Shown here in pieces: positions 1-32,000 of a stretch of DNA of 32,000 nucleotides (the first letter of the stretch is position 1; each line of letters starts with the position of its first letter). This DNA comes from Geotalea daltonii FRC-32. Its GTDB lineage: Bacteria; Desulfobacterota; Desulfuromonadia; Geobacterales; Geobacteraceae. The notes below the pieces were generated by a model. That model had not been told where the DNA came from, did not search any database, and was given only the letters and a program-made list of their open reading frames with translations. The DNA is taken from assembly GCF_000022265.1 (NCBI RefSeq), contig NC_011979.1, forward strand, positions 1,920,001-1,952,000, written 5' to 3'. Position numbers and translations under genes: made by a program.

Positions 1-2722
1 GGGTATAGGCAATGCTGTTTTCAACGACCTCTTCCTCAAAAGCAACGCTCCGTGGCTGACCGAGCTTGTTGAAGAGTTCGGTGCCGGTACGGAGATCACC
101 CTTGTAGGCCTTGATGGTCGGGATGAATACCGCCGGCCTCTGCATCATGGTTGAGGCGGTTGCAGGGATGATGCTGGGGGCCGGTGTCCAGGTGGCGTCG
201 GCGGGGATGGCGGTGCCGGTCATGTTGAAGCCCCCGTCAAAGAAGTTTTGGGAGGTTGCATGACAGTCGCTGCAGCCGTAGACGGTAACCTTGCCGGAGG
301 CATCGAAGGCGCGGGGCTTACCCAGCGCATACTGGGCGACGCCCTTGACCCCATGGGTCACCTGGTAAAGGCCGCCGATGTAATCAAGCCGGGTGCCTTC
401 CCAGGATCTACCCGATTGACCGGGCTTATCTTTGATGCTGGTTCGGTAGGTCTTATAGTCCCTGATTTCGTCAGGGGTGGTGAAGATGGCGTTGCCGCCG
501 TAGACCCCGACATACTTCCAGGCGCCGGTGAATGAGCCGTCGGCGTTGTAGGCGCTCTGGTACTTTCCGCCGGTTACACCATCACCTGCATTGCCGAAAC
601 CGACCGGAATAGGAGCAAAACCTCCGGGGGCAAAATTAATCCCGGCCTTCAGGTCGCGCTGGATCCACGGGTCGAAAATGGGCTCGCCAAAGCCCTGTGT
701 GGAATTGGCATCACCAACGGTCAGAATCTGTCCGTTGACACCGTCACCGTTAGCGTCAACGGCGGTGTTTTCATCGTTGTTGAACAGTGCCGAAACAATG
801 GTGTTGGTCAGGTAAATCTTGCGCCTGAAATTGGGGCTGGTCTTGAGACCATTGCCGACCTTGGACCAGGTTCTAAGCGGCAGCCATTCCTGGAGCGCGC
901 CGCCGATCACGTGGGTACCTGTCGGGATCTCGGCCTGGAAGCCGGGACCGGGCTGGCCGGTAGCCGTGCAGATGGTGCCGGGACCGCTCGATGAAGTGTA
1001 GCCGCAGTTGGTATTGATCATGGAATTCATGAAGTTGTACTGCTGTCTTGCCCCTTCGTTTGCAGCTTCAGTGGCAGGATCTTCGAACATGCCCATCATG
1101 CCTTTGCTGTAATCGAAGCCGACCATGGTCGGGTAGCGGTTGCCGCTGGTGCAATCCAGGGCGCGAACAGCCATGCTCTTCTTCTGTACGTGGCAGACGG
1201 TGCAGTCGATGACGTCCAGATGGCTGCCCGGAATGAATTTCTGTCCACCGCTGCCGTCGGGGCCCATGGCCCTGGCGATCATGGCGGTCAGACCCGCTTT
1301 CTGATGTGCTGCTGTGGCATCCGGCGCATTAAGGTTGTCAACGCTGTTGCCGTCCGGATTGGTGCCGGTAACATGGCAGCTTTCACACCGTTTGACGGTG
1401 TTGCGTGTATCGATCTTGGTTCCTATCTGTGAACCGTCCTCAATGGTGCCGGAACCGTCGAAACCACGCCCCGGGTCGCATTGATTCTTGTCGGAATTGG
1501 AGCTGTTGGTGTCCATGTGGCAACCGGCGCAGCCGAACTGGGTGTGGACATCCTGACCGGCCTGCCATGCGTCCCCACGCTTGAACCAGTCTGCCCGCGG
1601 GAAGGGAACGACCGATTTCTTCAGGACGTTCTGGTTCTGTTGCCCGGGGTAATCTGCCGTGAGTCCGATATCGGTAACGGGGGCCTCATAGAAGATGGGG
1701 CCGCTGCCACCCTGGTTGTCGCCGCCGAAGGAGGTCATGCCGTTGACGGTCGTTCTGTTGTAGACGGTGGAACCCTGGGCGGCAAGCAGCCCTTTCACCA
1801 TGTAGCTGTACAGATTGGTGGCGTCAACGAGCGGAGATTTGACGGTATTGGGCAGCCATGGCGAATTGAAGTCATAAGCGGGCATGATCAGGCCGGTTGG
1901 CCCTACCATCGGATTATTCGCGTTGGTATTGAGGATCATTGGCGCCGAGGAGAGGAAGCCGTTCATCATGTCGGGCAGATCCTTCATATTGTTCGGGCTG
2001 TGGCACTGCTGGCAGTTGGCGCTGGGAGGCAGGCGCTTGATGTTATCCACCACCGACTGCTTCAGGCTGACCGTCTGCATGCCATTGGCATCTTTGGGAC
2101 CCAGATCGACCATGGCGGCATTGTAGCCACCCTGTGTCTGACTGCCGGGCATGAGGTCCATGAGGCCCGCCCCGGCCATGGGTGCTGCATTGAGAATGCC
2201 CATCTGGGCAAAGACAGAGCTCATTACGTTGTTGTAGCCCTGGAAGTGGCAGAAGAGACAATCCATTTCCCGCACGTTGGGCATCATCAGCTGGCCGTTC
2301 TGGATATACGGCTCGCCATCTGCTGTTCCACCCTGGTTCATGGCAACACTGCCCCATCCATTGGGCGCGATCATCGCATTTGCACCACCCAGTGCCGGTG
2401 ATTTGCTATCAGTCGTGGCGGGATAGCTCCACGGTGCGCGGATAACGCTGCTGGTAGGGGCCCCTGATTTGGGATCCCAGGATTCATATACGGTGTTCAG
2501 ATACGGGTTAATGGTTTGGTCACCCAGCCCCCGTTGCGCGAGGCGAAGGCCATTGCGGTCTTTTTCCACCAAGCCGCCCCCAACGTGACAACTGCCACAG
2601 TTGGTGGCCATGTCCCAGACGGAGAGGTCCACTTTTGTAAATTTGCTGCCTGGTGTTGTATCGCCATACAAAAATAGATCAGAATTAGGGTAGGTCAGAT
2701 CTTTACCATCAGTTTGCCGCAT
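1..2722 (-). CDS. Large multihaem c-type cytochrome body. It is partial because its 3' end lies beyond the left edge. It has 7 CXXCH motifs, no signal peptide of its own, and is in frame with CDS 2753..3217.
   Basis: The minus-strand frame stays open from ATG 2720-2722 to base 1. It is absent from the ORF track because its stop is outside the window. Seven CXXCH motifs were read directly in that single frame: CGSCH (His codon 2585-2587), CLFCH (2246-2248), CQQCH (2000-2002), CAGCH (1517-1519), CESCH (1373-1375), CTVCH (1190-1192) and CSDCH (260-262). The N-terminus MRQTDGKDLTYPNSD has no hydrophobic leader. The + strand ORFs here are antisense shadows. Confidence 0.85.
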   Translation of the reverse strand, partial: MRQTDGKDLTYPNSDLFLYGDTTPGSKFTKVDLSVWDMATNCGSCHVGGGLVEKDRNGLRLAQRGLGDQTINPYLNTVYESWDPKSGAPTSSVIRAPWSYPATTDSKSPALGGANAMIAPNGWGSVAMNQGGTADGEPYIQNGQLMMPNVREMDCLFCHFQGYNNVMSSVFAQMGILNAAPMAGAGLMDLMPGSQTQGGYNAAMVDLGPKDANGMQTVSLKQSVVDNIKRLPPSANCQQCHSPNNMKDLPDMMNGFLSSAPMILNTNANNPMVGPTGLIMPAYDFNSPWLPNTVKSPLVDATNLYSYMVKGLLAAQGSTVYNRTTVNGMTSFGGDNQGGSGPIFYEAPVTDIGLTADYPGQQNQNVLKKSVVPFPRADWFKRGDAWQAGQDVHTQFGCAGCHMDTNSSNSDKNQCDPGRGFDGSGTIEDGSQIGTKIDTRNTVKRCESCHVTGTNPDGNSVDNLNAPDATAAHQKAGLTAMIARAMGPDGSGGQKFIPGSHLDVIDCTVCHVQKKSMAVRALDCTSGNRYPTMVGFDYSKGMMGMFEDPATEAANEGARQQYNFMNSMINTNCGYTSSSGPGTICTATGQPGPGFQAEIPTGTHVIGGALQEWLPLRTWSKVGNGLKTSPNFRRKIYLTNTIVSALFNNDENTAVDANGDGVNGQILTVGDANSTQGFGEPIFDPWIQRDLKAGINFAPGGFAPIPVGFGNAGDGVTGGKYQSAYNADGSFTGAWKYVGVYGGNAIFTTPDEIRDYKTYRTSIKDKPGQSGRSWEGTRLDYIGGLYQVTHGVKGVAQYALGKPRAFDASGKVTVYGCSDCHATSQNFFDGGFNMTGTAIPADATWTPAPSIIPATASTMMQRPAVFIPTIKAYKGDLRTGTELFNKLGQPRSVAFEEEVVENSIAYT

Positions 2723-2726
2723 TAAA

Positions 2727-2742
2727 TTCGCCACCTGGCGAA
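2727..2742 (-). other. SECIS-like RNA hairpin downstream of the in-frame UGA
   Basis: The mRNA reads UGA-AGCCCCUCUC-UUCGCC-AGGU-GGCGAA. This is a perfect 6-bp stem with a 4-nt loop containing GGU. The stem starts 11 nt after the UGA. No bulged U is present. Confidence 0.3.
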
Positions 2743-2752
2743 GAGAGGGGCT

Positions 2753-3217
2753 TCACCACTTACCCCACATGGCCTTGGTCTGGTTCCATGGCTTCTGCCG
2801 GTTGACGGTGGTATCGAAGCCGCCGGTGGGAGAATCATTCCATTCATTGGCGCCTAAGGCTGAATGGAAAGCATGGTCGGCCAGGGCTTCATAGCTCTTC
2901 AATATTTTACCAGACGACGGGGCGACCGTCGTGCCGTTGTGGCAGGATCCGCATGTGGCCTTGGGACTGTAAGGAAAGCCCTGCATCGGGTTCTGGGGAT
3001 TGCCACCGACCATGACCGGCATGGGGCCTGCGGGTACCTTATTGCCCTTTGCATCTACTGAAAATGGTACGCCATACTGTACTGCCACTTCGTCATAAGT
3101 CTTCAGCTCAATAGGTGGATGAGCTGCGAGACCTGTGCCCATGGAGAGCCACAGGCCGGTGAATGTGACACCGACCGCGGCCACCAGTGGCAGAGAGCCT
3201 TTAATTCGCTTCTTCAT
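2753..3217 (-). CDS. Exported monohaem cytochrome c module, probably the N-terminal part of the downstream multihaem cytochrome
   Basis: This is ORF 2753..3307 with the start moved to ATG 3215-3217. The N-terminus MKKRIKGSLPLVAAVGVTFTGLWLSMGTGLAA is a Sec-type signal peptide, and a GGAAGG RBS precedes it. There is one CXXCH (ATCGSCHNG). The ORF ends at TGA 2753-2755, which is in the same reading frame as CDS 1..2722. Confidence 0.7.
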   Translation of the reverse strand: MKKRIKGSLPLVAAVGVTFTGLWLSMGTGLAAHPPIELKTYDEVAVQYGVPFSVDAKGNKVPAGPMPVMVGGNPQNPMQGFPYSPKATCGSCHNGTTVAPSSGKILKSYEALADHAFHSALGANEWNDSPTGGFDTTVNRQKPWNQTKAMWGKW

Positions 3218-3549
3218 GTTACCTTCCTTTCTTTTTGTCTGTTTCGCAATCTCTATGAAGATTGCATCTCTGCTTCCCTGATTGTCCGGCATTGGGGGAT
3301 GCCGCACCCGGGGAGAGCTACCCTTTTAAAGGCCAAACGGTATATTGCTGAAAGCGCGCTTATTAGATTGCATTATGTATACCTTTATTTAGATAAAACT
3401 ATATTGATGGACAATCGGTTCCAGGAGCTGTTGTACCGTATTATGTGGTTGTCTGAATGGTGAGGAACGATTGGGTCACATGACTCAACCGGGGGTGCAG
3501 TTGGGTGATGTGACCCATGTTTGGGGAGGGGGAACTGATGCTTTAGGAA

Positions 3550-4632
3550 CTAGTTTCCGGCAATTTCCTTGCGGTGGCCGAAGCCGTAGATACTGATCTT
3601 TCTCGGACCGGACTGATTAGTAACCAGAATAAGCTGCTCCACCTCGAAGGAAGGATCGGCAAAGGTCCTGAAGTATTCAAGATTTTCCCGGGTGATGGCG
3701 ATATCGGCGGGGATGCTTAGAGTCCCCTCTTTAGAGCCTCTTTCACCGAAGAACATCAGCAGCTGTCCGTCAGGATCAAAAATCTGCACCACCTGATTGC
3801 CGGCGTCCACCACGTAGATCAGCCCTGCATCGTCCACTGCGATACCTTTTGGTCTGCTGAACTGCCCGGGGCGGTCCCCAAGTGCACCGAAGGCCTTCAA
3901 CACCTTGCCATTTGGATCCATTTTGATGATTCGACAGGTGCCCAGGTTGGTAACATAGATATTCCCTTCCTTGTCCAGTGCCATATTAGTCGGCAAGGAA
4001 AGGGTCTCACCTTCTTTGCTGTCCCTGCCGACTGCACGGGTCTGCTCGCCGGTTTGCAGGTCAAATATCTTGATCTCACTGCTGTTGTAGTCTACTACGT
4101 ACAGTTCTTTTCCCCTGATGGCCGCATCAGTTGGCTTCATATCGCCGATTGAGAACGTGCCAGTGGGATTATCGTCATTGAAACGAATTACCTTCTTGCT
4201 CCCTGTATCTGCAACAAAGGCATTGCCCTCATCATCGAAGGAGATGTTGATGGGAGATTTCAGTACCTCAGTGTCCAACTGGTGGAAGGTCTTTTCATTG
4301 AGATCTATGGTGGTGATTCGACCCAAGGGTACATCAGATATAAAGATTTTACTCCCCCTGACCGCGATGCCGTAGGGTTTGGCGATCACTTCATTAACGC
4401 CTGGCGTGTCTGCAAAAATCGATGATTTGATATCATTGATTGAAGAGATGCTGGTCAGATATTGAACATGCGACGCATCGGGAGCAGGCGGGAAGAAAAC
4501 CGGGGCTTTAACCTGTTTGGGTGCAAAACAACCGGGAAGGTAGATTAAAAGACAAAGAAAAAAAAGGATGTGCCGATACCTGAGGGTGGAGTTTGTGGAG
4601 CTGTGGATCTGCATTCTCGTCTCCGGATACAT
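3550..4632 (-). CDS. NHL-repeat beta-propeller lipoprotein
   Basis: The 360-aa ORF has a hydrophobic leader ending in the lipobox LPGC. It carries repeated NHL-type blades (PYGIAV..IFISD, GNAFVADTGSKKV, GKELYVVDYNS, GNIYVTNLGTCRI, PKGIAVDDAGLIYVVDAGNQVV). Confidence 0.8.
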   Translation of the reverse strand: MYPETRMQIHSSTNSTLRYRHILFFLCLLIYLPGCFAPKQVKAPVFFPPAPDASHVQYLTSISSINDIKSSIFADTPGVNEVIAKPYGIAVRGSKIFISDVPLGRITTIDLNEKTFHQLDTEVLKSPINISFDDEGNAFVADTGSKKVIRFNDDNPTGTFSIGDMKPTDAAIRGKELYVVDYNSSEIKIFDLQTGEQTRAVGRDSKEGETLSLPTNMALDKEGNIYVTNLGTCRIIKMDPNGKVLKAFGALGDRPGQFSRPKGIAVDDAGLIYVVDAGNQVVQIFDPDGQLLMFFGERGSKEGTLSIPADIAITRENLEYFRTFADPSFEVEQLILVTNQSGPRKISIYGFGHRKEIAGN

Positions 4633-4663
4633 GATGTTTGTGCAGCTTGGAGTGGCGGAAGGA

Positions 4664-4686
4664 GCAGGCCGCCTGAGACGGCCTGC
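4664..4686 (-). other. Intercistronic GC-rich hairpin between the tetrahaem cytochrome and the NHL gene
   Basis: GCAGGCCG-cctgaga-CGGCCTGC forms an 8-bp perfect stem. No U-tract follows it on the transcribed (minus) strand. Confidence 0.35.
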
Positions 4687-4706
4687 TTTCAGGTGGATGT
4701 ATCGAG

Positions 4707-5501
4707 TTACTTGTCGTGGCAGGTCAGGCAGAGTTTTGATCCATCCATTTTAACCCGCAGCAGTGGTTTGGCTGCCGTCCTGGCTGCAGTGTTATGGACG
4801 TCGTGGCAAGAGGCGCAGGTGAGTTTATCTGCCTTGTAGAGCAGTTCTTCTATCTTTGTGCACTTCCTGTCCGCGGCGGGGACCCACCCTATATCCACAT
4901 TGGCCGGCCGGATAAAAGAATCATTGGCTGCAACCTGCTTGTAGCTGAAGCCGATAGGGTGGTCGTTCATGAGATTGCCGCCACTTTCTCCGGAGTGGCC
5001 GTCACCGAGAGGAGCCAGTACTACCTCTGGTGCCGTAGGGGTGAACGAGCCGATCTTGCCGGCGTAGGAGTCGATGGCGGTGGTACCGTCGTGGCAGCTC
5101 ATGCAGAGACGGGATGGCCCGTCCATCATGTCGGCGGGATCGATTACCGCTTGCAGGGAGAGGGCTTTATCCAGATACGTCGGATCCGCCATGTAGTCTT
5201 CTTTGAGAAGGCCGTTGTAAGGAAGGAAATTTTGCGTGACCGGGTTCCTGTTCCACAGCGGGTTGTAACCGGTTTCACCGGTCGATCTGGCGCTGTGCGG
5301 CGTGTGGCAGAACTTGCACACCTGCTGATTCGGGTCGCCCGAGGTTGTTCCGCCGGAGGCGATGGGGAGATAGAGGTTCATGTTGTGGGGGGAGGTGGCC
5401 ACACCCGTCCCTTCGGTATAGTTGACCAGTCCGGCGTAAGCGAACGTTGCGCTTGCGACGACAAGTAGGGCGGCTATACCTGCTCTGATTTTTAGGTTCA
5501 T
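4707..5501 (-). CDS. Exported tetrahaem c-type cytochrome (small OmcE/OmcS-class outer-surface type)
   Basis: The 264-aa ORF has the signal peptide MNLKIRAGIAALLVVASATFAYA. It carries four CXXCH motifs (CKFCH, CMSCH, CASCH, CLTCH). It also has SPHN and CxxCHxPH/CxxCHDVH contexts typical of Geobacter-type cytochromes. Confidence 0.9.
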   Translation of the reverse strand: MNLKIRAGIAALLVVASATFAYAGLVNYTEGTGVATSPHNMNLYLPIASGGTTSGDPNQQVCKFCHTPHSARSTGETGYNPLWNRNPVTQNFLPYNGLLKEDYMADPTYLDKALSLQAVIDPADMMDGPSRLCMSCHDGTTAIDSYAGKIGSFTPTAPEVVLAPLGDGHSGESGGNLMNDHPIGFSYKQVAANDSFIRPANVDIGWVPAADRKCTKIEELLYKADKLTCASCHDVHNTAARTAAKPLLRVKMDGSKLCLTCHDK

Positions 5502-5696
5502 AATTCATCCTCATTTGAAAGCCGATTTTTTGTATTGCCGCTTTCTTTCCGTTTGGCTTTCTTCCTTTTTATGGGGCCAGGCGTAGCGCCGTGGACCACA
5601 CTCCTTGACCCTTCCCCCAAAGGATCAAGAATGGGAATCATGAGAACGATGTTGATGCAAGGGCGAGAATTTTTTAAAAACAAGCTCTTGGGCAGA

Positions 5697-7133
5697 TCAG
5701 GTAGCAGCAGCTCCCGTTCTTTTTCTTTCGCCCCGGAGACCGAATTTTTTCATACGGTAGCGCAGGGTGTCGCGGCTGATGCAAAGATATTTTGCCGCTT
5801 TGGTCTGATTTCCTCCGGCAATCTCCAATCCTTGACGGATCATTCGCCGTTCCAGCTCCACAATGGAGACGCCGACGGTCTCAGATACACCACCAAAGCG
5901 AGTCGAATTGCCCGGCTGGCCATGGTTGGCCGTAGGTTGCGGTTTCTGCTCGAAATTATGCTTTATTTCAATATTTAAAAATCGGGGTGAGATGGTTTTT
6001 TCCTGTTCCAACATCATGCTGCGCTCGATGGCATTGCGCAACTCGCGGACATTTCCCGGCCAGTCATAGGCGGTCAGGTACGCCAGGGCTTCTTCGGATA
6101 TGCCTTCCACCTTTTTTCCATATTCCTCATTCAGACGGCGGATGAAGTAGCCGACCAATAACGAAATATCCTCTTTTCGATCCCGCAGAGGGGGCAGGCA
6201 AATGCTCATGACGTTCAGACGGTAGAACAGGTCGCCTCTGAAGGTGCTGCTTTTGACCATTGCCTGCAGATTCTGGTGGGTGGCGGCAATGATGCGCACA
6301 TTGGCTTGAATGTCCTCTTCACTTCCCAGACGTCTAAAACGCTTGGTTTCGATGACCTTCAACACCTTGGACTGCATGGACAACGGCATGTCGCCGATTT
6401 CATCAAGAAAGACCGTTCCACCTTCGGCCAGCTCGAAAATTCCCTTTCGCCTTTTGCCGGCGTCGGTATAGGCTCCTTTCTCATGGCCGAACAGCTCACT
6501 TTCCAGAAGGTTTTCCGGGATAGCCGCGCAGTTTATTTCGGTAAAAGGAGCGTCTGCCCTGGCGCTGTGGTAATGGATTGCCCTTGCAACAAGCTCCTTG
6601 CCGGTGCCGCTTTCACCCAATAGCAGAATAGTTTTGGCATCTGTTTCGGAGCAGACCTTGATCATTTTGAAAAGATCTACCATGGCTTCGCTGGTTCCTA
6701 CCAGTTTGTCGTCTTCCGTTTTCTTGCGCAATTCCTGGTGAAAAAAATCGGCGGTCTCACCCAGATGCCGCTTTTCAAAGGTTCTGTTGATGACATGGAG
6801 AAAGACTTCCATGTTGAAAGGTTTGCCGATGAAGTCCTCAGCTCCCAGTTTCAGAGCTTTTACTGCCGAGTCGGCATCGGCGTTGGCCGTCATGACAATA
6901 ACGCTTATATCTTTCCTTTCGGATTCGATCCGGCTGAGCAGATCCAGGCCGCTGCCGTCGGGAAGCCAGAGGTCGAGCAGCACCACGCACGGCCTGAAGC
7001 TTTTCAATTTCTCTTTCGCCTCAGCAATTGAAGCAGCTGCATCTACAATGAAGCCTCTTCTGTTGAGCATAAAGGACAAGGAAAGAGAGATAAGTTTTTC
7101 ATCCTCTACGATCAATATCCTTTTTTCCCCCAT
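5697..7133 (-). CDS. Sigma54-dependent response regulator (NtrC/Fis family enhancer-binding protein)
   Basis: The protein has an N-terminal REC domain (ILIVEDE...VVLLDLWLPDGSG). Its AAA+ core has Walker A GESGTGKE, a GAFTGA-position loop reading GAYTDA, and FLDEIGDM. The C-terminus is a Fis-type HTH (NQTKAAKYLCISRDTLRYRMKKFG). Confidence 0.9.
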   Translation of the reverse strand: MGEKRILIVEDEKLISLSLSFMLNRRGFIVDAAASIAEAKEKLKSFRPCVVLLDLWLPDGSGLDLLSRIESERKDISVIVMTANADADSAVKALKLGAEDFIGKPFNMEVFLHVINRTFEKRHLGETADFFHQELRKKTEDDKLVGTSEAMVDLFKMIKVCSETDAKTILLLGESGTGKELVARAIHYHSARADAPFTEINCAAIPENLLESELFGHEKGAYTDAGKRRKGIFELAEGGTVFLDEIGDMPLSMQSKVLKVIETKRFRRLGSEEDIQANVRIIAATHQNLQAMVKSSTFRGDLFYRLNVMSICLPPLRDRKEDISLLVGYFIRRLNEEYGKKVEGISEEALAYLTAYDWPGNVRELRNAIERSMMLEQEKTISPRFLNIEIKHNFEQKPQPTANHGQPGNSTRFGGVSETVGVSIVELERRMIRQGLEIAGGNQTKAAKYLCISRDTLRYRMKKFGLRGERKRTGAAAT

Positions 7134-7281
7134 TTTTTATCTTCTCCACGGTGACTTTGATGACTGTTGGAGCCTTAGCACAAATTGGTCCGTAAATTTC
7201 GTATGGTGGATAGAAAAATGACAACTAATTCAGGAAAACGCATATATGGTTAGAATGTTTAAGGTTATAATTTAATTAGTT

Positions 7282-7297
7282 AGGGCATTTTTTTGCT
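7282..7297 (+). promoter_or_regulatory. Weak candidate sigma54 (-24/-12) promoter facing the Fe-S/DedA gene
   Basis: aGGgcatttttTTGCt has GG and TTGC with the canonical 11-nt G-to-G spacing, but the -24 box is degenerate (AGGGCA against TGGCAC). It lies about 230 bp upstream of ATG 7526, divergent from the EBP gene. Confidence 0.2.
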
Positions 7298-7525
7298 GAT
7301 CACTCGCATGCAGTATAGATATATTCAGGTTTAATGATAATTGGCGGATTAGAATTAAAAACAATTTCGGTAAAATAACGGGTGTTCTTCGTGGTTAGGC
7401 GAGGTTGTACTGCCGTCGTCAATATTTAAAAAAACGATAGATATAATCATTTTTTTCGATATTTCCAATTTGACTTTGCCCGAATGTGTTTGTTAGGGTG
7501 TCAGCGGTTTTCAGGAGGCACCGGG

Positions 7526-9949
7526 ATGAATTCTTCAATGGGCAAAATTCGGCCATCCTTGGCTAAGATGTTGGCAGAGGCAATGAATGGCTGCACCGGC
7601 TGCGGCGTCTGCGTTCGGGAATGCGCCTACCTGAAACTGTACGGCACTCCCCGTGACATTGCCGGCTCCTATGATCCGGTGGACTCCAAAAACAGCAGCA
7701 TCTGCTTTGAATGCAGTCTCTGTGGCCTTTGTACGGCTGTATGTCCGGAGGGAGTAGATCCGCAAAAACTATTTCTTGAGATGCGACGCGAGGCGGTGGA
7801 TCGAGGCAAAGGTTCATTTCCTGAACACAAGGGGCTCCTGGCATACGAGCGGACCGGCATGTCGCGGCGTTTCACCTGGTACGGCCTGCCCGAGGGGTGT
7901 ACGACCGTATTTTTCCCGGGTTGCGCTTTGCCGGGAACAAGGCCTGCTGCAACCATGGCGGTCTATGAAAAACTCAAGGAGTCGGTTCCTGCCCTTGGGC
8001 TGGTAATGGACTGCTGCGCAAAGCCTTCCCACGATTTGGGCCGGGAGCAGTTTTTTCAGCAGATGTTCAATGAAATGACCGATTGGTTTAAATCCCACGG
8101 CGTGCAGCGGGTCCTGGTTGCCTGTCCCAACTGTTACAAGGTCTTTTCCGACTATGCGCCCCAGTTTGAGACAAAGACCGTTTATGAACTGCTGGCCGAG
8201 ATCACCCCCGAAAGGATCAGCGATGCCCCTGCTGTGCCGGTGACCATCCATGACCCGTGCGTGATCCGCTTTGACGAAGCGCCGCAGGGGGCAGTGCGCA
8301 CGCTGATTGCAACAGCCGGCCACAGTATTGAAGAGATGCCGCATGCCAGAAAGACTGCCTTGTGCTGCGGTGAGGGGGGAACGGTCAGTCCGCTGGCCCC
8401 GGATCTGGCGGGCAGCTGGGGAGCGCTGCGTGTGGATGAAGCTGCCGGGAGGCGGCTTGTAACCTATTGTGCCGGATGCGCCAACCACCTGGGAAAGAAG
8501 CTGCCGGTAACCCATGTCCTGGATATGCTCTGCTACACTCCCAAGCCATCTTCGGGGCTGATTACCTATGTGAATCGACTGCGTCTCAAATCCCGATTCA
8601 AGGGTACCGTGCCCGCGGCGGTAACGAGGGAGCGGGTTAATCCCAACGCCTCCCGAAGCGGAAAGCTCCGGCCTCTTTTGTTCCTGGCTGCCCTGGCGGC
8701 GGTAATTATCCTGGTCCGGGTGGGTGGGGCAAGCCAATATCTGGAGCCGGAAAAACTGCGGACATTGTTTGCCGGCTTCGGGGTGGTCGCACCACTCGTC
8801 TACATCGCCTGCTACATCGTCGCTCCTGCACTGATGTTCCCCGGCCTGCCCCTCAGTATTGCCGGGGCTACGGTATTCGGGCCATTCTGGGGTGTCGTCT
8901 ATACGATCATCGGCGCCACCTTGGGCGCCTGCGCTGCATTCCTCATCGCCCGTTACGCCGCGCGGGACTGGGTAGAGCGCCGTCTGGTCGGCTCCCGCTG
9001 GAACAAACTGGACGACGAAACCGGGAAGAACGGCTGGAAAGCGGTGGCGGTTACCCGGCTGATTCCGTTGTTCCCCTTCAACCTACTCAATTTTGCCTTC
9101 GGTCTCACCCAAATATCCTTCCTCCAATATGCCGTGGCGACCTTTATCTTCATGCTGCCCGGCACCATTGCCTATATTACCTTTTCCAGTTCATTGCTCG
9201 GGGTATTGAAGGGGAGGGTGTCGCGGGAGTTTTTCATCGGCATTGGTTTGCTGGTGGCGGTCTCGCTGATTCCCAAGGTCGCTGCATGGTACAAAGGTCG
9301 ATCTCTTCAGGCGCCTCGGCCGGCGGTGCCCTGGAACCTGCGGAGAAGCCTGCAAAGAAAGGCGGCCGTTCTTGCCGTGCTCTGTTTATTGTCTGCCGGT
9401 ACGTACACCCTGATCCGGAAATTTTTCTGGGCGCTGGACGCCTATCTGTACACCATCGAGTTCAACCTGCTCTTTGTGGCAAGCCGTTTACAGGATGCAG
9501 AGCTTGCCCGCTTTGTAGAATACCTCGTGCCCATGTCCGGGATGCGGGCCGCAGGAATTGCGCTGGCTTGTCAGGCCATGGCGGCATTTGCTTTCCCGTT
9601 CTCGTCGTTAAGGACCGACGTGGCCTTTACTTCGGCATTCGGCACATGGACCGGCATGGCTTATTTTGCCGGAGCTGACCTGCTGGTGACCGGAGTTGCC
9701 GCTTCGATCGGCAGGTTTATCCTGGGGGACCTGTTGCCGATGTACTACCGGCGCAAGGGAAAGGATACACTGTCTCCGGCGCCCATCTGGATAGGGTGGG
9801 CTGCGGCGGCACTTTTGGCCGTTCCCGGTATTCCGTTAGTGCTGGGCGCTTTGGTCGTCGGCGGATTTCGTCTACATCCCGGCCGCTCGCTTGCAGTCAT
9901 GGCGGCCGGGGTTGCCGTAAGAGCACTGGCTCTGCTGCTGACAAGATAG
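7526..9949 (+). CDS. Fusion protein: HdrD/GlpC-like Fe-S oxidoreductase (2x[4Fe-4S] plus 2 CCG domains) fused to tandem DedA/TVP38 (VTT) membrane domains
   Basis: The start is set at ATG 7526, behind an AGGAGG RBS; the ORF track starts at 7484. Ferredoxin motifs are CTGCGVCVRECAY and CFECSLCGLCTAVCPEG. CCG-type motifs are FFPGCALPG..DCCAKP..CPNCYK and DPCVIRF..LCCGEGG..YCAGCANH. About 430 aa of multi-pass membrane sequence follow, with the TVP38/DedA signature (FPGLPLSIAGATVFGPFWGVVYTIIGATLGACAAFLIARY..RLIPLFPFNLLNFAFG). A second, degenerate copy follows (FPFSSLRTDVAFTSAFGTWTGMAYFAGADLLVTGVAASIGRF). Confidence 0.75.
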   Translation: MNSSMGKIRPSLAKMLAEAMNGCTGCGVCVRECAYLKLYGTPRDIAGSYDPVDSKNSSICFECSLCGLCTAVCPEGVDPQKLFLEMRREAVDRGKGSFPEHKGLLAYERTGMSRRFTWYGLPEGCTTVFFPGCALPGTRPAATMAVYEKLKESVPALGLVMDCCAKPSHDLGREQFFQQMFNEMTDWFKSHGVQRVLVACPNCYKVFSDYAPQFETKTVYELLAEITPERISDAPAVPVTIHDPCVIRFDEAPQGAVRTLIATAGHSIEEMPHARKTALCCGEGGTVSPLAPDLAGSWGALRVDEAAGRRLVTYCAGCANHLGKKLPVTHVLDMLCYTPKPSSGLITYVNRLRLKSRFKGTVPAAVTRERVNPNASRSGKLRPLLFLAALAAVIILVRVGGASQYLEPEKLRTLFAGFGVVAPLVYIACYIVAPALMFPGLPLSIAGATVFGPFWGVVYTIIGATLGACAAFLIARYAARDWVERRLVGSRWNKLDDETGKNGWKAVAVTRLIPLFPFNLLNFAFGLTQISFLQYAVATFIFMLPGTIAYITFSSSLLGVLKGRVSREFFIGIGLLVAVSLIPKVAAWYKGRSLQAPRPAVPWNLRRSLQRKAAVLAVLCLLSAGTYTLIRKFFWALDAYLYTIEFNLLFVASRLQDAELARFVEYLVPMSGMRAAGIALACQAMAAFAFPFSSLRTDVAFTSAFGTWTGMAYFAGADLLVTGVAASIGRFILGDLLPMYYRRKGKDTLSPAPIWIGWAAAALLAVPGIPLVLGALVVGGFRLHPGRSLAVMAAGVAVRALALLLTR

Positions 9950-9975
9950 AAAATCAAAATTACAGGAGGTTTCAC

Positions 9976-10704
9976 ATGTACCGATTGGCTTTGCGTATTA
10001 CACTGCTTGCTTCGTTGATTCTTTCTTTTGCCCTTTCGGCGAGCGCAGCAAAGCAGAAGCCGGCTGCCGTAAAAACAGACAAGTATGGGAGCGATACCCT
10101 GACCACCAATGGCCGGACACGGGAGGTCAGGGTGACCGCAACGGTCGTTAAAGACTGCTCCCAGCCCTCGGTATGCGACTGGGGCCGGCGTTTCCAGGGT
10201 TTCTTCGGCAGCAAGGACGGGAAAATGGCCCCTTTTTTCATTTTTTCCACCGAAGTACATCGTGCTGCACTGGATAAGGCGATTAAATCGGTAGGTATCA
10301 AGTCGCGACGCCAGATTCCCATGACGGAAGTGAAACAGCGTTCAGGGTTGAAGTCGACCACGCAGATGGACGATTACCTGGACGGCGATCCGATACTGGT
10401 TTCGGTTCGCTGGAAGCAGGACGGCAAAATGGTGGAACGGGCTATGGAAGAGTTGATCGAAGAAAAGATACTGGTGGACGGCAAGGAGGTCATCAAGCCC
10501 TACACCCCTCATTTCGTATACCATGGAACCGCTGAGGCCATCAACTTTGCCTCCGGGTGTATTGTCTGCCCATCGGGTTGCAATGGCGGAGTTATTGCCG
10601 ACAACTCGGTTCCCCTCAAGGAGACGAAAAACTATTACCGCTTTAACTGGAAGAAGATGCCCCATCCGGGGACAAAGGTGGAAATCGTCCTGAAATCGGT
10701 ATAG
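9976..10704 (+). CDS. Exported protein of unknown function with a C-terminal CxxCxxxC motif (possibly YdjY-like)
   Basis: The start is set at ATG 9976, behind an AGGAGG RBS. The longer track ORF from 9796 overlaps the upstream gene. The signal peptide is MYRLALRITLLASLILSFALSASA. The Cys motif is SGCIVCPSGCNGG. The YdjY resemblance is from memory only. Confidence 0.6.
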   Translation: MYRLALRITLLASLILSFALSASAAKQKPAAVKTDKYGSDTLTTNGRTREVRVTATVVKDCSQPSVCDWGRRFQGFFGSKDGKMAPFFIFSTEVHRAALDKAIKSVGIKSRRQIPMTEVKQRSGLKSTTQMDDYLDGDPILVSVRWKQDGKMVERAMEELIEEKILVDGKEVIKPYTPHFVYHGTAEAINFASGCIVCPSGCNGGVIADNSVPLKETKNYYRFNWKKMPHPGTKVEIVLKSV

Positions 10705-10756
10705 GTTCAGATTAGCAGATGGAGAAACTTCGGCACGATTGACCGCTGGAACAGAT

Positions 10757-10798
10757 AGGGCTCCTCTTGGTGTTTTTCAACAATCCGGCAGGAGCCCT
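10757..10798. terminator. Hairpin in a convergent intergenic region (possible bidirectional terminator)
   Basis: AGGGCTCCT-(24 nt)-AGGAGCCCT forms a 9-bp stem followed by a TTTTT-containing tract. The large loop lowers confidence. Confidence 0.3.
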
Positions 10799-10852
10799 TA
10801 AGAATTTTTGCTGCAAGATGCCGTGTGGCCGGGATTCAGTCGCAATAACAGG

Positions 10853-11545
10853 CTAGCCTGCTGCGGCAATGAAGCTTGTCAGGGCTGCCTTTGCCTCCGG
10901 GGAGAGATCGAGGAATTCGACACCGAAGCCCTCGGGCAGGCTCTTTTTCTTGCGGGCGCTGGATGTGTTGAGCCAGGCCACCCGGCCCTTGGCCTGGATG
11001 ATGGCGCCATCGCCGGGAAGGGCAAAGATGATGCTCAAGACGGCATTGGCTTCCATATTGTAATCGGCGGCTATGTATGCGCCATGGTTGCTGATATCGC
11101 AAATTTCACCGGAGAGGCTGACGCTGAATACGGTGAATCTGACTTTCGTGCTGCAGCGCAGCCTATCTTCACGGCGGTCGATCTGGGGAAGGTAGGTGCG
11201 GGCCAATTCCAGGTAGTCGTTACGATCAAGCGGTTTGGTAAGGAAACTGTCGCAGCCTGCCTTCCTGCACAGAATTTCATCGTCCGGTTTTCCCACAGAG
11301 GTGATCAACACCACCGTGGTGGAGCGCAAGGCGGCGTCGGCCTTGATGGCGGTGCAACATTCTGCCCCCCCCATGTTCGGCATATGCAGGTCCATGAAGA
11401 CCACGTCGGGGCGCTTGGCGCGAGTGATCGCCAGGGCCTCTGCCCCATCCCTTGCCGTCAGGATAGTGACCGACGAACGTTGAAGGAACCCTTTCTGGAT
11501 TTCCAGGAACATGTTGACGTCATCCACCAGCAGGACCTTTGCCAT
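10853..11545 (-). CDS. Response regulator with a REC domain fused to a PilZ (c-di-GMP-binding) domain
   Basis: The REC domain reads VLLVDDV..VVFMDLHMPNMGG..TKP. The PilZ motifs are RxxxR (RREDR) and D-x-S-x-x-G (DISNHG). Confidence 0.85.
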   Translation of the reverse strand: MAKVLLVDDVNMFLEIQKGFLQRSSVTILTARDGAEALAITRAKRPDVVFMDLHMPNMGGAECCTAIKADAALRSTTVVLITSVGKPDDEILCRKAGCDSFLTKPLDRNDYLELARTYLPQIDRREDRLRCSTKVRFTVFSVSLSGEICDISNHGAYIAADYNMEANAVLSIIFALPGDGAIIQAKGRVAWLNTSSARKKKSLPEGFGVEFLDLSPEAKAALTSFIAAAG

Positions 11546-11560
11546 GTTGTTTCTCCCGTC

Positions 11561-12859
11561 CTAAACAGTCGCCAGCCGTTTGGCGATTACATCGTGGTTC
11601 AACCAGACAACGGGTGCATCGGGCATCCAGGAAAAGTCGAACATCAGCCTTCCTACTCCCCGGAAAACCTCCTGGGAGAGGACCGCGCAGACGATTTCTT
11701 TGGGGTTTCTGTTCATGGCGATCAATTTGGCGGAGCTGTTCAGCATCAACTCTTGCAGGGGGAGGCTATTGTGCTGGGGCCAGCTGCTGAGATCGCGGCC
11801 GGCAACGGTTAACGGATCGGTCAGGTAGTCATGGGCGGTGGTGAGCAGGTCGTCGATGGTTATGCCATCGGCAAGGAGGGCGAGGCATGCGGTCCTGATG
11901 CCATCGGCTGCGGGGCCGGGCGCTTCTTTCTCCAATGCCGCCAGCAGCATGTAGAGCGAGTTTTCAACGCCGAGGAAAAGGGCGCTGGAATTGGTCAGGA
12001 TTTCGGGGCAGTTGAAGACGGTGGCCTTGATCCCAGACTTCCATGCTTCTTCGGCAATCTCTTCCAGTCTTATCTTTGCCCAGCCTTGCAGGTAGGGGGT
12101 GTATGACTGCCAGGTGTAGTTGCCATCGATAAGAACCTCGCAGCCATGGTAGCCGTAAGCCGTGTAGCGCCCATTGATCTTGTCCCTGAGACCGGCGGTG
12201 GCATCGATCAGGTAGCGGAAGGTGTCGCCGGTGACATCATCGAAGCTTATCTTGCACAGCTTGCCCAGATCGGATTTCCAGAAGGTCTCCGATGGGAGGA
12301 AGCGCTCTCCCTGCCCCTTGAAAACGCGGTTGAGAAGGGGCATGAAAATACGGGCTCTTGGTATGCCTCCTGCCATGGTGTGGGCAAATATTACATTGGC
12401 TCCTGAGGGAAGTAGCCGGGCAAGCTCGTCGGCAACAAGCCCCAGGTTGGCTTTGAAACGACGGGCACCCTGCTGGCGTGCCTGCTCGATTTGGTTCCAA
12501 TCAAAACTCACCTTCTCCCAATCGTCAGGCTTCACCCCCTTGAGCTGGTCAGCAATTGATCGGCCATCAGGGCCGCATGGCTCCATATCGAAACCCGCCT
12601 CCAGGGGGATATTTATGATCTTGCCGCCGATGTTTGCTTCAGCCTCGGCAAGTTCCTCACCGTTCAACGAACGCAGGGTGCCGTCACCGTCGCGTCTGCC
12701 CACGGTTGTGCCGATAATTGTCATCCCGGCCTTCCGTGCCTCGTCGACAATGCCGTTGGCGTAGCCCCGGCCGAACAGTTCGCCGCAGAGGACCAGCACG
12801 TCCCCTTCCTTGTATTGAGCCGCTGCCGGTACCTGGCGTAGTGCGTGATAAGTAGTCAT
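11561..12859 (-). CDS. Conserved protein of unknown function, with a distant FabV/trans-2-enoyl-CoA-reductase-like pattern
   Basis: The 432-aa ORF has clean coding statistics. Colinear resemblance to remembered FabV/TER blocks: VLVLCGELFGRGYANG against VLVxGxSxGYG, VIFAHTMAGGIPRAR against VVYSLASPVR, TAYGYHGCE against VAYSYIGTE, and a Y-x8-K (YTPYLQGWAK). The glycine-rich nucleotide motif is not intact. Confidence 0.35.
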   Translation of the reverse strand: MTTYHALRQVPAAAQYKEGDVLVLCGELFGRGYANGIVDEARKAGMTIIGTTVGRRDGDGTLRSLNGEELAEAEANIGGKIINIPLEAGFDMEPCGPDGRSIADQLKGVKPDDWEKVSFDWNQIEQARQQGARRFKANLGLVADELARLLPSGANVIFAHTMAGGIPRARIFMPLLNRVFKGQGERFLPSETFWKSDLGKLCKISFDDVTGDTFRYLIDATAGLRDKINGRYTAYGYHGCEVLIDGNYTWQSYTPYLQGWAKIRLEEIAEEAWKSGIKATVFNCPEILTNSSALFLGVENSLYMLLAALEKEAPGPAADGIRTACLALLADGITIDDLLTTAHDYLTDPLTVAGRDLSSWPQHNSLPLQELMLNSSAKLIAMNRNPKEIVCAVLSQEVFRGVGRLMFDFSWMPDAPVVWLNHDVIAKRLATV

Positions 12860-12896
12860 ATCTACAATATTCCTTTCGTAAGTAACTGGTGTGAGA

Positions 12897-14276
12897 TCAG
12901 AAATCTTCCCGTTTGCTCAAATTCTCGAACCTGGTGTGTTCGCCGAGGAAGGCGAGATCGACAATACCGATGGGGCCGTTCCTCTGTTTGCCGATGATGA
13001 TCTCCGCCTTGCCCACATGGCTTTCTTCACAGGTTTGCTCCTTGTTCTTGCATTTCTCGCAGTAGACCGACTCCCGGTAGACGAACATGATAATGTCGGC
13101 ATCCTGTTCGATAGCGCCCGATTCGCGGAGGTCGCTCATCATGGGCCTTTTGTCGGTGCGGCTTTCCAGACCGCGATTCAGCTGGGAAAGGGCGACCACC
13201 GGCACATCCAGTTCCTTGGCCAGCGCCTTAAGCGATCTGGATATTTCCGAGATCTCCTGCTGGCGGGATTCCGGGTTGGAGCTGCCGCGCATGAGCTGCA
13301 GGTAGTCGACGACGATCAGGCCGATATCATGCTCAGCCTTCATGCGCCGGCATTTGGAACGCATTTCCAGCACCGAGATGGCGGGAGTGTCGTCGATGAA
13401 GATCTTTGCATCATGGAGAGCGCCTGCCGCCTTGATCAGCTTCGGCCAGTCCGTTTCCTGGAAATGGCCGGTGCGCACCCTGCTGGCGTCAACTCTGGAT
13501 TCGGAGCAGAGGAGACGGGTAACCAGCTGCTCCTTGCTCATCTCCAGCGAGAAAACGGCTGCCGGGCATCTGGGATCGCCATGGATGGCTGCGTGCTGGG
13601 CAATGTTCAGGGCAAAGGCAGTCTTGCCCATGGAAGGTCGCCCGGCAATGATTATCAGGTCTCCCCGTTGAAAACCGGCGGTCATGCCGTCAAGGTCTAC
13701 GAACCCGGTGGGAACGCCGGTTACGTGCTCCTTTTTCTCATAGAGCGCCTCCAGGTTCTTTATGGTGTCCTTGAGGATGGCGCCGACCGGATAGAAGGCG
13801 GGGCGCAGCTTGTTCTCGGAGATTTCGAAGATCACCTTCTGGGCGGTGTCCAGCAGTTCTTCCACGTCCACCTTATCCTCGTAACCCTGGCTGACGATCT
13901 CGGTGGCGGCGCTGATAAGCTTGCGGGTGACCCCTTTTTCTTTGACGATCTTGCAGTAATAGGCAATGTTGGCCGCCATGGGGACGTAATCGACCAGGGT
14001 GGCCAGATATGCGCCCCCTCCGGTTTCCTCCAGTTCCCCTCTTTTTTTCAGGATCGAGGTGAGGGTGATGAGGTCGCACGGCTCGTTGCGGTTGTTGAGT
14101 TCGATCATGGCGCGCATGATCTTCCGATGGGATTCGCGGTACAGATCGTCGGGGGTGATGATCTCCAGAGCCCGGTTGATAGCATCGTTATCCACAAGAA
14201 TGCCGCCAAGGATGGACATCTCGGCTTCGAGACTCTGTGGCGGCAGTTTTCTCATATCTGTTGTTTGCATCTGCAT
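12897..14276 (-). CDS. dnaB: Replicative DNA helicase DnaB
   Basis: N-terminal PPQSLEAEMSILGGIL is present. Walker A is GRPSMGKTAFALN. Further DnaB blocks are LIVVDYLQLM, SQLNRGLESR, SDLRESGAIEQDAD and IIIGKQRNGP. The start is uncertain: ATG at 14276, 14270 or 14255, or TTG at 14318. Confidence 0.9.
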   Translation of the reverse strand: MQMQTTDMRKLPPQSLEAEMSILGGILVDNDAINRALEIITPDDLYRESHRKIMRAMIELNNRNEPCDLITLTSILKKRGELEETGGGAYLATLVDYVPMAANIAYYCKIVKEKGVTRKLISAATEIVSQGYEDKVDVEELLDTAQKVIFEISENKLRPAFYPVGAILKDTIKNLEALYEKKEHVTGVPTGFVDLDGMTAGFQRGDLIIIAGRPSMGKTAFALNIAQHAAIHGDPRCPAAVFSLEMSKEQLVTRLLCSESRVDASRVRTGHFQETDWPKLIKAAGALHDAKIFIDDTPAISVLEMRSKCRRMKAEHDIGLIVVDYLQLMRGSSNPESRQQEISEISRSLKALAKELDVPVVALSQLNRGLESRTDKRPMMSDLRESGAIEQDADIIMFVYRESVYCEKCKNKEQTCEESHVGKAEIIIGKQRNGPIGIVDLAFLGEHTRFENLSKREDF

Positions 14277-14341
14277 ATCCGTGGGCAATAAACCCGGTAG
14301 TGAAAATGAACGCGTCAATATACCTTGCTGCCGTTATGGGG

Positions 14342-15082
14342 TCAACAGGAAACCTGCTCCATGAAGTTCAGGGATTTGAGCGGGCGGGTTAGATGACAGG
14401 CGATTGCTGCATCAAGGATGGCGCCTGCCTCTGCCAGCCCATCCGGCGAAAAGTGCACCAGCCCGAACCTGCCCGTTGTCAGGGACCGGATCAGCAGGGA
14501 GAGGGTTTCGGGCGAAACGGGCCGGCCGGTTCTGCCGCATGAGCTGCAGAGGATGCCGGCAAAGGATGGTGAGAAGCGGAGCTGCGGCATGTTGGCCAGG
14601 TCCTGATCGCAAGATGCGCAACGGGCGAGCTCCGGCTGGTAGCCGAGCACCTTCAGCAGATTTGCCTCGAAGAAGCGACGGTCGGAGGGGGCGTGGTCAG
14701 TCAGGTTCAGGTGTTCGAGGTAGGCGGTAAGCAGCCGAAAGAGGCGCGGGTTTTGTTCGCCTTCGCCAACAAGCTGCTCCACCAGTTCGCAGGCATAGGC
14801 AGCGTTGGCTATCTTCGACAGGTCGGCACGGATATGGGGGAAGACGTTGATCACATCCGCACCATTCAGGGTGGAGAGCCCTTCCTTCAGCGTCAGCTGC
14901 AGGCGTAGCCTGGCAAAGGGCTCCAACGCACCCCCAAAACGTTTGCGGCTTTTTTTCGCATTCCTGGCCAGCCCCTTTACTTTGCCGTTTTCCAGTGTAA
15001 AAAGGGTCACGATTTTATCCGCATCTGCGTAATCCAGGACGCCAAGCACCACGGTGTCACACTCTATACTATGCATCGGCAC
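14342..15082 (-). CDS. recO: DNA repair/recombination protein RecO
   Basis: The 246-aa protein has an N-terminal OB-fold pattern ([35 protein letters not shown]). It also has the C-terminal Cys4 zinc motif CASC..CSSC. Confidence 0.85.
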
Positions 15083-15356
15083 ACGTTACCATCTTGTCGC
15101 GCCGACAGTCAATCCTGCTCGTTTAAGAAAAAAATAATGATAATCACGGTTGACAGGGAAGAGGGCTTCGTGTTATTTGAAATCTACTTTCAGTTTTAAA
15201 AAAGGTGGGCTGGGGAAGTGTATGTGCTGTTGTATAGTGCAATGGCAACTGTGTATAGATTTATTTAAATCGAGAAAATGAAAATCACAATCAGTGGTCG
15301 AAGGAGGGTTAACGTTGCCACGCGTGAAATGTAATCAAAACAAAAGGAGAAAAGAG

Positions 15357-16604
15357 ATGAAAAAATCATTTGTACTTATGGCTGCAGTAACCATACTGGG
15401 CAGCATGGCATCCATGGCCCGCGCGGCAACAGTTGAAGAACTGCAGCAGCAGGTTGATGAATTACGTAACCAGGTGAAGGCGATCAAGGCGCCGGCTCCT
15501 TCAGCGGAGAGTGGAGGGGACGGGTATGCGAAGAAAGTCTGGGATAATACCCGCTTTGGTGGATACGGCGAGCTGGATTACATCGTGACACGTGAAAACG
15601 GCAACGGCAAAGGGAGCAATGCCTTCGATCCGCATCGCTTCGTCCTGTATGTAAATTCCGACCTGAGCGACTGGATCACCTTGAATACCGAACTGGAATG
15701 GGAGCACGGCGGCGTCGGTGGTGACGTGAAGGACGGAAAAAAACTTTCGGGAGAGGTCTTGGTGGAGCAAGCTTTTCTCCAGTTCAAGCTGTCGCGTCCC
15801 CTCAATCTCAAAGCAGGTATCATGCTCGTTCCTCTAGGTGCGACTAATCTCTACCATGAGCCGACAAACTTCAATTCCAGCGAAAGGCCACAGCTGGACC
15901 GTTATCTGATTCCCTCAACCTGGTCTGAGATGGGAGCAGGGATCTATGGCTCTCTGGGGACCAAGGTAGATTACGAGTTGCTGGTGATGAACGGATTGGA
16001 CGGCGCAGGCTTTTCGGCCAAGGACGGCGTCCGTGGCGGCAGGCAGAACCTGAATGCCGACGTAAACAGGAACAAGGCTGTTGCCGGCAGGTTGGAAGTA
16101 CGTCCCTTCACCAACCTCTACACCAACTTCTCCTTTTACACCGCCAATTCAGCCAAGGTAGGCACTGCATACACCACCATCGCAGCCTTTGACGGCAAAT
16201 ACAGCATTGGCGATCTTGACTTGGCAGGAGAATATGTGCATGTCTACCAGGACGATCCTCGCGCATTGGGGGTAACGGATATCGGCCACAACATGTCCGG
16301 CTATTGGGTCGAGGGTGCCTACCATGTCCTGCCGAAGAGCCTGAAGAAGGGTAAGCTGTCGGAGGCCGATGCCCTGATCTTTGCCCGCTATTCTGAATTC
16401 GATACCCAGCAGGGTTCAATAGGTGATCCGAGCAAGGCCAGCGGCAAATACGACCGAAACTACACCAATTTCGGCATCGTCTTCAAACCGACGACAACCT
16501 TATCGGTGAAGGCCGATTACCAGGTTTACGACGACCATCGCAAAGCCGGAGAGAAAGCACTTGATAACGACAAGTTCCAGGTGACGCTTGGTTTCGTGTT
16601 CTGA
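15357..16604 (+). CDS. Outer-membrane porin, phosphate-selective porin O/P-like
   Basis: The start is ATG 15357, behind AAGGAGA. The signal peptide is MKKSFVLMAAVTILGSMASMARA. An N-terminal coiled-coil segment follows, then alternating beta-strand sequence ending in the C-terminal barrel signature TLGFVF. Confidence 0.75.
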   Translation: MKKSFVLMAAVTILGSMASMARAATVEELQQQVDELRNQVKAIKAPAPSAESGGDGYAKKVWDNTRFGGYGELDYIVTRENGNGKGSNAFDPHRFVLYVNSDLSDWITLNTELEWEHGGVGGDVKDGKKLSGEVLVEQAFLQFKLSRPLNLKAGIMLVPLGATNLYHEPTNFNSSERPQLDRYLIPSTWSEMGAGIYGSLGTKVDYELLVMNGLDGAGFSAKDGVRGGRQNLNADVNRNKAVAGRLEVRPFTNLYTNFSFYTANSAKVGTAYTTIAAFDGKYSIGDLDLAGEYVHVYQDDPRALGVTDIGHNMSGYWVEGAYHVLPKSLKKGKLSEADALIFARYSEFDTQQGSIGDPSKASGKYDRNYTNFGIVFKPTTTLSVKADYQVYDDHRKAGEKALDNDKFQVTLGFVF

Positions 16605-16626
16605 TGAAATACTCCTCTGCTTACAT

Positions 16627-16664
16627 CCCCTCGATCTCCCTATGAAATAGGGGGGATCGAGGGG
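16627..16664 (+). other. Strong GC-rich stem-loop immediately after the porin stop codon
   Basis: CCCCTCGATC pairs with GATCGAGGGG (10 bp), and an inner CCCTA/TAGGG stem adds 5 bp. No U-tract follows. Confidence 0.4.
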
Positions 16665-16710
16665 GGAAGCCGGAGAGCTTCACATCGTAAGTTTTCCGGA
16701 TGGAAAACAG

Positions 16711-16746
16711 AAAAAAGGGCACCCCGGTCGGGGCGCCCTTTTTTTC
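16711..16746. terminator. Bidirectional rho-independent terminator between the porin gene and the TPR gene
   Basis: The sequence reads AAAAAA-GGGCACCCC-ggtc-GGGGCGCCC-TTTTTTTT. It is a GC stem with one mismatch, flanked by an A-run and a T-run. Confidence 0.75.
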
Positions 16747-16756
16747 TGTCCATGAT

Positions 16757-17200
16757 TTATCGCAACCCCAGGCGGGAGAGCAGTAATCCCAGATATTTGT
16801 TCAAAGGGTGGCTTCGCTTGAGGGAGGGGAACAGCGGAGATTTCCTTCTTCCGCAATGGGCCAGTTCACGGCTTATCCTGTTGCCGCTGTCGTATTGGAT
16901 GCCGTTACGCAGGGTCTGCAGTGCCTTTTCCTTCTCTCCTGCCAGCCAATAAACCTTTCCCAGGTTGAGGTGCAGAAGCGGGTTGGTCTGGTCGGCAGCA
17001 AGGGCTTCTCTGGCCATGCCTATGGCATCGGCGTATTCGCGCCGCGTTTTAGCCAGGCAGAGAGCCAGGCAGGACAGGTTTTCCGGTGTCTTTTCCAGAG
17101 TCGCTGCCCGCTCGAAACAGGTGCGGGCAAGATAGTCATGATCACGTTCGAGTGCTTCAAGTCCCTTGTCGTGCAGTTCCTCTGCTTCTTTCGACTTCAT
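16757..17200 (-). CDS. TPR-repeat protein
   Basis: The start is set at ATG 17200, behind an AAGAGGTG RBS. The longer track ORF would overlap folA. TPR-like helices are present (AEELHDKGLEALERDHDYLARTCFERAA, LLHLNLGKVYWLAGEKEKALQTL). Confidence 0.7.
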   Translation of the reverse strand: MKSKEAEELHDKGLEALERDHDYLARTCFERAATLEKTPENLSCLALCLAKTRREYADAIGMAREALAADQTNPLLHLNLGKVYWLAGEKEKALQTLRNGIQYDSGNRISRELAHCGRRKSPLFPSLKRSHPLNKYLGLLLSRLGLR

Positions 17201-17267
17201 TGCCACACCTCTTACTGCACCCCGTTCTGTCCAGGTTGTCAGAACCGATGCAGGTATTGAACCAGCT

Positions 17268-17735
17268 TCACTTGACCAGCAGAAGGAAAGTATATGAGGG
17301 AAGATTATCTGCGGTGTTACTTTCCACTTCGACAAATTCTTCGGTTATTTTAGGGAAATAAGTATCACCTTCATAAACCTGGTGGATGACGGTCAGGTAG
17401 ATCCTGTTGGCCAAGGGGAGCGCCTGACGATAAATGTCACCCCCCCCGCAGATAAAGATTTCCTCTACGTCGCCGGCTAGCTTGATGGCGGCAGGCAGAT
17501 CATGGGCAACCAGACATCCCCTGGCTTGATAGTCTTTCTGCCTGGTGACGATGATGTTTTTCCGCCCATCCAAGGGAAAACCGATGCTTTCAAAGGTCTT
17601 TCTTCCCATTATTACCGGATGTCCGAGGGTGAGTGACCTGAATCTTTTCCTGTCTGCCGGCAGGTCCCACGGGATGGTATTTTTATCACCGATAACCCTG
17701 TTTTCTGACATGGCAGCTATTAGCGATATGATCAT
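17268..17735 (-). CDS. folA: Dihydrofolate reductase
   Basis: MIISLIAAMSENRVIGDKNTIPWDLPADRKRFRSLTLGHPVIMGRKTFESIG is the classic DHFR N-terminal signature. The start is ATG 17735, 14 nt after the mutS2 stop. Confidence 0.9.
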   Translation of the reverse strand: MIISLIAAMSENRVIGDKNTIPWDLPADRKRFRSLTLGHPVIMGRKTFESIGFPLDGRKNIIVTRQKDYQARGCLVAHDLPAAIKLAGDVEEIFICGGGDIYRQALPLANRIYLTVIHQVYEGDTYFPKITEEFVEVESNTADNLPSYTFLLLVK

Positions 17736-17748
17736 AAAACCGCCAACA

Positions 17749-20103
17749 TCAGCGCATTGTAGCAAAGGTTACGCCGTTGCCCCCCTCATGCTGATCGCCG
17801 ACGCGGTATTCCCTTACCAGCGGATGACCGTCCAGATGCTCACGCACCCCTTTCATCAATGCACCGGTGCCTGTGCCGTGGATTATCTTCACTTCTCCCA
17901 GTCCTGCGGTCGAAGCCCTGTTGAGGAATGTCTCCAGTTGTGAAAGGGCTTCGTCCACCCTCAATCCCAACAGCCTGAGCTCGTGAGAGGTCTCGGGCTC
18001 CTCGATGGCCTTTCGCCGTGATGGTTCTTCCTTCATCTTCACCCCGCGCTTTAATGCCACATCACCGGCAGATACTTCCACCTCCCTATGCCCTACCTTC
18101 AGTCTTAACCGCTGCTGTTTTTCGTCAATGCGGGCAATGGTGGCGTCAAAGCCAAGGGATCTGACAAAAACAGTGTCTCCCACCGAGAGTTCCTGCAAGG
18201 CAGGGGATACATCTTCCTGGTATTCCCGGAGTTTCTTTTCCAGCTCCCCCCCCATTTTCTCCAGTTTTTTCAGGGAATCCCCGGACTTTTCCCGGCGTGC
18301 CTTGTCAAGGATGGCCCTTGTCTCGCGTTTGACCGTGGTGACCACATCCCTGGCTTCGGCAAAGGCTTTGCCCATTGCCTGCCGTTTTGCTTCTTCAGCC
18401 TGGGCCAGACGCATGGAAAGAAGGCGTTCCCGCTCGGCAGCCCTCTGTTCCCGCGCATCCAGGTCCGCTATCAATTCCGAGTATCGCTGTCGTTTTTCCT
18501 TGAGCTCTGCCAGCAGGGCATGAAAATCGGCCTCTCTCGTGCCGATCATCCTTTCGGCAAAGTCGATGACTTTTGCAGGCATACCATAGCGCCTGGCGAT
18601 GTCGATGGCGTGGGATTGTCCCGGCTCGCCGCTCTGCAACCGGTAAAGGGGGGTCAGGTTAGCATGGTCGAATTCCATGGAGGCGTTGGTCATGCCGGGG
18701 GTCCGATGGACAAAGGCCACTATGTCGGTCAGGTGAGTCGTGGCAATGACAAGGGCTCCCTTTTCCTGCAGCTCTTTAAGAACGCCGCAGGATATGGCGG
18801 CCCCCTGTCCGGGCTCGGTGCCGGTTCCCAATTCATCCAGGAGCACAATACTTAGTTTACCAGTTTTGTGGAGGATTTCAGCCATATTTGCCACATGGGC
18901 TGAGAAGGTGGACAGGCTGCTTTCAATGGATTGGTCATCCCCCATGTCCACGAGCAGGTTGTCGGCCAGGGGAATGGACGAAGAAGGAGCCGCCGGGATC
19001 GGTATCCCGGAGAGCCCCATGGCCAGAAGAAGTCCCACAGTCTTGATGGCGATGGTTTTTCCCCCGGCGTTGGGGCCGGTGATGACCATTATACTGTCGT
19101 CTGCCGGTGGTGTGCCGAGGCGGATATTGAGCGGTACCGGTTCGTGGCCGTTGCCCCTGTCGCGCATAAGCATCAACAGCGGGTGGCGCGCCCCATTCAG
19201 TTCGATTTCACCGCCATCGTTGATAAAGGGTGCATTTGCTCCGAGCTGATCGGCAAACCGGGCTATGCTGTTGAGGGTATCAAGTCGGACGAGGGTCTGG
19301 AATTCCACGTTTATGTCATCGGCGGCAATACGAATCTCCTGGCAGATGGCCCGGATGATGCGGATTTCCTCCCCCTTTATCTCTGCCCCCAGGTTTTCCA
19401 GCTCATTGGCTAGGCTTATGATCTCCAGTGGCTCCATGAAGGCTGTTTCACCGGTATTTGAAACATCGTGGACAACCCCTGCCACCATTCCTTTTGAATC
19501 CATGCGCACTGGAATGACCCATCTCCCCCCTCGCTGGGTTACGAACTCGTCCTGAAGGAAGAGAGCTATCTTCGGCTCGCGGATGATCTCCTCCAGCCGT
19601 TTTCTGATCCGCGCCGTCAGGCTCCTTTTTTTGCCACGCAAATCCTGGAGCAGTGGCGAAGCCGAGTCAAGGATATTGCCCTCGAAATCCAGGGTCGTTT
19701 CCAGTCGATCGAGGAGGTGTGGAAAACCGGTGAGATTTCCCGCCAGGTCCTTGATGAGAGGTATATCGTTGCGATAGGCAAGCTGTTTAGCCAGGGAAGA
19801 GAGCACCTGAAAAAAGGGGGTGAGGATGGCAAGGTCGTGGTGGTCGAGCACTGCCCCTTCCGGGCGCACTGCTTCCAGGAGCGGTGTTATATCCTCAAAG
19901 GTCGATAGCCGCAGGGGTACCCTTACCTGAGCCAGCCTTCTGATTTCTTCAATCTGGCCGAACTGTGTTTCAAGCCTTTCCCTTATATGGAAAGGGAGGA
20001 TTTCCGAGATGAATTTTCGGGAGGGGGCACTATTGGCGAAACCGGCAATGAAGGAAAGAATTTTTTCGAATTCAAGGAGGTGCAGGGAATCCTTTTTTAT
20101 CAT
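17749..20103 (-). CDS. mutS2: Endonuclease MutS2 (MutS-family ATPase with a C-terminal Smr domain)
   Basis: The 784-aa protein has Walker A ITGPNAGGKT, the MutS block STFSAHV, LLDELGTGTEP and THL. A coiled-coil linker is followed by a C-terminal Smr domain (LRLLGLRVDEAL..IIHGTGTGAL). Confidence 0.9.
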   Translation of the reverse strand: MIKKDSLHLLEFEKILSFIAGFANSAPSRKFISEILPFHIRERLETQFGQIEEIRRLAQVRVPLRLSTFEDITPLLEAVRPEGAVLDHHDLAILTPFFQVLSSLAKQLAYRNDIPLIKDLAGNLTGFPHLLDRLETTLDFEGNILDSASPLLQDLRGKKRSLTARIRKRLEEIIREPKIALFLQDEFVTQRGGRWVIPVRMDSKGMVAGVVHDVSNTGETAFMEPLEIISLANELENLGAEIKGEEIRIIRAICQEIRIAADDINVEFQTLVRLDTLNSIARFADQLGANAPFINDGGEIELNGARHPLLMLMRDRGNGHEPVPLNIRLGTPPADDSIMVITGPNAGGKTIAIKTVGLLLAMGLSGIPIPAAPSSSIPLADNLLVDMGDDQSIESSLSTFSAHVANMAEILHKTGKLSIVLLDELGTGTEPGQGAAISCGVLKELQEKGALVIATTHLTDIVAFVHRTPGMTNASMEFDHANLTPLYRLQSGEPGQSHAIDIARRYGMPAKVIDFAERMIGTREADFHALLAELKEKRQRYSELIADLDAREQRAAERERLLSMRLAQAEEAKRQAMGKAFAEARDVVTTVKRETRAILDKARREKSGDSLKKLEKMGGELEKKLREYQEDVSPALQELSVGDTVFVRSLGFDATIARIDEKQQRLRLKVGHREVEVSAGDVALKRGVKMKEEPSRRKAIEEPETSHELRLLGLRVDEALSQLETFLNRASTAGLGEVKIIHGTGTGALMKGVREHLDGHPLVREYRVGDQHEGGNGVTFATMR

Positions 20104-22706
20104 CGATTCTCCGAGAGACGGTGCAAAACCGGTATTTTACCTATTGCCGCTTCCCTGCCGGCTTTGTCCGTACCCAGCTTTATCATGCCGGTCATGAAGC
20201 CGATCAGCTCCAGAAATTGCACCGCATCCGCGATGACCCCGGGGAGTTGGGCCGCAGAGGCCGGCTGGTTATCAGTGTTATAGACAAGTATCTTGTTGTT
20301 TTCAGTTAGAACGATGGCCACATAAACGTAGCATTCTTCCCCACGTTTCATGGCACAGATGTAGCCTTTACAACTCTGACTCGGATTCCCTTCCAACGCT
20401 ACCCGTGCCAGGTTTGAGGATTCATGCAATTCAATGATCTCTTCTTGGGAGGAATATTCAATGCTGTGAAGTGCAGGATCGCAGGTGAAGGTACTGCCGC
20501 TGCCCCCTGTTGAAGAGTTGTTGCTGAAAAAGGTGCCATCATCGTTGTCGGGAAATGCAAATGGATCACTGCCGGCTTCCACGGGCGGTCCGCCGTAATC
20601 GATGGGGTCAGAAGCGGTCATGGCAGCTCTTTTCCATGCCCCTACCGAAGAAACGGATACATTGAGTTCCCCTTCGGAGGCCATCTTGCGCCCGGAAGAT
20701 TTGTCCTGGTGCCTTTTTTTCTCCTCCTGGACGCCAGGGGCCGACGCTGAGCCAGCATTTTCCGATTGGAGGCTGAGTCGTTCTTCCTCAGCTTTCAATC
20801 TTAAAGCCATCAGACGATCTGTTTCTGCTTTCAGGCGGGATGCTTCCTCTGCTGCAGCTTTCCATTCCGCTTCGGCCTTTGTCTTTTCCTCACGCAGTCG
20901 CTCGATCTCTGCCTTATGCAGGCTGATATCTACTGCAGAGGAATGATCTTCCTTCTTTCGATCTTCCTGTACATCCGCAGACCTGTCCACCTTTCCGCCA
21001 GGGGGAGTGGGAGGTTCAGTAACTGCTTCTATGGTTTCTTCACGGCGAGCATCAGAAGCTGTCAATGGGGTGTCTGCAGCCTGATAAGCTGCTTGTTCCG
21101 CAAAGATTTTTTTCTCGAGGATTTTTTCGATCATTATCCTCTCTGCTTCAGCGGCTTCAAGTGCGCTTCTCAGTTCTGCGGTTTTTGCTGACAGCAGCTC
21201 TTCAGCAGCAGCCTTTTCAGCCGCCGCAGCTTTTGCCTCATTTTTTGCACTTATGCACCGTCCCGTTGCACGCTCTTCGAACTGGCCGATGATGTCTACG
21301 GTTTCTTCAGCAGCGATCCTGTCCTCATTGGTCTTTCTTACAGTGCGTCTTACCTCCTCCGCCTGCTCCTCTGCAATCTTTTCTTCCTCGTTTTTCTGCA
21401 GGAACAGCTGTTCTGCTTCCATACGCGCTGCAGTGGCGGCTGCCAGGGTGTCCTGTGCTGCAAGGGCTCTTTTTTCAGCCAGCTTCTCCGCTTCCAGCAG
21501 TTTCACCAATCTTTCTTCTGCAGCAAGTCTCTCCGCCCGGGCTTTTTCAGCAGCCTCTTTTTCTTCCAAAATGGTGTCTGCGGCATTTTTTTCAGCTTCC
21601 GACAGAGCTGAAATCCGTTCTTCAGCAGCCAGTTTTTCAGCTTCAAGCTTTTCCTTGATCTGCCGGGCGATTTCCGCCTTTTCCGCCACCATCTTTTCAG
21701 CTTCCTGCCGCTCTTCGGTGGCCAGTTCGGCGAGACGTCGGTTTTCTTCAGTTTTTATTCTCGCCGCTTCCTCGGCAGCCTTCCGCTCCTCTTCGGCCTT
21801 GACCCTCGCCGCTTCCTCGGCAGCCTTCCGCTCCTCTTCGGCCTTGATCCTCGCCGCTTCCTCGGCAGCCTTCCGCTCCTCTTCGGCCTTGATCCTCGCC
21901 GCTTCCTCGGCAGCCTTCCGCTCCTCTTCGGCCTTGATCCTCGCCGCTTCCTCGGCGGCCTTCCGTTCCTCCTCGGCCTTGACCCTCGCCGCTTCCTCGG
22001 CGGCCTTCCGTTCCTCCTCGGCCTTGACCCTCGCCGCTTCTTCGGCAGCCTTCCGCTCCTCCTCGGCCTTGACCCTCGCCGCTTCCTCGGCAGCCTTCCG
22101 CTCCTCTTCAGCCTTGACCCTCGCCGCTTCCTCAGCAGCCTTCCGCTCCTCTTCAGCCTTGATCCTTGCTGCCTCTTCAGCAGCTTTGCGCTCTTTATCT
22201 GCCTTAGCCTTTGCTGCTTCTTCAGCTTTTTTTCGCGCTGAGTCTTCCTCGACACGGCGCGTTTCTCCGTCTTCTATAGCTGCTGTTTTTTCTGTGGCTG
22301 CCTGTTTTCTGGCAGCCAACCTTGCGGCGCTTACCGGCCGGATAACGCGGATGCCGCGCAGCACAACTTCCCTCAAGGCAACACTGTAATTCAGGTCAAC
22401 ATGCTCCATTTCGAAGCCCATGTCCTTTAAAAATTCCAGGGCTTCCTCCAGCAGCAGTTCAGGTCCCGCCAGGATGGCTGCCTCACCTGCAGCAATGTAG
22501 ACAAGAGCTTTTTTGCTGTTGCGGGTGGCGAGTGCAACGTAGACCTGCAGTGCTTCACCTTCTTTAATTGAACAGATGAATGCTTCGTATAGCTGCTTGG
22601 GAAGGCCGTTTGGAGTGATAGCAACGGCAGATCGCGATTTATAAATGTCTGTAATGTCCGATTCTGCTGCTTCTATGCAGTCAACCGATTCTTTCAAAGT
22701 GAACAT
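20100..22706 (-). CDS. Cytoplasmic 868-aa protein of unknown function: duplicated terminal globular domains joined by a long E/K/R/A-rich helical repeat region
   Basis: A GGAG RBS precedes ATG 22706. There is no signal peptide. The N-terminal segment AFICSIKEGEALQVYVALATRNSKKALVY..ALEFLKDMGF is matched near the C-terminus by GYICAMKRGEECYVYVAIVLTENNKILVY..AVQFLELIGF. About 600 aa of charged helical sequence lie between them, including 11 x 15-aa AEEAAR(V/I)KAEEERKA repeats. Stop TGA 20100-20102 overlaps the mutS2 ATG 20101-20103. Confidence 0.85.
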   Translation of the reverse strand: MFTLKESVDCIEAAESDITDIYKSRSAVAITPNGLPKQLYEAFICSIKEGEALQVYVALATRNSKKALVYIAAGEAAILAGPELLLEEALEFLKDMGFEMEHVDLNYSVALREVVLRGIRVIRPVSAARLAARKQAATEKTAAIEDGETRRVEEDSARKKAEEAAKAKADKERKAAEEAARIKAEEERKAAEEAARVKAEEERKAAEEAARVKAEEERKAAEEAARVKAEEERKAAEEAARVKAEEERKAAEEAARIKAEEERKAAEEAARIKAEEERKAAEEAARIKAEEERKAAEEAARVKAEEERKAAEEAARIKTEENRRLAELATEERQEAEKMVAEKAEIARQIKEKLEAEKLAAEERISALSEAEKNAADTILEEKEAAEKARAERLAAEERLVKLLEAEKLAEKRALAAQDTLAAATAARMEAEQLFLQKNEEEKIAEEQAEEVRRTVRKTNEDRIAAEETVDIIGQFEERATGRCISAKNEAKAAAAEKAAAEELLSAKTAELRSALEAAEAERIMIEKILEKKIFAEQAAYQAADTPLTASDARREETIEAVTEPPTPPGGKVDRSADVQEDRKKEDHSSAVDISLHKAEIERLREEKTKAEAEWKAAAEEASRLKAETDRLMALRLKAEEERLSLQSENAGSASAPGVQEEKKRHQDKSSGRKMASEGELNVSVSSVGAWKRAAMTASDPIDYGGPPVEAGSDPFAFPDNDDGTFFSNNSSTGGSGSTFTCDPALHSIEYSSQEEIIELHESSNLARVALEGNPSQSCKGYICAMKRGEECYVYVAIVLTENNKILVYNTDNQPASAAQLPGVIADAVQFLELIGFMTGMIKLGTDKAGREAAIGKIPVLHRLSENR
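21716..22255 (-). repeat. In-frame 45-bp tandem repeat array: 9 near-identical units at 21761-22165, plus degenerate flanking units
   Basis: The unit is tcgccgcttcctcggcagccttccgctcctcttcggccttga(c/t)cc. Units 21806-21850, 21851-21895 and 21896-21940 are identical to each other. Units 21941-21985 and 21986-22030 are identical to each other. The units encode AEEAAR(V/I)KAEEERKA. Confidence 0.95.
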
Positions 22707-22770
22707 GGAAACTCCATAAACAGGACTTCGGTGATAATAACATTAAAATTTACAACTTTATTCAAAAAAT

Positions 22771-23958
22771 TCACAAAAACCAGCTCACTGGTGCGCAGAC
22801 GCGCTCCATCATGCGAACCAACCAACCACGCTGCTCATGCTCAGCAAGTACAATCCTTCTTGATCTTGCCAGGTCAGCCATCAGCATCTGCGAAACCTGC
22901 GCGCCGAACGATGGGCTGTCGACAATGACATTGACCTCATAATTGCGATGAAAGCTGCGCTGGTCCAAATTGGCCGAGCCTATCACCGACCAGCAGCTGT
23001 CGATTATCATGACCTTCGCATGAAGAATAGTTCCTTGCCGTTCGTAAATTTCGATGCCGTTCTTCAACAGCGATGCGTAATAGCTTCTGCTGACGAGGCG
23101 GACTATGGGGACGTCGCTTTTGGCCGGGAGGATGAGGCGCACCTGTACTCCTCGGCCGACAGCGCGAAGCAGCGAGCGGATTACACGTGGCCCGGGGACA
23201 AAGTAAGGATTGGCGATGACGATGCTTTCCGAAGCACCGGCAATAGCCATGCGGAAGGCGCTGCGAATGAATGAACGGTTATGGTGGGGGCCGCCATTGA
23301 CGATAAGCACTTCGTCCTCACCGGCACTGTCCAGCAGGTAAGGGTCAACGCAACCTTCAGGGATGGTCGACCTCTCCCTGTGCCAGTTTTCCCGGAAAAG
23401 CCGGTTCAATTCCGGTACGGCAGGACCTTCAAGGCGTATCCCCACATCGCGCCAACGGTCGAAGTCCTCGCCGCATCCGGCATATTCATCGCCGATGTTC
23501 AGTCCGCCGGTGAAGGCTGTTCTGCCATCGATGACGGCAATTTTCCGGTGATCGCGCTTATCGAACCAGCCTATACCCTTGCTGAAGGTGGGGGGATTGA
23601 AGGGGCAGCAGACGATCCCCCCTTTCTCAAGCCTGCGAAAATAGGCACCGGGGGTGTCGAAGCAGCCGATATAGTCGTAGAGGAGATAAACCTTTACTCC
23701 GCGTTCTGCAGCCTGGAGAACGGCATCAGCCAGGGCACGGCCGGTGTTGTCGTCACGGATGAGATAGAATTCGAGGCAGATTACCTTTTCTGCCTGGCCA
23801 ATTGCCTGAAACAGAGCAGAAAAAAACTCTTCCCCGTTTCTGAAGAGTTCCACCCTGTTTCCTCTGGAGGCAGCGGCATCGGTGTTTCTTCTGAACATGT
23901 TGAAGAAGCGGGGGGTGCGAAAGATGCGATATTTTCTTTTCCGCCGTATTAGGGACAT
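22771..23958 (-). CDS. cls: Phospholipase D-family cardiolipin synthase (ClsB-like, no N-terminal TM helices)
   Basis: Two HKD motifs are present: HRKIAVIDGRTAFTGGLNIGDEY and HAKVMIIDSCWSVIGSANLDQRS. Confidence 0.85.
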   Translation of the reverse strand: MSLIRRKRKYRIFRTPRFFNMFRRNTDAAASRGNRVELFRNGEEFFSALFQAIGQAEKVICLEFYLIRDDNTGRALADAVLQAAERGVKVYLLYDYIGCFDTPGAYFRRLEKGGIVCCPFNPPTFSKGIGWFDKRDHRKIAVIDGRTAFTGGLNIGDEYAGCGEDFDRWRDVGIRLEGPAVPELNRLFRENWHRERSTIPEGCVDPYLLDSAGEDEVLIVNGGPHHNRSFIRSAFRMAIAGASESIVIANPYFVPGPRVIRSLLRAVGRGVQVRLILPAKSDVPIVRLVSRSYYASLLKNGIEIYERQGTILHAKVMIIDSCWSVIGSANLDQRSFHRNYEVNVIVDSPSFGAQVSQMLMADLARSRRIVLAEHEQRGWLVRMMERVCAPVSWFL

Positions 23959-24002
23959 GGAATCAGCCGATGCAGGTGAGGTAAAAGTCTCCGGATTGCG
24001 CC

Positions 24003-24038
24003 CGAAAAAAAGTAAAGGCGCGGTTTAAAGCCGCGCCT
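24003..24038 (-). terminator. Rho-independent terminator of the aspA-nfu transcript
   Basis: On the minus strand, AGGCGCGG-ctttaaa-CCGCGCCT forms an 8-bp stem followed by TTTACTTTTTTT. Confidence 0.7.
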
Positions 24039-24203
24039 AGGAGTCTGTCGGACTTAGGGATCGAAGCGAGAGAATGGAAAATCGAGGACGGATATTGGAA
24101 ATTTGAGAGCGAATAGTGGACCTATTTGTCGAAAATTTACGGAGATCCGGACCGATTTGCCATTTTCGCAGCCGATTCATTCTAAGTCCGACAGACTCCT
24201 AGG
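24036..24203. repeat. 168-bp MITE-like palindromic element with perfect 22-bp terminal inverted repeats
   Basis: cctaggagtctgtcggacttag (24036-24057) is the exact reverse complement of ctaagtccgacagactcctagg (24182-24203). The interior also pairs imperfectly, for example gaatggaaaatcg with cgatttgccattt. The termini can alternatively be read as a CTAG target duplication. Confidence 0.6.
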
Positions 24204-24207
24204 TGAA

Positions 24208-24489
24208 TCAGACGGAAATTACTTCTTTAACTCCCGGCACTTTTTCTTTCAGGGTTCTTTCAATACCCATCTTGAGGGTCATGGTGGACATGGGGCAATG
24301 GCCGCATGCTCCCACCAGTTTAACTTTGACGACGCCGTCTTCACCGACCTCGACCAATTCAACATCACCGCCATCCGCCTGCAGATTAGGGCGGATTGTA
24401 TCGAGCACTTTTTTTACATCTTCGATCATTTCGTCTTCTCCTTTTATTTTGCGTTGCTTGTCATTATAGAACGTATTGCTCTCGTTCAT
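24208..24489 (-). CDS. NifU C-terminal-domain (Nfu-type) Fe-S cluster scaffold/carrier protein
   Basis: The sequence reads [44 protein letters not shown], with the conserved CxxC. The ATG at 24487-24489 shares one base with the aspA stop. An internal start at MIEDV is also possible. Confidence 0.8.
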
Positions 24490-25889
24490 CAAGCCTTTCC
24501 AGGTACTCCCGGATTGGTGAGTGGATACGGAGCCAGGATCTGCGCGAGTTCTTCCGGTGACAGGAGGTTCCGGGAAAGAATTACCTCTTTTATGCTCTGT
24601 CCGCTTCTCATGGATTCCTTGGCCACTTCCGCTGCCGCAGCGTAACCCACATATGGGGCAAGCACCGTTGCCAGACCCACCGACTCTTCCAGAAACCGGC
24701 TGCAGCGGTTTTCGTTGGCGGTGATGCCCAGGATGCAGTTTTCTCTGAATTTGGCGATGGTGTTTTTCAGGATCTCCAGGGAAAAAAGGAGGTTGTAGGC
24801 GATAACCGGCATCATTACATTCAGTTCCATCTGTCCTGCCTGGGCGGCCAGGGTGATGGTGGTATCGGCGCCGATTACCTGGAAAGCTACCATGTCGGTC
24901 ACTTCAGCCATTACCGGGTTGATCTTGCCCGGCATGATCGACGAGCCCGGTTGCAGCGGAGGAAGATTGATCTCGTTGAAGCCGGTCCTGGGCCCTGAGG
25001 AGAGCAGGCGCAGGTCGTTGGCGATTCTGATCAGGTTGACGGCAAGCCCCTTGAGGGCTGAACTGAGGACAACGAAGGGGTCCATGTTCTGGGTCGATTC
25101 TATCAGGTTACCGGCATTCATCACCGGCAGGCCCGTTTCCCTGGCAATTTCCTCCACCACCAGTTCTATGTAGCGCGGTTCCGCATTGAGACCGGTGCCC
25201 ACAGCGGTCCCGCCGAGACCCAGCTTGCTCAGGTCCGGCAGGCATCGATCAAGGCCGGCCACGTTCTTATCCATGGCAACGGCATAGGCCTCGAATTCCT
25301 GGCCGAGGCGGATCGGCACAGCGTCTTGCAGGTGGGTGCGCCCGGACTTGAGAATATGGTCGAACTCTCGCCCTTTTGCGGCCAGAGCATCGCGCAGCTG
25401 CTCCAGTTCATGGCGAAGGAGGGCTACCATTTGCAGGGAAGCGAGGCGCATGGCAGTGGGAAACACATCATTGGTGGACTGGGCCATGTTCACATGATCG
25501 TTGGCGTTGACCTGTTCGTAACTGCCGATCGGGCAGCCGAGAAGCTCATTGGCACGGTTGGCAAGAACTTCATTGGCATTCATGTTGTGGGAGGTGCCGG
25601 CACCCGCCTGAAAAGGGTCGACGACGAAATCCCCGGCAAATGCACCGGCCAGGGCCTCGTCCGCCGCCTGAATGATGGCCGTGGCAATCTTTTCATCCAG
25701 ACGGCCTGTGGCCATGTTTGCCTTTGCCGCGCATTTCTTGATGATTAGCGTTGCCCGGAGCAGAGCTGGGTGGGGCTTCAGGCCGGAAATGGGGAAATTG
25801 GCCACGGCACGGGCCGTCTGGGCGCCGTAATATGCCCCGGCCGGGACCTGGACTGTGCCGAGAGTATCTTTTTCCTGACGGTTTACCAT
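24489..25889 (-). CDS. aspA: Aspartate ammonia-lyase (class II fumarase/aspartase family)
   Basis: The family signature [11 protein letters not shown] is present. [20 protein letters not shown] and PVMAEV fit aspartase better than FumC (QTGSGTQ, PTQCE). Confidence 0.8.
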
Positions 25890-25940
25890 TAGTTTACCTT
25901 TTACCTTCTACCGTCTGCCGGCCGATTACCTTCCTGCTGC

Positions 25941-26579
25941 TCACAGATTGTCCTTCGCCAGAAATTTGGCCAGTGAAAGCAGCTCGATGACGCTGCTGAC
26001 GAGAAAGACGGCGCTGCCCATGCCCGCTGGAATGCGCAGGTCAACATCATAGCGGTCGCCGATAAAAAGGCACTCGCTGGGATCTCTCCCGATCTGCCTG
26101 AAGATATGTTCCAGGGCTTCCGGGTCAGGTTTTGGCCGCCAGTCATCTTCGATGGTAAAGACCCTGGTGAACAGACCCTTTACCCCGATCAGCTCCATGA
26201 TGCTGTTTGAGAGGCGCAGGTTGTTGTTGGTGTAGATATACATCTCGAACTTGTTGGCGAGCCCCTTCAGCATTTCCCCTACCCGACGGTCCCGGGATAG
26301 GAAGTCATCCGGGGTGATCTCCTCGGAGAAGCGGTTGTGAAGGGTTCGCAGATCGCCGCCCAGGGCGAGAATGGTGTGGCTCAATGTGGAATCCAGCCCG
26401 GTGGCCCGGGAAAGGTCCCGTCTCGTCTGGTTTATCAATTCAGCGGCTTCGTCGTTGGTGATGCTTTTCAAATCGGAGACATATCTGCAGGCGGCACGTG
26501 ATATTTCCATGCCCAAGTCGTTGTTGACATAGAGGGTCCCGTCCAGATCGAAGATCAGGGCTTTGATATCGCTTTGCAC
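25941..26579 (-). CDS. HAD-superfamily hydrolase (phosphatase/nucleotidase-like)
   Basis: Motif I is FDLDGTLY, the motif II region is YTNN, and motif IV is GDRYDVD. Confidence 0.75.
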   Translation of the reverse strand: MQSDIKALIFDLDGTLYVNNDLGMEISRAACRYVSDLKSITNDEAAELINQTRRDLSRATGLDSTLSHTILALGGDLRTLHNRFSEEITPDDFLSRDRRVGEMLKGLANKFEMYIYTNNNLRLSNSIMELIGVKGLFTRVFTIEDDWRPKPDPEALEHIFRQIGRDPSECLFIGDRYDVDLRIPAGMGSAVFLVSSVIELLSLAKFLAKDNL

Positions 26580-26673
26580 GTGTGGTTGTTTCCTTTCTTC
26601 CGGCTGTATGTCTGCCCAATGCCATCAGCAGCTGATTTTCAGACTAAAAGTCTAGCAACCGGATGCCGCACTG

Positions 26674-27822
26674 TCAAAATTTTCCCCAGTCTCTCATGCA
26701 CAAAAGACGCGGATCTTCAACTTCCTTTGCCTGGATGAGGACGCGAAAGGTGTCACCCATGCCGCCATCCGGCAGCATGAGCTTTTTAAGCGCCAGGCGG
26801 GTCTTCAAAAGTTCCGTTTCCGTTGCCCCGCTCTTTTCCAGGGCGAGCATCTCCTCCATCAGCCCCGCTCCCAGCAAAAAACGGTACTGTTCGCCGAACC
26901 AGGCCCTGTGCAGCCCGCATTTCACTCCTTCCCTGATAAGCGCGGTGAAGTTGACGTGGCTGGTTATGTCCTGGGCTCCGACGCGGGTGTATGGATCTTC
27001 GCAGGTGGTGTGCTGATAATAGCAAAGCAAGGTGCCGTTCTTGCGCATGGGGGCATAAAGCTCATCCGCTTCATAGCCATAATCGATGGTCAAGACAAAG
27101 CCCTTTTCCAGGGTATCTGCCACCGACCTCAGCCAGCCCGTAGCGGCAAGATTTATTTCCCCCCGCTGTCCGGCAAGAAGAGTCACGCCGTTTTCTTTCA
27201 GATAATCGGCCAGAGCCGGCGTGGACGGTTCATCGAGCATCTCGCCGAACTCGCCGTCAATTGCCGTCACATAAACTTCCATCAGTCCGGCGGGAGTCAT
27301 CTCCACCAGGTGCACCGGCATGGCATCGATCAGCTCGTTAGAGAGCACGCAGCCCGAAAAGTGCAGTCTGCCTGCGGCAAGATCCTCCGGTGCCGACCAG
27401 CTGAGGCGGGCAAGATGCCGGGTAAGTTTTTCCTGCTGGGCCTCTTTGAGAGTCGGTTCTTTTTCAATCAAGCGATAGGTCAGGACGTCGTAGAAGGAGC
27501 GGTTTGTCTCGGCGATGGTATCCAGGATATCCCTGGCCAGCTGTCCTCCCCCTGCTCCAGCTTCGGCGATGGTGAAACTTTCCGGCGAGCCGAGTATCTC
27601 CCACATCCGGGAGATCTCCCTGGCAATGAGCCGGCCGAACATGAGATGCACGTTCATGCTGGTGTAGAAATCGCCCTCCGCGCCCACTTTCCGCCCGGGA
27701 GAGGTGTAATAGCCGAGCCCCGGCTCATAGAGGCAGGCAGCCATGAAATCGGCGAAGGTGAGCCGTCCTGCCTTCCATATCCTCTCAAGGAGAATATCTT
27801 TTAAAGCTGGTGTACTTTCCAT
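26674..27822 (-). CDS. SAM-dependent methyltransferase, MidA/NDUFAF7 (DUF185) family
   Basis: FADFMAACLYEPGLGYYTS and GDFYTS are present, together with the SAM motif EAGAGGGQLARDIL. The start is set at ATG 27822 behind a GGAG RBS; the track start at 27855 is a TTG. Confidence 0.7.
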   Translation of the reverse strand: MESTPALKDILLERIWKAGRLTFADFMAACLYEPGLGYYTSPGRKVGAEGDFYTSMNVHLMFGRLIAREISRMWEILGSPESFTIAEAGAGGGQLARDILDTIAETNRSFYDVLTYRLIEKEPTLKEAQQEKLTRHLARLSWSAPEDLAAGRLHFSGCVLSNELIDAMPVHLVEMTPAGLMEVYVTAIDGEFGEMLDEPSTPALADYLKENGVTLLAGQRGEINLAATGWLRSVADTLEKGFVLTIDYGYEADELYAPMRKNGTLLCYYQHTTCEDPYTRVGAQDITSHVNFTALIREGVKCGLHRAWFGEQYRFLLGAGLMEEMLALEKSGATETELLKTRLALKKLMLPDGGMGDTFRVLIQAKEVEDPRLLCMRDWGKF

Positions 27823-27893
27823 CGGATCTCCAGAAAATGTAACTTTATAAAACAAGGGCTTTCAAATGTCAACGTGACAACCCCTGGCCGGAA

Positions 27894-28904
27894 TCAGGGG
27901 TAGGAGGGACTACACCCATAGATGCCGGTCATTTCCATTGCGATGGCCTTCAATTCTTCCCGCAGGTCGGACGGTTCCAGGACCTCCGCATGACGGCCGT
28001 AGGAGAGGATCCAGGCGATCATCTCCATCCTTCCTCCTGCCGTAAATGAGAGTACGATGCTGCCATCCTGCTCTTGGCGGATCGTTTGCGTCGGGTGCCA
28101 GATCCGGTCGCTGATGGTATGGGCAATGGTGGGGGAAAAGCGGATGCTGACCGCCATCGGTGTTTCTTCCACCATGCCGAATGCCGATTTGAACTGGTCC
28201 TCCGGGCGGAATTCCTCCGGCATCTCGAAGCGTTCCTTCGTCACTTGGACTTTTTTTATCCGTTCAGCAGCGAAGGTGCGGATTGCCCGGCGGTTGTGGG
28301 CATAGCCCAGCAGGTAGAGCCCTCCCTTGTTGTAGATGAGAGTGTAGGGATCGACCTGGTATTCCTCGGCAGATTTTTTGGTGGGGGGGCCATAGGTGAT
28401 GGTCAAACGATACTGGTAGAGAAGAGCGTCGCGGATGGTTTTCAATTGTTCGGCGACACCGCTGTAGTCGCGTGCCCCCTGCAAGAGCGGCAGGGACACC
28501 CGGGCTATGCGGTCCATATGGGCGGCATAGCGTGGGGGGAGAACCGAGTTGACCTTGTGAAAGATGGCATCCATGTCTTCGTGGAAGGACGTGCCCTTGA
28601 GAATGTCAAGCTGGGAACGGAGGAAGGAGAGGGTCATCAGTTCCTGGAGAGTGAAGTTGATGGGGGGAACATCCTTGAAGCGGGTGAGGAAGCGGTAGGT
28701 CTTCGAGCCGTTGACCCAGTCGGAGACCAGCGGGTAGCCGGCCTCCTGGATAGCGTTCAGGTCCCGGTGGATGGTGCGGCGGTTGACTCCCCCTTCTTCG
28801 GCCAGTTCTTCTATGGTGATGCCATGGCGGGCCTCGATCAGCCGGATGATGTCATGGAGCCGTCCGGCCTGGGAATACTTCTTTGCCGGTTTACCCTTCT
28901 GCAT
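27894..28904 (-). CDS. HTH-WYL-domain transcriptional regulator
   Basis: The N-terminal winged HTH reads RLHDIIRLIEARHGITIEELAEEGGVNRRTIHRDLNAIQEAGYPL. The central WYL domain reads VDPYTLIYNKGGLYLLGYAHNRRAIRTFAAERI. The start is ATG 28904 behind AGGAG, 10 nt after the helicase stop. Confidence 0.8.
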   Translation of the reverse strand: MQKGKPAKKYSQAGRLHDIIRLIEARHGITIEELAEEGGVNRRTIHRDLNAIQEAGYPLVSDWVNGSKTYRFLTRFKDVPPINFTLQELMTLSFLRSQLDILKGTSFHEDMDAIFHKVNSVLPPRYAAHMDRIARVSLPLLQGARDYSGVAEQLKTIRDALLYQYRLTITYGPPTKKSAEEYQVDPYTLIYNKGGLYLLGYAHNRRAIRTFAAERIKKVQVTKERFEMPEEFRPEDQFKSAFGMVEETPMAVSIRFSPTIAHTISDRIWHPTQTIRQEQDGSIVLSFTAGGRMEMIAWILSYGRHAEVLEPSDLREELKAIAMEMTGIYGCSPSYP

Positions 28905-30261
28905 TTGGCTCCTGTCCCCCTTCACCGGCAGGTTTCTTCCTTTTCGGACGCCGCCGCCTTTTTTTCTTTACCGCTTCTCCCTCTACCGCCACGGTTTCAA
29001 CCGGTTTTTCCACTGTCCTGGCAGGAGCTTTCCCCCCTGATTTGCCGTGGTTTCTACCCTTTGGTTTGGCTGCAGGTTTCGATTCAGGCTTCGGCCGTGG
29101 CTTGGTCCGCTTGTAATCATGGACAAACAGCTCGTCTTCGGCCCATTCAACAGGAATCTTTTCTTTTATGTATTCGTGTATGTCCTCGATGTGGAAAGCA
29201 CCGTCTTCATCGGCCAAGGAGATAGCTTTGCCCTCGGCCCCGGCCCGGGCGGTGCGGCCGATACGGTGGACATAGTCTTCCGCATCCTGGGGCAGGTCGT
29301 AGTTGATGACATGGGAGACCCCGTCGATGTGCAGACCCCGGGAGGCGACGTCAGTGGCGATCATGATGGGAAGCTTGCCGTTTTTAAAGTCCTCCAGAAT
29401 GCGCATTCGCTTGCGCTGCTCCACATCGCCTGAGATGACTCGCGCCGGGAATTCATTGGCGTTGAGCCGGTCGTAAAGATATTCGGCTTCCCGCTTGGTG
29501 TTGACGAAGATCATGGTCCGGTCCATGCCCTTTTTCCTCAAGAGCCCCAACAGCAGCGGGAATTTCTCCTTCCTCGCCACATGGTAGAGAACCTGCTCCA
29601 CCCGCTCCGCCGTCATTTGCTCAGGGGTGACGGCCACCTTTTCCGGCACGTTCATGAACTCGTAGGCCAACTCCATGACCCGCTGGTTGAGGGTCGCCGA
29701 GAACATCAGGTTCTGCCTCGCGTCAAAGGGGGGAAGACGGCGGAGGATGAAGCGCAGGTCGGCAATGAAGCCCATATCGAACATGCGGTCGGCTTCGTCG
29801 ATGACAAGCGCCTCGATGTTCTTGAGGCTGTAGACCTTCTGCTTCAGGTAGTCGATGAGCCGCCCCGGTGTACCGATGACAATATCTACCCCCTCCTTGA
29901 GGGCGTTTTTCTGTTTCATGTAGTCGACGCCGCCATAGATGGCCTGGATGTTGAAGCCCGTATATTTGCCAAGGGCCTGTGCATCCTTTTCGATCTGCAC
30001 CACCAGTTCCCTGGTCGGGGCAAGGATCAGCGCCCGTGGATGGTGTTCGGTGCCGGCTTTTTCCTGGTTCAATAGTCTGGTGAAGAGGGAGATGAGAAAG
30101 GCGGCGGTCTTGCCGGTGCCAGTCTGGGCCTGTCCGGCCACATCTTTTCCCAGAAGAGCCGGAGGCAGGGCTTTTTCCTGGATAGGGGTACAATCGGTGA
30201 AGCCGGTGTCGGCGATGCCCTTCAGCACCTGTTCCGGCAGATTCAAATCGGTGAATTTCAT
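28891..30261 (-). CDS. DEAD-box ATP-dependent RNA helicase (RhlB/RhlE-like) with a basic C-terminal tail
   Basis: The Q motif is GFTDCTPIQ, motif I is AQTGTGKT, DEAD is present, SAT is present, and motif VI is HRIGRTARAG. A Lys/Arg/Pro-rich tail follows. Confidence 0.9.
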   Translation of the reverse strand: MKFTDLNLPEQVLKGIADTGFTDCTPIQEKALPPALLGKDVAGQAQTGTGKTAAFLISLFTRLLNQEKAGTEHHPRALILAPTRELVVQIEKDAQALGKYTGFNIQAIYGGVDYMKQKNALKEGVDIVIGTPGRLIDYLKQKVYSLKNIEALVIDEADRMFDMGFIADLRFILRRLPPFDARQNLMFSATLNQRVMELAYEFMNVPEKVAVTPEQMTAERVEQVLYHVARKEKFPLLLGLLRKKGMDRTMIFVNTKREAEYLYDRLNANEFPARVISGDVEQRKRMRILEDFKNGKLPIMIATDVASRGLHIDGVSHVINYDLPQDAEDYVHRIGRTARAGAEGKAISLADEDGAFHIEDIHEYIKEKIPVEWAEDELFVHDYKRTKPRPKPESKPAAKPKGRNHGKSGGKAPARTVEKPVETVAVEGEAVKKKRRRRPKRKKPAGEGGQEPNAEG

Positions 30262-30304
30262 GGGTTTAATCCTTCTTTTGGTATTTTGCAGTCATCCGGG
30301 CTGG

Positions 30305-30727
30305 TCAGGCCGAAGCGCGGCTCGCGAGGAATTCCTCAGCAGTGCAGACCGTGAGAACCGGCTTCCGGTAATCCTTTATGTTGCGCGTGATCAACCAGGC
30401 GATCTCCTTGCTCAGTGCCGTCTGGTATTGAATGGCATCCTCGAAGTCGTTGAAGCCTGTGTTCAGCGCCAGGCCGATAATCTTGTCATCCACTGCCAGC
30501 ACCGTCACCAGCTGCCGCAGCTTTTTCAGCACCTCTATGGCCTTTGGGGAGGAGAGCTCTTTTCTCAGGATGTAGAAGAGGTTGGCGAAGGTGAGCGACG
30601 ACACGCATGCCTTAATTTCTCCCCTTTCCACGAGAGTGAAGAGCCGTGCAGCAGGCTGATAGAATGGTTCACGGCTGGTTAATATGTCGAGAATGATGTC
30701 CGTATCGACGAAGACGGTTCTTTTCAC
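30305..30727 (-). CDS. vapC: PIN-domain toxin (VapC family)
   Basis: The 140-aa protein has acidic PIN residues in VFVDTDIILD, FNDFEDAIQ and ITRNIKDY. It overlaps the upstream antitoxin gene by 4 bp. Confidence 0.8.
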   Translation of the reverse strand: MKRTVFVDTDIILDILTSREPFYQPAARLFTLVERGEIKACVSSLTFANLFYILRKELSSPKAIEVLKKLRQLVTVLAVDDKIIGLALNTGFNDFEDAIQYQTALSKEIAWLITRNIKDYRKPVLTVCTAEEFLASRASA

Positions 30728-30969
30728 CGGTATTTCTCCGTCAGGTATGCAGCATATTCGTCCTTGCGACGTTTTACCCGGTCCGGTTTTATGAGCCCGG
30801 ACAGTTCGGCCACCAGGGGAGTGATATGCTCCTCATGGGGAACAGAGCGGGTGATCTGCTGCAGATAGTTCTCAACCAGCTTTGACAGACTCTTATGCTG
30901 CTTTCGGGAGAATTCCTTTGCTTGCTCGATGACGTCCTTCTCCAAGCTTAGTGTCAATTTTGCATTCAT
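30724..30969 (-). CDS. Type II antitoxin partner of the PIN toxin
   Basis: The 81-aa ORF has an AAGGAG RBS. The N-terminal LTLSLEKDVIEQAKEFSRKQHKSLSKLVENYL resembles antitoxin DNA-binding modules. Its position and 4-bp overlap with the toxin gene support the pairing. Confidence 0.7.
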   Translation of the reverse strand: MNAKLTLSLEKDVIEQAKEFSRKQHKSLSKLVENYLQQITRSVPHEEHITPLVAELSGLIKPDRVKRRKDEYAAYLTEKYR

Positions 30970-30979
30970 GATAGTACTC

Positions 30980-31030
30980 CTTTACGTATTATTTATCAGA
31001 ATAAATACGTAAAGGCAAGGGTGATTGTAA
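30980..31030 (-). promoter_or_regulatory. Toxin-antitoxin promoter with an overlapping palindromic operator
   Basis: On the minus strand: TTACAA (31025-31030), 17 nt, TATTTA (31002-31007). Perfect 11-bp inverted repeat arms CTTTACGTATT (30980-30990) and AATACGTAAAG (31004-31014) span the -10 to the SD. Confidence 0.5.
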
Positions 31031-31199
31031 GCAAAGCAGTGGTGCTGGCGCGACTACAAGCAAATTCTGGCAAAATTCCACGTTACGCTGTATGTTAACG
31101 TTGTAGTTAAGCCGCATCCGGGCTTCGGTCAGCCATGGATGACCTGGAGAGGCTGAAGGGAATGCTGCTCTAAAAACCAAAAAGATCACGGAAATTGAT

Positions 31200-31832
31200 A
31201 TGACCCAATCCTTCATCCACATCGAATCCCCCAATTACCTGAAAGCCGAAACCCTGGCCAGCCCGGCCGACTGGTCGGCCATCTTCGGCAACGATCGGCC
31301 GCTGGCCCTGGAAATAGGCTGCGGCATCGGCGATTTTATTGTGAAAACCGCCATGGATATGCCGGAAACCAATTTCATCGCCATCGATTATTACAATAAG
31401 GGGTGTTACAAGACCTGCCGCCGCATTGATCTCCACTGGCTGAACAATGTGCGGGTTCTGCGGGAAGAGGCACGGCAGTTTATCGTCGAGCGCATCGCCA
31501 AGGGCTCTTTGTCGGCTGTCTACATCAACTGCCCAGACCCGTGGCCGAAGAAGAAGCACCGTAAACGACGGCTGGTGAACCCCCAGTTCATGGACTTCCT
31601 CCGGGACTACCTGGCTCCTGGGGCAGATTTCTATTTTGCCACTGATTTCGACGACTACGGTATTGACGTGGCGGGGATGCTTCCCGGCGTGGAGGGATTC
31701 GAGAACTGTCTTGCCCCGGACCTTTACCGGCATGAGTTGGAGGGATATCATCTCTCCAAGTACATGCTCAAGTTCATGGGGGAGGGGAAGCGGATCTACT
31801 TCGTGCACTATGGGAAATCAGGTGCCCTTTGA
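31200..31832 (+). CDS. trmB: tRNA (guanine-N7)-methyltransferase
   Basis: [10 protein letters not shown] is the SAM motif, and [16 protein letters not shown] is the TrmB signature. Confidence 0.85.
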
Positions 31833-31856
31833 TCAGGCACCTGTTTGACTACTCTT

Positions 31857-32000
31857 CCTGAAACTGTTCGACAGCTGCCTGCAATCTGCCTATCTGTCTC
31901 CCGAGCTTGTCGAGGGAGTCATTCAGAGTCTGTACCGAACTTAGTTCTTCATCTGTGGCAATGCGGATGTTTTCCACCGCATTTATGATGCGCTCACTTC
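31857..32000 (-). CDS. 3' end of a gene encoding a methyl-accepting-chemotaxis-protein-like C-terminus (partial)
   Basis: My own translation of the minus strand gives ...IINAVENIRIATDEELSSVQTLNDSLDKLGRQIGRLQAAVEQFQEE, with the stop at 31857-31859. This resembles the C-terminal signalling-domain helix of MCPs. Only 47 codons are visible. Confidence 0.35.

Follow-up and report, generated by a model that had tools for sequence, protein, structure and literature searches.

A probable selenocysteine-containing octahaem cytochrome family in Geobacter-like bacteria, annotated as two genes

Introduction

In the literature on selenocysteine (Sec)-containing multihaem or octahaem cytochromes of Geobacter relatives, we found only three families: MccSep/ExtKL, GSU2204 and the octahaem tetrathionate reductase (OTR) family. 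MccSep of Geobacter sulfurreducens (ExtKL, GSU2937-2936; PDB 9wt8) is a pentahaem Sec-containing polysulfide reductase, which was presented in 2026 as the first enzyme joining Sec and a haem centre, and the read-through of its UGA to Sec has been shown by mass spectrometry (PMC13510729). Thus, Sec-containing multihaem cytochromes are already known in the order to which Geotalea belongs. Sec-containing members of the OTR family (TIGR04315) are listed in a selenoproteome review of the same year (PMC13188914). Sec machinery has been reported for G. uraniireducens and for strain FRC-32, both now placed in Geotalea (PMC1914089). The family described here is absent from the 119 families of a 2026 selenoprotein inventory.

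Here, we analysed a stretch of 32,000 nucleotides from Geotalea daltonii FRC-32 (hereafter the window), for which an earlier note, made from the sequence alone, had put forward a UGA read as Sec with the help of a downstream hairpin. It is most likely (probability about 0.9) that the minus strand from 3217 to 1 belongs to one gene, coding for a secreted octahaem c-type cytochrome of ~1,300 aa with a C-terminal PKD domain, and that the UGA at codon 155 specifies Sec.

Results

Organization of the gene

On the minus strand, a 154-codon open reading frame (ORF) extends from the ATG at 3217-3215 to the TGA at 2755-2753. Ten codons (SPSLRQVANL) separate this TGA from the ATG at 2722-2720 (MRQTDGKD...) without any change of frame, and the frame after the TGA is uninterrupted as far as window position 1. 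The features of the gene are as follows.

2756..3217, minus strand: pre-Sec part, aa 1-154 (translation; homologue alignments)
3217 to ~3122, minus strand: signal peptide, aa 1 to ~32 (by eye)
2953-2939, minus strand: haem-1 site CGSCH, C89-H93 (translation)
2753..2755, minus strand: in-frame TGA, probably read as selenocysteine, U155 (TGA or Cys in the homologue column)
1..2752, minus strand: post-Sec part, aa 156-1072, incomplete at the window edge (translation; homologues)
2599-2585, 2260-2246, 2014-2000, 1531-1517, 1387-1373, 1204-1190 and 274-260, minus strand: post-Sec CXXCH sites
1478..1480, minus strand: Cys580 (QCDPGRG), conserved outside the haem motifs

The signal peptide of the 154-codon ORF, as judged by eye, consists of MKKRIK, a hydrophobic stretch and GLA/AHPP, and none was found 3' of the TGA in the translation of the frame to window position 1. 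The seven CXXCH motifs after the TGA begin at Cys207, 320, 402, 563, 611, 672 and 982 in fused numbering, which brings the total of the fused frame to eight, every one of them conserved in the homologue alignments. With several CXXCH motifs, an export signal and a Pfam Cytochrome_C7 match (1.4e-8), the gene product has the features of a multihaem c-type cytochrome. The earlier note had placed the only signal peptide and a single CXXCH in the ORF at 2753..3217, ending at the TGA at 2753-2755, and a seven-CXXCH ORF devoid of an export signal ten codons on in the same frame; its coordinates were confirmed and our translation agrees. A GTG-started ORF of 184 aa (2753..3307) is only a product of the mechanical first-start rule of the ORF tool and was discarded.

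Apart from the TGA, the 1,072-codon frame in the window is intact. The PKD domain and the stop codon of the gene lie beyond window position 1; in the complete orthologue of Geotalea sp. SG265, 1,149 codons follow the TGA. In the pre-Sec part, His118 is invariant, and so is the KPW...GKW run leading into the Sec position.

Three genes lie upstream of the cytochrome gene.

3550..4632, minus strand: beta-propeller protein of NHL repeats, LPGC box resembling that of lipoproteins (Pfam NHL, 6e-17)
4707..5501, minus strand: 264-aa cytochrome with four CXXCH of the paired-CXXCH type (Pfam, NCBIfam; synteny)
5697..7133, minus strand: sigma-54-dependent response regulator, first gene of the cluster (Pfam)

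Synteny places the NHL protein upstream of the cytochrome gene also in Geotalea and several Geomonas loci, and the response regulator occupies the same position in Geotalea sp. SG265. The four-CXXCH cytochrome is a possible redox partner of the octahaem protein. A search for the sigma-54 promoter TGGCAC-N5-TTGC gave 34 matches against 38 expected, none of them in the relevant intergenic regions.

Conservation of the in-frame TGA

All 28 related genomic loci that cover the column, from genera including Geotalea, Geomonas, Oryzomonas, Malonomonas and Desulfuromonas, carry TGA at the same position, down to a protein identity of 37%, and TGA is also present at the Sec column of paralogues. The context G-K-W-[TGA]-x-P-S-L-R-Q is invariant across the TGA loci, with both flanks fixed. 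The same break is visible in protein databases: each of the 133 clusters of the N-terminal fragment ends at ...GKW, 47 of 50 body proteins start just past the motif, and homologue matches beginning immediately past the TGA span 81-85% of the query. When 1.84 billion representatives were searched exhaustively, 64 matches were obtained, of which 56 stop at the Sec column and four are rare fused homologues with Cys in it (P0005, P0014, P0020 and P0217), such that GKWCxPSLRQ corresponds to GKW-TGA-xPSLRQ. Every Cys-type homologue is longer than 1,200 aa, and a further search for a shorter one returned only more TGA-truncated fragments. The view of the earlier note that a single UGA breaks one gene is thus borne out by this column, in which its proposed alignment of homologues revealed Cys or TGA, and by the invariant flanks.

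A SECIS-like hairpin downstream of the UGA

One RNA element was identified next to the UGA.

2727..2742, minus strand: putative minimal SECIS hairpin (pairing, covariation, synonymous-site constraint, loss in Cys-type genes)

The hairpin, UUCGCC-AGGU-GGCGAA (5' arm 2742-2737, loop 2736-2733, 3' arm 2732-2727), lies within the L-R-Q-V-A-N codons, its stem starting 11 nt and its loop 16 nt from the UGA. Folded as a 23-nt segment it reaches -8.6 kcal/mol (z = -3.3; 3 of 200 shuffles were as good), and an 81-nt window around it is not more stable than its shuffles (z = +0.46). The minimum free energy structure of the 81 nt is a different one, in which the 5' arm is base-paired to the UGA region; this alternative helix (GAAGC/GCUUC) was dropped because it occurs only in sequences with AGC and UCG codons. 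Single-sequence folding, taken in isolation, is only suggestive, and the support that decides for the hairpin is comparative.

All TGA copies possess the hairpin. Among 20 distinct orthologue sequences, it is 100% paired, with double changes of the types UA<->CG and CG<->GC. When paralogues are included, pairing is 99.3% and three of the six pairs covary, against 20-76% pairing at slid control positions. The codon of Ala163 is GCG in 26/26 sequences, and its third base is the sole column without variation among 85 conserved four-fold-degenerate codon columns. All three Cys-type genes examined have lost the hairpin: in one of them (L032) the unchanged peptide LRQVAN is written CUG CGC CAG GUC GCC AAC and folds with only -2.5 kcal/mol, versus -8.5 to -11 kcal/mol in TGA copies, whose loop is AGGU or AGUU and, once, AGAU. 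As judged from these comparisons, the hairpin is under selection as RNA. The coupled pair changes also alter the protein: Asn->Asp and Ala->Pro occur with two of the pairs, and with a third the residues of both sides differ (Leu->Ala together with Asn->Arg).

Like the present element, the SECIS of Escherichia coli fdhF is a stem-loop that follows the UGA directly, is part of the coding region and carries G/U in its apical loop. It differs in that the hairpin described here has a 6-bp stem and a 4-nt loop and lacks both the bulged U and the conserved lower stem. Rfam yielded no relevant family, either for the whole window at the gathering threshold or in a permissive scan of 2650-2800; this was not counted against a SECIS because no library entry matched this short coding-region hairpin. 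The earlier note had described the 6-bp hairpin, its start 11 nt past the UGA and the absence of the bulged U; the coordinates proved right, and a minimal stem-loop rather than an fdhF-type SECIS is what we see. Its leading idea that the UGA is read as Sec with help from the hairpin has passed both the homologue-column check and the one it had proposed for the hairpin, which is kept in orthologues with compensatory changes.

The gene therefore combines what characterizes bacterial selenoproteins: a conserved in-frame UGA, Cys homologues and a conserved downstream stem-loop. From established bacterial Sec biology, we infer that the hairpin would recruit SelB-GTP-Sec-tRNA(Sec), its apical loop presumably being offered to SelB, and that Sec would be inserted in place of termination. 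A failed insertion would release the 154-aa monohaem fragment. The complete polypeptide would be exported by its N-terminal signal peptide and would receive its haems in the periplasm.

Alternative explanations for the UGA

Public annotations all treat the locus as two genes, naming the first 'hypothetical protein' or 'cytochrome C' (120-170 aa) and the second 'PKD domain-containing protein'; a 13-kDa secreted monohaem cytochrome would then end at the UGA, and the large downstream ORF would be translated separately. Some termination at the UGA probably does occur under selenium scarcity. However, the xPSLRQ stretch between the TGA and any start codon is invariant in the protein, and the body has no conserved start, because the starts chosen by gene callers are differing Met or Val codons at differing positions after the motif. 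The body has seven haem sites, whose maturation needs the periplasm, yet no signal peptide, and fused Cys-type proteins exist. A structure model of the N-terminal fragment by itself is poor (pLDDT 58, pTM 0.31), which is weak evidence in the same direction. We thus consider two separate products very unlikely. From one window by itself, the TGA might be taken for a recent nonsense mutation that has made the gene a pseudogene, or for an error of sequencing or assembly, and the closest draft genome (L005) does contain indels in this gene. Both were excluded because the TGA is conserved across loci: 28 independent assemblies representing six or more genera share it, as do paralogues and >130 metagenomic clusters, and the remainder of the frame is intact; the probability of these two readings is close to nil.

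It could also be that the UGA is read through without Sec, by a near-cognate tRNA (Trp or Cys) or by stimulation from the hairpin, to give a fused selenium-free cytochrome. Downstream hairpins are able to stimulate readthrough in other systems, the inserted residue is not readable from sequence alone, and none of selA, selB, selC, selD or a tRNA-Sec gene was found within the 32-kb window. Against this, the residue in the fused homologues is specifically Cys, the usual counterpart of Sec; the stop is always TGA and never TAA or TAG in the 28 loci and the paralogues; the hairpin agrees with bacterial SECIS elements in where it lies and in having G/U in its tetraloop; and the lineage is a known user of Sec with a proven Sec cytochrome. 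Selenium-free readthrough therefore seems highly improbable, and insertion of Sec remains our preferred reading.

Possible role of the selenocysteine

U155 lies within KPWxQ....GKW-U-xPSLRQ, the most conserved stretch of the protein, and only six His residues outside the haem motifs are conserved for eight haems. The only other conserved Cys/Sec outside the haem motifs is Cys580, present in 26 of 28 full-length sequences and in the fused Cys-type proteins P0005, P0014 and P0020; it may act with the Sec or ligate a haem. An AF2 model of the post-Sec part, which leaves out the pre-Sec part, has a pLDDT of 76.7 and a pTM of 0.80, confidence being low for the Cys580 loop and for the 11 residues that directly follow the Sec. 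In view of the location of U155 and the shortage of His, we tentatively favour, at somewhat less than even odds, a role of U155 in chalcogen redox chemistry, perhaps jointly with Cys580, at a haem without distal His ligation.

A bolder proposal, which we consider rather unlikely as a whole, is that these large secreted or surface octahaem proteins might form a second, independently evolved class of selenium-haem enzymes. In one version, U155 would be a direct axial ligand of a c-type haem; in the other, it would form a Sec/Cys580 pair at an open haem and serve as the nucleophile of that pair. The substrate, for which polysulfide, selenite and other chalcogen or metal species come into question, would be a different one from that used by MccSep. 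To our knowledge, no natural Se-ligated c-type haem is known. If this proposal were true, sediments of the Geobacter type could owe a major, so far overlooked selenium sink and redox activity to these proteins, several Sec-bearing paralogues being present per genome.

Discussion

On the comparative evidence, the family is widespread in Geobacter-like bacteria, and annotation routinely divides its gene wrongly in two. In >130 database clusters, RefSeq genomes of Geotalea, Geomonas and Dissulfurirhabdus among them, the gene stands as a 'hypothetical protein' or 'cytochrome C' and a leaderless 'PKD domain-containing protein'. It follows that neither cytochromes nor selenoproteins are counted correctly in these metal- and sulfur-cycling bacteria. 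Paralogues of the Sec-cytochrome occur side by side. The existence of another Sec-cytochrome family, which is larger than MccSep, unrelated to it and present as adjacent paralogues, points to selenium-haem chemistry as a solution that recurs. The family also offers a new target in the search for the terminal reductases of these organisms. In addition, the hairpin appears to be an unusually clean natural minimal SECIS, with pairs kept by coupled changes, which would be useful for SECIS search models.

Among the known systems, MccSep shares with the protein described here a periplasmic or secreted multihaem c-type cytochrome nature, a single in-frame UGA that annotations long took for a gene boundary, a stem-loop resembling a SECIS no more than 30 nt downstream of it, rare Cys-type homologues, and, outside the haem motifs, a conserved Cys with which the Sec could pair. 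On the other hand, eight haems and ~1,300 aa are found here instead of five haems and 450 aa, and the C-terminal domain is a PKD domain. The Sec is located between haem sites 1 and 2 (GKW-U-xPSLRQ), whereas that of MccSep resides in a C-terminal Ig-like domain (D-G-U-P). Membership in MccSep/ExtKL was ruled out by this different architecture, by the absence of a match to its model NF040886 at E<=10 and by the lack of similarity to the MccSep chains, which are part of the PDB sequence set searched. Neither single-sequence nor profile searches of that set gave a cytochrome, the profile search matching PKD domains only, and Foldseek found nothing significant in the PDB.

Like the present protein, the Sec-containing members of the OTR family (TIGR04315) have eight c-type haems and one Sec; this family was rejected since there was no HMM match at E<=10 and the Foldseek comparison with 1sp3 was not significant (E = 4, TM 0.10/0.19). 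The GSU2204 family (NF041027) of CXXCH-containing selenoproteins likewise combines haem motifs and Sec in the Geobacter lineage, but it is listed as an MtrB/PioB-type outer-membrane beta-barrel, unlike the large soluble multihaem protein described here, which had no NF041027 match at E<=10. As far as these searches reach, there is no detectable relationship to the MccSep/ExtKL, GSU2204 or OTR families or to any solved cytochrome. The likeness to MccSep may rather be one of function, in that its Sec together with its His/Cys-haem site would be the functional analogue of the site proposed around U155.

Gene organization around the in-frame TGA

Translation confirmed the claim of the earlier note that an ORF with a signal peptide and a single haem motif ends at a TGA and continues in the same frame into a body with seven CXXCH motifs, and the hairpin it had described 11 nt past the UGA was found as well:

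3217 (ATG) to 2755-2753 (TGA), minus strand: N-terminal ORF of 154 codons, with one CXXCH and, as judged by eye, a signal peptide
2752 to window position 1, minus strand: post-TGA frame of 917 codons without further stop, with seven more CXXCH
2742-2727, minus strand: hairpin UUCGCC-AGGU-GGCGAA, stem starting 11 nt after the UGA

The post-TGA frame opens with SPSLRQVANL, followed by the Met of MRQTDGKD at 2722. A complete orthologue from Geotalea sp. SG265 comprises 154 + 1 + 1,149 residues and has a PKD domain at the C-terminus. The closest genome in public databases, that of Geotalea toluenoxydans JCM 15764, is 95-97% identical to the window in DNA; it has an in-frame stop 126 codons past the TGA and, across 3.5 kb, 17 gap openings relative to the window, which are probably indel errors of a draft assembly and not biology.

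Orthologues vary in two further respects. The spacing of the first haem motif (window 2939-2953), compared in the window, five relative loci (L003, L008, L010, L015 and L027) and two fused proteins with Cys at the TGA column (P0005 and P0014), ranges from CGSCH (CX2CH) in the window to CGTAGCH (CX4CH), CGSTKGCH (CX5CH), CTGGGNLACH (CX7CH) and CFGDQNGVACH (CX8CH), while all other haem motifs are strictly CXXCH. In addition, several loci and proteins (L009, L015, L017, L022, L026, P0111, P0119, P0123 and others) have an extra 300-450 aa N-terminal to the conserved module, which places Sec 420-600 codons into the ORF, and their post-Sec part is shorter (about 930-960 aa).

Conservation of the TGA column among homologues

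Searching with the fused protein yielded 50 relatives, 47 of which span only the post-TGA part and start at differing Met or Val codons shortly past the motif. The other three are full-length (GKWCPPSLRQ, GKWCNPSLRQ and GKWCVPSLRQ), with Cys as the exact counterpart of the window TGA. Queries with the N-terminal part retrieved 133 cluster representatives of 120-590 aa, all of them terminating in GKW. When 1.84 billion representative proteins were searched exhaustively with a profile, 64 matched: 56 end at the TGA column (GKW, GSW, GNW or GAW), four are fused with Cys, including the newly added P0217 (GGWCPSSARQ), and the remainder are contig-end fragments. Scanning genomic DNA, with each species represented by a single genome, identified 29 loci in Geotalea, Geomonas, Geomesophilobacter, Oryzomonas, Malonomonas and Desulfuromonas. 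The stop was TGA, never TAA or TAG, in all 28 loci covering the region, with invariant flanks (KPWxQ....GKW-TGA-xPSLRQ). On the question raised earlier, whether homologues carry Cys or another TGA here, some carry the one and some the other.

Conservation of this extent rules out an error in sequencing and a pseudogene of recent origin. Two independent genes separated at the TGA are also very unlikely: no part of the N-terminal region is better conserved than the codons lying between the TGA and any start, the start codon of the downstream ORF is not conserved, and the post-TGA body lacks an export signal.

A conserved hairpin downstream of the UGA

The hairpin alone (23-mer) folds at -8.6 kcal/mol (z = -3.3 versus shuffles), and its 81-nt context folds no better than shuffles; taken singly, it is mildly unusual. 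Scanning the window for Rfam families and tRNAs gave no match. Conservation of the hairpin in orthologues, on which the earlier note had let its reading depend, was borne out: the six pairs are formed in 100% of cells in 20 distinct orthologue sequences, and two of them are altered on both sides, namely U-A to C-G (Leu CUU to CUC with Asn AAY to Asp GAY; 12 versus 8 sequences) and C-G to G-C (Arg CGC to CGG with Ala GCG to Pro CCG).

A distant paralogous subfamily, NWVQSPGHVG[KS]W-UGA-PPSARQ[LM]AR, shares these loci with the orthologues in Geomonas and Dissulfurirhabdus, has a UGA and hairpin at the matching place, and provides a third compensatory pair (U-A to C-G via Leu to Ala and Asn to Arg). 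When orthologues and paralogues are combined, 99.3% of cells pair, versus 20-76% for slid partners, with covariation in three of the six pairs. Three species have two paralogous split-gene copies a few kb apart, each with its own UGA and hairpin:

Geomonas ferrireducens (L034): copies at 15776 and 9980
Geomonas paludis (L035): copies at 3799 and 9968
Dissulfurirhabdus thermomarina (L036): copies at 3866 and 9968

Two controls told constraint on the RNA apart from constraint on the protein. Among 85 conserved four-fold-degenerate amino-acid columns, the third base is invariant only at Ala163, in the 3' arm of the hairpin, which is GCG in 26 of 26 sequences even though the usual third base elsewhere is C. 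Three Cys-type genes have TGC or TGT at the column, and no equivalent hairpin was found in them; in one (L032), the identical peptide LRQVAN is encoded by CUG CGC CAG GUC GCC AAC and the segment folds at -2.5 kcal/mol, versus -8.5 to -11 for the TGA copies. The Ala163 constraint and the loss of the hairpin in Cys-type genes imply that the hairpin accompanies the UGA and not the peptide, as expected of a SECIS. Judged from these alignments, the hairpin is under RNA-level selection.

A small alternative helix, GAAGC/GCUUC (window 2743-2757; also in L009, L011, L017 and L028), can draw the UGA into pairing, in competition with the 5' arm of the SECIS. It depends on two serine codons, AGC after the UGA and UCG two codons on, and is not conserved in other loci.

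Probable selenocysteine decoding

The conserved UGA, its Cys counterparts and the conserved, covarying hairpin are demonstrated at the level of sequence comparison, and we put the probability that the UGA encodes selenocysteine at roughly 90%. By analogy with textbook bacterial Sec decoding, SelB would be recruited by binding the minimal SECIS hairpin and Sec would be inserted, giving one secreted octahaem cytochrome; following known c-type cytochrome maturation, haem would be attached in the periplasm after export. No sel genes were found in the 32-kb window; according to Fujita et al. (PMC1914089), G. uraniireducens and strain FRC-32, both now in Geotalea, have Sec machinery.

Genomic neighbourhood

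Conserved neighbours encode an NHL-repeat protein, a paired-CXXCH cytochrome and two-component or sigma-54 regulators, with a SurA-like isomerase in Geomonas. They are compatible with an envelope redox module and do not indicate its substrate. An untranslated gap of 330 nt (3218-3549) separates the cytochrome start codon from the NHL-protein gene; it had no Rfam or sigma-54-type promoter match. Other long ORFs in the window include:

7484-9949, plus strand: 821-aa HdrD/GlpC-like Fe-S plus CCG-domain oxidoreductase fused to a VTT/DedA-type membrane domain
15294-16604, plus strand: 436 aa, no Pfam match at 1e-5
20100-22706, minus strand: 868 aa, no Pfam match at 1e-5
31170-31808, minus strand: 212 aa, no Pfam match at 1e-5

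The 821-aa ORF is divergent, adjoins the regulator of the cytochrome cluster, and does not occur at the corresponding position in Geotalea sp. SG265.

Possible role of U155

Outside the haem motifs, six His are conserved (H33, H118, H558, H638, H666 and H955) for eight haems, so at least two haems would have a non-His distal ligand or be open, a feature of catalytic multihaem enzymes. The only conserved Cys/Sec outside these motifs are U155 and Cys580 (in QCDPGRG). In MccSep (ExtKL), the Sec-containing polysulfide reductase of Geobacter sulfurreducens, Sec325 acts beside a His/Cys239-ligated haem (PMC13510729). By analogy, we tentatively suggest that U155 might act at such an open or non-His-ligated haem, possibly together with Cys580. 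A model of the post-Sec body alone had pLDDT 76.7 and pTM 0.80, with low confidence for the Sec-adjacent residues and the Cys580 loop.

Comparison with known Sec-containing cytochromes

MccSep was predicted in 2007 and characterized in 2026 (PMC1914089; PMC13510729). The 2026 inventory, which covers 119 families of prokaryotic selenoproteins, has as its only haem-related entries ExtKL (NF040886), the GSU2204 family (NF041027) and the OTR-family Sec-containing octahaem cytochromes (TIGR04315) (PMC13188914). Tested against these three models, neither the window protein nor either of two Cys-type homologues gave a match, even with the cutoff at E<=10. Single-sequence and profile searches of PDB sequences, MccSep included, matched only PKD domains and neither MccSep nor another cytochrome, and Foldseek found no significant structural neighbour in a structure library up to April 2026, from which MccSep may be missing. 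In how it works, the gene matches a bacterial selenoprotein gene; it belongs to none of the three haem-related Sec families. Its family, which is systematically split in public annotation, appears undescribed in NCBIfam and in the literature searched, with subscription journals outside that search. The recoding mechanism is standard, and Sec-containing multihaem cytochromes are already known as a kind, to which both this protein and MccSep belong. The two also differ in architecture: the protein studied here has eight haems, about 1,300 aa and a Sec that follows haem site 1 and precedes haem site 2, whereas MccSep has five haems, 450 aa and Sec in a C-terminal Ig-like domain.

Follow-up and report, generated by a model that had tools for sequence, protein, structure and literature searches.

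What does a disulfide-reductase-type iron-sulfur module do when it is joined, in one polypeptide, to membrane domains of the DedA type? The question is raised by a gene of Geotalea daltonii FRC-32, which we analyzed within a 32,000-nucleotide stretch of contig NC_011979.1 (positions 1,920,001 to 1,952,000, hereafter the window). An initial annotation, made from the letters of the DNA, had described the product as a fusion of such a module to tandem DedA/TVP38 domains, and had proposed a redox-coupled or redox-gated handling of a membrane or periplasmic substrate. The parts of the gene, in window coordinates, are the following.

7526..9949, + strand: fusion gene, 807 aa plus stop TAG; HdrD-like module, then DedA domain, then divergent DedA-like domain
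7513..7518, + strand: Shine-Dalgarno sequence AGGAGG of the fusion gene, read from sequence
7583..7759, + strand: HdrC-like ferredoxin domain, aa 20-78, with two CX2CX2CX3C motifs
7898..8140, + strand: CCG domain 1 (Pfam CCG), aa 125-205, with C133, C163-C164 and C200xxC203
8243..8500, + strand: CCG domain 2 (Pfam CCG), aa 240-325, with C245, C280-C281-G and C315xxC318
8543..8656, + strand: conserved junction, aa 340-377, with an amphipathic helix (346-361) and a K/R-rich segment before TM1
8657..9301, + strand: DedA domain 1, aa 378-592, YdjX/TVP38 (COG0398) type; Pfam VTT core at aa 438-555 (8837-9190)
9323..9946, + strand: C-terminal divergent DedA-like domain (C-ext), aa 600-807, a YdjY-associated family of its own (profile search, hhalign)

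A genuine fusion of an iron-sulfur module and two membrane domains

Positions 7484 to 9949 of the forward strand form a single unbroken open reading frame. The Shine-Dalgarno sequence lies 7 nt upstream of the ATG at 7526, which favours this start over 7484, and homologs start at the equivalent position, so the start chosen in the initial annotation is correct. Pfam and NCBIfam models match the protein, and all the parts claimed for it (a dicluster ferredoxin, two CCG domains, a VTT domain and a second, divergent VTT-like domain) are present in one polypeptide, with both CCG (56 bits) and VTT_dom (90 bits) recovered by Pfam. Full-length homologs are 45-71% identical to it. The AF2 model that the initial annotation had called for has a mean pLDDT of 85.8. 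The gene product is one inner-membrane protein whose N-terminal 375 aa are cytoplasmic, and for both DedA-type domains the point of entry into the membrane appears to lie on the cytoplasmic face.

One could argue that such a fusion is artificial, and a frameshift or an assembly join at about 8560-8700 had been named as the way in which this could have come about. We ruled this out, since the junction is conserved across >100 independent assemblies. In 65 sequences no variation is seen at T347, Y348, R351, K355 or R370, the junction holds 6 K/R against 1 D/E, and helix 346-361 is seen in the AF2 model. A database search with the fusion protein gave 1144 matches, of which the best 120 nearly all combine VTT and CCG, the exceptions being a small number of fragments and of forms lacking VTT, P0061 and P0079 among them. 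Among species-representative genomes we found 564 relatives, all from Desulfobacterota or Nitrospirota and all in strict anaerobes; regarding the spread of the architecture, which the initial annotation had left to be searched, the fusion thus recurs in hundreds of genomes of these two phyla. This recurrence, the conserved linker and the split and permuted arrangements described below show that the fusion is no artefact. The architecture is almost certainly real, with its modules working together.

The iron-sulfur module has Hdr-type ligands

The N-terminal module is of the HdrD type, with an HdrC-like part followed by an HdrB-like part. In the former, both Fer4_17 (residues 23-78, E 1e-9) and Fer4_8 exceed their Pfam cutoffs, the ferredoxin-type motifs are C23xxC26xxC29xxxC33 and C63xxC66xxC69xxxC73P, and the family profile matches HdrC structures over residues 11-107 (E 1e-3 to 0.015). 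In the latter, Pfam places two CCG domains (PF02754) inside residues 125-325 (E 3e-15, 56.4 bits against a cutoff of 20.6), with the patterns C133-x29-C163C164-x35-C200xxC203 and C245-x34-C280C281G-x33-C315xxC318, and HdrB structures are matched by the family profile over residues 214-335 (E 3e-4 to 6e-3). The first of these motifs reads CCA in the window protein and CCT in most homologs, rather than CCG. All 18 cysteines of the module (eight ferredoxin-type and five in each CCG domain) are invariant in the 65 sequences, and they would ligate two cubane [4Fe-4S] clusters and, within the CCG domains, two clusters of the Hdr type. The curated family closest to the module is NF045663, pyridine nucleotide-disulfide oxidoreductase/dicluster-binding protein, or ‘diclust_near_Sec’, which aligns with aa 25-372 at E 2.7e-62; only profile positions 310-671 of 759 are matched, and with 210.9 bits against a cutoff of 530 the protein is not a full-length member. 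It is without the N-terminal flavoprotein part of that family (~300 aa), and DedA replaces its C-terminus.

The closest solved structure is that of M. smegmatis EtfD (PDB 9ojn; Foldseek E 3.7e-10), which is also the best sequence match (E 6.7e-12 with a single sequence and 1.6e-17 with a profile). This closeness in fold and in sequence favours an electron wire, in which the HdrD-like module would do no more than connect the quinone pool with a soluble partner, as EtfD, GlpC and SdhE do, and DedA would be only an anchor or a quinone site. CCG proteins such as GlpC and SdhE do work at the membrane without disulfide reduction. However, EtfD is a non-catalytic wire, not an Hdr-type disulfide-cleaving site, by virtue of two differences, a C-T pair in its first domain and a His583 cap (PMC13083937). 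Its first domain has C503, C538-T539, which holds a linear [3Fe-4S] cluster, and C581-P-H583-C584, in which His583 caps cluster D2. In our alignment, C163-C164 of CCG domain 1 falls at C538-T539 and N202 at H583, and C280-C281 of CCG domain 2 aligns with C672-C673; these residues of the fusion are all invariant. Hence, the fusion retains the CC pair in its first CCG domain and has N202 in place of the histidine cap; the CC pair is present in both domains, as expected for catalytic-type ligands in the comparison with EtfD and Hdr, and the non-catalytic features of EtfD are missing.

The first membrane domain is a YdjX-type DedA

VTT_dom (PF09335) matches the core of DedA domain 1 over profile positions 1-122 of 123 (E 1.6e-25, 90.4 bits against a cutoff of 33.9). 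In a comparison with the two E. coli COG0398 proteins, the domain matches YdjX (35% identity, E 5e-32) more closely than YdjZ (E 2e-19), and homologs carry the JGI label ‘YdjX (TVP38/TMEM64 family)’. The first re-entrant segment, residues 437-453 (FPGLPLSIAGATVFGPF), is free of D and E, and the absence of acidic residues at this place is a criterion for COG0398 (Todor et al. 2023, PMC10127716). The domain is thus of the COG0398 type.

These features also bear on the electron wire. The membrane part lacks haem-b ligands, its one histidine, H784, lying outside the conserved-column lists; it is a DedA, and no gene for a haem-b subunit (HdrE, DsrM or NarI-like) is adjacent, so the arrangement is not of the HdrDE/DsrMK type. 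Besides, the VTT core of DedA domain 1 is the best-conserved module of the protein (mean column identity 0.80), which indicates that the membrane part is no passive anchor, and an anchor would need neither the second DedA-like domain nor YdjY, which co-evolve with the fusion. Taking this together with the ligands of the CCG domains, we consider a wire quite improbable.

Another explanation is lipid handling, in which the DedA domains would scramble phospholipids or flip polyprenyl phosphate or polyprenyl-phosphate sugars, and the iron-sulfur module would gate them by redox or modify a lipid-linked intermediate. In favour of this, COG0398 DedAs are similar to TMEM41B and VMP1, which are scramblases of eukaryotes, and other DedAs flip undecaprenyl phosphate. 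Against this, the UptA-type (COG0586) equivalog model NF052604 gives only 13.4 bits where 250 are required (E 0.059), a negligible match, and Todor et al. argued that COG0398 proteins are without the residues needed for UndP flipping (PMC10127716). Two invariant, full Hdr-type catalytic cysteine sets would also be superfluous for a pure sensor.

The C-terminal domain is a conserved, divergent DedA relative

The C-terminal domain had been annotated as a second, degenerate VTT-like repeat. Pfam reported no family on aa 600-807 at E<=10, so the PF09335 threshold was not reached. Searching a profile of this region against 1.84e9 representative proteins, we obtained weak matches with library-wide significance (E 1e-5 to 5e-4); all 10 of those tested proved to be canonical VTT_dom proteins, with the alignment lying in their VTT region, and about 20 clusters of free-standing C-ext homologs came up in the same search. 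Using hhalign, C-ext aligned with DedA domain 1 at E 6e-4 over 94 in-register columns, while the reversed and MauE controls gave 0.035-0.21 over 22-29 columns. In a shuffle test, five real sequences beat all 3300 shuffles, with one register common to all hits, and C-ext is likewise in register with E. coli YdjZ (E 5.9e-4). According to these profile methods and their controls, C-ext is a remote homolog within the DedA/VTT superfamily. The VTT homology was therefore borne out, but the domain is more than a degenerate repeat: it is a conserved family in its own right, is modelled at pLDDT 85-97, above the canonical DedA domain, and also occurs as a free-standing gene with ydjY.

The modules are found in other orders as well. 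At L040, L051 and L057, a separate C-ext gene lies between the fusion gene and ydjY; in P0061 the HdrD-like module is fused straight to C-ext, and in P0138 the order is permuted to DedA-HdrD-C-ext. A lone C-ext homolog adjoins ydjY, a LysR gene and a gene for a DCC1-like thiol-disulfide oxidoreductase. Read as Rosetta-stone evidence, these split, permuted and lone arrangements link the modules.

Gene neighbourhoods point to periplasmic sulfur proteins

In the window, the fusion gene is flanked by the following features.

9976..10704, + strand: ydjY, periplasmic YdjY-domain protein of 242 aa with a Sec-type signal peptide (NCBIfam NF040466)
9964..9969, + strand: Shine-Dalgarno sequence AGGAGG of ydjY, read from sequence
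10558..10581, + strand: G-C-x2-C-x3-C motif of YdjY (C195, C198, C202), invariant in 35 close homologs
5697..7133, - strand: divergent gene for a sigma-54-dependent response regulator (Pfam Response_reg, Sigma54_activat and HTH_8)

The downstream protein belongs to the YdjY family, as it matches NF040466 above the curated cutoff (E 1.2e-27, 96.8 bits against 50) and has the GCxxCxxxC motif, which is present in 21 of 22 diverse YdjY sequences, E. coli YdjY included; its homologs carry PF27149. The YdjY fold gave no clue to function. Only 26 nt separate the two genes, and ydjY is co-transcribed with the fusion gene in the same operon. The sigma-54 response regulator, whose association is weak, might control the fusion gene: a similar activator lies within 2.5 kb in three of the six long-form loci, and a sigma-54 promoter consensus was not found in 7134-7525. 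No other gene adjoins the fusion gene, and a rhodanese gene is absent from the window.

As for which neighbours accompany the fusion elsewhere, a point raised in the initial annotation, YdjY, rhodanese and MauE recur near the fusion genes.

Long fusions (n=6): YdjY 6; rhodanese 3; any of rhodanese, YdjY or MauE within 2.5 kb 6
Short fusions (n=48): YdjY 12; rhodanese 25; any of rhodanese, YdjY or MauE within 2.5 kb 35

In all six long-form loci ydjY is adjacent and on the same strand. Within 2.5 kb, 77% of the fused loci encode a periplasmic rhodanese, YdjY or MauE, and around a quarter of the short-form loci have none of the sulfur-related neighbours. Almost all rhodaneses adjoining fusions begin with a signal-peptide-like hydrophobic N-terminus. 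No conserved electron-donor gene was seen next to the fusion loci. Single loci also hold TusA, a Se_S_carrier protein, an AIRS/AIRS_C protein of SelD size and SelA; the selenium links are anecdotal, as they come from single loci in a group of organisms that is selenoprotein-rich anyway.

A sizeable subset of loci lies in a glycosylation-type cluster, and this speaks for lipid handling: many short-form loci sit beside a polyprenyl-phosphate hexose-transferase-like GT2, a polytopic GT-C-like protein of ~490 aa and a CelA-like GT2, together with members of the TIGR04282/TIGR04283 ‘arsenosugar biosynthesis glycosyltransferase’ families and an outer-membrane beta-barrel. The window and all long-form loci, however, are without glycosylation genes and always have ydjY instead, and the periplasmic rhodaneses would be left unexplained. 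With the arguments given above for the DedA domains, this makes lipid handling distinctly unlikely.

Some neighbours hint that the substrate might be a thiophilic metal or metalloid (Hg, As or Te), rather than S/Se, that is detoxified or taken up; vicinal-cysteine periplasmic proteins would hand the ion to the DedA pair for reduction of the ion or its thiol adduct by the iron-sulfur module, in the manner of MerT/MerP/MerA. MerB is encoded directly upstream of the fusion in L004, the rhodanese-like proteins of L006-L008 carry C-x-C-C motifs, as do several YdjY proteins at their N-terminus, some loci have the arsenosugar-family genes, and MerA-class FAD reductases are known fusion partners of this DedA subfamily (PMC10127716). 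These hints are nevertheless limited to single loci or motifs; the window has neither a MerR/ArsR regulator nor a mer/ars operon, and its YdjY is without the CSCC extension. We know of no reduction of metal ions by CCG clusters, and this explanation is highly improbable.

A proposed coupling of membrane passage to reductive cleavage

The gene neighbourhoods agree with the redox-coupled handling of a membrane or periplasmic substrate proposed initially, and sharpen it. Our tentative proposal, which we hold to be possible although the chances are somewhat against it, is that the fusion couples the DedA passage of a thiophilic sulfur or selenium species to reductive S-S or S-Se cleavage in the cytoplasm. 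In the periplasm, YdjY, plus the signal-peptide-bearing rhodaneses in most relatives, would capture the chalcogen species, which could be sulfane sulfur in the form of a persulfide or polysulfide, sulfur derived from thiosulfate, or a selenium counterpart, for instance a selenotrisulfide. It would then cross via the DedA pair, and on the cytoplasmic face the noncubane clusters would split its S-S or S-Se bond by reduction, in the way HdrB splits CoM-S-S-CoB. Ferredoxin or a flavoprotein might serve as the soluble electron donor and feed the two cubane clusters. It counts against this proposal that the analogy with TMEM41B and VMP1 has led to COG0398 DedAs being regarded as potential scramblases of lipids (PMC10127716), and not as solute transporters. 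The lack of a rhodanese gene in the window and of a conserved donor gene beside the fusions, the short-form loci without sulfur-related neighbours and the loci in glycosylation-type clusters also speak against it.

The same partners, periplasmic Cys-motif proteins and rhodaneses beside a cytoplasmic disulfide reductase, would also suit an outward shuttle of reductant. Here the HdrD-like module would reduce a low-molecular-weight or lipid-soluble disulfide, and the DedA pair would export or flip the thiol to the periplasm, where YdjY (through GCxxCxxxC) and the rhodaneses would be kept reduced or loaded, as with CydDC and DsbD/CcdA. The MauE/DoxX ‘redox-associated’ membrane proteins that recur near fusions, the DCC1-like oxidoreductase beside the free-standing C-ext and YdjY module, and the glutathione/thioredoxin-reductase-like FAD-type DedA fusions of aerobes (PMC10127716) are all consistent with it. 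On the other hand, the membrane domains have no conserved cysteine pairs, nor any cysteine among the invariant or >=90% columns, so the fusion protein itself cannot be a DsbD-like thiol relay. Since we also know of no candidate carrier thiol in these taxa, we judge the outward shuttle unlikely.

Comparison with known systems

The fusion, HdrD/HdrBC, DsrK, TmcB and HmcF all have a ferredoxin domain for two [4Fe-4S] clusters ahead of two CCG domains. Both five-cysteine sets of HdrD/HdrBC, CC pairs included, are invariant in the fusion, and the profile matches the sequences of the HdrB and HdrC crystal structures, although the fusion is only remotely similar to Hdr (E about 1e-3). The fusion has DedA in place of a haem-b partner of the HdrE/DsrM type, and the Hdr substrate CoM-S-S-CoB is impossible for it in these bacteria. 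EtfD also joins an Fe-S/CCG module and a membrane domain in a single polypeptide, but its membrane domain binds haem b and precedes the module, whereas that of the fusion is DedA and follows it. In thiosulfate uptake by YeeE/YeeD (TsuA/TsuB), a membrane transporter acts with a cytoplasmic sulfur-processing protein; the likeness is one of working only, as there is no homology, YeeE not being a DedA and YeeD being TusA-like rather than an Fe-S reductase.

The statement in the initial annotation that no DedA protein is known to need a redox partner was too strong. According to Todor et al. (2023, PMC10127716), the domain most often fused to COG0398 (YdjX/YdjZ type) DedAs is a pyridine-nucleotide disulfide oxidoreductase (PF07992/PF02852). 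In E. coli, ydjXYZ is accompanied by the AhpD-like redox protein YnjA, with the rhodanese gene ynjE after it. FAD-type disulfide-reductase fusions to this DedA subfamily are therefore already known, and it is the Fe-S version that is new. Both join one DedA subfamily covalently to a cytoplasmic enzyme of the disulfide-reductase class, but the published reductases depend on FAD and NAD(P)H, have a fold unrelated to the Fe-S module and are linked to aerobic metabolism, whereas the type found in the window is confined to strict anaerobes; for the former, neither a tandem second DedA domain nor a YdjY link has been reported.

Finally, the fusion with ydjY is an iron-sulfur version, found in anaerobes, of the E. 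coli ydjX-ydjY-ydjZ-ynjABCD/ynjE locus. Two DedA-type domains, YdjY and a redox protein are common to both; in E. coli the core has the order DedA-YdjY-DedA, with YnjA as redox protein and YnjE as rhodanese, and the locus is anaerobically induced and FNR-activated. Unlike in the fusion, all E. coli components are separate genes, the redox partner is AhpD-like and not Fe-S/CCG, and an ABC transporter is included. More generally, and in our view rather unlikely as it stands, bacterial YdjX/TMEM41-type (COG0398) DedAs might not be scramblases primarily, but the membrane-crossing part of a thiol-reactive sulfur and selenium trafficking that needs a cytoplasmic disulfide cleaver, with YdjY and rhodaneses outside. 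The cleaving enzyme would have been supplied at least three times independently, as an FAD-type enzyme in aerobes, the HdrD-type noncubane Fe-S module in anaerobes and the AhpD-like YnjA in E. coli, and the divergent DedA-like domain would form an obligate pseudo-heterodimer with its partner, pairing as YdjX and YdjZ may. The fusion thus offers a testable clue to the role of a poorly understood DedA subfamily.

Architecture of the fusion gene

By ORF scan, the window holds a single unbroken ORF at 7484–9949 (+). Since an AGGAGG at 7513–7518 precedes the ATG at 7526, and the equivalent residue is the start in homologs, we have taken 7526–9949 as the gene, with a product of 807 aa. It forms an operon with ydjY, which starts 26 nt past its stop codon with an AGGAGG of its own.

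7526–9949 (+): fusion gene, 807 aa
aa 23–78: Fer4_17 dicluster ferredoxin domain (Pfam)
Two CCG stretches: 56 bits against a cutoff of 20.6 (Pfam)
aa 438–555: VTT domain, 90 bits against a cutoff of 33.9 (Pfam)
aa 600–807: C-terminal domain of about 200 aa, no Pfam match
9976–10704 (+): ydjY, 242 aa

The fusion carries the motif CX2CX2CX3C twice, a first CCG cysteine set C133-x29-C163C164-x35-C200xxC203 and a second one C245-x34-C280C281-x33-C315xxC318. The initial annotation had named four elements (ferredoxin-type motifs, CCG domains, a VTT domain and a second VTT-like repeat), and all of them are present according to Pfam, the cysteine motifs and profile work on the C-terminal part; the HMM search recovered both CCG and VTT above the Pfam cutoffs. 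As a K/R-rich segment precedes each DedA unit, both seem to insert into the membrane from the cytoplasmic side.

The fusion is real and widespread

A protein search with the fusion gave 1144 matches. Of the best 120, which stem from many independent assemblies, nearly all contain both VTT and CCG; those that do not are a small number of fragments and forms lacking VTT, P0061 and P0079 among them. Besides, at least 564 relatives turned up when one genome per species was scanned. Among the matches listed, all named sources are Desulfobacterota (Geobacter, Desulfuromonas, Syntrophales, Desulfobacterales and Desulfobulbales) or Nitrospirota (Thermodesulfovibrionales), and the nearest of them is Oryzomonas japonica, with 70% identity. 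The junction at about 8560–8700 is a conserved amphipathic helix with a K/R-rich segment, in which T347, Y348, R351, K355 and R370 are invariant across 65 sequences. A frameshift or assembly join in this stretch, raised initially as a possible source of an artificial fusion, is ruled out by this conservation and by the many independent assemblies. Homologs fall into two length classes: long forms of about 810 aa, mostly from Geobacterales and Desulfuromonadales and including the protein of the window, and the commoner short forms of about 610 aa, without the last 200 aa or so.

The C-terminal domain is a divergent DedA domain

A fold search with the whole fusion gave no match for either membrane domain and retrieved no DedA structure, so the question of a tandem DedA was decided by sequence profiles. 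Two hhalign values for the C-terminal against the DedA domain (E 2.5e-27 and 7e-38) were artefacts and were dropped, since the ‘short’ set, picked by length, held P0049 and P0050, N-terminally truncated fragments of long forms that carry the C-terminal domain. The comparison was redone with clean sets and controls. It aligned the C-terminal domain with DedA domain 1 at E 6e-4 over 94 in-register columns, while the controls (reversed, MauE) gave E 0.035–0.21 over 22–29 columns. With a DedA HMM, five real C-terminal sequences outscored all 3300 shuffled decoys in a constant register, and the C-terminal profile matched an independent sequence, E. coli YdjZ, at E 5.9e-4 over 118 columns. Finally, a search of 1.84 billion representative proteins with this profile returned about 20 clusters of free-standing homologs of 205–230 aa and a tail of library-wide significant matches (E 1e-5 to 5e-4); all ten tail matches tested proved to be canonical VTT_dom proteins, with the alignment lying in the VTT region. 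This last result is decisive and, together with the hhalign, HMM and YdjZ results, places the C-terminal domain, by sequence profiles, in the DedA superfamily as a divergent member.

The second VTT-like repeat reported initially is therefore upheld as a DedA member, but ‘degenerate’ does not describe it. Its AF2 pLDDT is 85–97, against 55–85 for the canonical DedA domain; at three loci (L040, L051 and L057) it stands as a gene of its own, placed between those for the fusion and YdjY; and a lone homolog has ydjY, a DCC1-like thiol-disulfide oxidoreductase and a LysR regulator as neighbours. These three observations argue against a decaying copy. On the contigs with P0121, a divergent LysR, a lone homolog and YdjY form a compact module, with the DCC1-like oxidoreductase on the opposite strand and no HdrD–DedA gene adjacent. 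In P0061, known from a single contig only, the HdrD-like module is joined straight to the C-terminal domain, and in P0138 the modules are permuted, with DedA first, then the HdrD-like module and the C-terminal domain.

The iron–sulfur module keeps catalytic-type cysteines

For the AF2 model of the fusion, M. smegmatis EtfD (9ojn) was the best structural match, at E 3.7e-10, and LutA the next; by sequence, the family profile matched EtfD at E 1.6e-17. The same profile matched HdrB structures at E 3e-4 to 6e-3 (residues 214–335) and HdrC at E 1e-3 to 0.015 (residues 11–107); the predicted architecture of the module is that of HdrD, with HdrC and HdrB fused. EtfD is a non-catalytic wire, in which C538-T539 replaces the Hdr CC pair in the first CCG domain, giving a linear [3Fe-4S] cluster, and His583 caps the second cluster (PMC13083937). 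In contrast, the HMMER alignment places C163-C164 of the fusion at C538-T539 and N202 at His583, both invariant in the fusion family. Because they stand at the two deviant positions of EtfD, we infer a ligand set of the catalytic Hdr type. Given its best structural match, the fusion might be a mere electron wire with DedA as an anchor; with catalytic-type cysteine sets kept in both CCG domains, we regard this as very unlikely.

An HdrDE- or DsrMK-type complex is ruled out. The only His of the membrane part, H784, lies outside the lists of conserved columns, so there is no haem-b site. The closest curated family, NF045663 (E 2.7e-62), joins the same dicluster/CCG module to a flavoprotein, but the fusion lacks the flavoprotein part and scores far below the cutoff of that family. 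A literature search on the meaning of the NCBIfam term ‘diclust_near_Sec’ found nothing.

YdjY and rhodaneses accompany the fusion

The YdjY of the window scores 96.8 bits as a YdjY-domain protein, where the cutoff is 50. It carries a Sec-type signal peptide and an invariant G-C-x2-C-x3-C that also occurs in E. coli YdjY. Its AF2 model has a pLDDT of 74.6, with the loop of the Cys motif poorly modelled; Foldseek returned nothing above noise from the PDB (best E 0.018, TM 0.14), and a sequence search there gave no match. In the literature, YdjY occurs in omics tables only. A subset of YdjY proteins (L004:10524–11402, L009:10480–11352, L013:2970–3566, L051:10760–11671 and L057:10299–11210) has an N-terminal C-S-C-C extension and, after it, a Tat-like ‘RxxFLK’ signal or anchor, unlike the plain Sec-type signal in the window. 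This suggests that these otherwise periplasmic proteins carry a vicinal-Cys tail on the cytoplasmic side.

To describe the neighbourhoods, we clustered ORFs from the flanks of 86 loci.

Table. Neighbours of long and short fusions (number of loci)
Class; YdjY; rhodanese; any of rhodanese, YdjY or MauE within 2.5 kb
Long fusions (n = 6); 6; 3; 6
Short fusions (n = 48); 12; 25; 35

Nearly all neighbouring rhodaneses have a signal-peptide-like hydrophobic N-terminus and are for this reason most likely periplasmic, and the fusion is statistically associated with such sulfur-transfer proteins. Neighbour clusters c6, c24, c27 and c10 showed no kinship to YdjY, DedA or MauE by hhalign. TusA, Se_S_carrier, radical-SAM/DUF3641, SelD-sized AIRS/AIRS_C, SelA or MerB were found as extras at single loci. 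The fusion could serve in thiophilic metal(loid) handling, on which the MerB, a single-locus extra, bears; we consider this reading hardly likely at all.

Several other layouts were observed. At L004:7320–7823, in a Geobacteraceae MAG, MerB (organomercurial lyase) and a 46-aa ORF lie directly upstream of a long-form fusion. Directly upstream of three other long forms (L006:7570–7989, L007:7579–7995 and L008:950–1375) are small signal-peptide rhodanese-like proteins of 138–141 aa without the active-site Cys (loop VVVSATGGSDA, against VVVCPRGGGG in relatives) and with a conserved C-[ED]-C-C-K-P at the C-terminal end. The window has no such gene upstream of the fusion, only an AT-rich 350-bp spacer at 7134–7483. 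Some short forms (L015, L018, L019, L023, L026, L028, L041, L042, L047 and L055) lie in a glycosylation-type cluster, with recurrent flanking genes for an outer-membrane beta-barrel of about 280 aa without a family, a polyprenyl-phosphate hexose-transferase-like and a CelA-like GT2, a GT-C-like polytopic protein of about 490 aa with an SDDIYRY motif, large multi-domain periplasmic rhodaneses and the ‘arsenosugar biosynthesis glycosyltransferase’ families TIGR04282/TIGR04283. Regarding stand-alone HdrD-like proteins (370–450 aa), they often occur with MauE, rhodanese and LysR, and apparently have one C-terminal TM helix. Six loci (L053, L061, L062, L085, L036 and L039) combine an HdrD-like protein or short fusion with MauE/DoxX, a periplasmic rhodanese of about 175 aa and a divergent LysR; loci with the HdrD-like protein may represent a form of the fusion system without DedA. 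In Desulfosediminicola flagellatus (L046:7881–11483), a 229-aa DedA, a 278-aa rhodanese and a 582-aa HdrD–DedA fusion lie on one strand, which is another layout pairing two DedA units with a rhodanese.

Regulatory signals and other ORFs in the window

No sigma-54 promoter (TGGCAC-N5-TTGC) was found in 7134–7525, and window-wide counts of this pattern are at chance (34 found, 38 expected), as are the sigma-70 and terminator scans. The window has no tRNAs and no Rfam families. Other features were noted:

1481–2401 (+): 306-aa ORF without Pfam family
2753–3307 (-): 184-aa ORF without Pfam family
3550–5501 (-): NHL/beta-propeller protein and multihaem c-type cytochrome (paired CXXCH, MtrC-like match), just past the divergent sigma-54 regulator; content typical of Geobacteraceae
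15294–16604 (+): 436-aa ORF without Pfam family
20100–22706 (-): 868-aa ORF without Pfam match in a stretch of odd composition (at 21001–22000, the GC skew is -0.21 and the AT skew -0.47), overlapped by a 378-aa ORF on the opposite strand

A possible mechanism

DedA/VTT proteins are near-universal, and the human autophagy/lipid factors TMEM41B and VMP1 are among them. To our knowledge, COG0398 (YdjX/YdjZ), the bacterial subfamily closest to these two, has no known function. In strict anaerobes, a COG0398 DedA is covalently tied to a putative disulfide-cleaving Fe–S module of the Hdr type, comes with a further DedA-like family that had not been recognised before, and has as constant genetic partner the uncharacterised periplasmic YdjY, plus periplasmic rhodaneses. 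The family may work as follows. A periplasmic sulfane-sulfur or selenium species would be bound by YdjY, and by rhodaneses where present, and carried across the membrane by the DedA pair; at the cytoplasmic face, noncubane clusters would cut the S–S or S–Se bond, with electrons passing from a soluble donor through two cubane clusters to the noncubane ones. We propose this scheme as a whole tentatively, as a serious possibility still short of probable.

The strongest point for some thiol or chalcogen chemistry is the convergence on three unrelated thiol-disulfide enzyme classes, COG0398 DedA proteins being joined to or encoded with FAD reductases, HdrD-type Fe–S modules and the AhpD-like YnjA. 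A rival reading, a shuttle moving thiol or reductant outwards, we think unlikely. The family offers a concrete handle on the function of TMEM41-like bacterial DedA proteins.

Comparison with known DedA systems

E. coli YdjX is 35% identical to the DedA domain of the fusion (E 5e-32). Its locus runs ydjX (DedA), ydjY, ydjZ (DedA), ynjA (AhpD-like), ynjBCD and ynjE (rhodanese), and FNR directly activates the ydjX operon and ynjE (PMC3688515). Our results supply a rationale for studying this orphan, FNR-induced ydjXYZ-ynj operon. The eukaryotic TMEM41B, TMEM64 and Tvp38 group with YdjX and YdjZ, the subfamily defined as COG0398 by Todor et al. 2023 (PMC10127716). These authors argue that its members are unlikely to be undecaprenyl phosphate flippases, and we hold it decidedly unlikely that the fusion scrambles lipids or flips polyprenyl phosphate, with its Fe–S module being redox-active or serving as a redox gate. 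They also associated COG0398 with aerobic metabolism, a tie now qualified by the fusion family of anaerobes.

According to the same study, the commonest COG0398 fusions are with FAD-type pyridine-nucleotide disulfide oxidoreductases (PMC10127716). The initial statement that no DedA protein is known to need a redox partner hence fails at the level of domain architecture. For the most part the initial interpretation stands, but the novelty it claimed is overstated. Together, the fusion family and the published FAD-reductase fusions point towards thiol, sulfur or selenium chemistry. No paper was found on DedA with a ‘CCG domain’ (Fer4/CCG fusion). There are published papers on DedA proteins and selenite, which may concern another subfamily than COG0398. 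The fusion is an Fe–S, anaerobe variant of the already known DedA–disulfide-reductase fusion architecture, and what appear to be undescribed before are the distinct YdjY-associated DedA-like family and the constant partnership with YdjY.

Follow-up and report, generated by a model that had tools for sequence, protein, structure and literature searches.

What kind of protein is encoded by the long reading frame that directly precedes mutS2 in Geotalea daltonii FRC-32, and what might it do in the cell? The window, i.e., the whole stretch of 32,000 nucleotides analysed here, carries this frame on its minus strand (20100..22706); it starts with an ATG and encodes 868 amino acids. An earlier note on this DNA had described the product as a dumbbell, in which homologous globular domains at both termini are separated by one long charged helix, and had proposed that it acts as a cytoplasmic molecular ruler or tether. 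The parts of the gene and of its product are the following:

22712..22715, minus strand: Shine-Dalgarno-like GGAG (direct sequence reading)
22317..22706, minus strand: N-type terminal domain, residues 1-130, from Met1 (BLASTP against the C domain, E = 8e-16)
21747..22286, minus strand: ER/K-type charged helix, residues ~141-320, with ~10-11 tandem 15-aa units (composition, Tandem Repeats Finder)
21072..21746, minus strand: amphipathic helical rod, residues 321-545 (composition, a/d occupancy)
20937..21071, minus strand: Pro-rich break, residues 546-590 (composition)
20772..20936, minus strand: second short conserved helix, residues 591-645 (charged, amphipathic composition)
20493..20771, minus strand: disordered acidic, aromatic, Gly/Ser/Pro-rich tail linker, residues 646-738 (composition)
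20553..20567, minus strand: DPFAF short linear motif, residues 714-718, ~25 aa ahead of the C domain
20103..20492, minus strand: C-type terminal domain, residues 739-868, up to the stop codon at 20100-20102 (AF2; best-hit typing)

Judged from its sequence, the frame is a genuine, expressed-type gene of the Geotalea (Geobacteraceae) chromosome. The GGAG lies 5 nt 5' of the ATG at 22706, and full-length orthologs of 743-880 aa were found at the same locus in at least five genomes or metagenomes. In a comparison with the ortholog of Geotalea sp. SG265, dN/dS was 0.04-0.17 in five of seven segments, the repeat rod included, with dS of at least 1. By part, the ratio was 0.04 in the repeat, 0.15 in residues 321-545 and 0.11-0.17 in the terminal domains (0.17 in the C domain), where dS was near-saturated. 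The Pro-rich break was the least constrained part (0.55) and shared 31% identity with the L001 ortholog; the helix formed by residues 591-645 was 87% identical to the same ortholog at the protein level, but saturation of dS left it without a ratio. That the repeat also holds open shadow ORFs at 21253-22389 (plus strand) and 21755-22255 (minus strand), and that a frameshift splits the L016 ortholog, could be taken to mean that the frame is an artefact, or a decaying frame held open by the low-complexity repeat, a danger that the earlier note had pointed out. This reading is effectively refuted by the purifying selection seen in the dN/dS ratios, by the preservation of the full-length frame across several species and by relatives amounting to 481 clusters, and its probability is practically nil. 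An exact-sequence lookup of the 868-aa protein in the assemblies index returned no record.

The absence of a signal peptide or transmembrane segment, as described previously, was borne out: the N-terminus is acidic, and the highest Kyte-Doolittle mean over 19 residues is 1.6, inside the C domain. The protein is thus predicted to be cytoplasmic.

The internal duplication on which the dumbbell description was based was confirmed and found to be longer than described. Residues 2-130 and 740-868 are homologous, with a BLASTP alignment of residues 1-135 and 721-868 giving 29% identity over 129 aa, one gap and E = 8e-16; when the N-type and C-type family profiles were compared by hhalign, the probability was 99.9% (E = 5e-36, 129 columns). 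Since the homology extends across 129 aa, the homologous domains comprise ~130 aa each, instead of the ~70 aa originally given. The peptides then quoted are present at residues 42/781 and 89/828, with an identity by hand count of 13/29 rather than 13/30. Within the family, the best match of an N-type domain was another N-type domain in 133 of 139 cases, and that of a C-type domain another C-type domain in 124 of 126; the two types are separately conserved, and the duplication is therefore ancient. Both types are acidic, with a median net charge of -3 each across the family.

The terminal modules are alpha/beta domains of ~125-130 aa located at the extreme ends of the polypeptide. AF2 models were built from two-sequence alignments, and one of five models per domain was confident. 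The best model of the N domain (pLDDT 82.6) shows a run of beta-strands followed by helices and short strands, while that of the C domain (pLDDT 84.4, pTM 0.80) has seven strands followed by a helix-strand-helix-strand succession.

Next to this well-defined architecture, searches against known families and structures returned no significant match, in line with the earlier statement that the terminal domain belongs to no named family. The whole protein matched no family of Pfam or NCBIfam at E<=1, and scans with PADLOC and PHROGs gave no matches. With eight domain copies as queries and a limit of E<=10, only scattered single-member Pfam matches appeared (best E = 0.03), well below the cut-offs. 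A PDB profile search with 84 sequences gave at best E = 0.015, for 43 residues of a designed repeat protein, and the same search with two sequences gave chance-level matches only. Foldseek found no hit at E<=0.001 for either AF2 model against the PDB (TM-score <=0.37), nor for the C-domain model against BFVD; because the models are shallow, being derived from two sequences, this negative fold search carries limited weight. A match to a well-characterised family, which would have changed the picture drawn by the earlier note, was thus found in none of the libraries searched, and neither the profile scans nor the PDB search revealed an enzyme or known-family signature. Likewise, a literature search on a Geobacter coiled-coil hypothetical protein with MutS2 retrieved nothing relevant.

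The weak Foldseek neighbours (PsbP/DcrB/Eag, Med18/20, Ego3, Whirly, lipocalins and TBP) were all non-significant and were not adopted. The domains resemble the Mog1/PsbP/DcrB/Eag-chaperone-like, Med18/20, Whirly and lipocalin folds in having an antiparallel beta-sheet, one or two helices and a similar size, but the matches stayed at E>=0.035, TM-score <=0.44 (<=0.37 against the PDB) and an rmsd of mostly 5-17 Å. Binding to nucleic acids, which the weak neighbours Whirly, PC4 and WGR might hint at, was judged unlikely because both domains are acidic.

With the two domains of the 868-aa protein as queries, an exhaustive HMMER search uncovered a large family of 481 clusters (at 50% identity) at E<=1e-3, with 266 of them at E<=1e-10. 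The named sources are without exception Geobacteraceae, Desulfuromonadales or "Deltaproteobacteria", which places them in the Desulfuromonadales/Geobacter group; every source name reads "hypothetical protein", and the family matches none of the libraries searched. Word-index homology searches had given no match with the N domain alone, none with an 8-sequence alignment and one with an 84-sequence alignment, negatives that reflect the tool and not the biology, given the outcome of the HMMER search. The two-headed architecture is conserved: when two-headed was defined as an N domain at residue <=15 and a C domain ending <=25 residues from the terminus, 124 of the best 150 of the 481 clusters showed this layout, with lengths of 426-1160 aa.

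We then considered what separates the two domains in the Geotalea protein, where the description of a single ~600-aa helix proved overstated. A long, charged helical rod is present, with ~493 helical residues distributed over three segments: within the 608-aa inter-domain region, the stretches lacking Pro/Gly-dense windows are residues 131-474, 482-558 and 578-649. A Pro-rich break parts two helical stretches, which are followed by a disordered tail of ~90 aa. ER/K single-helix character holds for residues ~141-320 (~180 aa) and not for the remainder of the rod. In this segment, 54-61% of the residues are charged, 4-7% are large hydrophobics, there are 10-12 opposite-charge i/i+4 pairs per 28 aa and the best heptad a/d occupancy is only 0.1. 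Its charge density, its i/i+4 pairs and the missing hydrophobic seam are those of an ER/K single-alpha-helix (SAH) domain, and the segment is predicted to be single-alpha-helix-like. By comparison, residues 321-545 are nearly devoid of Pro and Gly, and large hydrophobics make up 14-29% of most windows. The best-register a/d occupancy (L/I/V/M/F/Y/W) is 0.3-0.5, mostly 0.3-0.4, in residues 321-545 and 591-645, which weakly suggests a coiled-coil-like rod in residues 321-545.

Members of the Geotalea clade owe the N-proximal third of their rod to a 45-nt tandem repeat. Tandem Repeats Finder reported 9.6 copies of the 45-nt unit at 21760-22193, with 95% matching. Of the 11 copies of AEEAAR(V/I)KAEEERKA counted previously, nine are exact and a tenth appears with one relaxed copy; eleven are reached if the degenerate first copy is included. 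The units are 92% identical to one another within the genome and 80% identical to those of the ortholog, which indicates concerted evolution. Despite this, the number of units is steady at ~10-12 in several Geotalea genomes.

ER/K SAH domains are known from the medial tail of myosin VI/X and from caldesmon. The Geotalea segment shares with them the 54-61% content of E/K/R/D, the abundance of Ala, one V/I per 15 residues, dense i/i+4 E-K/R pairs, the missing hydrophobic seam and, presumably, the task of keeping two functional ends apart as a stiff spacer. Unlike them, it is bacterial and cytoplasmic, follows a strict 15-residue period derived from the 45-nt DNA repeat, makes up only a third of the rod and is found only in the Geotalea clade. 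TolA domain II, an Ala/Glu/Lys-rich helical spacer, is comparable in that a repetitive Ala/Glu/Lys/Arg-rich helix serves as a spacer; however, the rod protein is cytoplasmic, has no N-terminal membrane anchor and gave no match to TolA domain III.

Across the family, the rod is poorly conserved in sequence, yet present in every two-domain member. Among two-headed relatives, the inter-domain linker spans 169-898 aa, of which 41-716 aa (median ~286 aa) are helical. The SAH-like trait was seen in two of 125 family members, both in the Geotalea clade. The other members have helical rods that are amphipathic and resemble coiled coils, and 69% of the rod windows in the family are amphipathic-helix-like. 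Dimerisation is therefore likely, and the rod of most relatives is probably a dimeric coiled coil. Hence, of the rigid-ruler picture, the real two-headed protein stands, while one 600-aa ER/K helix with monomeric rigidity is too simple a view. Most relatives attach both domains to the rod by flexible linkers rich in Pro and Gly, the median length being 47 aa on the N-domain side and 79 aa on the C-domain side. Three relatives carry 3-4 domains on Pro-rich linkers and no rod, so that the rod is not indispensable to domain function. In one rodless relative (P0001), TPR and RodZ genes lie downstream.

Homologous terminal domains on either side of a long helical region, with N and C types co-evolving as a pair, would also be expected if the polypeptide folded back as in SMC/Rad50, an intramolecular antiparallel coiled coil joining both domains into one pseudo-dimeric head. 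SMC, Rad50 and MukB indeed have globular N- and C-terminal parts with hundreds of helical residues between them, but the family has no match to an ABC ATPase, no central hinge or break, and terminal domains that are full paralogous copies instead of halves of one domain. The distribution of Pro and Gly along the linker was decisive: their density is lowest mid-linker (4-7%) and highest at both ends (~70-87%), with no enrichment of breaks at the rod midpoint, which favours an extended rod over a hairpin. Moreover, the two halves of the Geotalea rod differ strongly in composition (ER/K repeat vs. amphipathic helix), the flexible linkers on the two sides are unequal in length, and neither an ATPase nor any other domain was found in Pfam or NCBIfam. 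An SMC-like hairpin was accordingly rejected, and we consider a fold-back arrangement very improbable.

The genomic position of the rod gene was the next source of possible clues to function. The relevant neighbours are:

16711..16744, minus strand: strong terminator-like hairpin after the TPR gene, 15 pairs and a T run (terminator scan)
17749..20103, minus strand: mutS2, with MutS_V, MSSS and Smr (Pfam)
22771..23958, minus strand: PLD-type (cardiolipin synthase-like) gene, cls, 64 nt upstream of the rod gene (two PLDc_2 stretches, E = 3e-45)

The rod gene and mutS2 share an ATGA at 20100-20103, in which the stop codon of the former overlaps the start codon of the latter, and the hairpins at 16711-16744 and 24016-24038 bracket a putative operon cls-X-mutS2-folA-TPR, where X is the rod gene. 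The order cls-X-mutS2 recurs in L001, L016, L017/L020 and L018, and in L019 cls-X extends until the contig end. This suggestive, translationally coupled position, kept in the clade with MutS2 identities of up to 85% (L001), would fit an accessory factor that recruits or spaces MutS2, in ribosome-collision rescue or recombination control, or the cardiolipin-synthase-like enzyme; the earlier note had likewise hinted at MutS2 and ribosomes as partners. That hint received no family-wide support: outside the Geotalea clade, neither mutS2 nor a PLD gene adjoins a family member in any of 11 contexts. In addition, the distant Geobacteraceae L003, L006 and L009 have a mutS2 with no rod gene upstream, a gap of ~220 bp separates the two genes in L017, and the presence of folA and the TPR gene suggests a mixed housekeeping operon. 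An accessory role of this kind thus appears improbable, and we infer that the cls-X-mutS2 position is a lineage-specific arrangement and not a clue to family-wide function. No recurrent neighbour gene emerged from the contexts of the 11 family members outside the clade, and since context is not conserved across the family, it offers no functional support. Genes resembling bioF/H/C were noted upstream in three related loci, and a MshEN-REC gene upstream in P0042.

We propose that the rod protein is a cytoplasmic bivalent structural spacer or cross-linker, a function suggested by its architecture and to which we assign a probability of roughly 45%. The rod would hold two binding domains apart, over ~50 nm for the longest uninterrupted helix and ~70 nm in total, and each domain type might have a partner of its own, or N and C types might bind each other. 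Against this reading, the terminal domains may have a ligand-binding or enzymatic role.

Bacterial coiled-coil-rich proteins (CCRPs) and long tethers, such as crescentin and FilP/Scy, with golgins and EEA1 as eukaryotic examples, offer a further comparison: they share a long helical rod of variable length and poorly conserved sequence, no enzymatic signature and a stand-alone gene. The Geobacter-group family differs in its two conserved paralogous terminal globular domains on flexible linkers, and in that sequence and profile searches linked it to no named family. It is possible, if rather unlikely, that the protein assembles by itself into a cytoskeleton or scaffold, with N-type heads binding the C-type heads of neighbouring molecules to give head-to-tail chains or a meshwork. 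The two paralogous types are invariably inherited together, one each per protein, and the charges flanking the domains complement each other family-wide (median +3 behind the N domain vs. -6 in the 50 aa ahead of the C domain, where 6.9% of the residues are aromatic); N-C binding would be helped by the basic patch that follows the N domain and the acidic, aromatic one that precedes the C domain. The amphipathic rod and the isolation of the gene in its neighbourhood, typical of structural genes, point the same way. However, both domains are themselves acidic, heptads are weak in the Geotalea rod and, to our knowledge, canonical CCRPs polymerise through their rods and have no conserved globular ends.

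Going further than the spacer or cross-linker reading, the ~125-aa module could be both a new fold and a new interaction domain, belonging to a cytoskeletal or tethering system that is peculiar to the Desulfuromonadales/Geobacter group, with a rod length tuned by the repeat setting a spacing of tens of nanometres; this we put forward as a speculative proposal that is more probably wrong than right. In such a system, N-type and C-type heads would associate either with one another or with two distinct structures of the cell.

These data add to the bacterial rod and tether proteins a sizeable unannotated family with a sharply defined architecture, for the terminal domain of which Pfam and the PDB, as searched, offered no counterpart. 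Should the heads bind defined partners, the family would hint at a form of cytoplasmic organisation for which we know of no candidate in the Geobacter group, whose organisms are studied for their extracellular electron transfer. Because the length of the ER/K-type helix is set by a homogenised 45-nt repeat, the ruler hypothesis is directly testable by repeat number. As a practical caution, this repeat breaks draft assemblies, and word-index searches missed nearly the whole family.

Finally, the tail linker ahead of the C domain includes a segment, ELNVSVSSVGAWKRAAMTASDPIDYGGPP, that is conserved among orthologs. DPFxF occurs in 17 of the 124 two-headed relatives (~14-18% of members), 25-33 aa ahead of the C domain and mostly as DPFAF[LM]. 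We take this motif to resemble the FtsZ C-terminal peptide, the SSB tail or clamp-binding motifs; as it fits none of them exactly and is confined to this fraction of members, an assignment to any of the three was discarded. In other subfamilies, the same place before the C domain is occupied by DDDFFP, NEFGSF or PPPHVVRRPPPPGA.

The rod gene X encodes a protein of 868 aa, and a GGAG motif lies 5 nt 5' of its start codon. The features of the locus and the segments of the protein were as follows:

20100–22706 (−): X, 868-aa ORF with an ATG start
24016–24038 and 16711–16744: terminator-like hairpins bracketing the PLD-type cardiolipin-synthase-like gene (cls), X, mutS2, folA and a TPR gene
Residues ~141–320: predicted ER/K or single-alpha-helix (SAH)-like segment, with 54–61% charged and 4–7% large hydrophobic residues
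Residues 321–545: amphipathic helix with weak heptads (0.3–0.4)
Residues 546–590: Pro-rich segment
Residues 591–645: second conserved helix
Residues 646–738: disordered tail rich in Gly, Ser, Pro and Asp, with DPFAF

When residues 1–135 were compared with residues 721–868 by BLASTP, 29% identity was found over 129 residues with one gap (E=8e-16). This confirmed the internal duplication proposed in the earlier note, whose quoted peptides are located at positions 42 and 781 and at 89 and 828, and indicated that the repeated unit is a whole domain of ~130 aa (2–130 and 740–868), exceeding the 70 aa noted there. The protein was also confirmed to be devoid of a signal peptide or TM segment. The long helical region between the domains was present as described, but is less uniform than a charged helix of ~600 aa: helix-compatible stretches total ~493 aa (the longest, 344 aa), and a Pro-rich part and a disordered tail are included. 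Within residues ~141–320, 10–12 i/i+4 opposite-charge pairs per 28 aa were counted, and a/d occupancy in the best heptad register was 0.1. Tandem Repeats Finder detected 9.6 copies of a 45-nt unit (95% matching) at 21760–22193; although 11 copies of AEEAAR[VI]KAEEERKA had been reported, the exact motif occurs nine times, and 10–11 are reached only with degenerate flanking copies.

X is surrounded by housekeeping genes (DnaB, RecO, FabMG, DHFR, fumarase). MutS2, the product of the adjacent gene, shares 98% identity with its counterpart in Geotalea toluenoxydans and 85% with the one in Geotalea sp. SG265, which identifies the window as Geotalea chromosome. Orthologs of X occupy the same site, between cls and mutS2; the one in SG265 is full-length (880 aa), copies of 831, 743 and 792–804 aa were found on three metagenome contigs, and those on three other draft contigs are truncated or frameshifted. 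The Nei-Gojobori dN/dS ratio between X and its SG265 ortholog was calculated segment by segment, with dS of ~1–2 throughout. Values were 0.11 for the N domain, 0.04 for the repeat rod, 0.15 for the amphipathic rod, 0.13 for the tail linker, 0.17 for the C domain and 0.55 for the Pro-rich break, while helix 591–645 gave no ratio because dS was saturated. Since dN/dS is low at such divergence, an artefactual ORF held open by the repeat, which the earlier note had considered as a refuting possibility, is practically ruled out. Long ORFs that cross the repeat array in other frames, at 21253–22389 (+, 378 aa) and 21755–22255 (−, 166 aa), are Ser/Ala-rich or Arg/Lys-rich and were rejected as shadows of X.

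The 45-nt units are ~92% identical to each other inside the window (21760–22193) and ~91% inside SG265 (3362–6004 of its contig), compared with ~80% between the two genomes; for instance, Arg is encoded by AGG in the window and by CGC in SG265. Unit number is also stable, at ~10–12 across several Geotalea genomes: the array undergoes concerted evolution while keeping about the same length. In contig L016 (3393–6001) a frameshift within the rod divides the X ortholog into two ORFs that overlap, and the G. toluenoxydans draft contig (1–1875) stops within the array; evidently, this repeat breaks or corrupts assemblies.

With a profile built from both window domains, an exhaustive HMMER search of 1.84 billion cluster representatives yielded 481 matches at E<=1e-3, of which 266 reached E<=1e-10 and 108 reached E<=1e-30. 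Word-indexed searching of 5.8 billion proteins recovered 0, 0 and 1 matches vs. these 481 clusters, and its negatives are not to be taken as absence of the family. Among the best 150 of the 481 matches, 124 have a two-headed layout, with one domain starting at or before residue 15 and the other ending <=25 residues from the C-terminus; in these 124, protein length was 426–1160 aa (median 721) and linker length 169–898 aa (median 460), and most single-domain entries resemble fragments off short contigs. Three members (P0001, P0002 and P0028) carry 3–4 domains separated by Pro-rich linkers, without a helical rod; genes for a TPR protein and for RodZ lie directly downstream of P0001 (L029 7001–9259). 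The best match in other proteins was of the same type for 133 of 139 N-type and 124 of 126 C-type domains. This, together with the only ~28% identity between the N and C domains of one protein and a profile comparison of both types (99.9% probability, E=5e-36), shows that the duplication is ancient and that the heads have stayed distinct. All source names read "hypothetical protein", the named sources being Geobacteraceae, Desulfuromonadales and "Deltaproteobacteria" MAGs, plus Geotalea and Geobacter. Multi-haem cytochrome c7 genes were observed near family members on several contigs.

In line with the earlier view that the terminal domain belongs to no named family, searches of Pfam-A and NCBIfam gave no match at E<=1, PADLOC and PHROGs gave none, and PDB sequences gave no meaningful match to an 84-sequence profile; eight domain copies scanned at E<=10 produced inconsistent single matches only. 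AF2 models of both domains, built on two-row alignments, were confident in one of five cases per domain (pLDDT 84.4 for C and 82.6 for N). Their secondary-structure order is closely similar: strands, including a long three-strand meander, and then helices alternating with short strands. Foldseek searches of PDB and BFVD with these models gave no match at E<=0.001, and weak neighbours (PsbP/DcrB/Eag, Med18/20, Ego3, Whirly and lipocalins among them) reached TM-scores <=0.44 (<=0.37 vs. PDB). The fold may be new, or the two-row-alignment models may be too poor.

Across the family, median lengths within the linker were ~47 aa for the flexible head, ~286 aa for the helical part and ~79 aa for the flexible tail, and 69% of linker windows were amphipathic-helix-like. 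Only two proteins, that of the window and the closely related P0003, had more than 25% SAH-like windows, so the ER/K segment is an innovation of the Geotalea clade. The 30 aa at or after the N-domain end are basic (median charge +3, positive in 85% of members), while the stretch of 50 aa that precedes the C domain is acidic and aromatic, with a net negative charge in 86% of members (median −6) and 6.9% F/W/Y; both domains are acidic (median −3 each). Short motifs in the tail are subfamily-specific: DPFAF[LM] (17–25 members), DDDFFP, NEFGSF and PPPHVVRRPPPPGA.

X encodes a real, constrained, cytoplasmic protein in which two paralogous terminal domains are joined through flexible linkers of opposite charge and through a long helical rod, with an ER/K repeat segment in the Geotalea clade. 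The rod occurs in every two-domain member, although its sequence can vary freely. With a probability of roughly 45%, we infer that the product would act as a bivalent spacer or cross-linker. The main rival, head-to-tail self-assembly by N–C pairing, employs the same parts, and both could hold together; we consider it possible but rather doubtful. Folding back into an SMC-like hairpin is very improbable: Pro/Gly-dense context amounts to ~70% N-proximally, 4–7% in the middle and ~70–87% before the C domain, and the lack of a break in the middle favours an extended rod.

A role tied to MutS2 or the PLD enzyme might be expected from the cls-X-mutS2 order, kept within the Geotalea clade, and from the ATGA overlap of the X stop and mutS2 start codons. 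However, ~220 bp separates both genes in one ortholog, mutS2 lacks X upstream in more distant Geobacteraceae, and each of the 11 other members examined is essentially a stand-alone gene in an unrelated neighbourhood. The MutS2 link hinted at previously thus reflects synteny specific to this lineage rather than a trait of the family, and such a role is unlikely. Rod-shaped proteins with terminal binding modules, including an ER/K helix, are an already known kind, whereas neither this family nor its terminal domain nor its strictly two-headed, paralogous layout had a counterpart among the resources searched for families, structures and literature. The description of the rod family is solid and opens clear experiments.

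Several other observations were made in the window and in related loci. In Geobacteraceae, a small TPR-like protein is recurrently encoded close to mutS2, on one side or the other (window 16757–17335 (−); L018 8252–8725), and upstream of it in the more distant loci L003, L006 and L009; its conserved C-terminal tail reads ...PPPxPFLxRxxPxNxxxGxxxxKLGLR. The 436-aa ORF at 15294–16604 (+), with no Pfam match at E<=1e-3, has a signal-peptide-like N-terminus, a short coiled coil, a beta-rich remainder and the end ...VTLGFVF, and looks like an outer-membrane porin. The 821-aa protein at 7484–9949 (+) is an unusual fusion, in which a 4Fe-4S dicluster domain and two cysteine-rich CCG domains (HdrD/GlpC-like) are joined to a VTT/DedA membrane domain. 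Finally, an HTH+WYL+WCX regulator is encoded at 27894–30261 (−), directly downstream of a DEAD-box helicase gene, which it overlaps.
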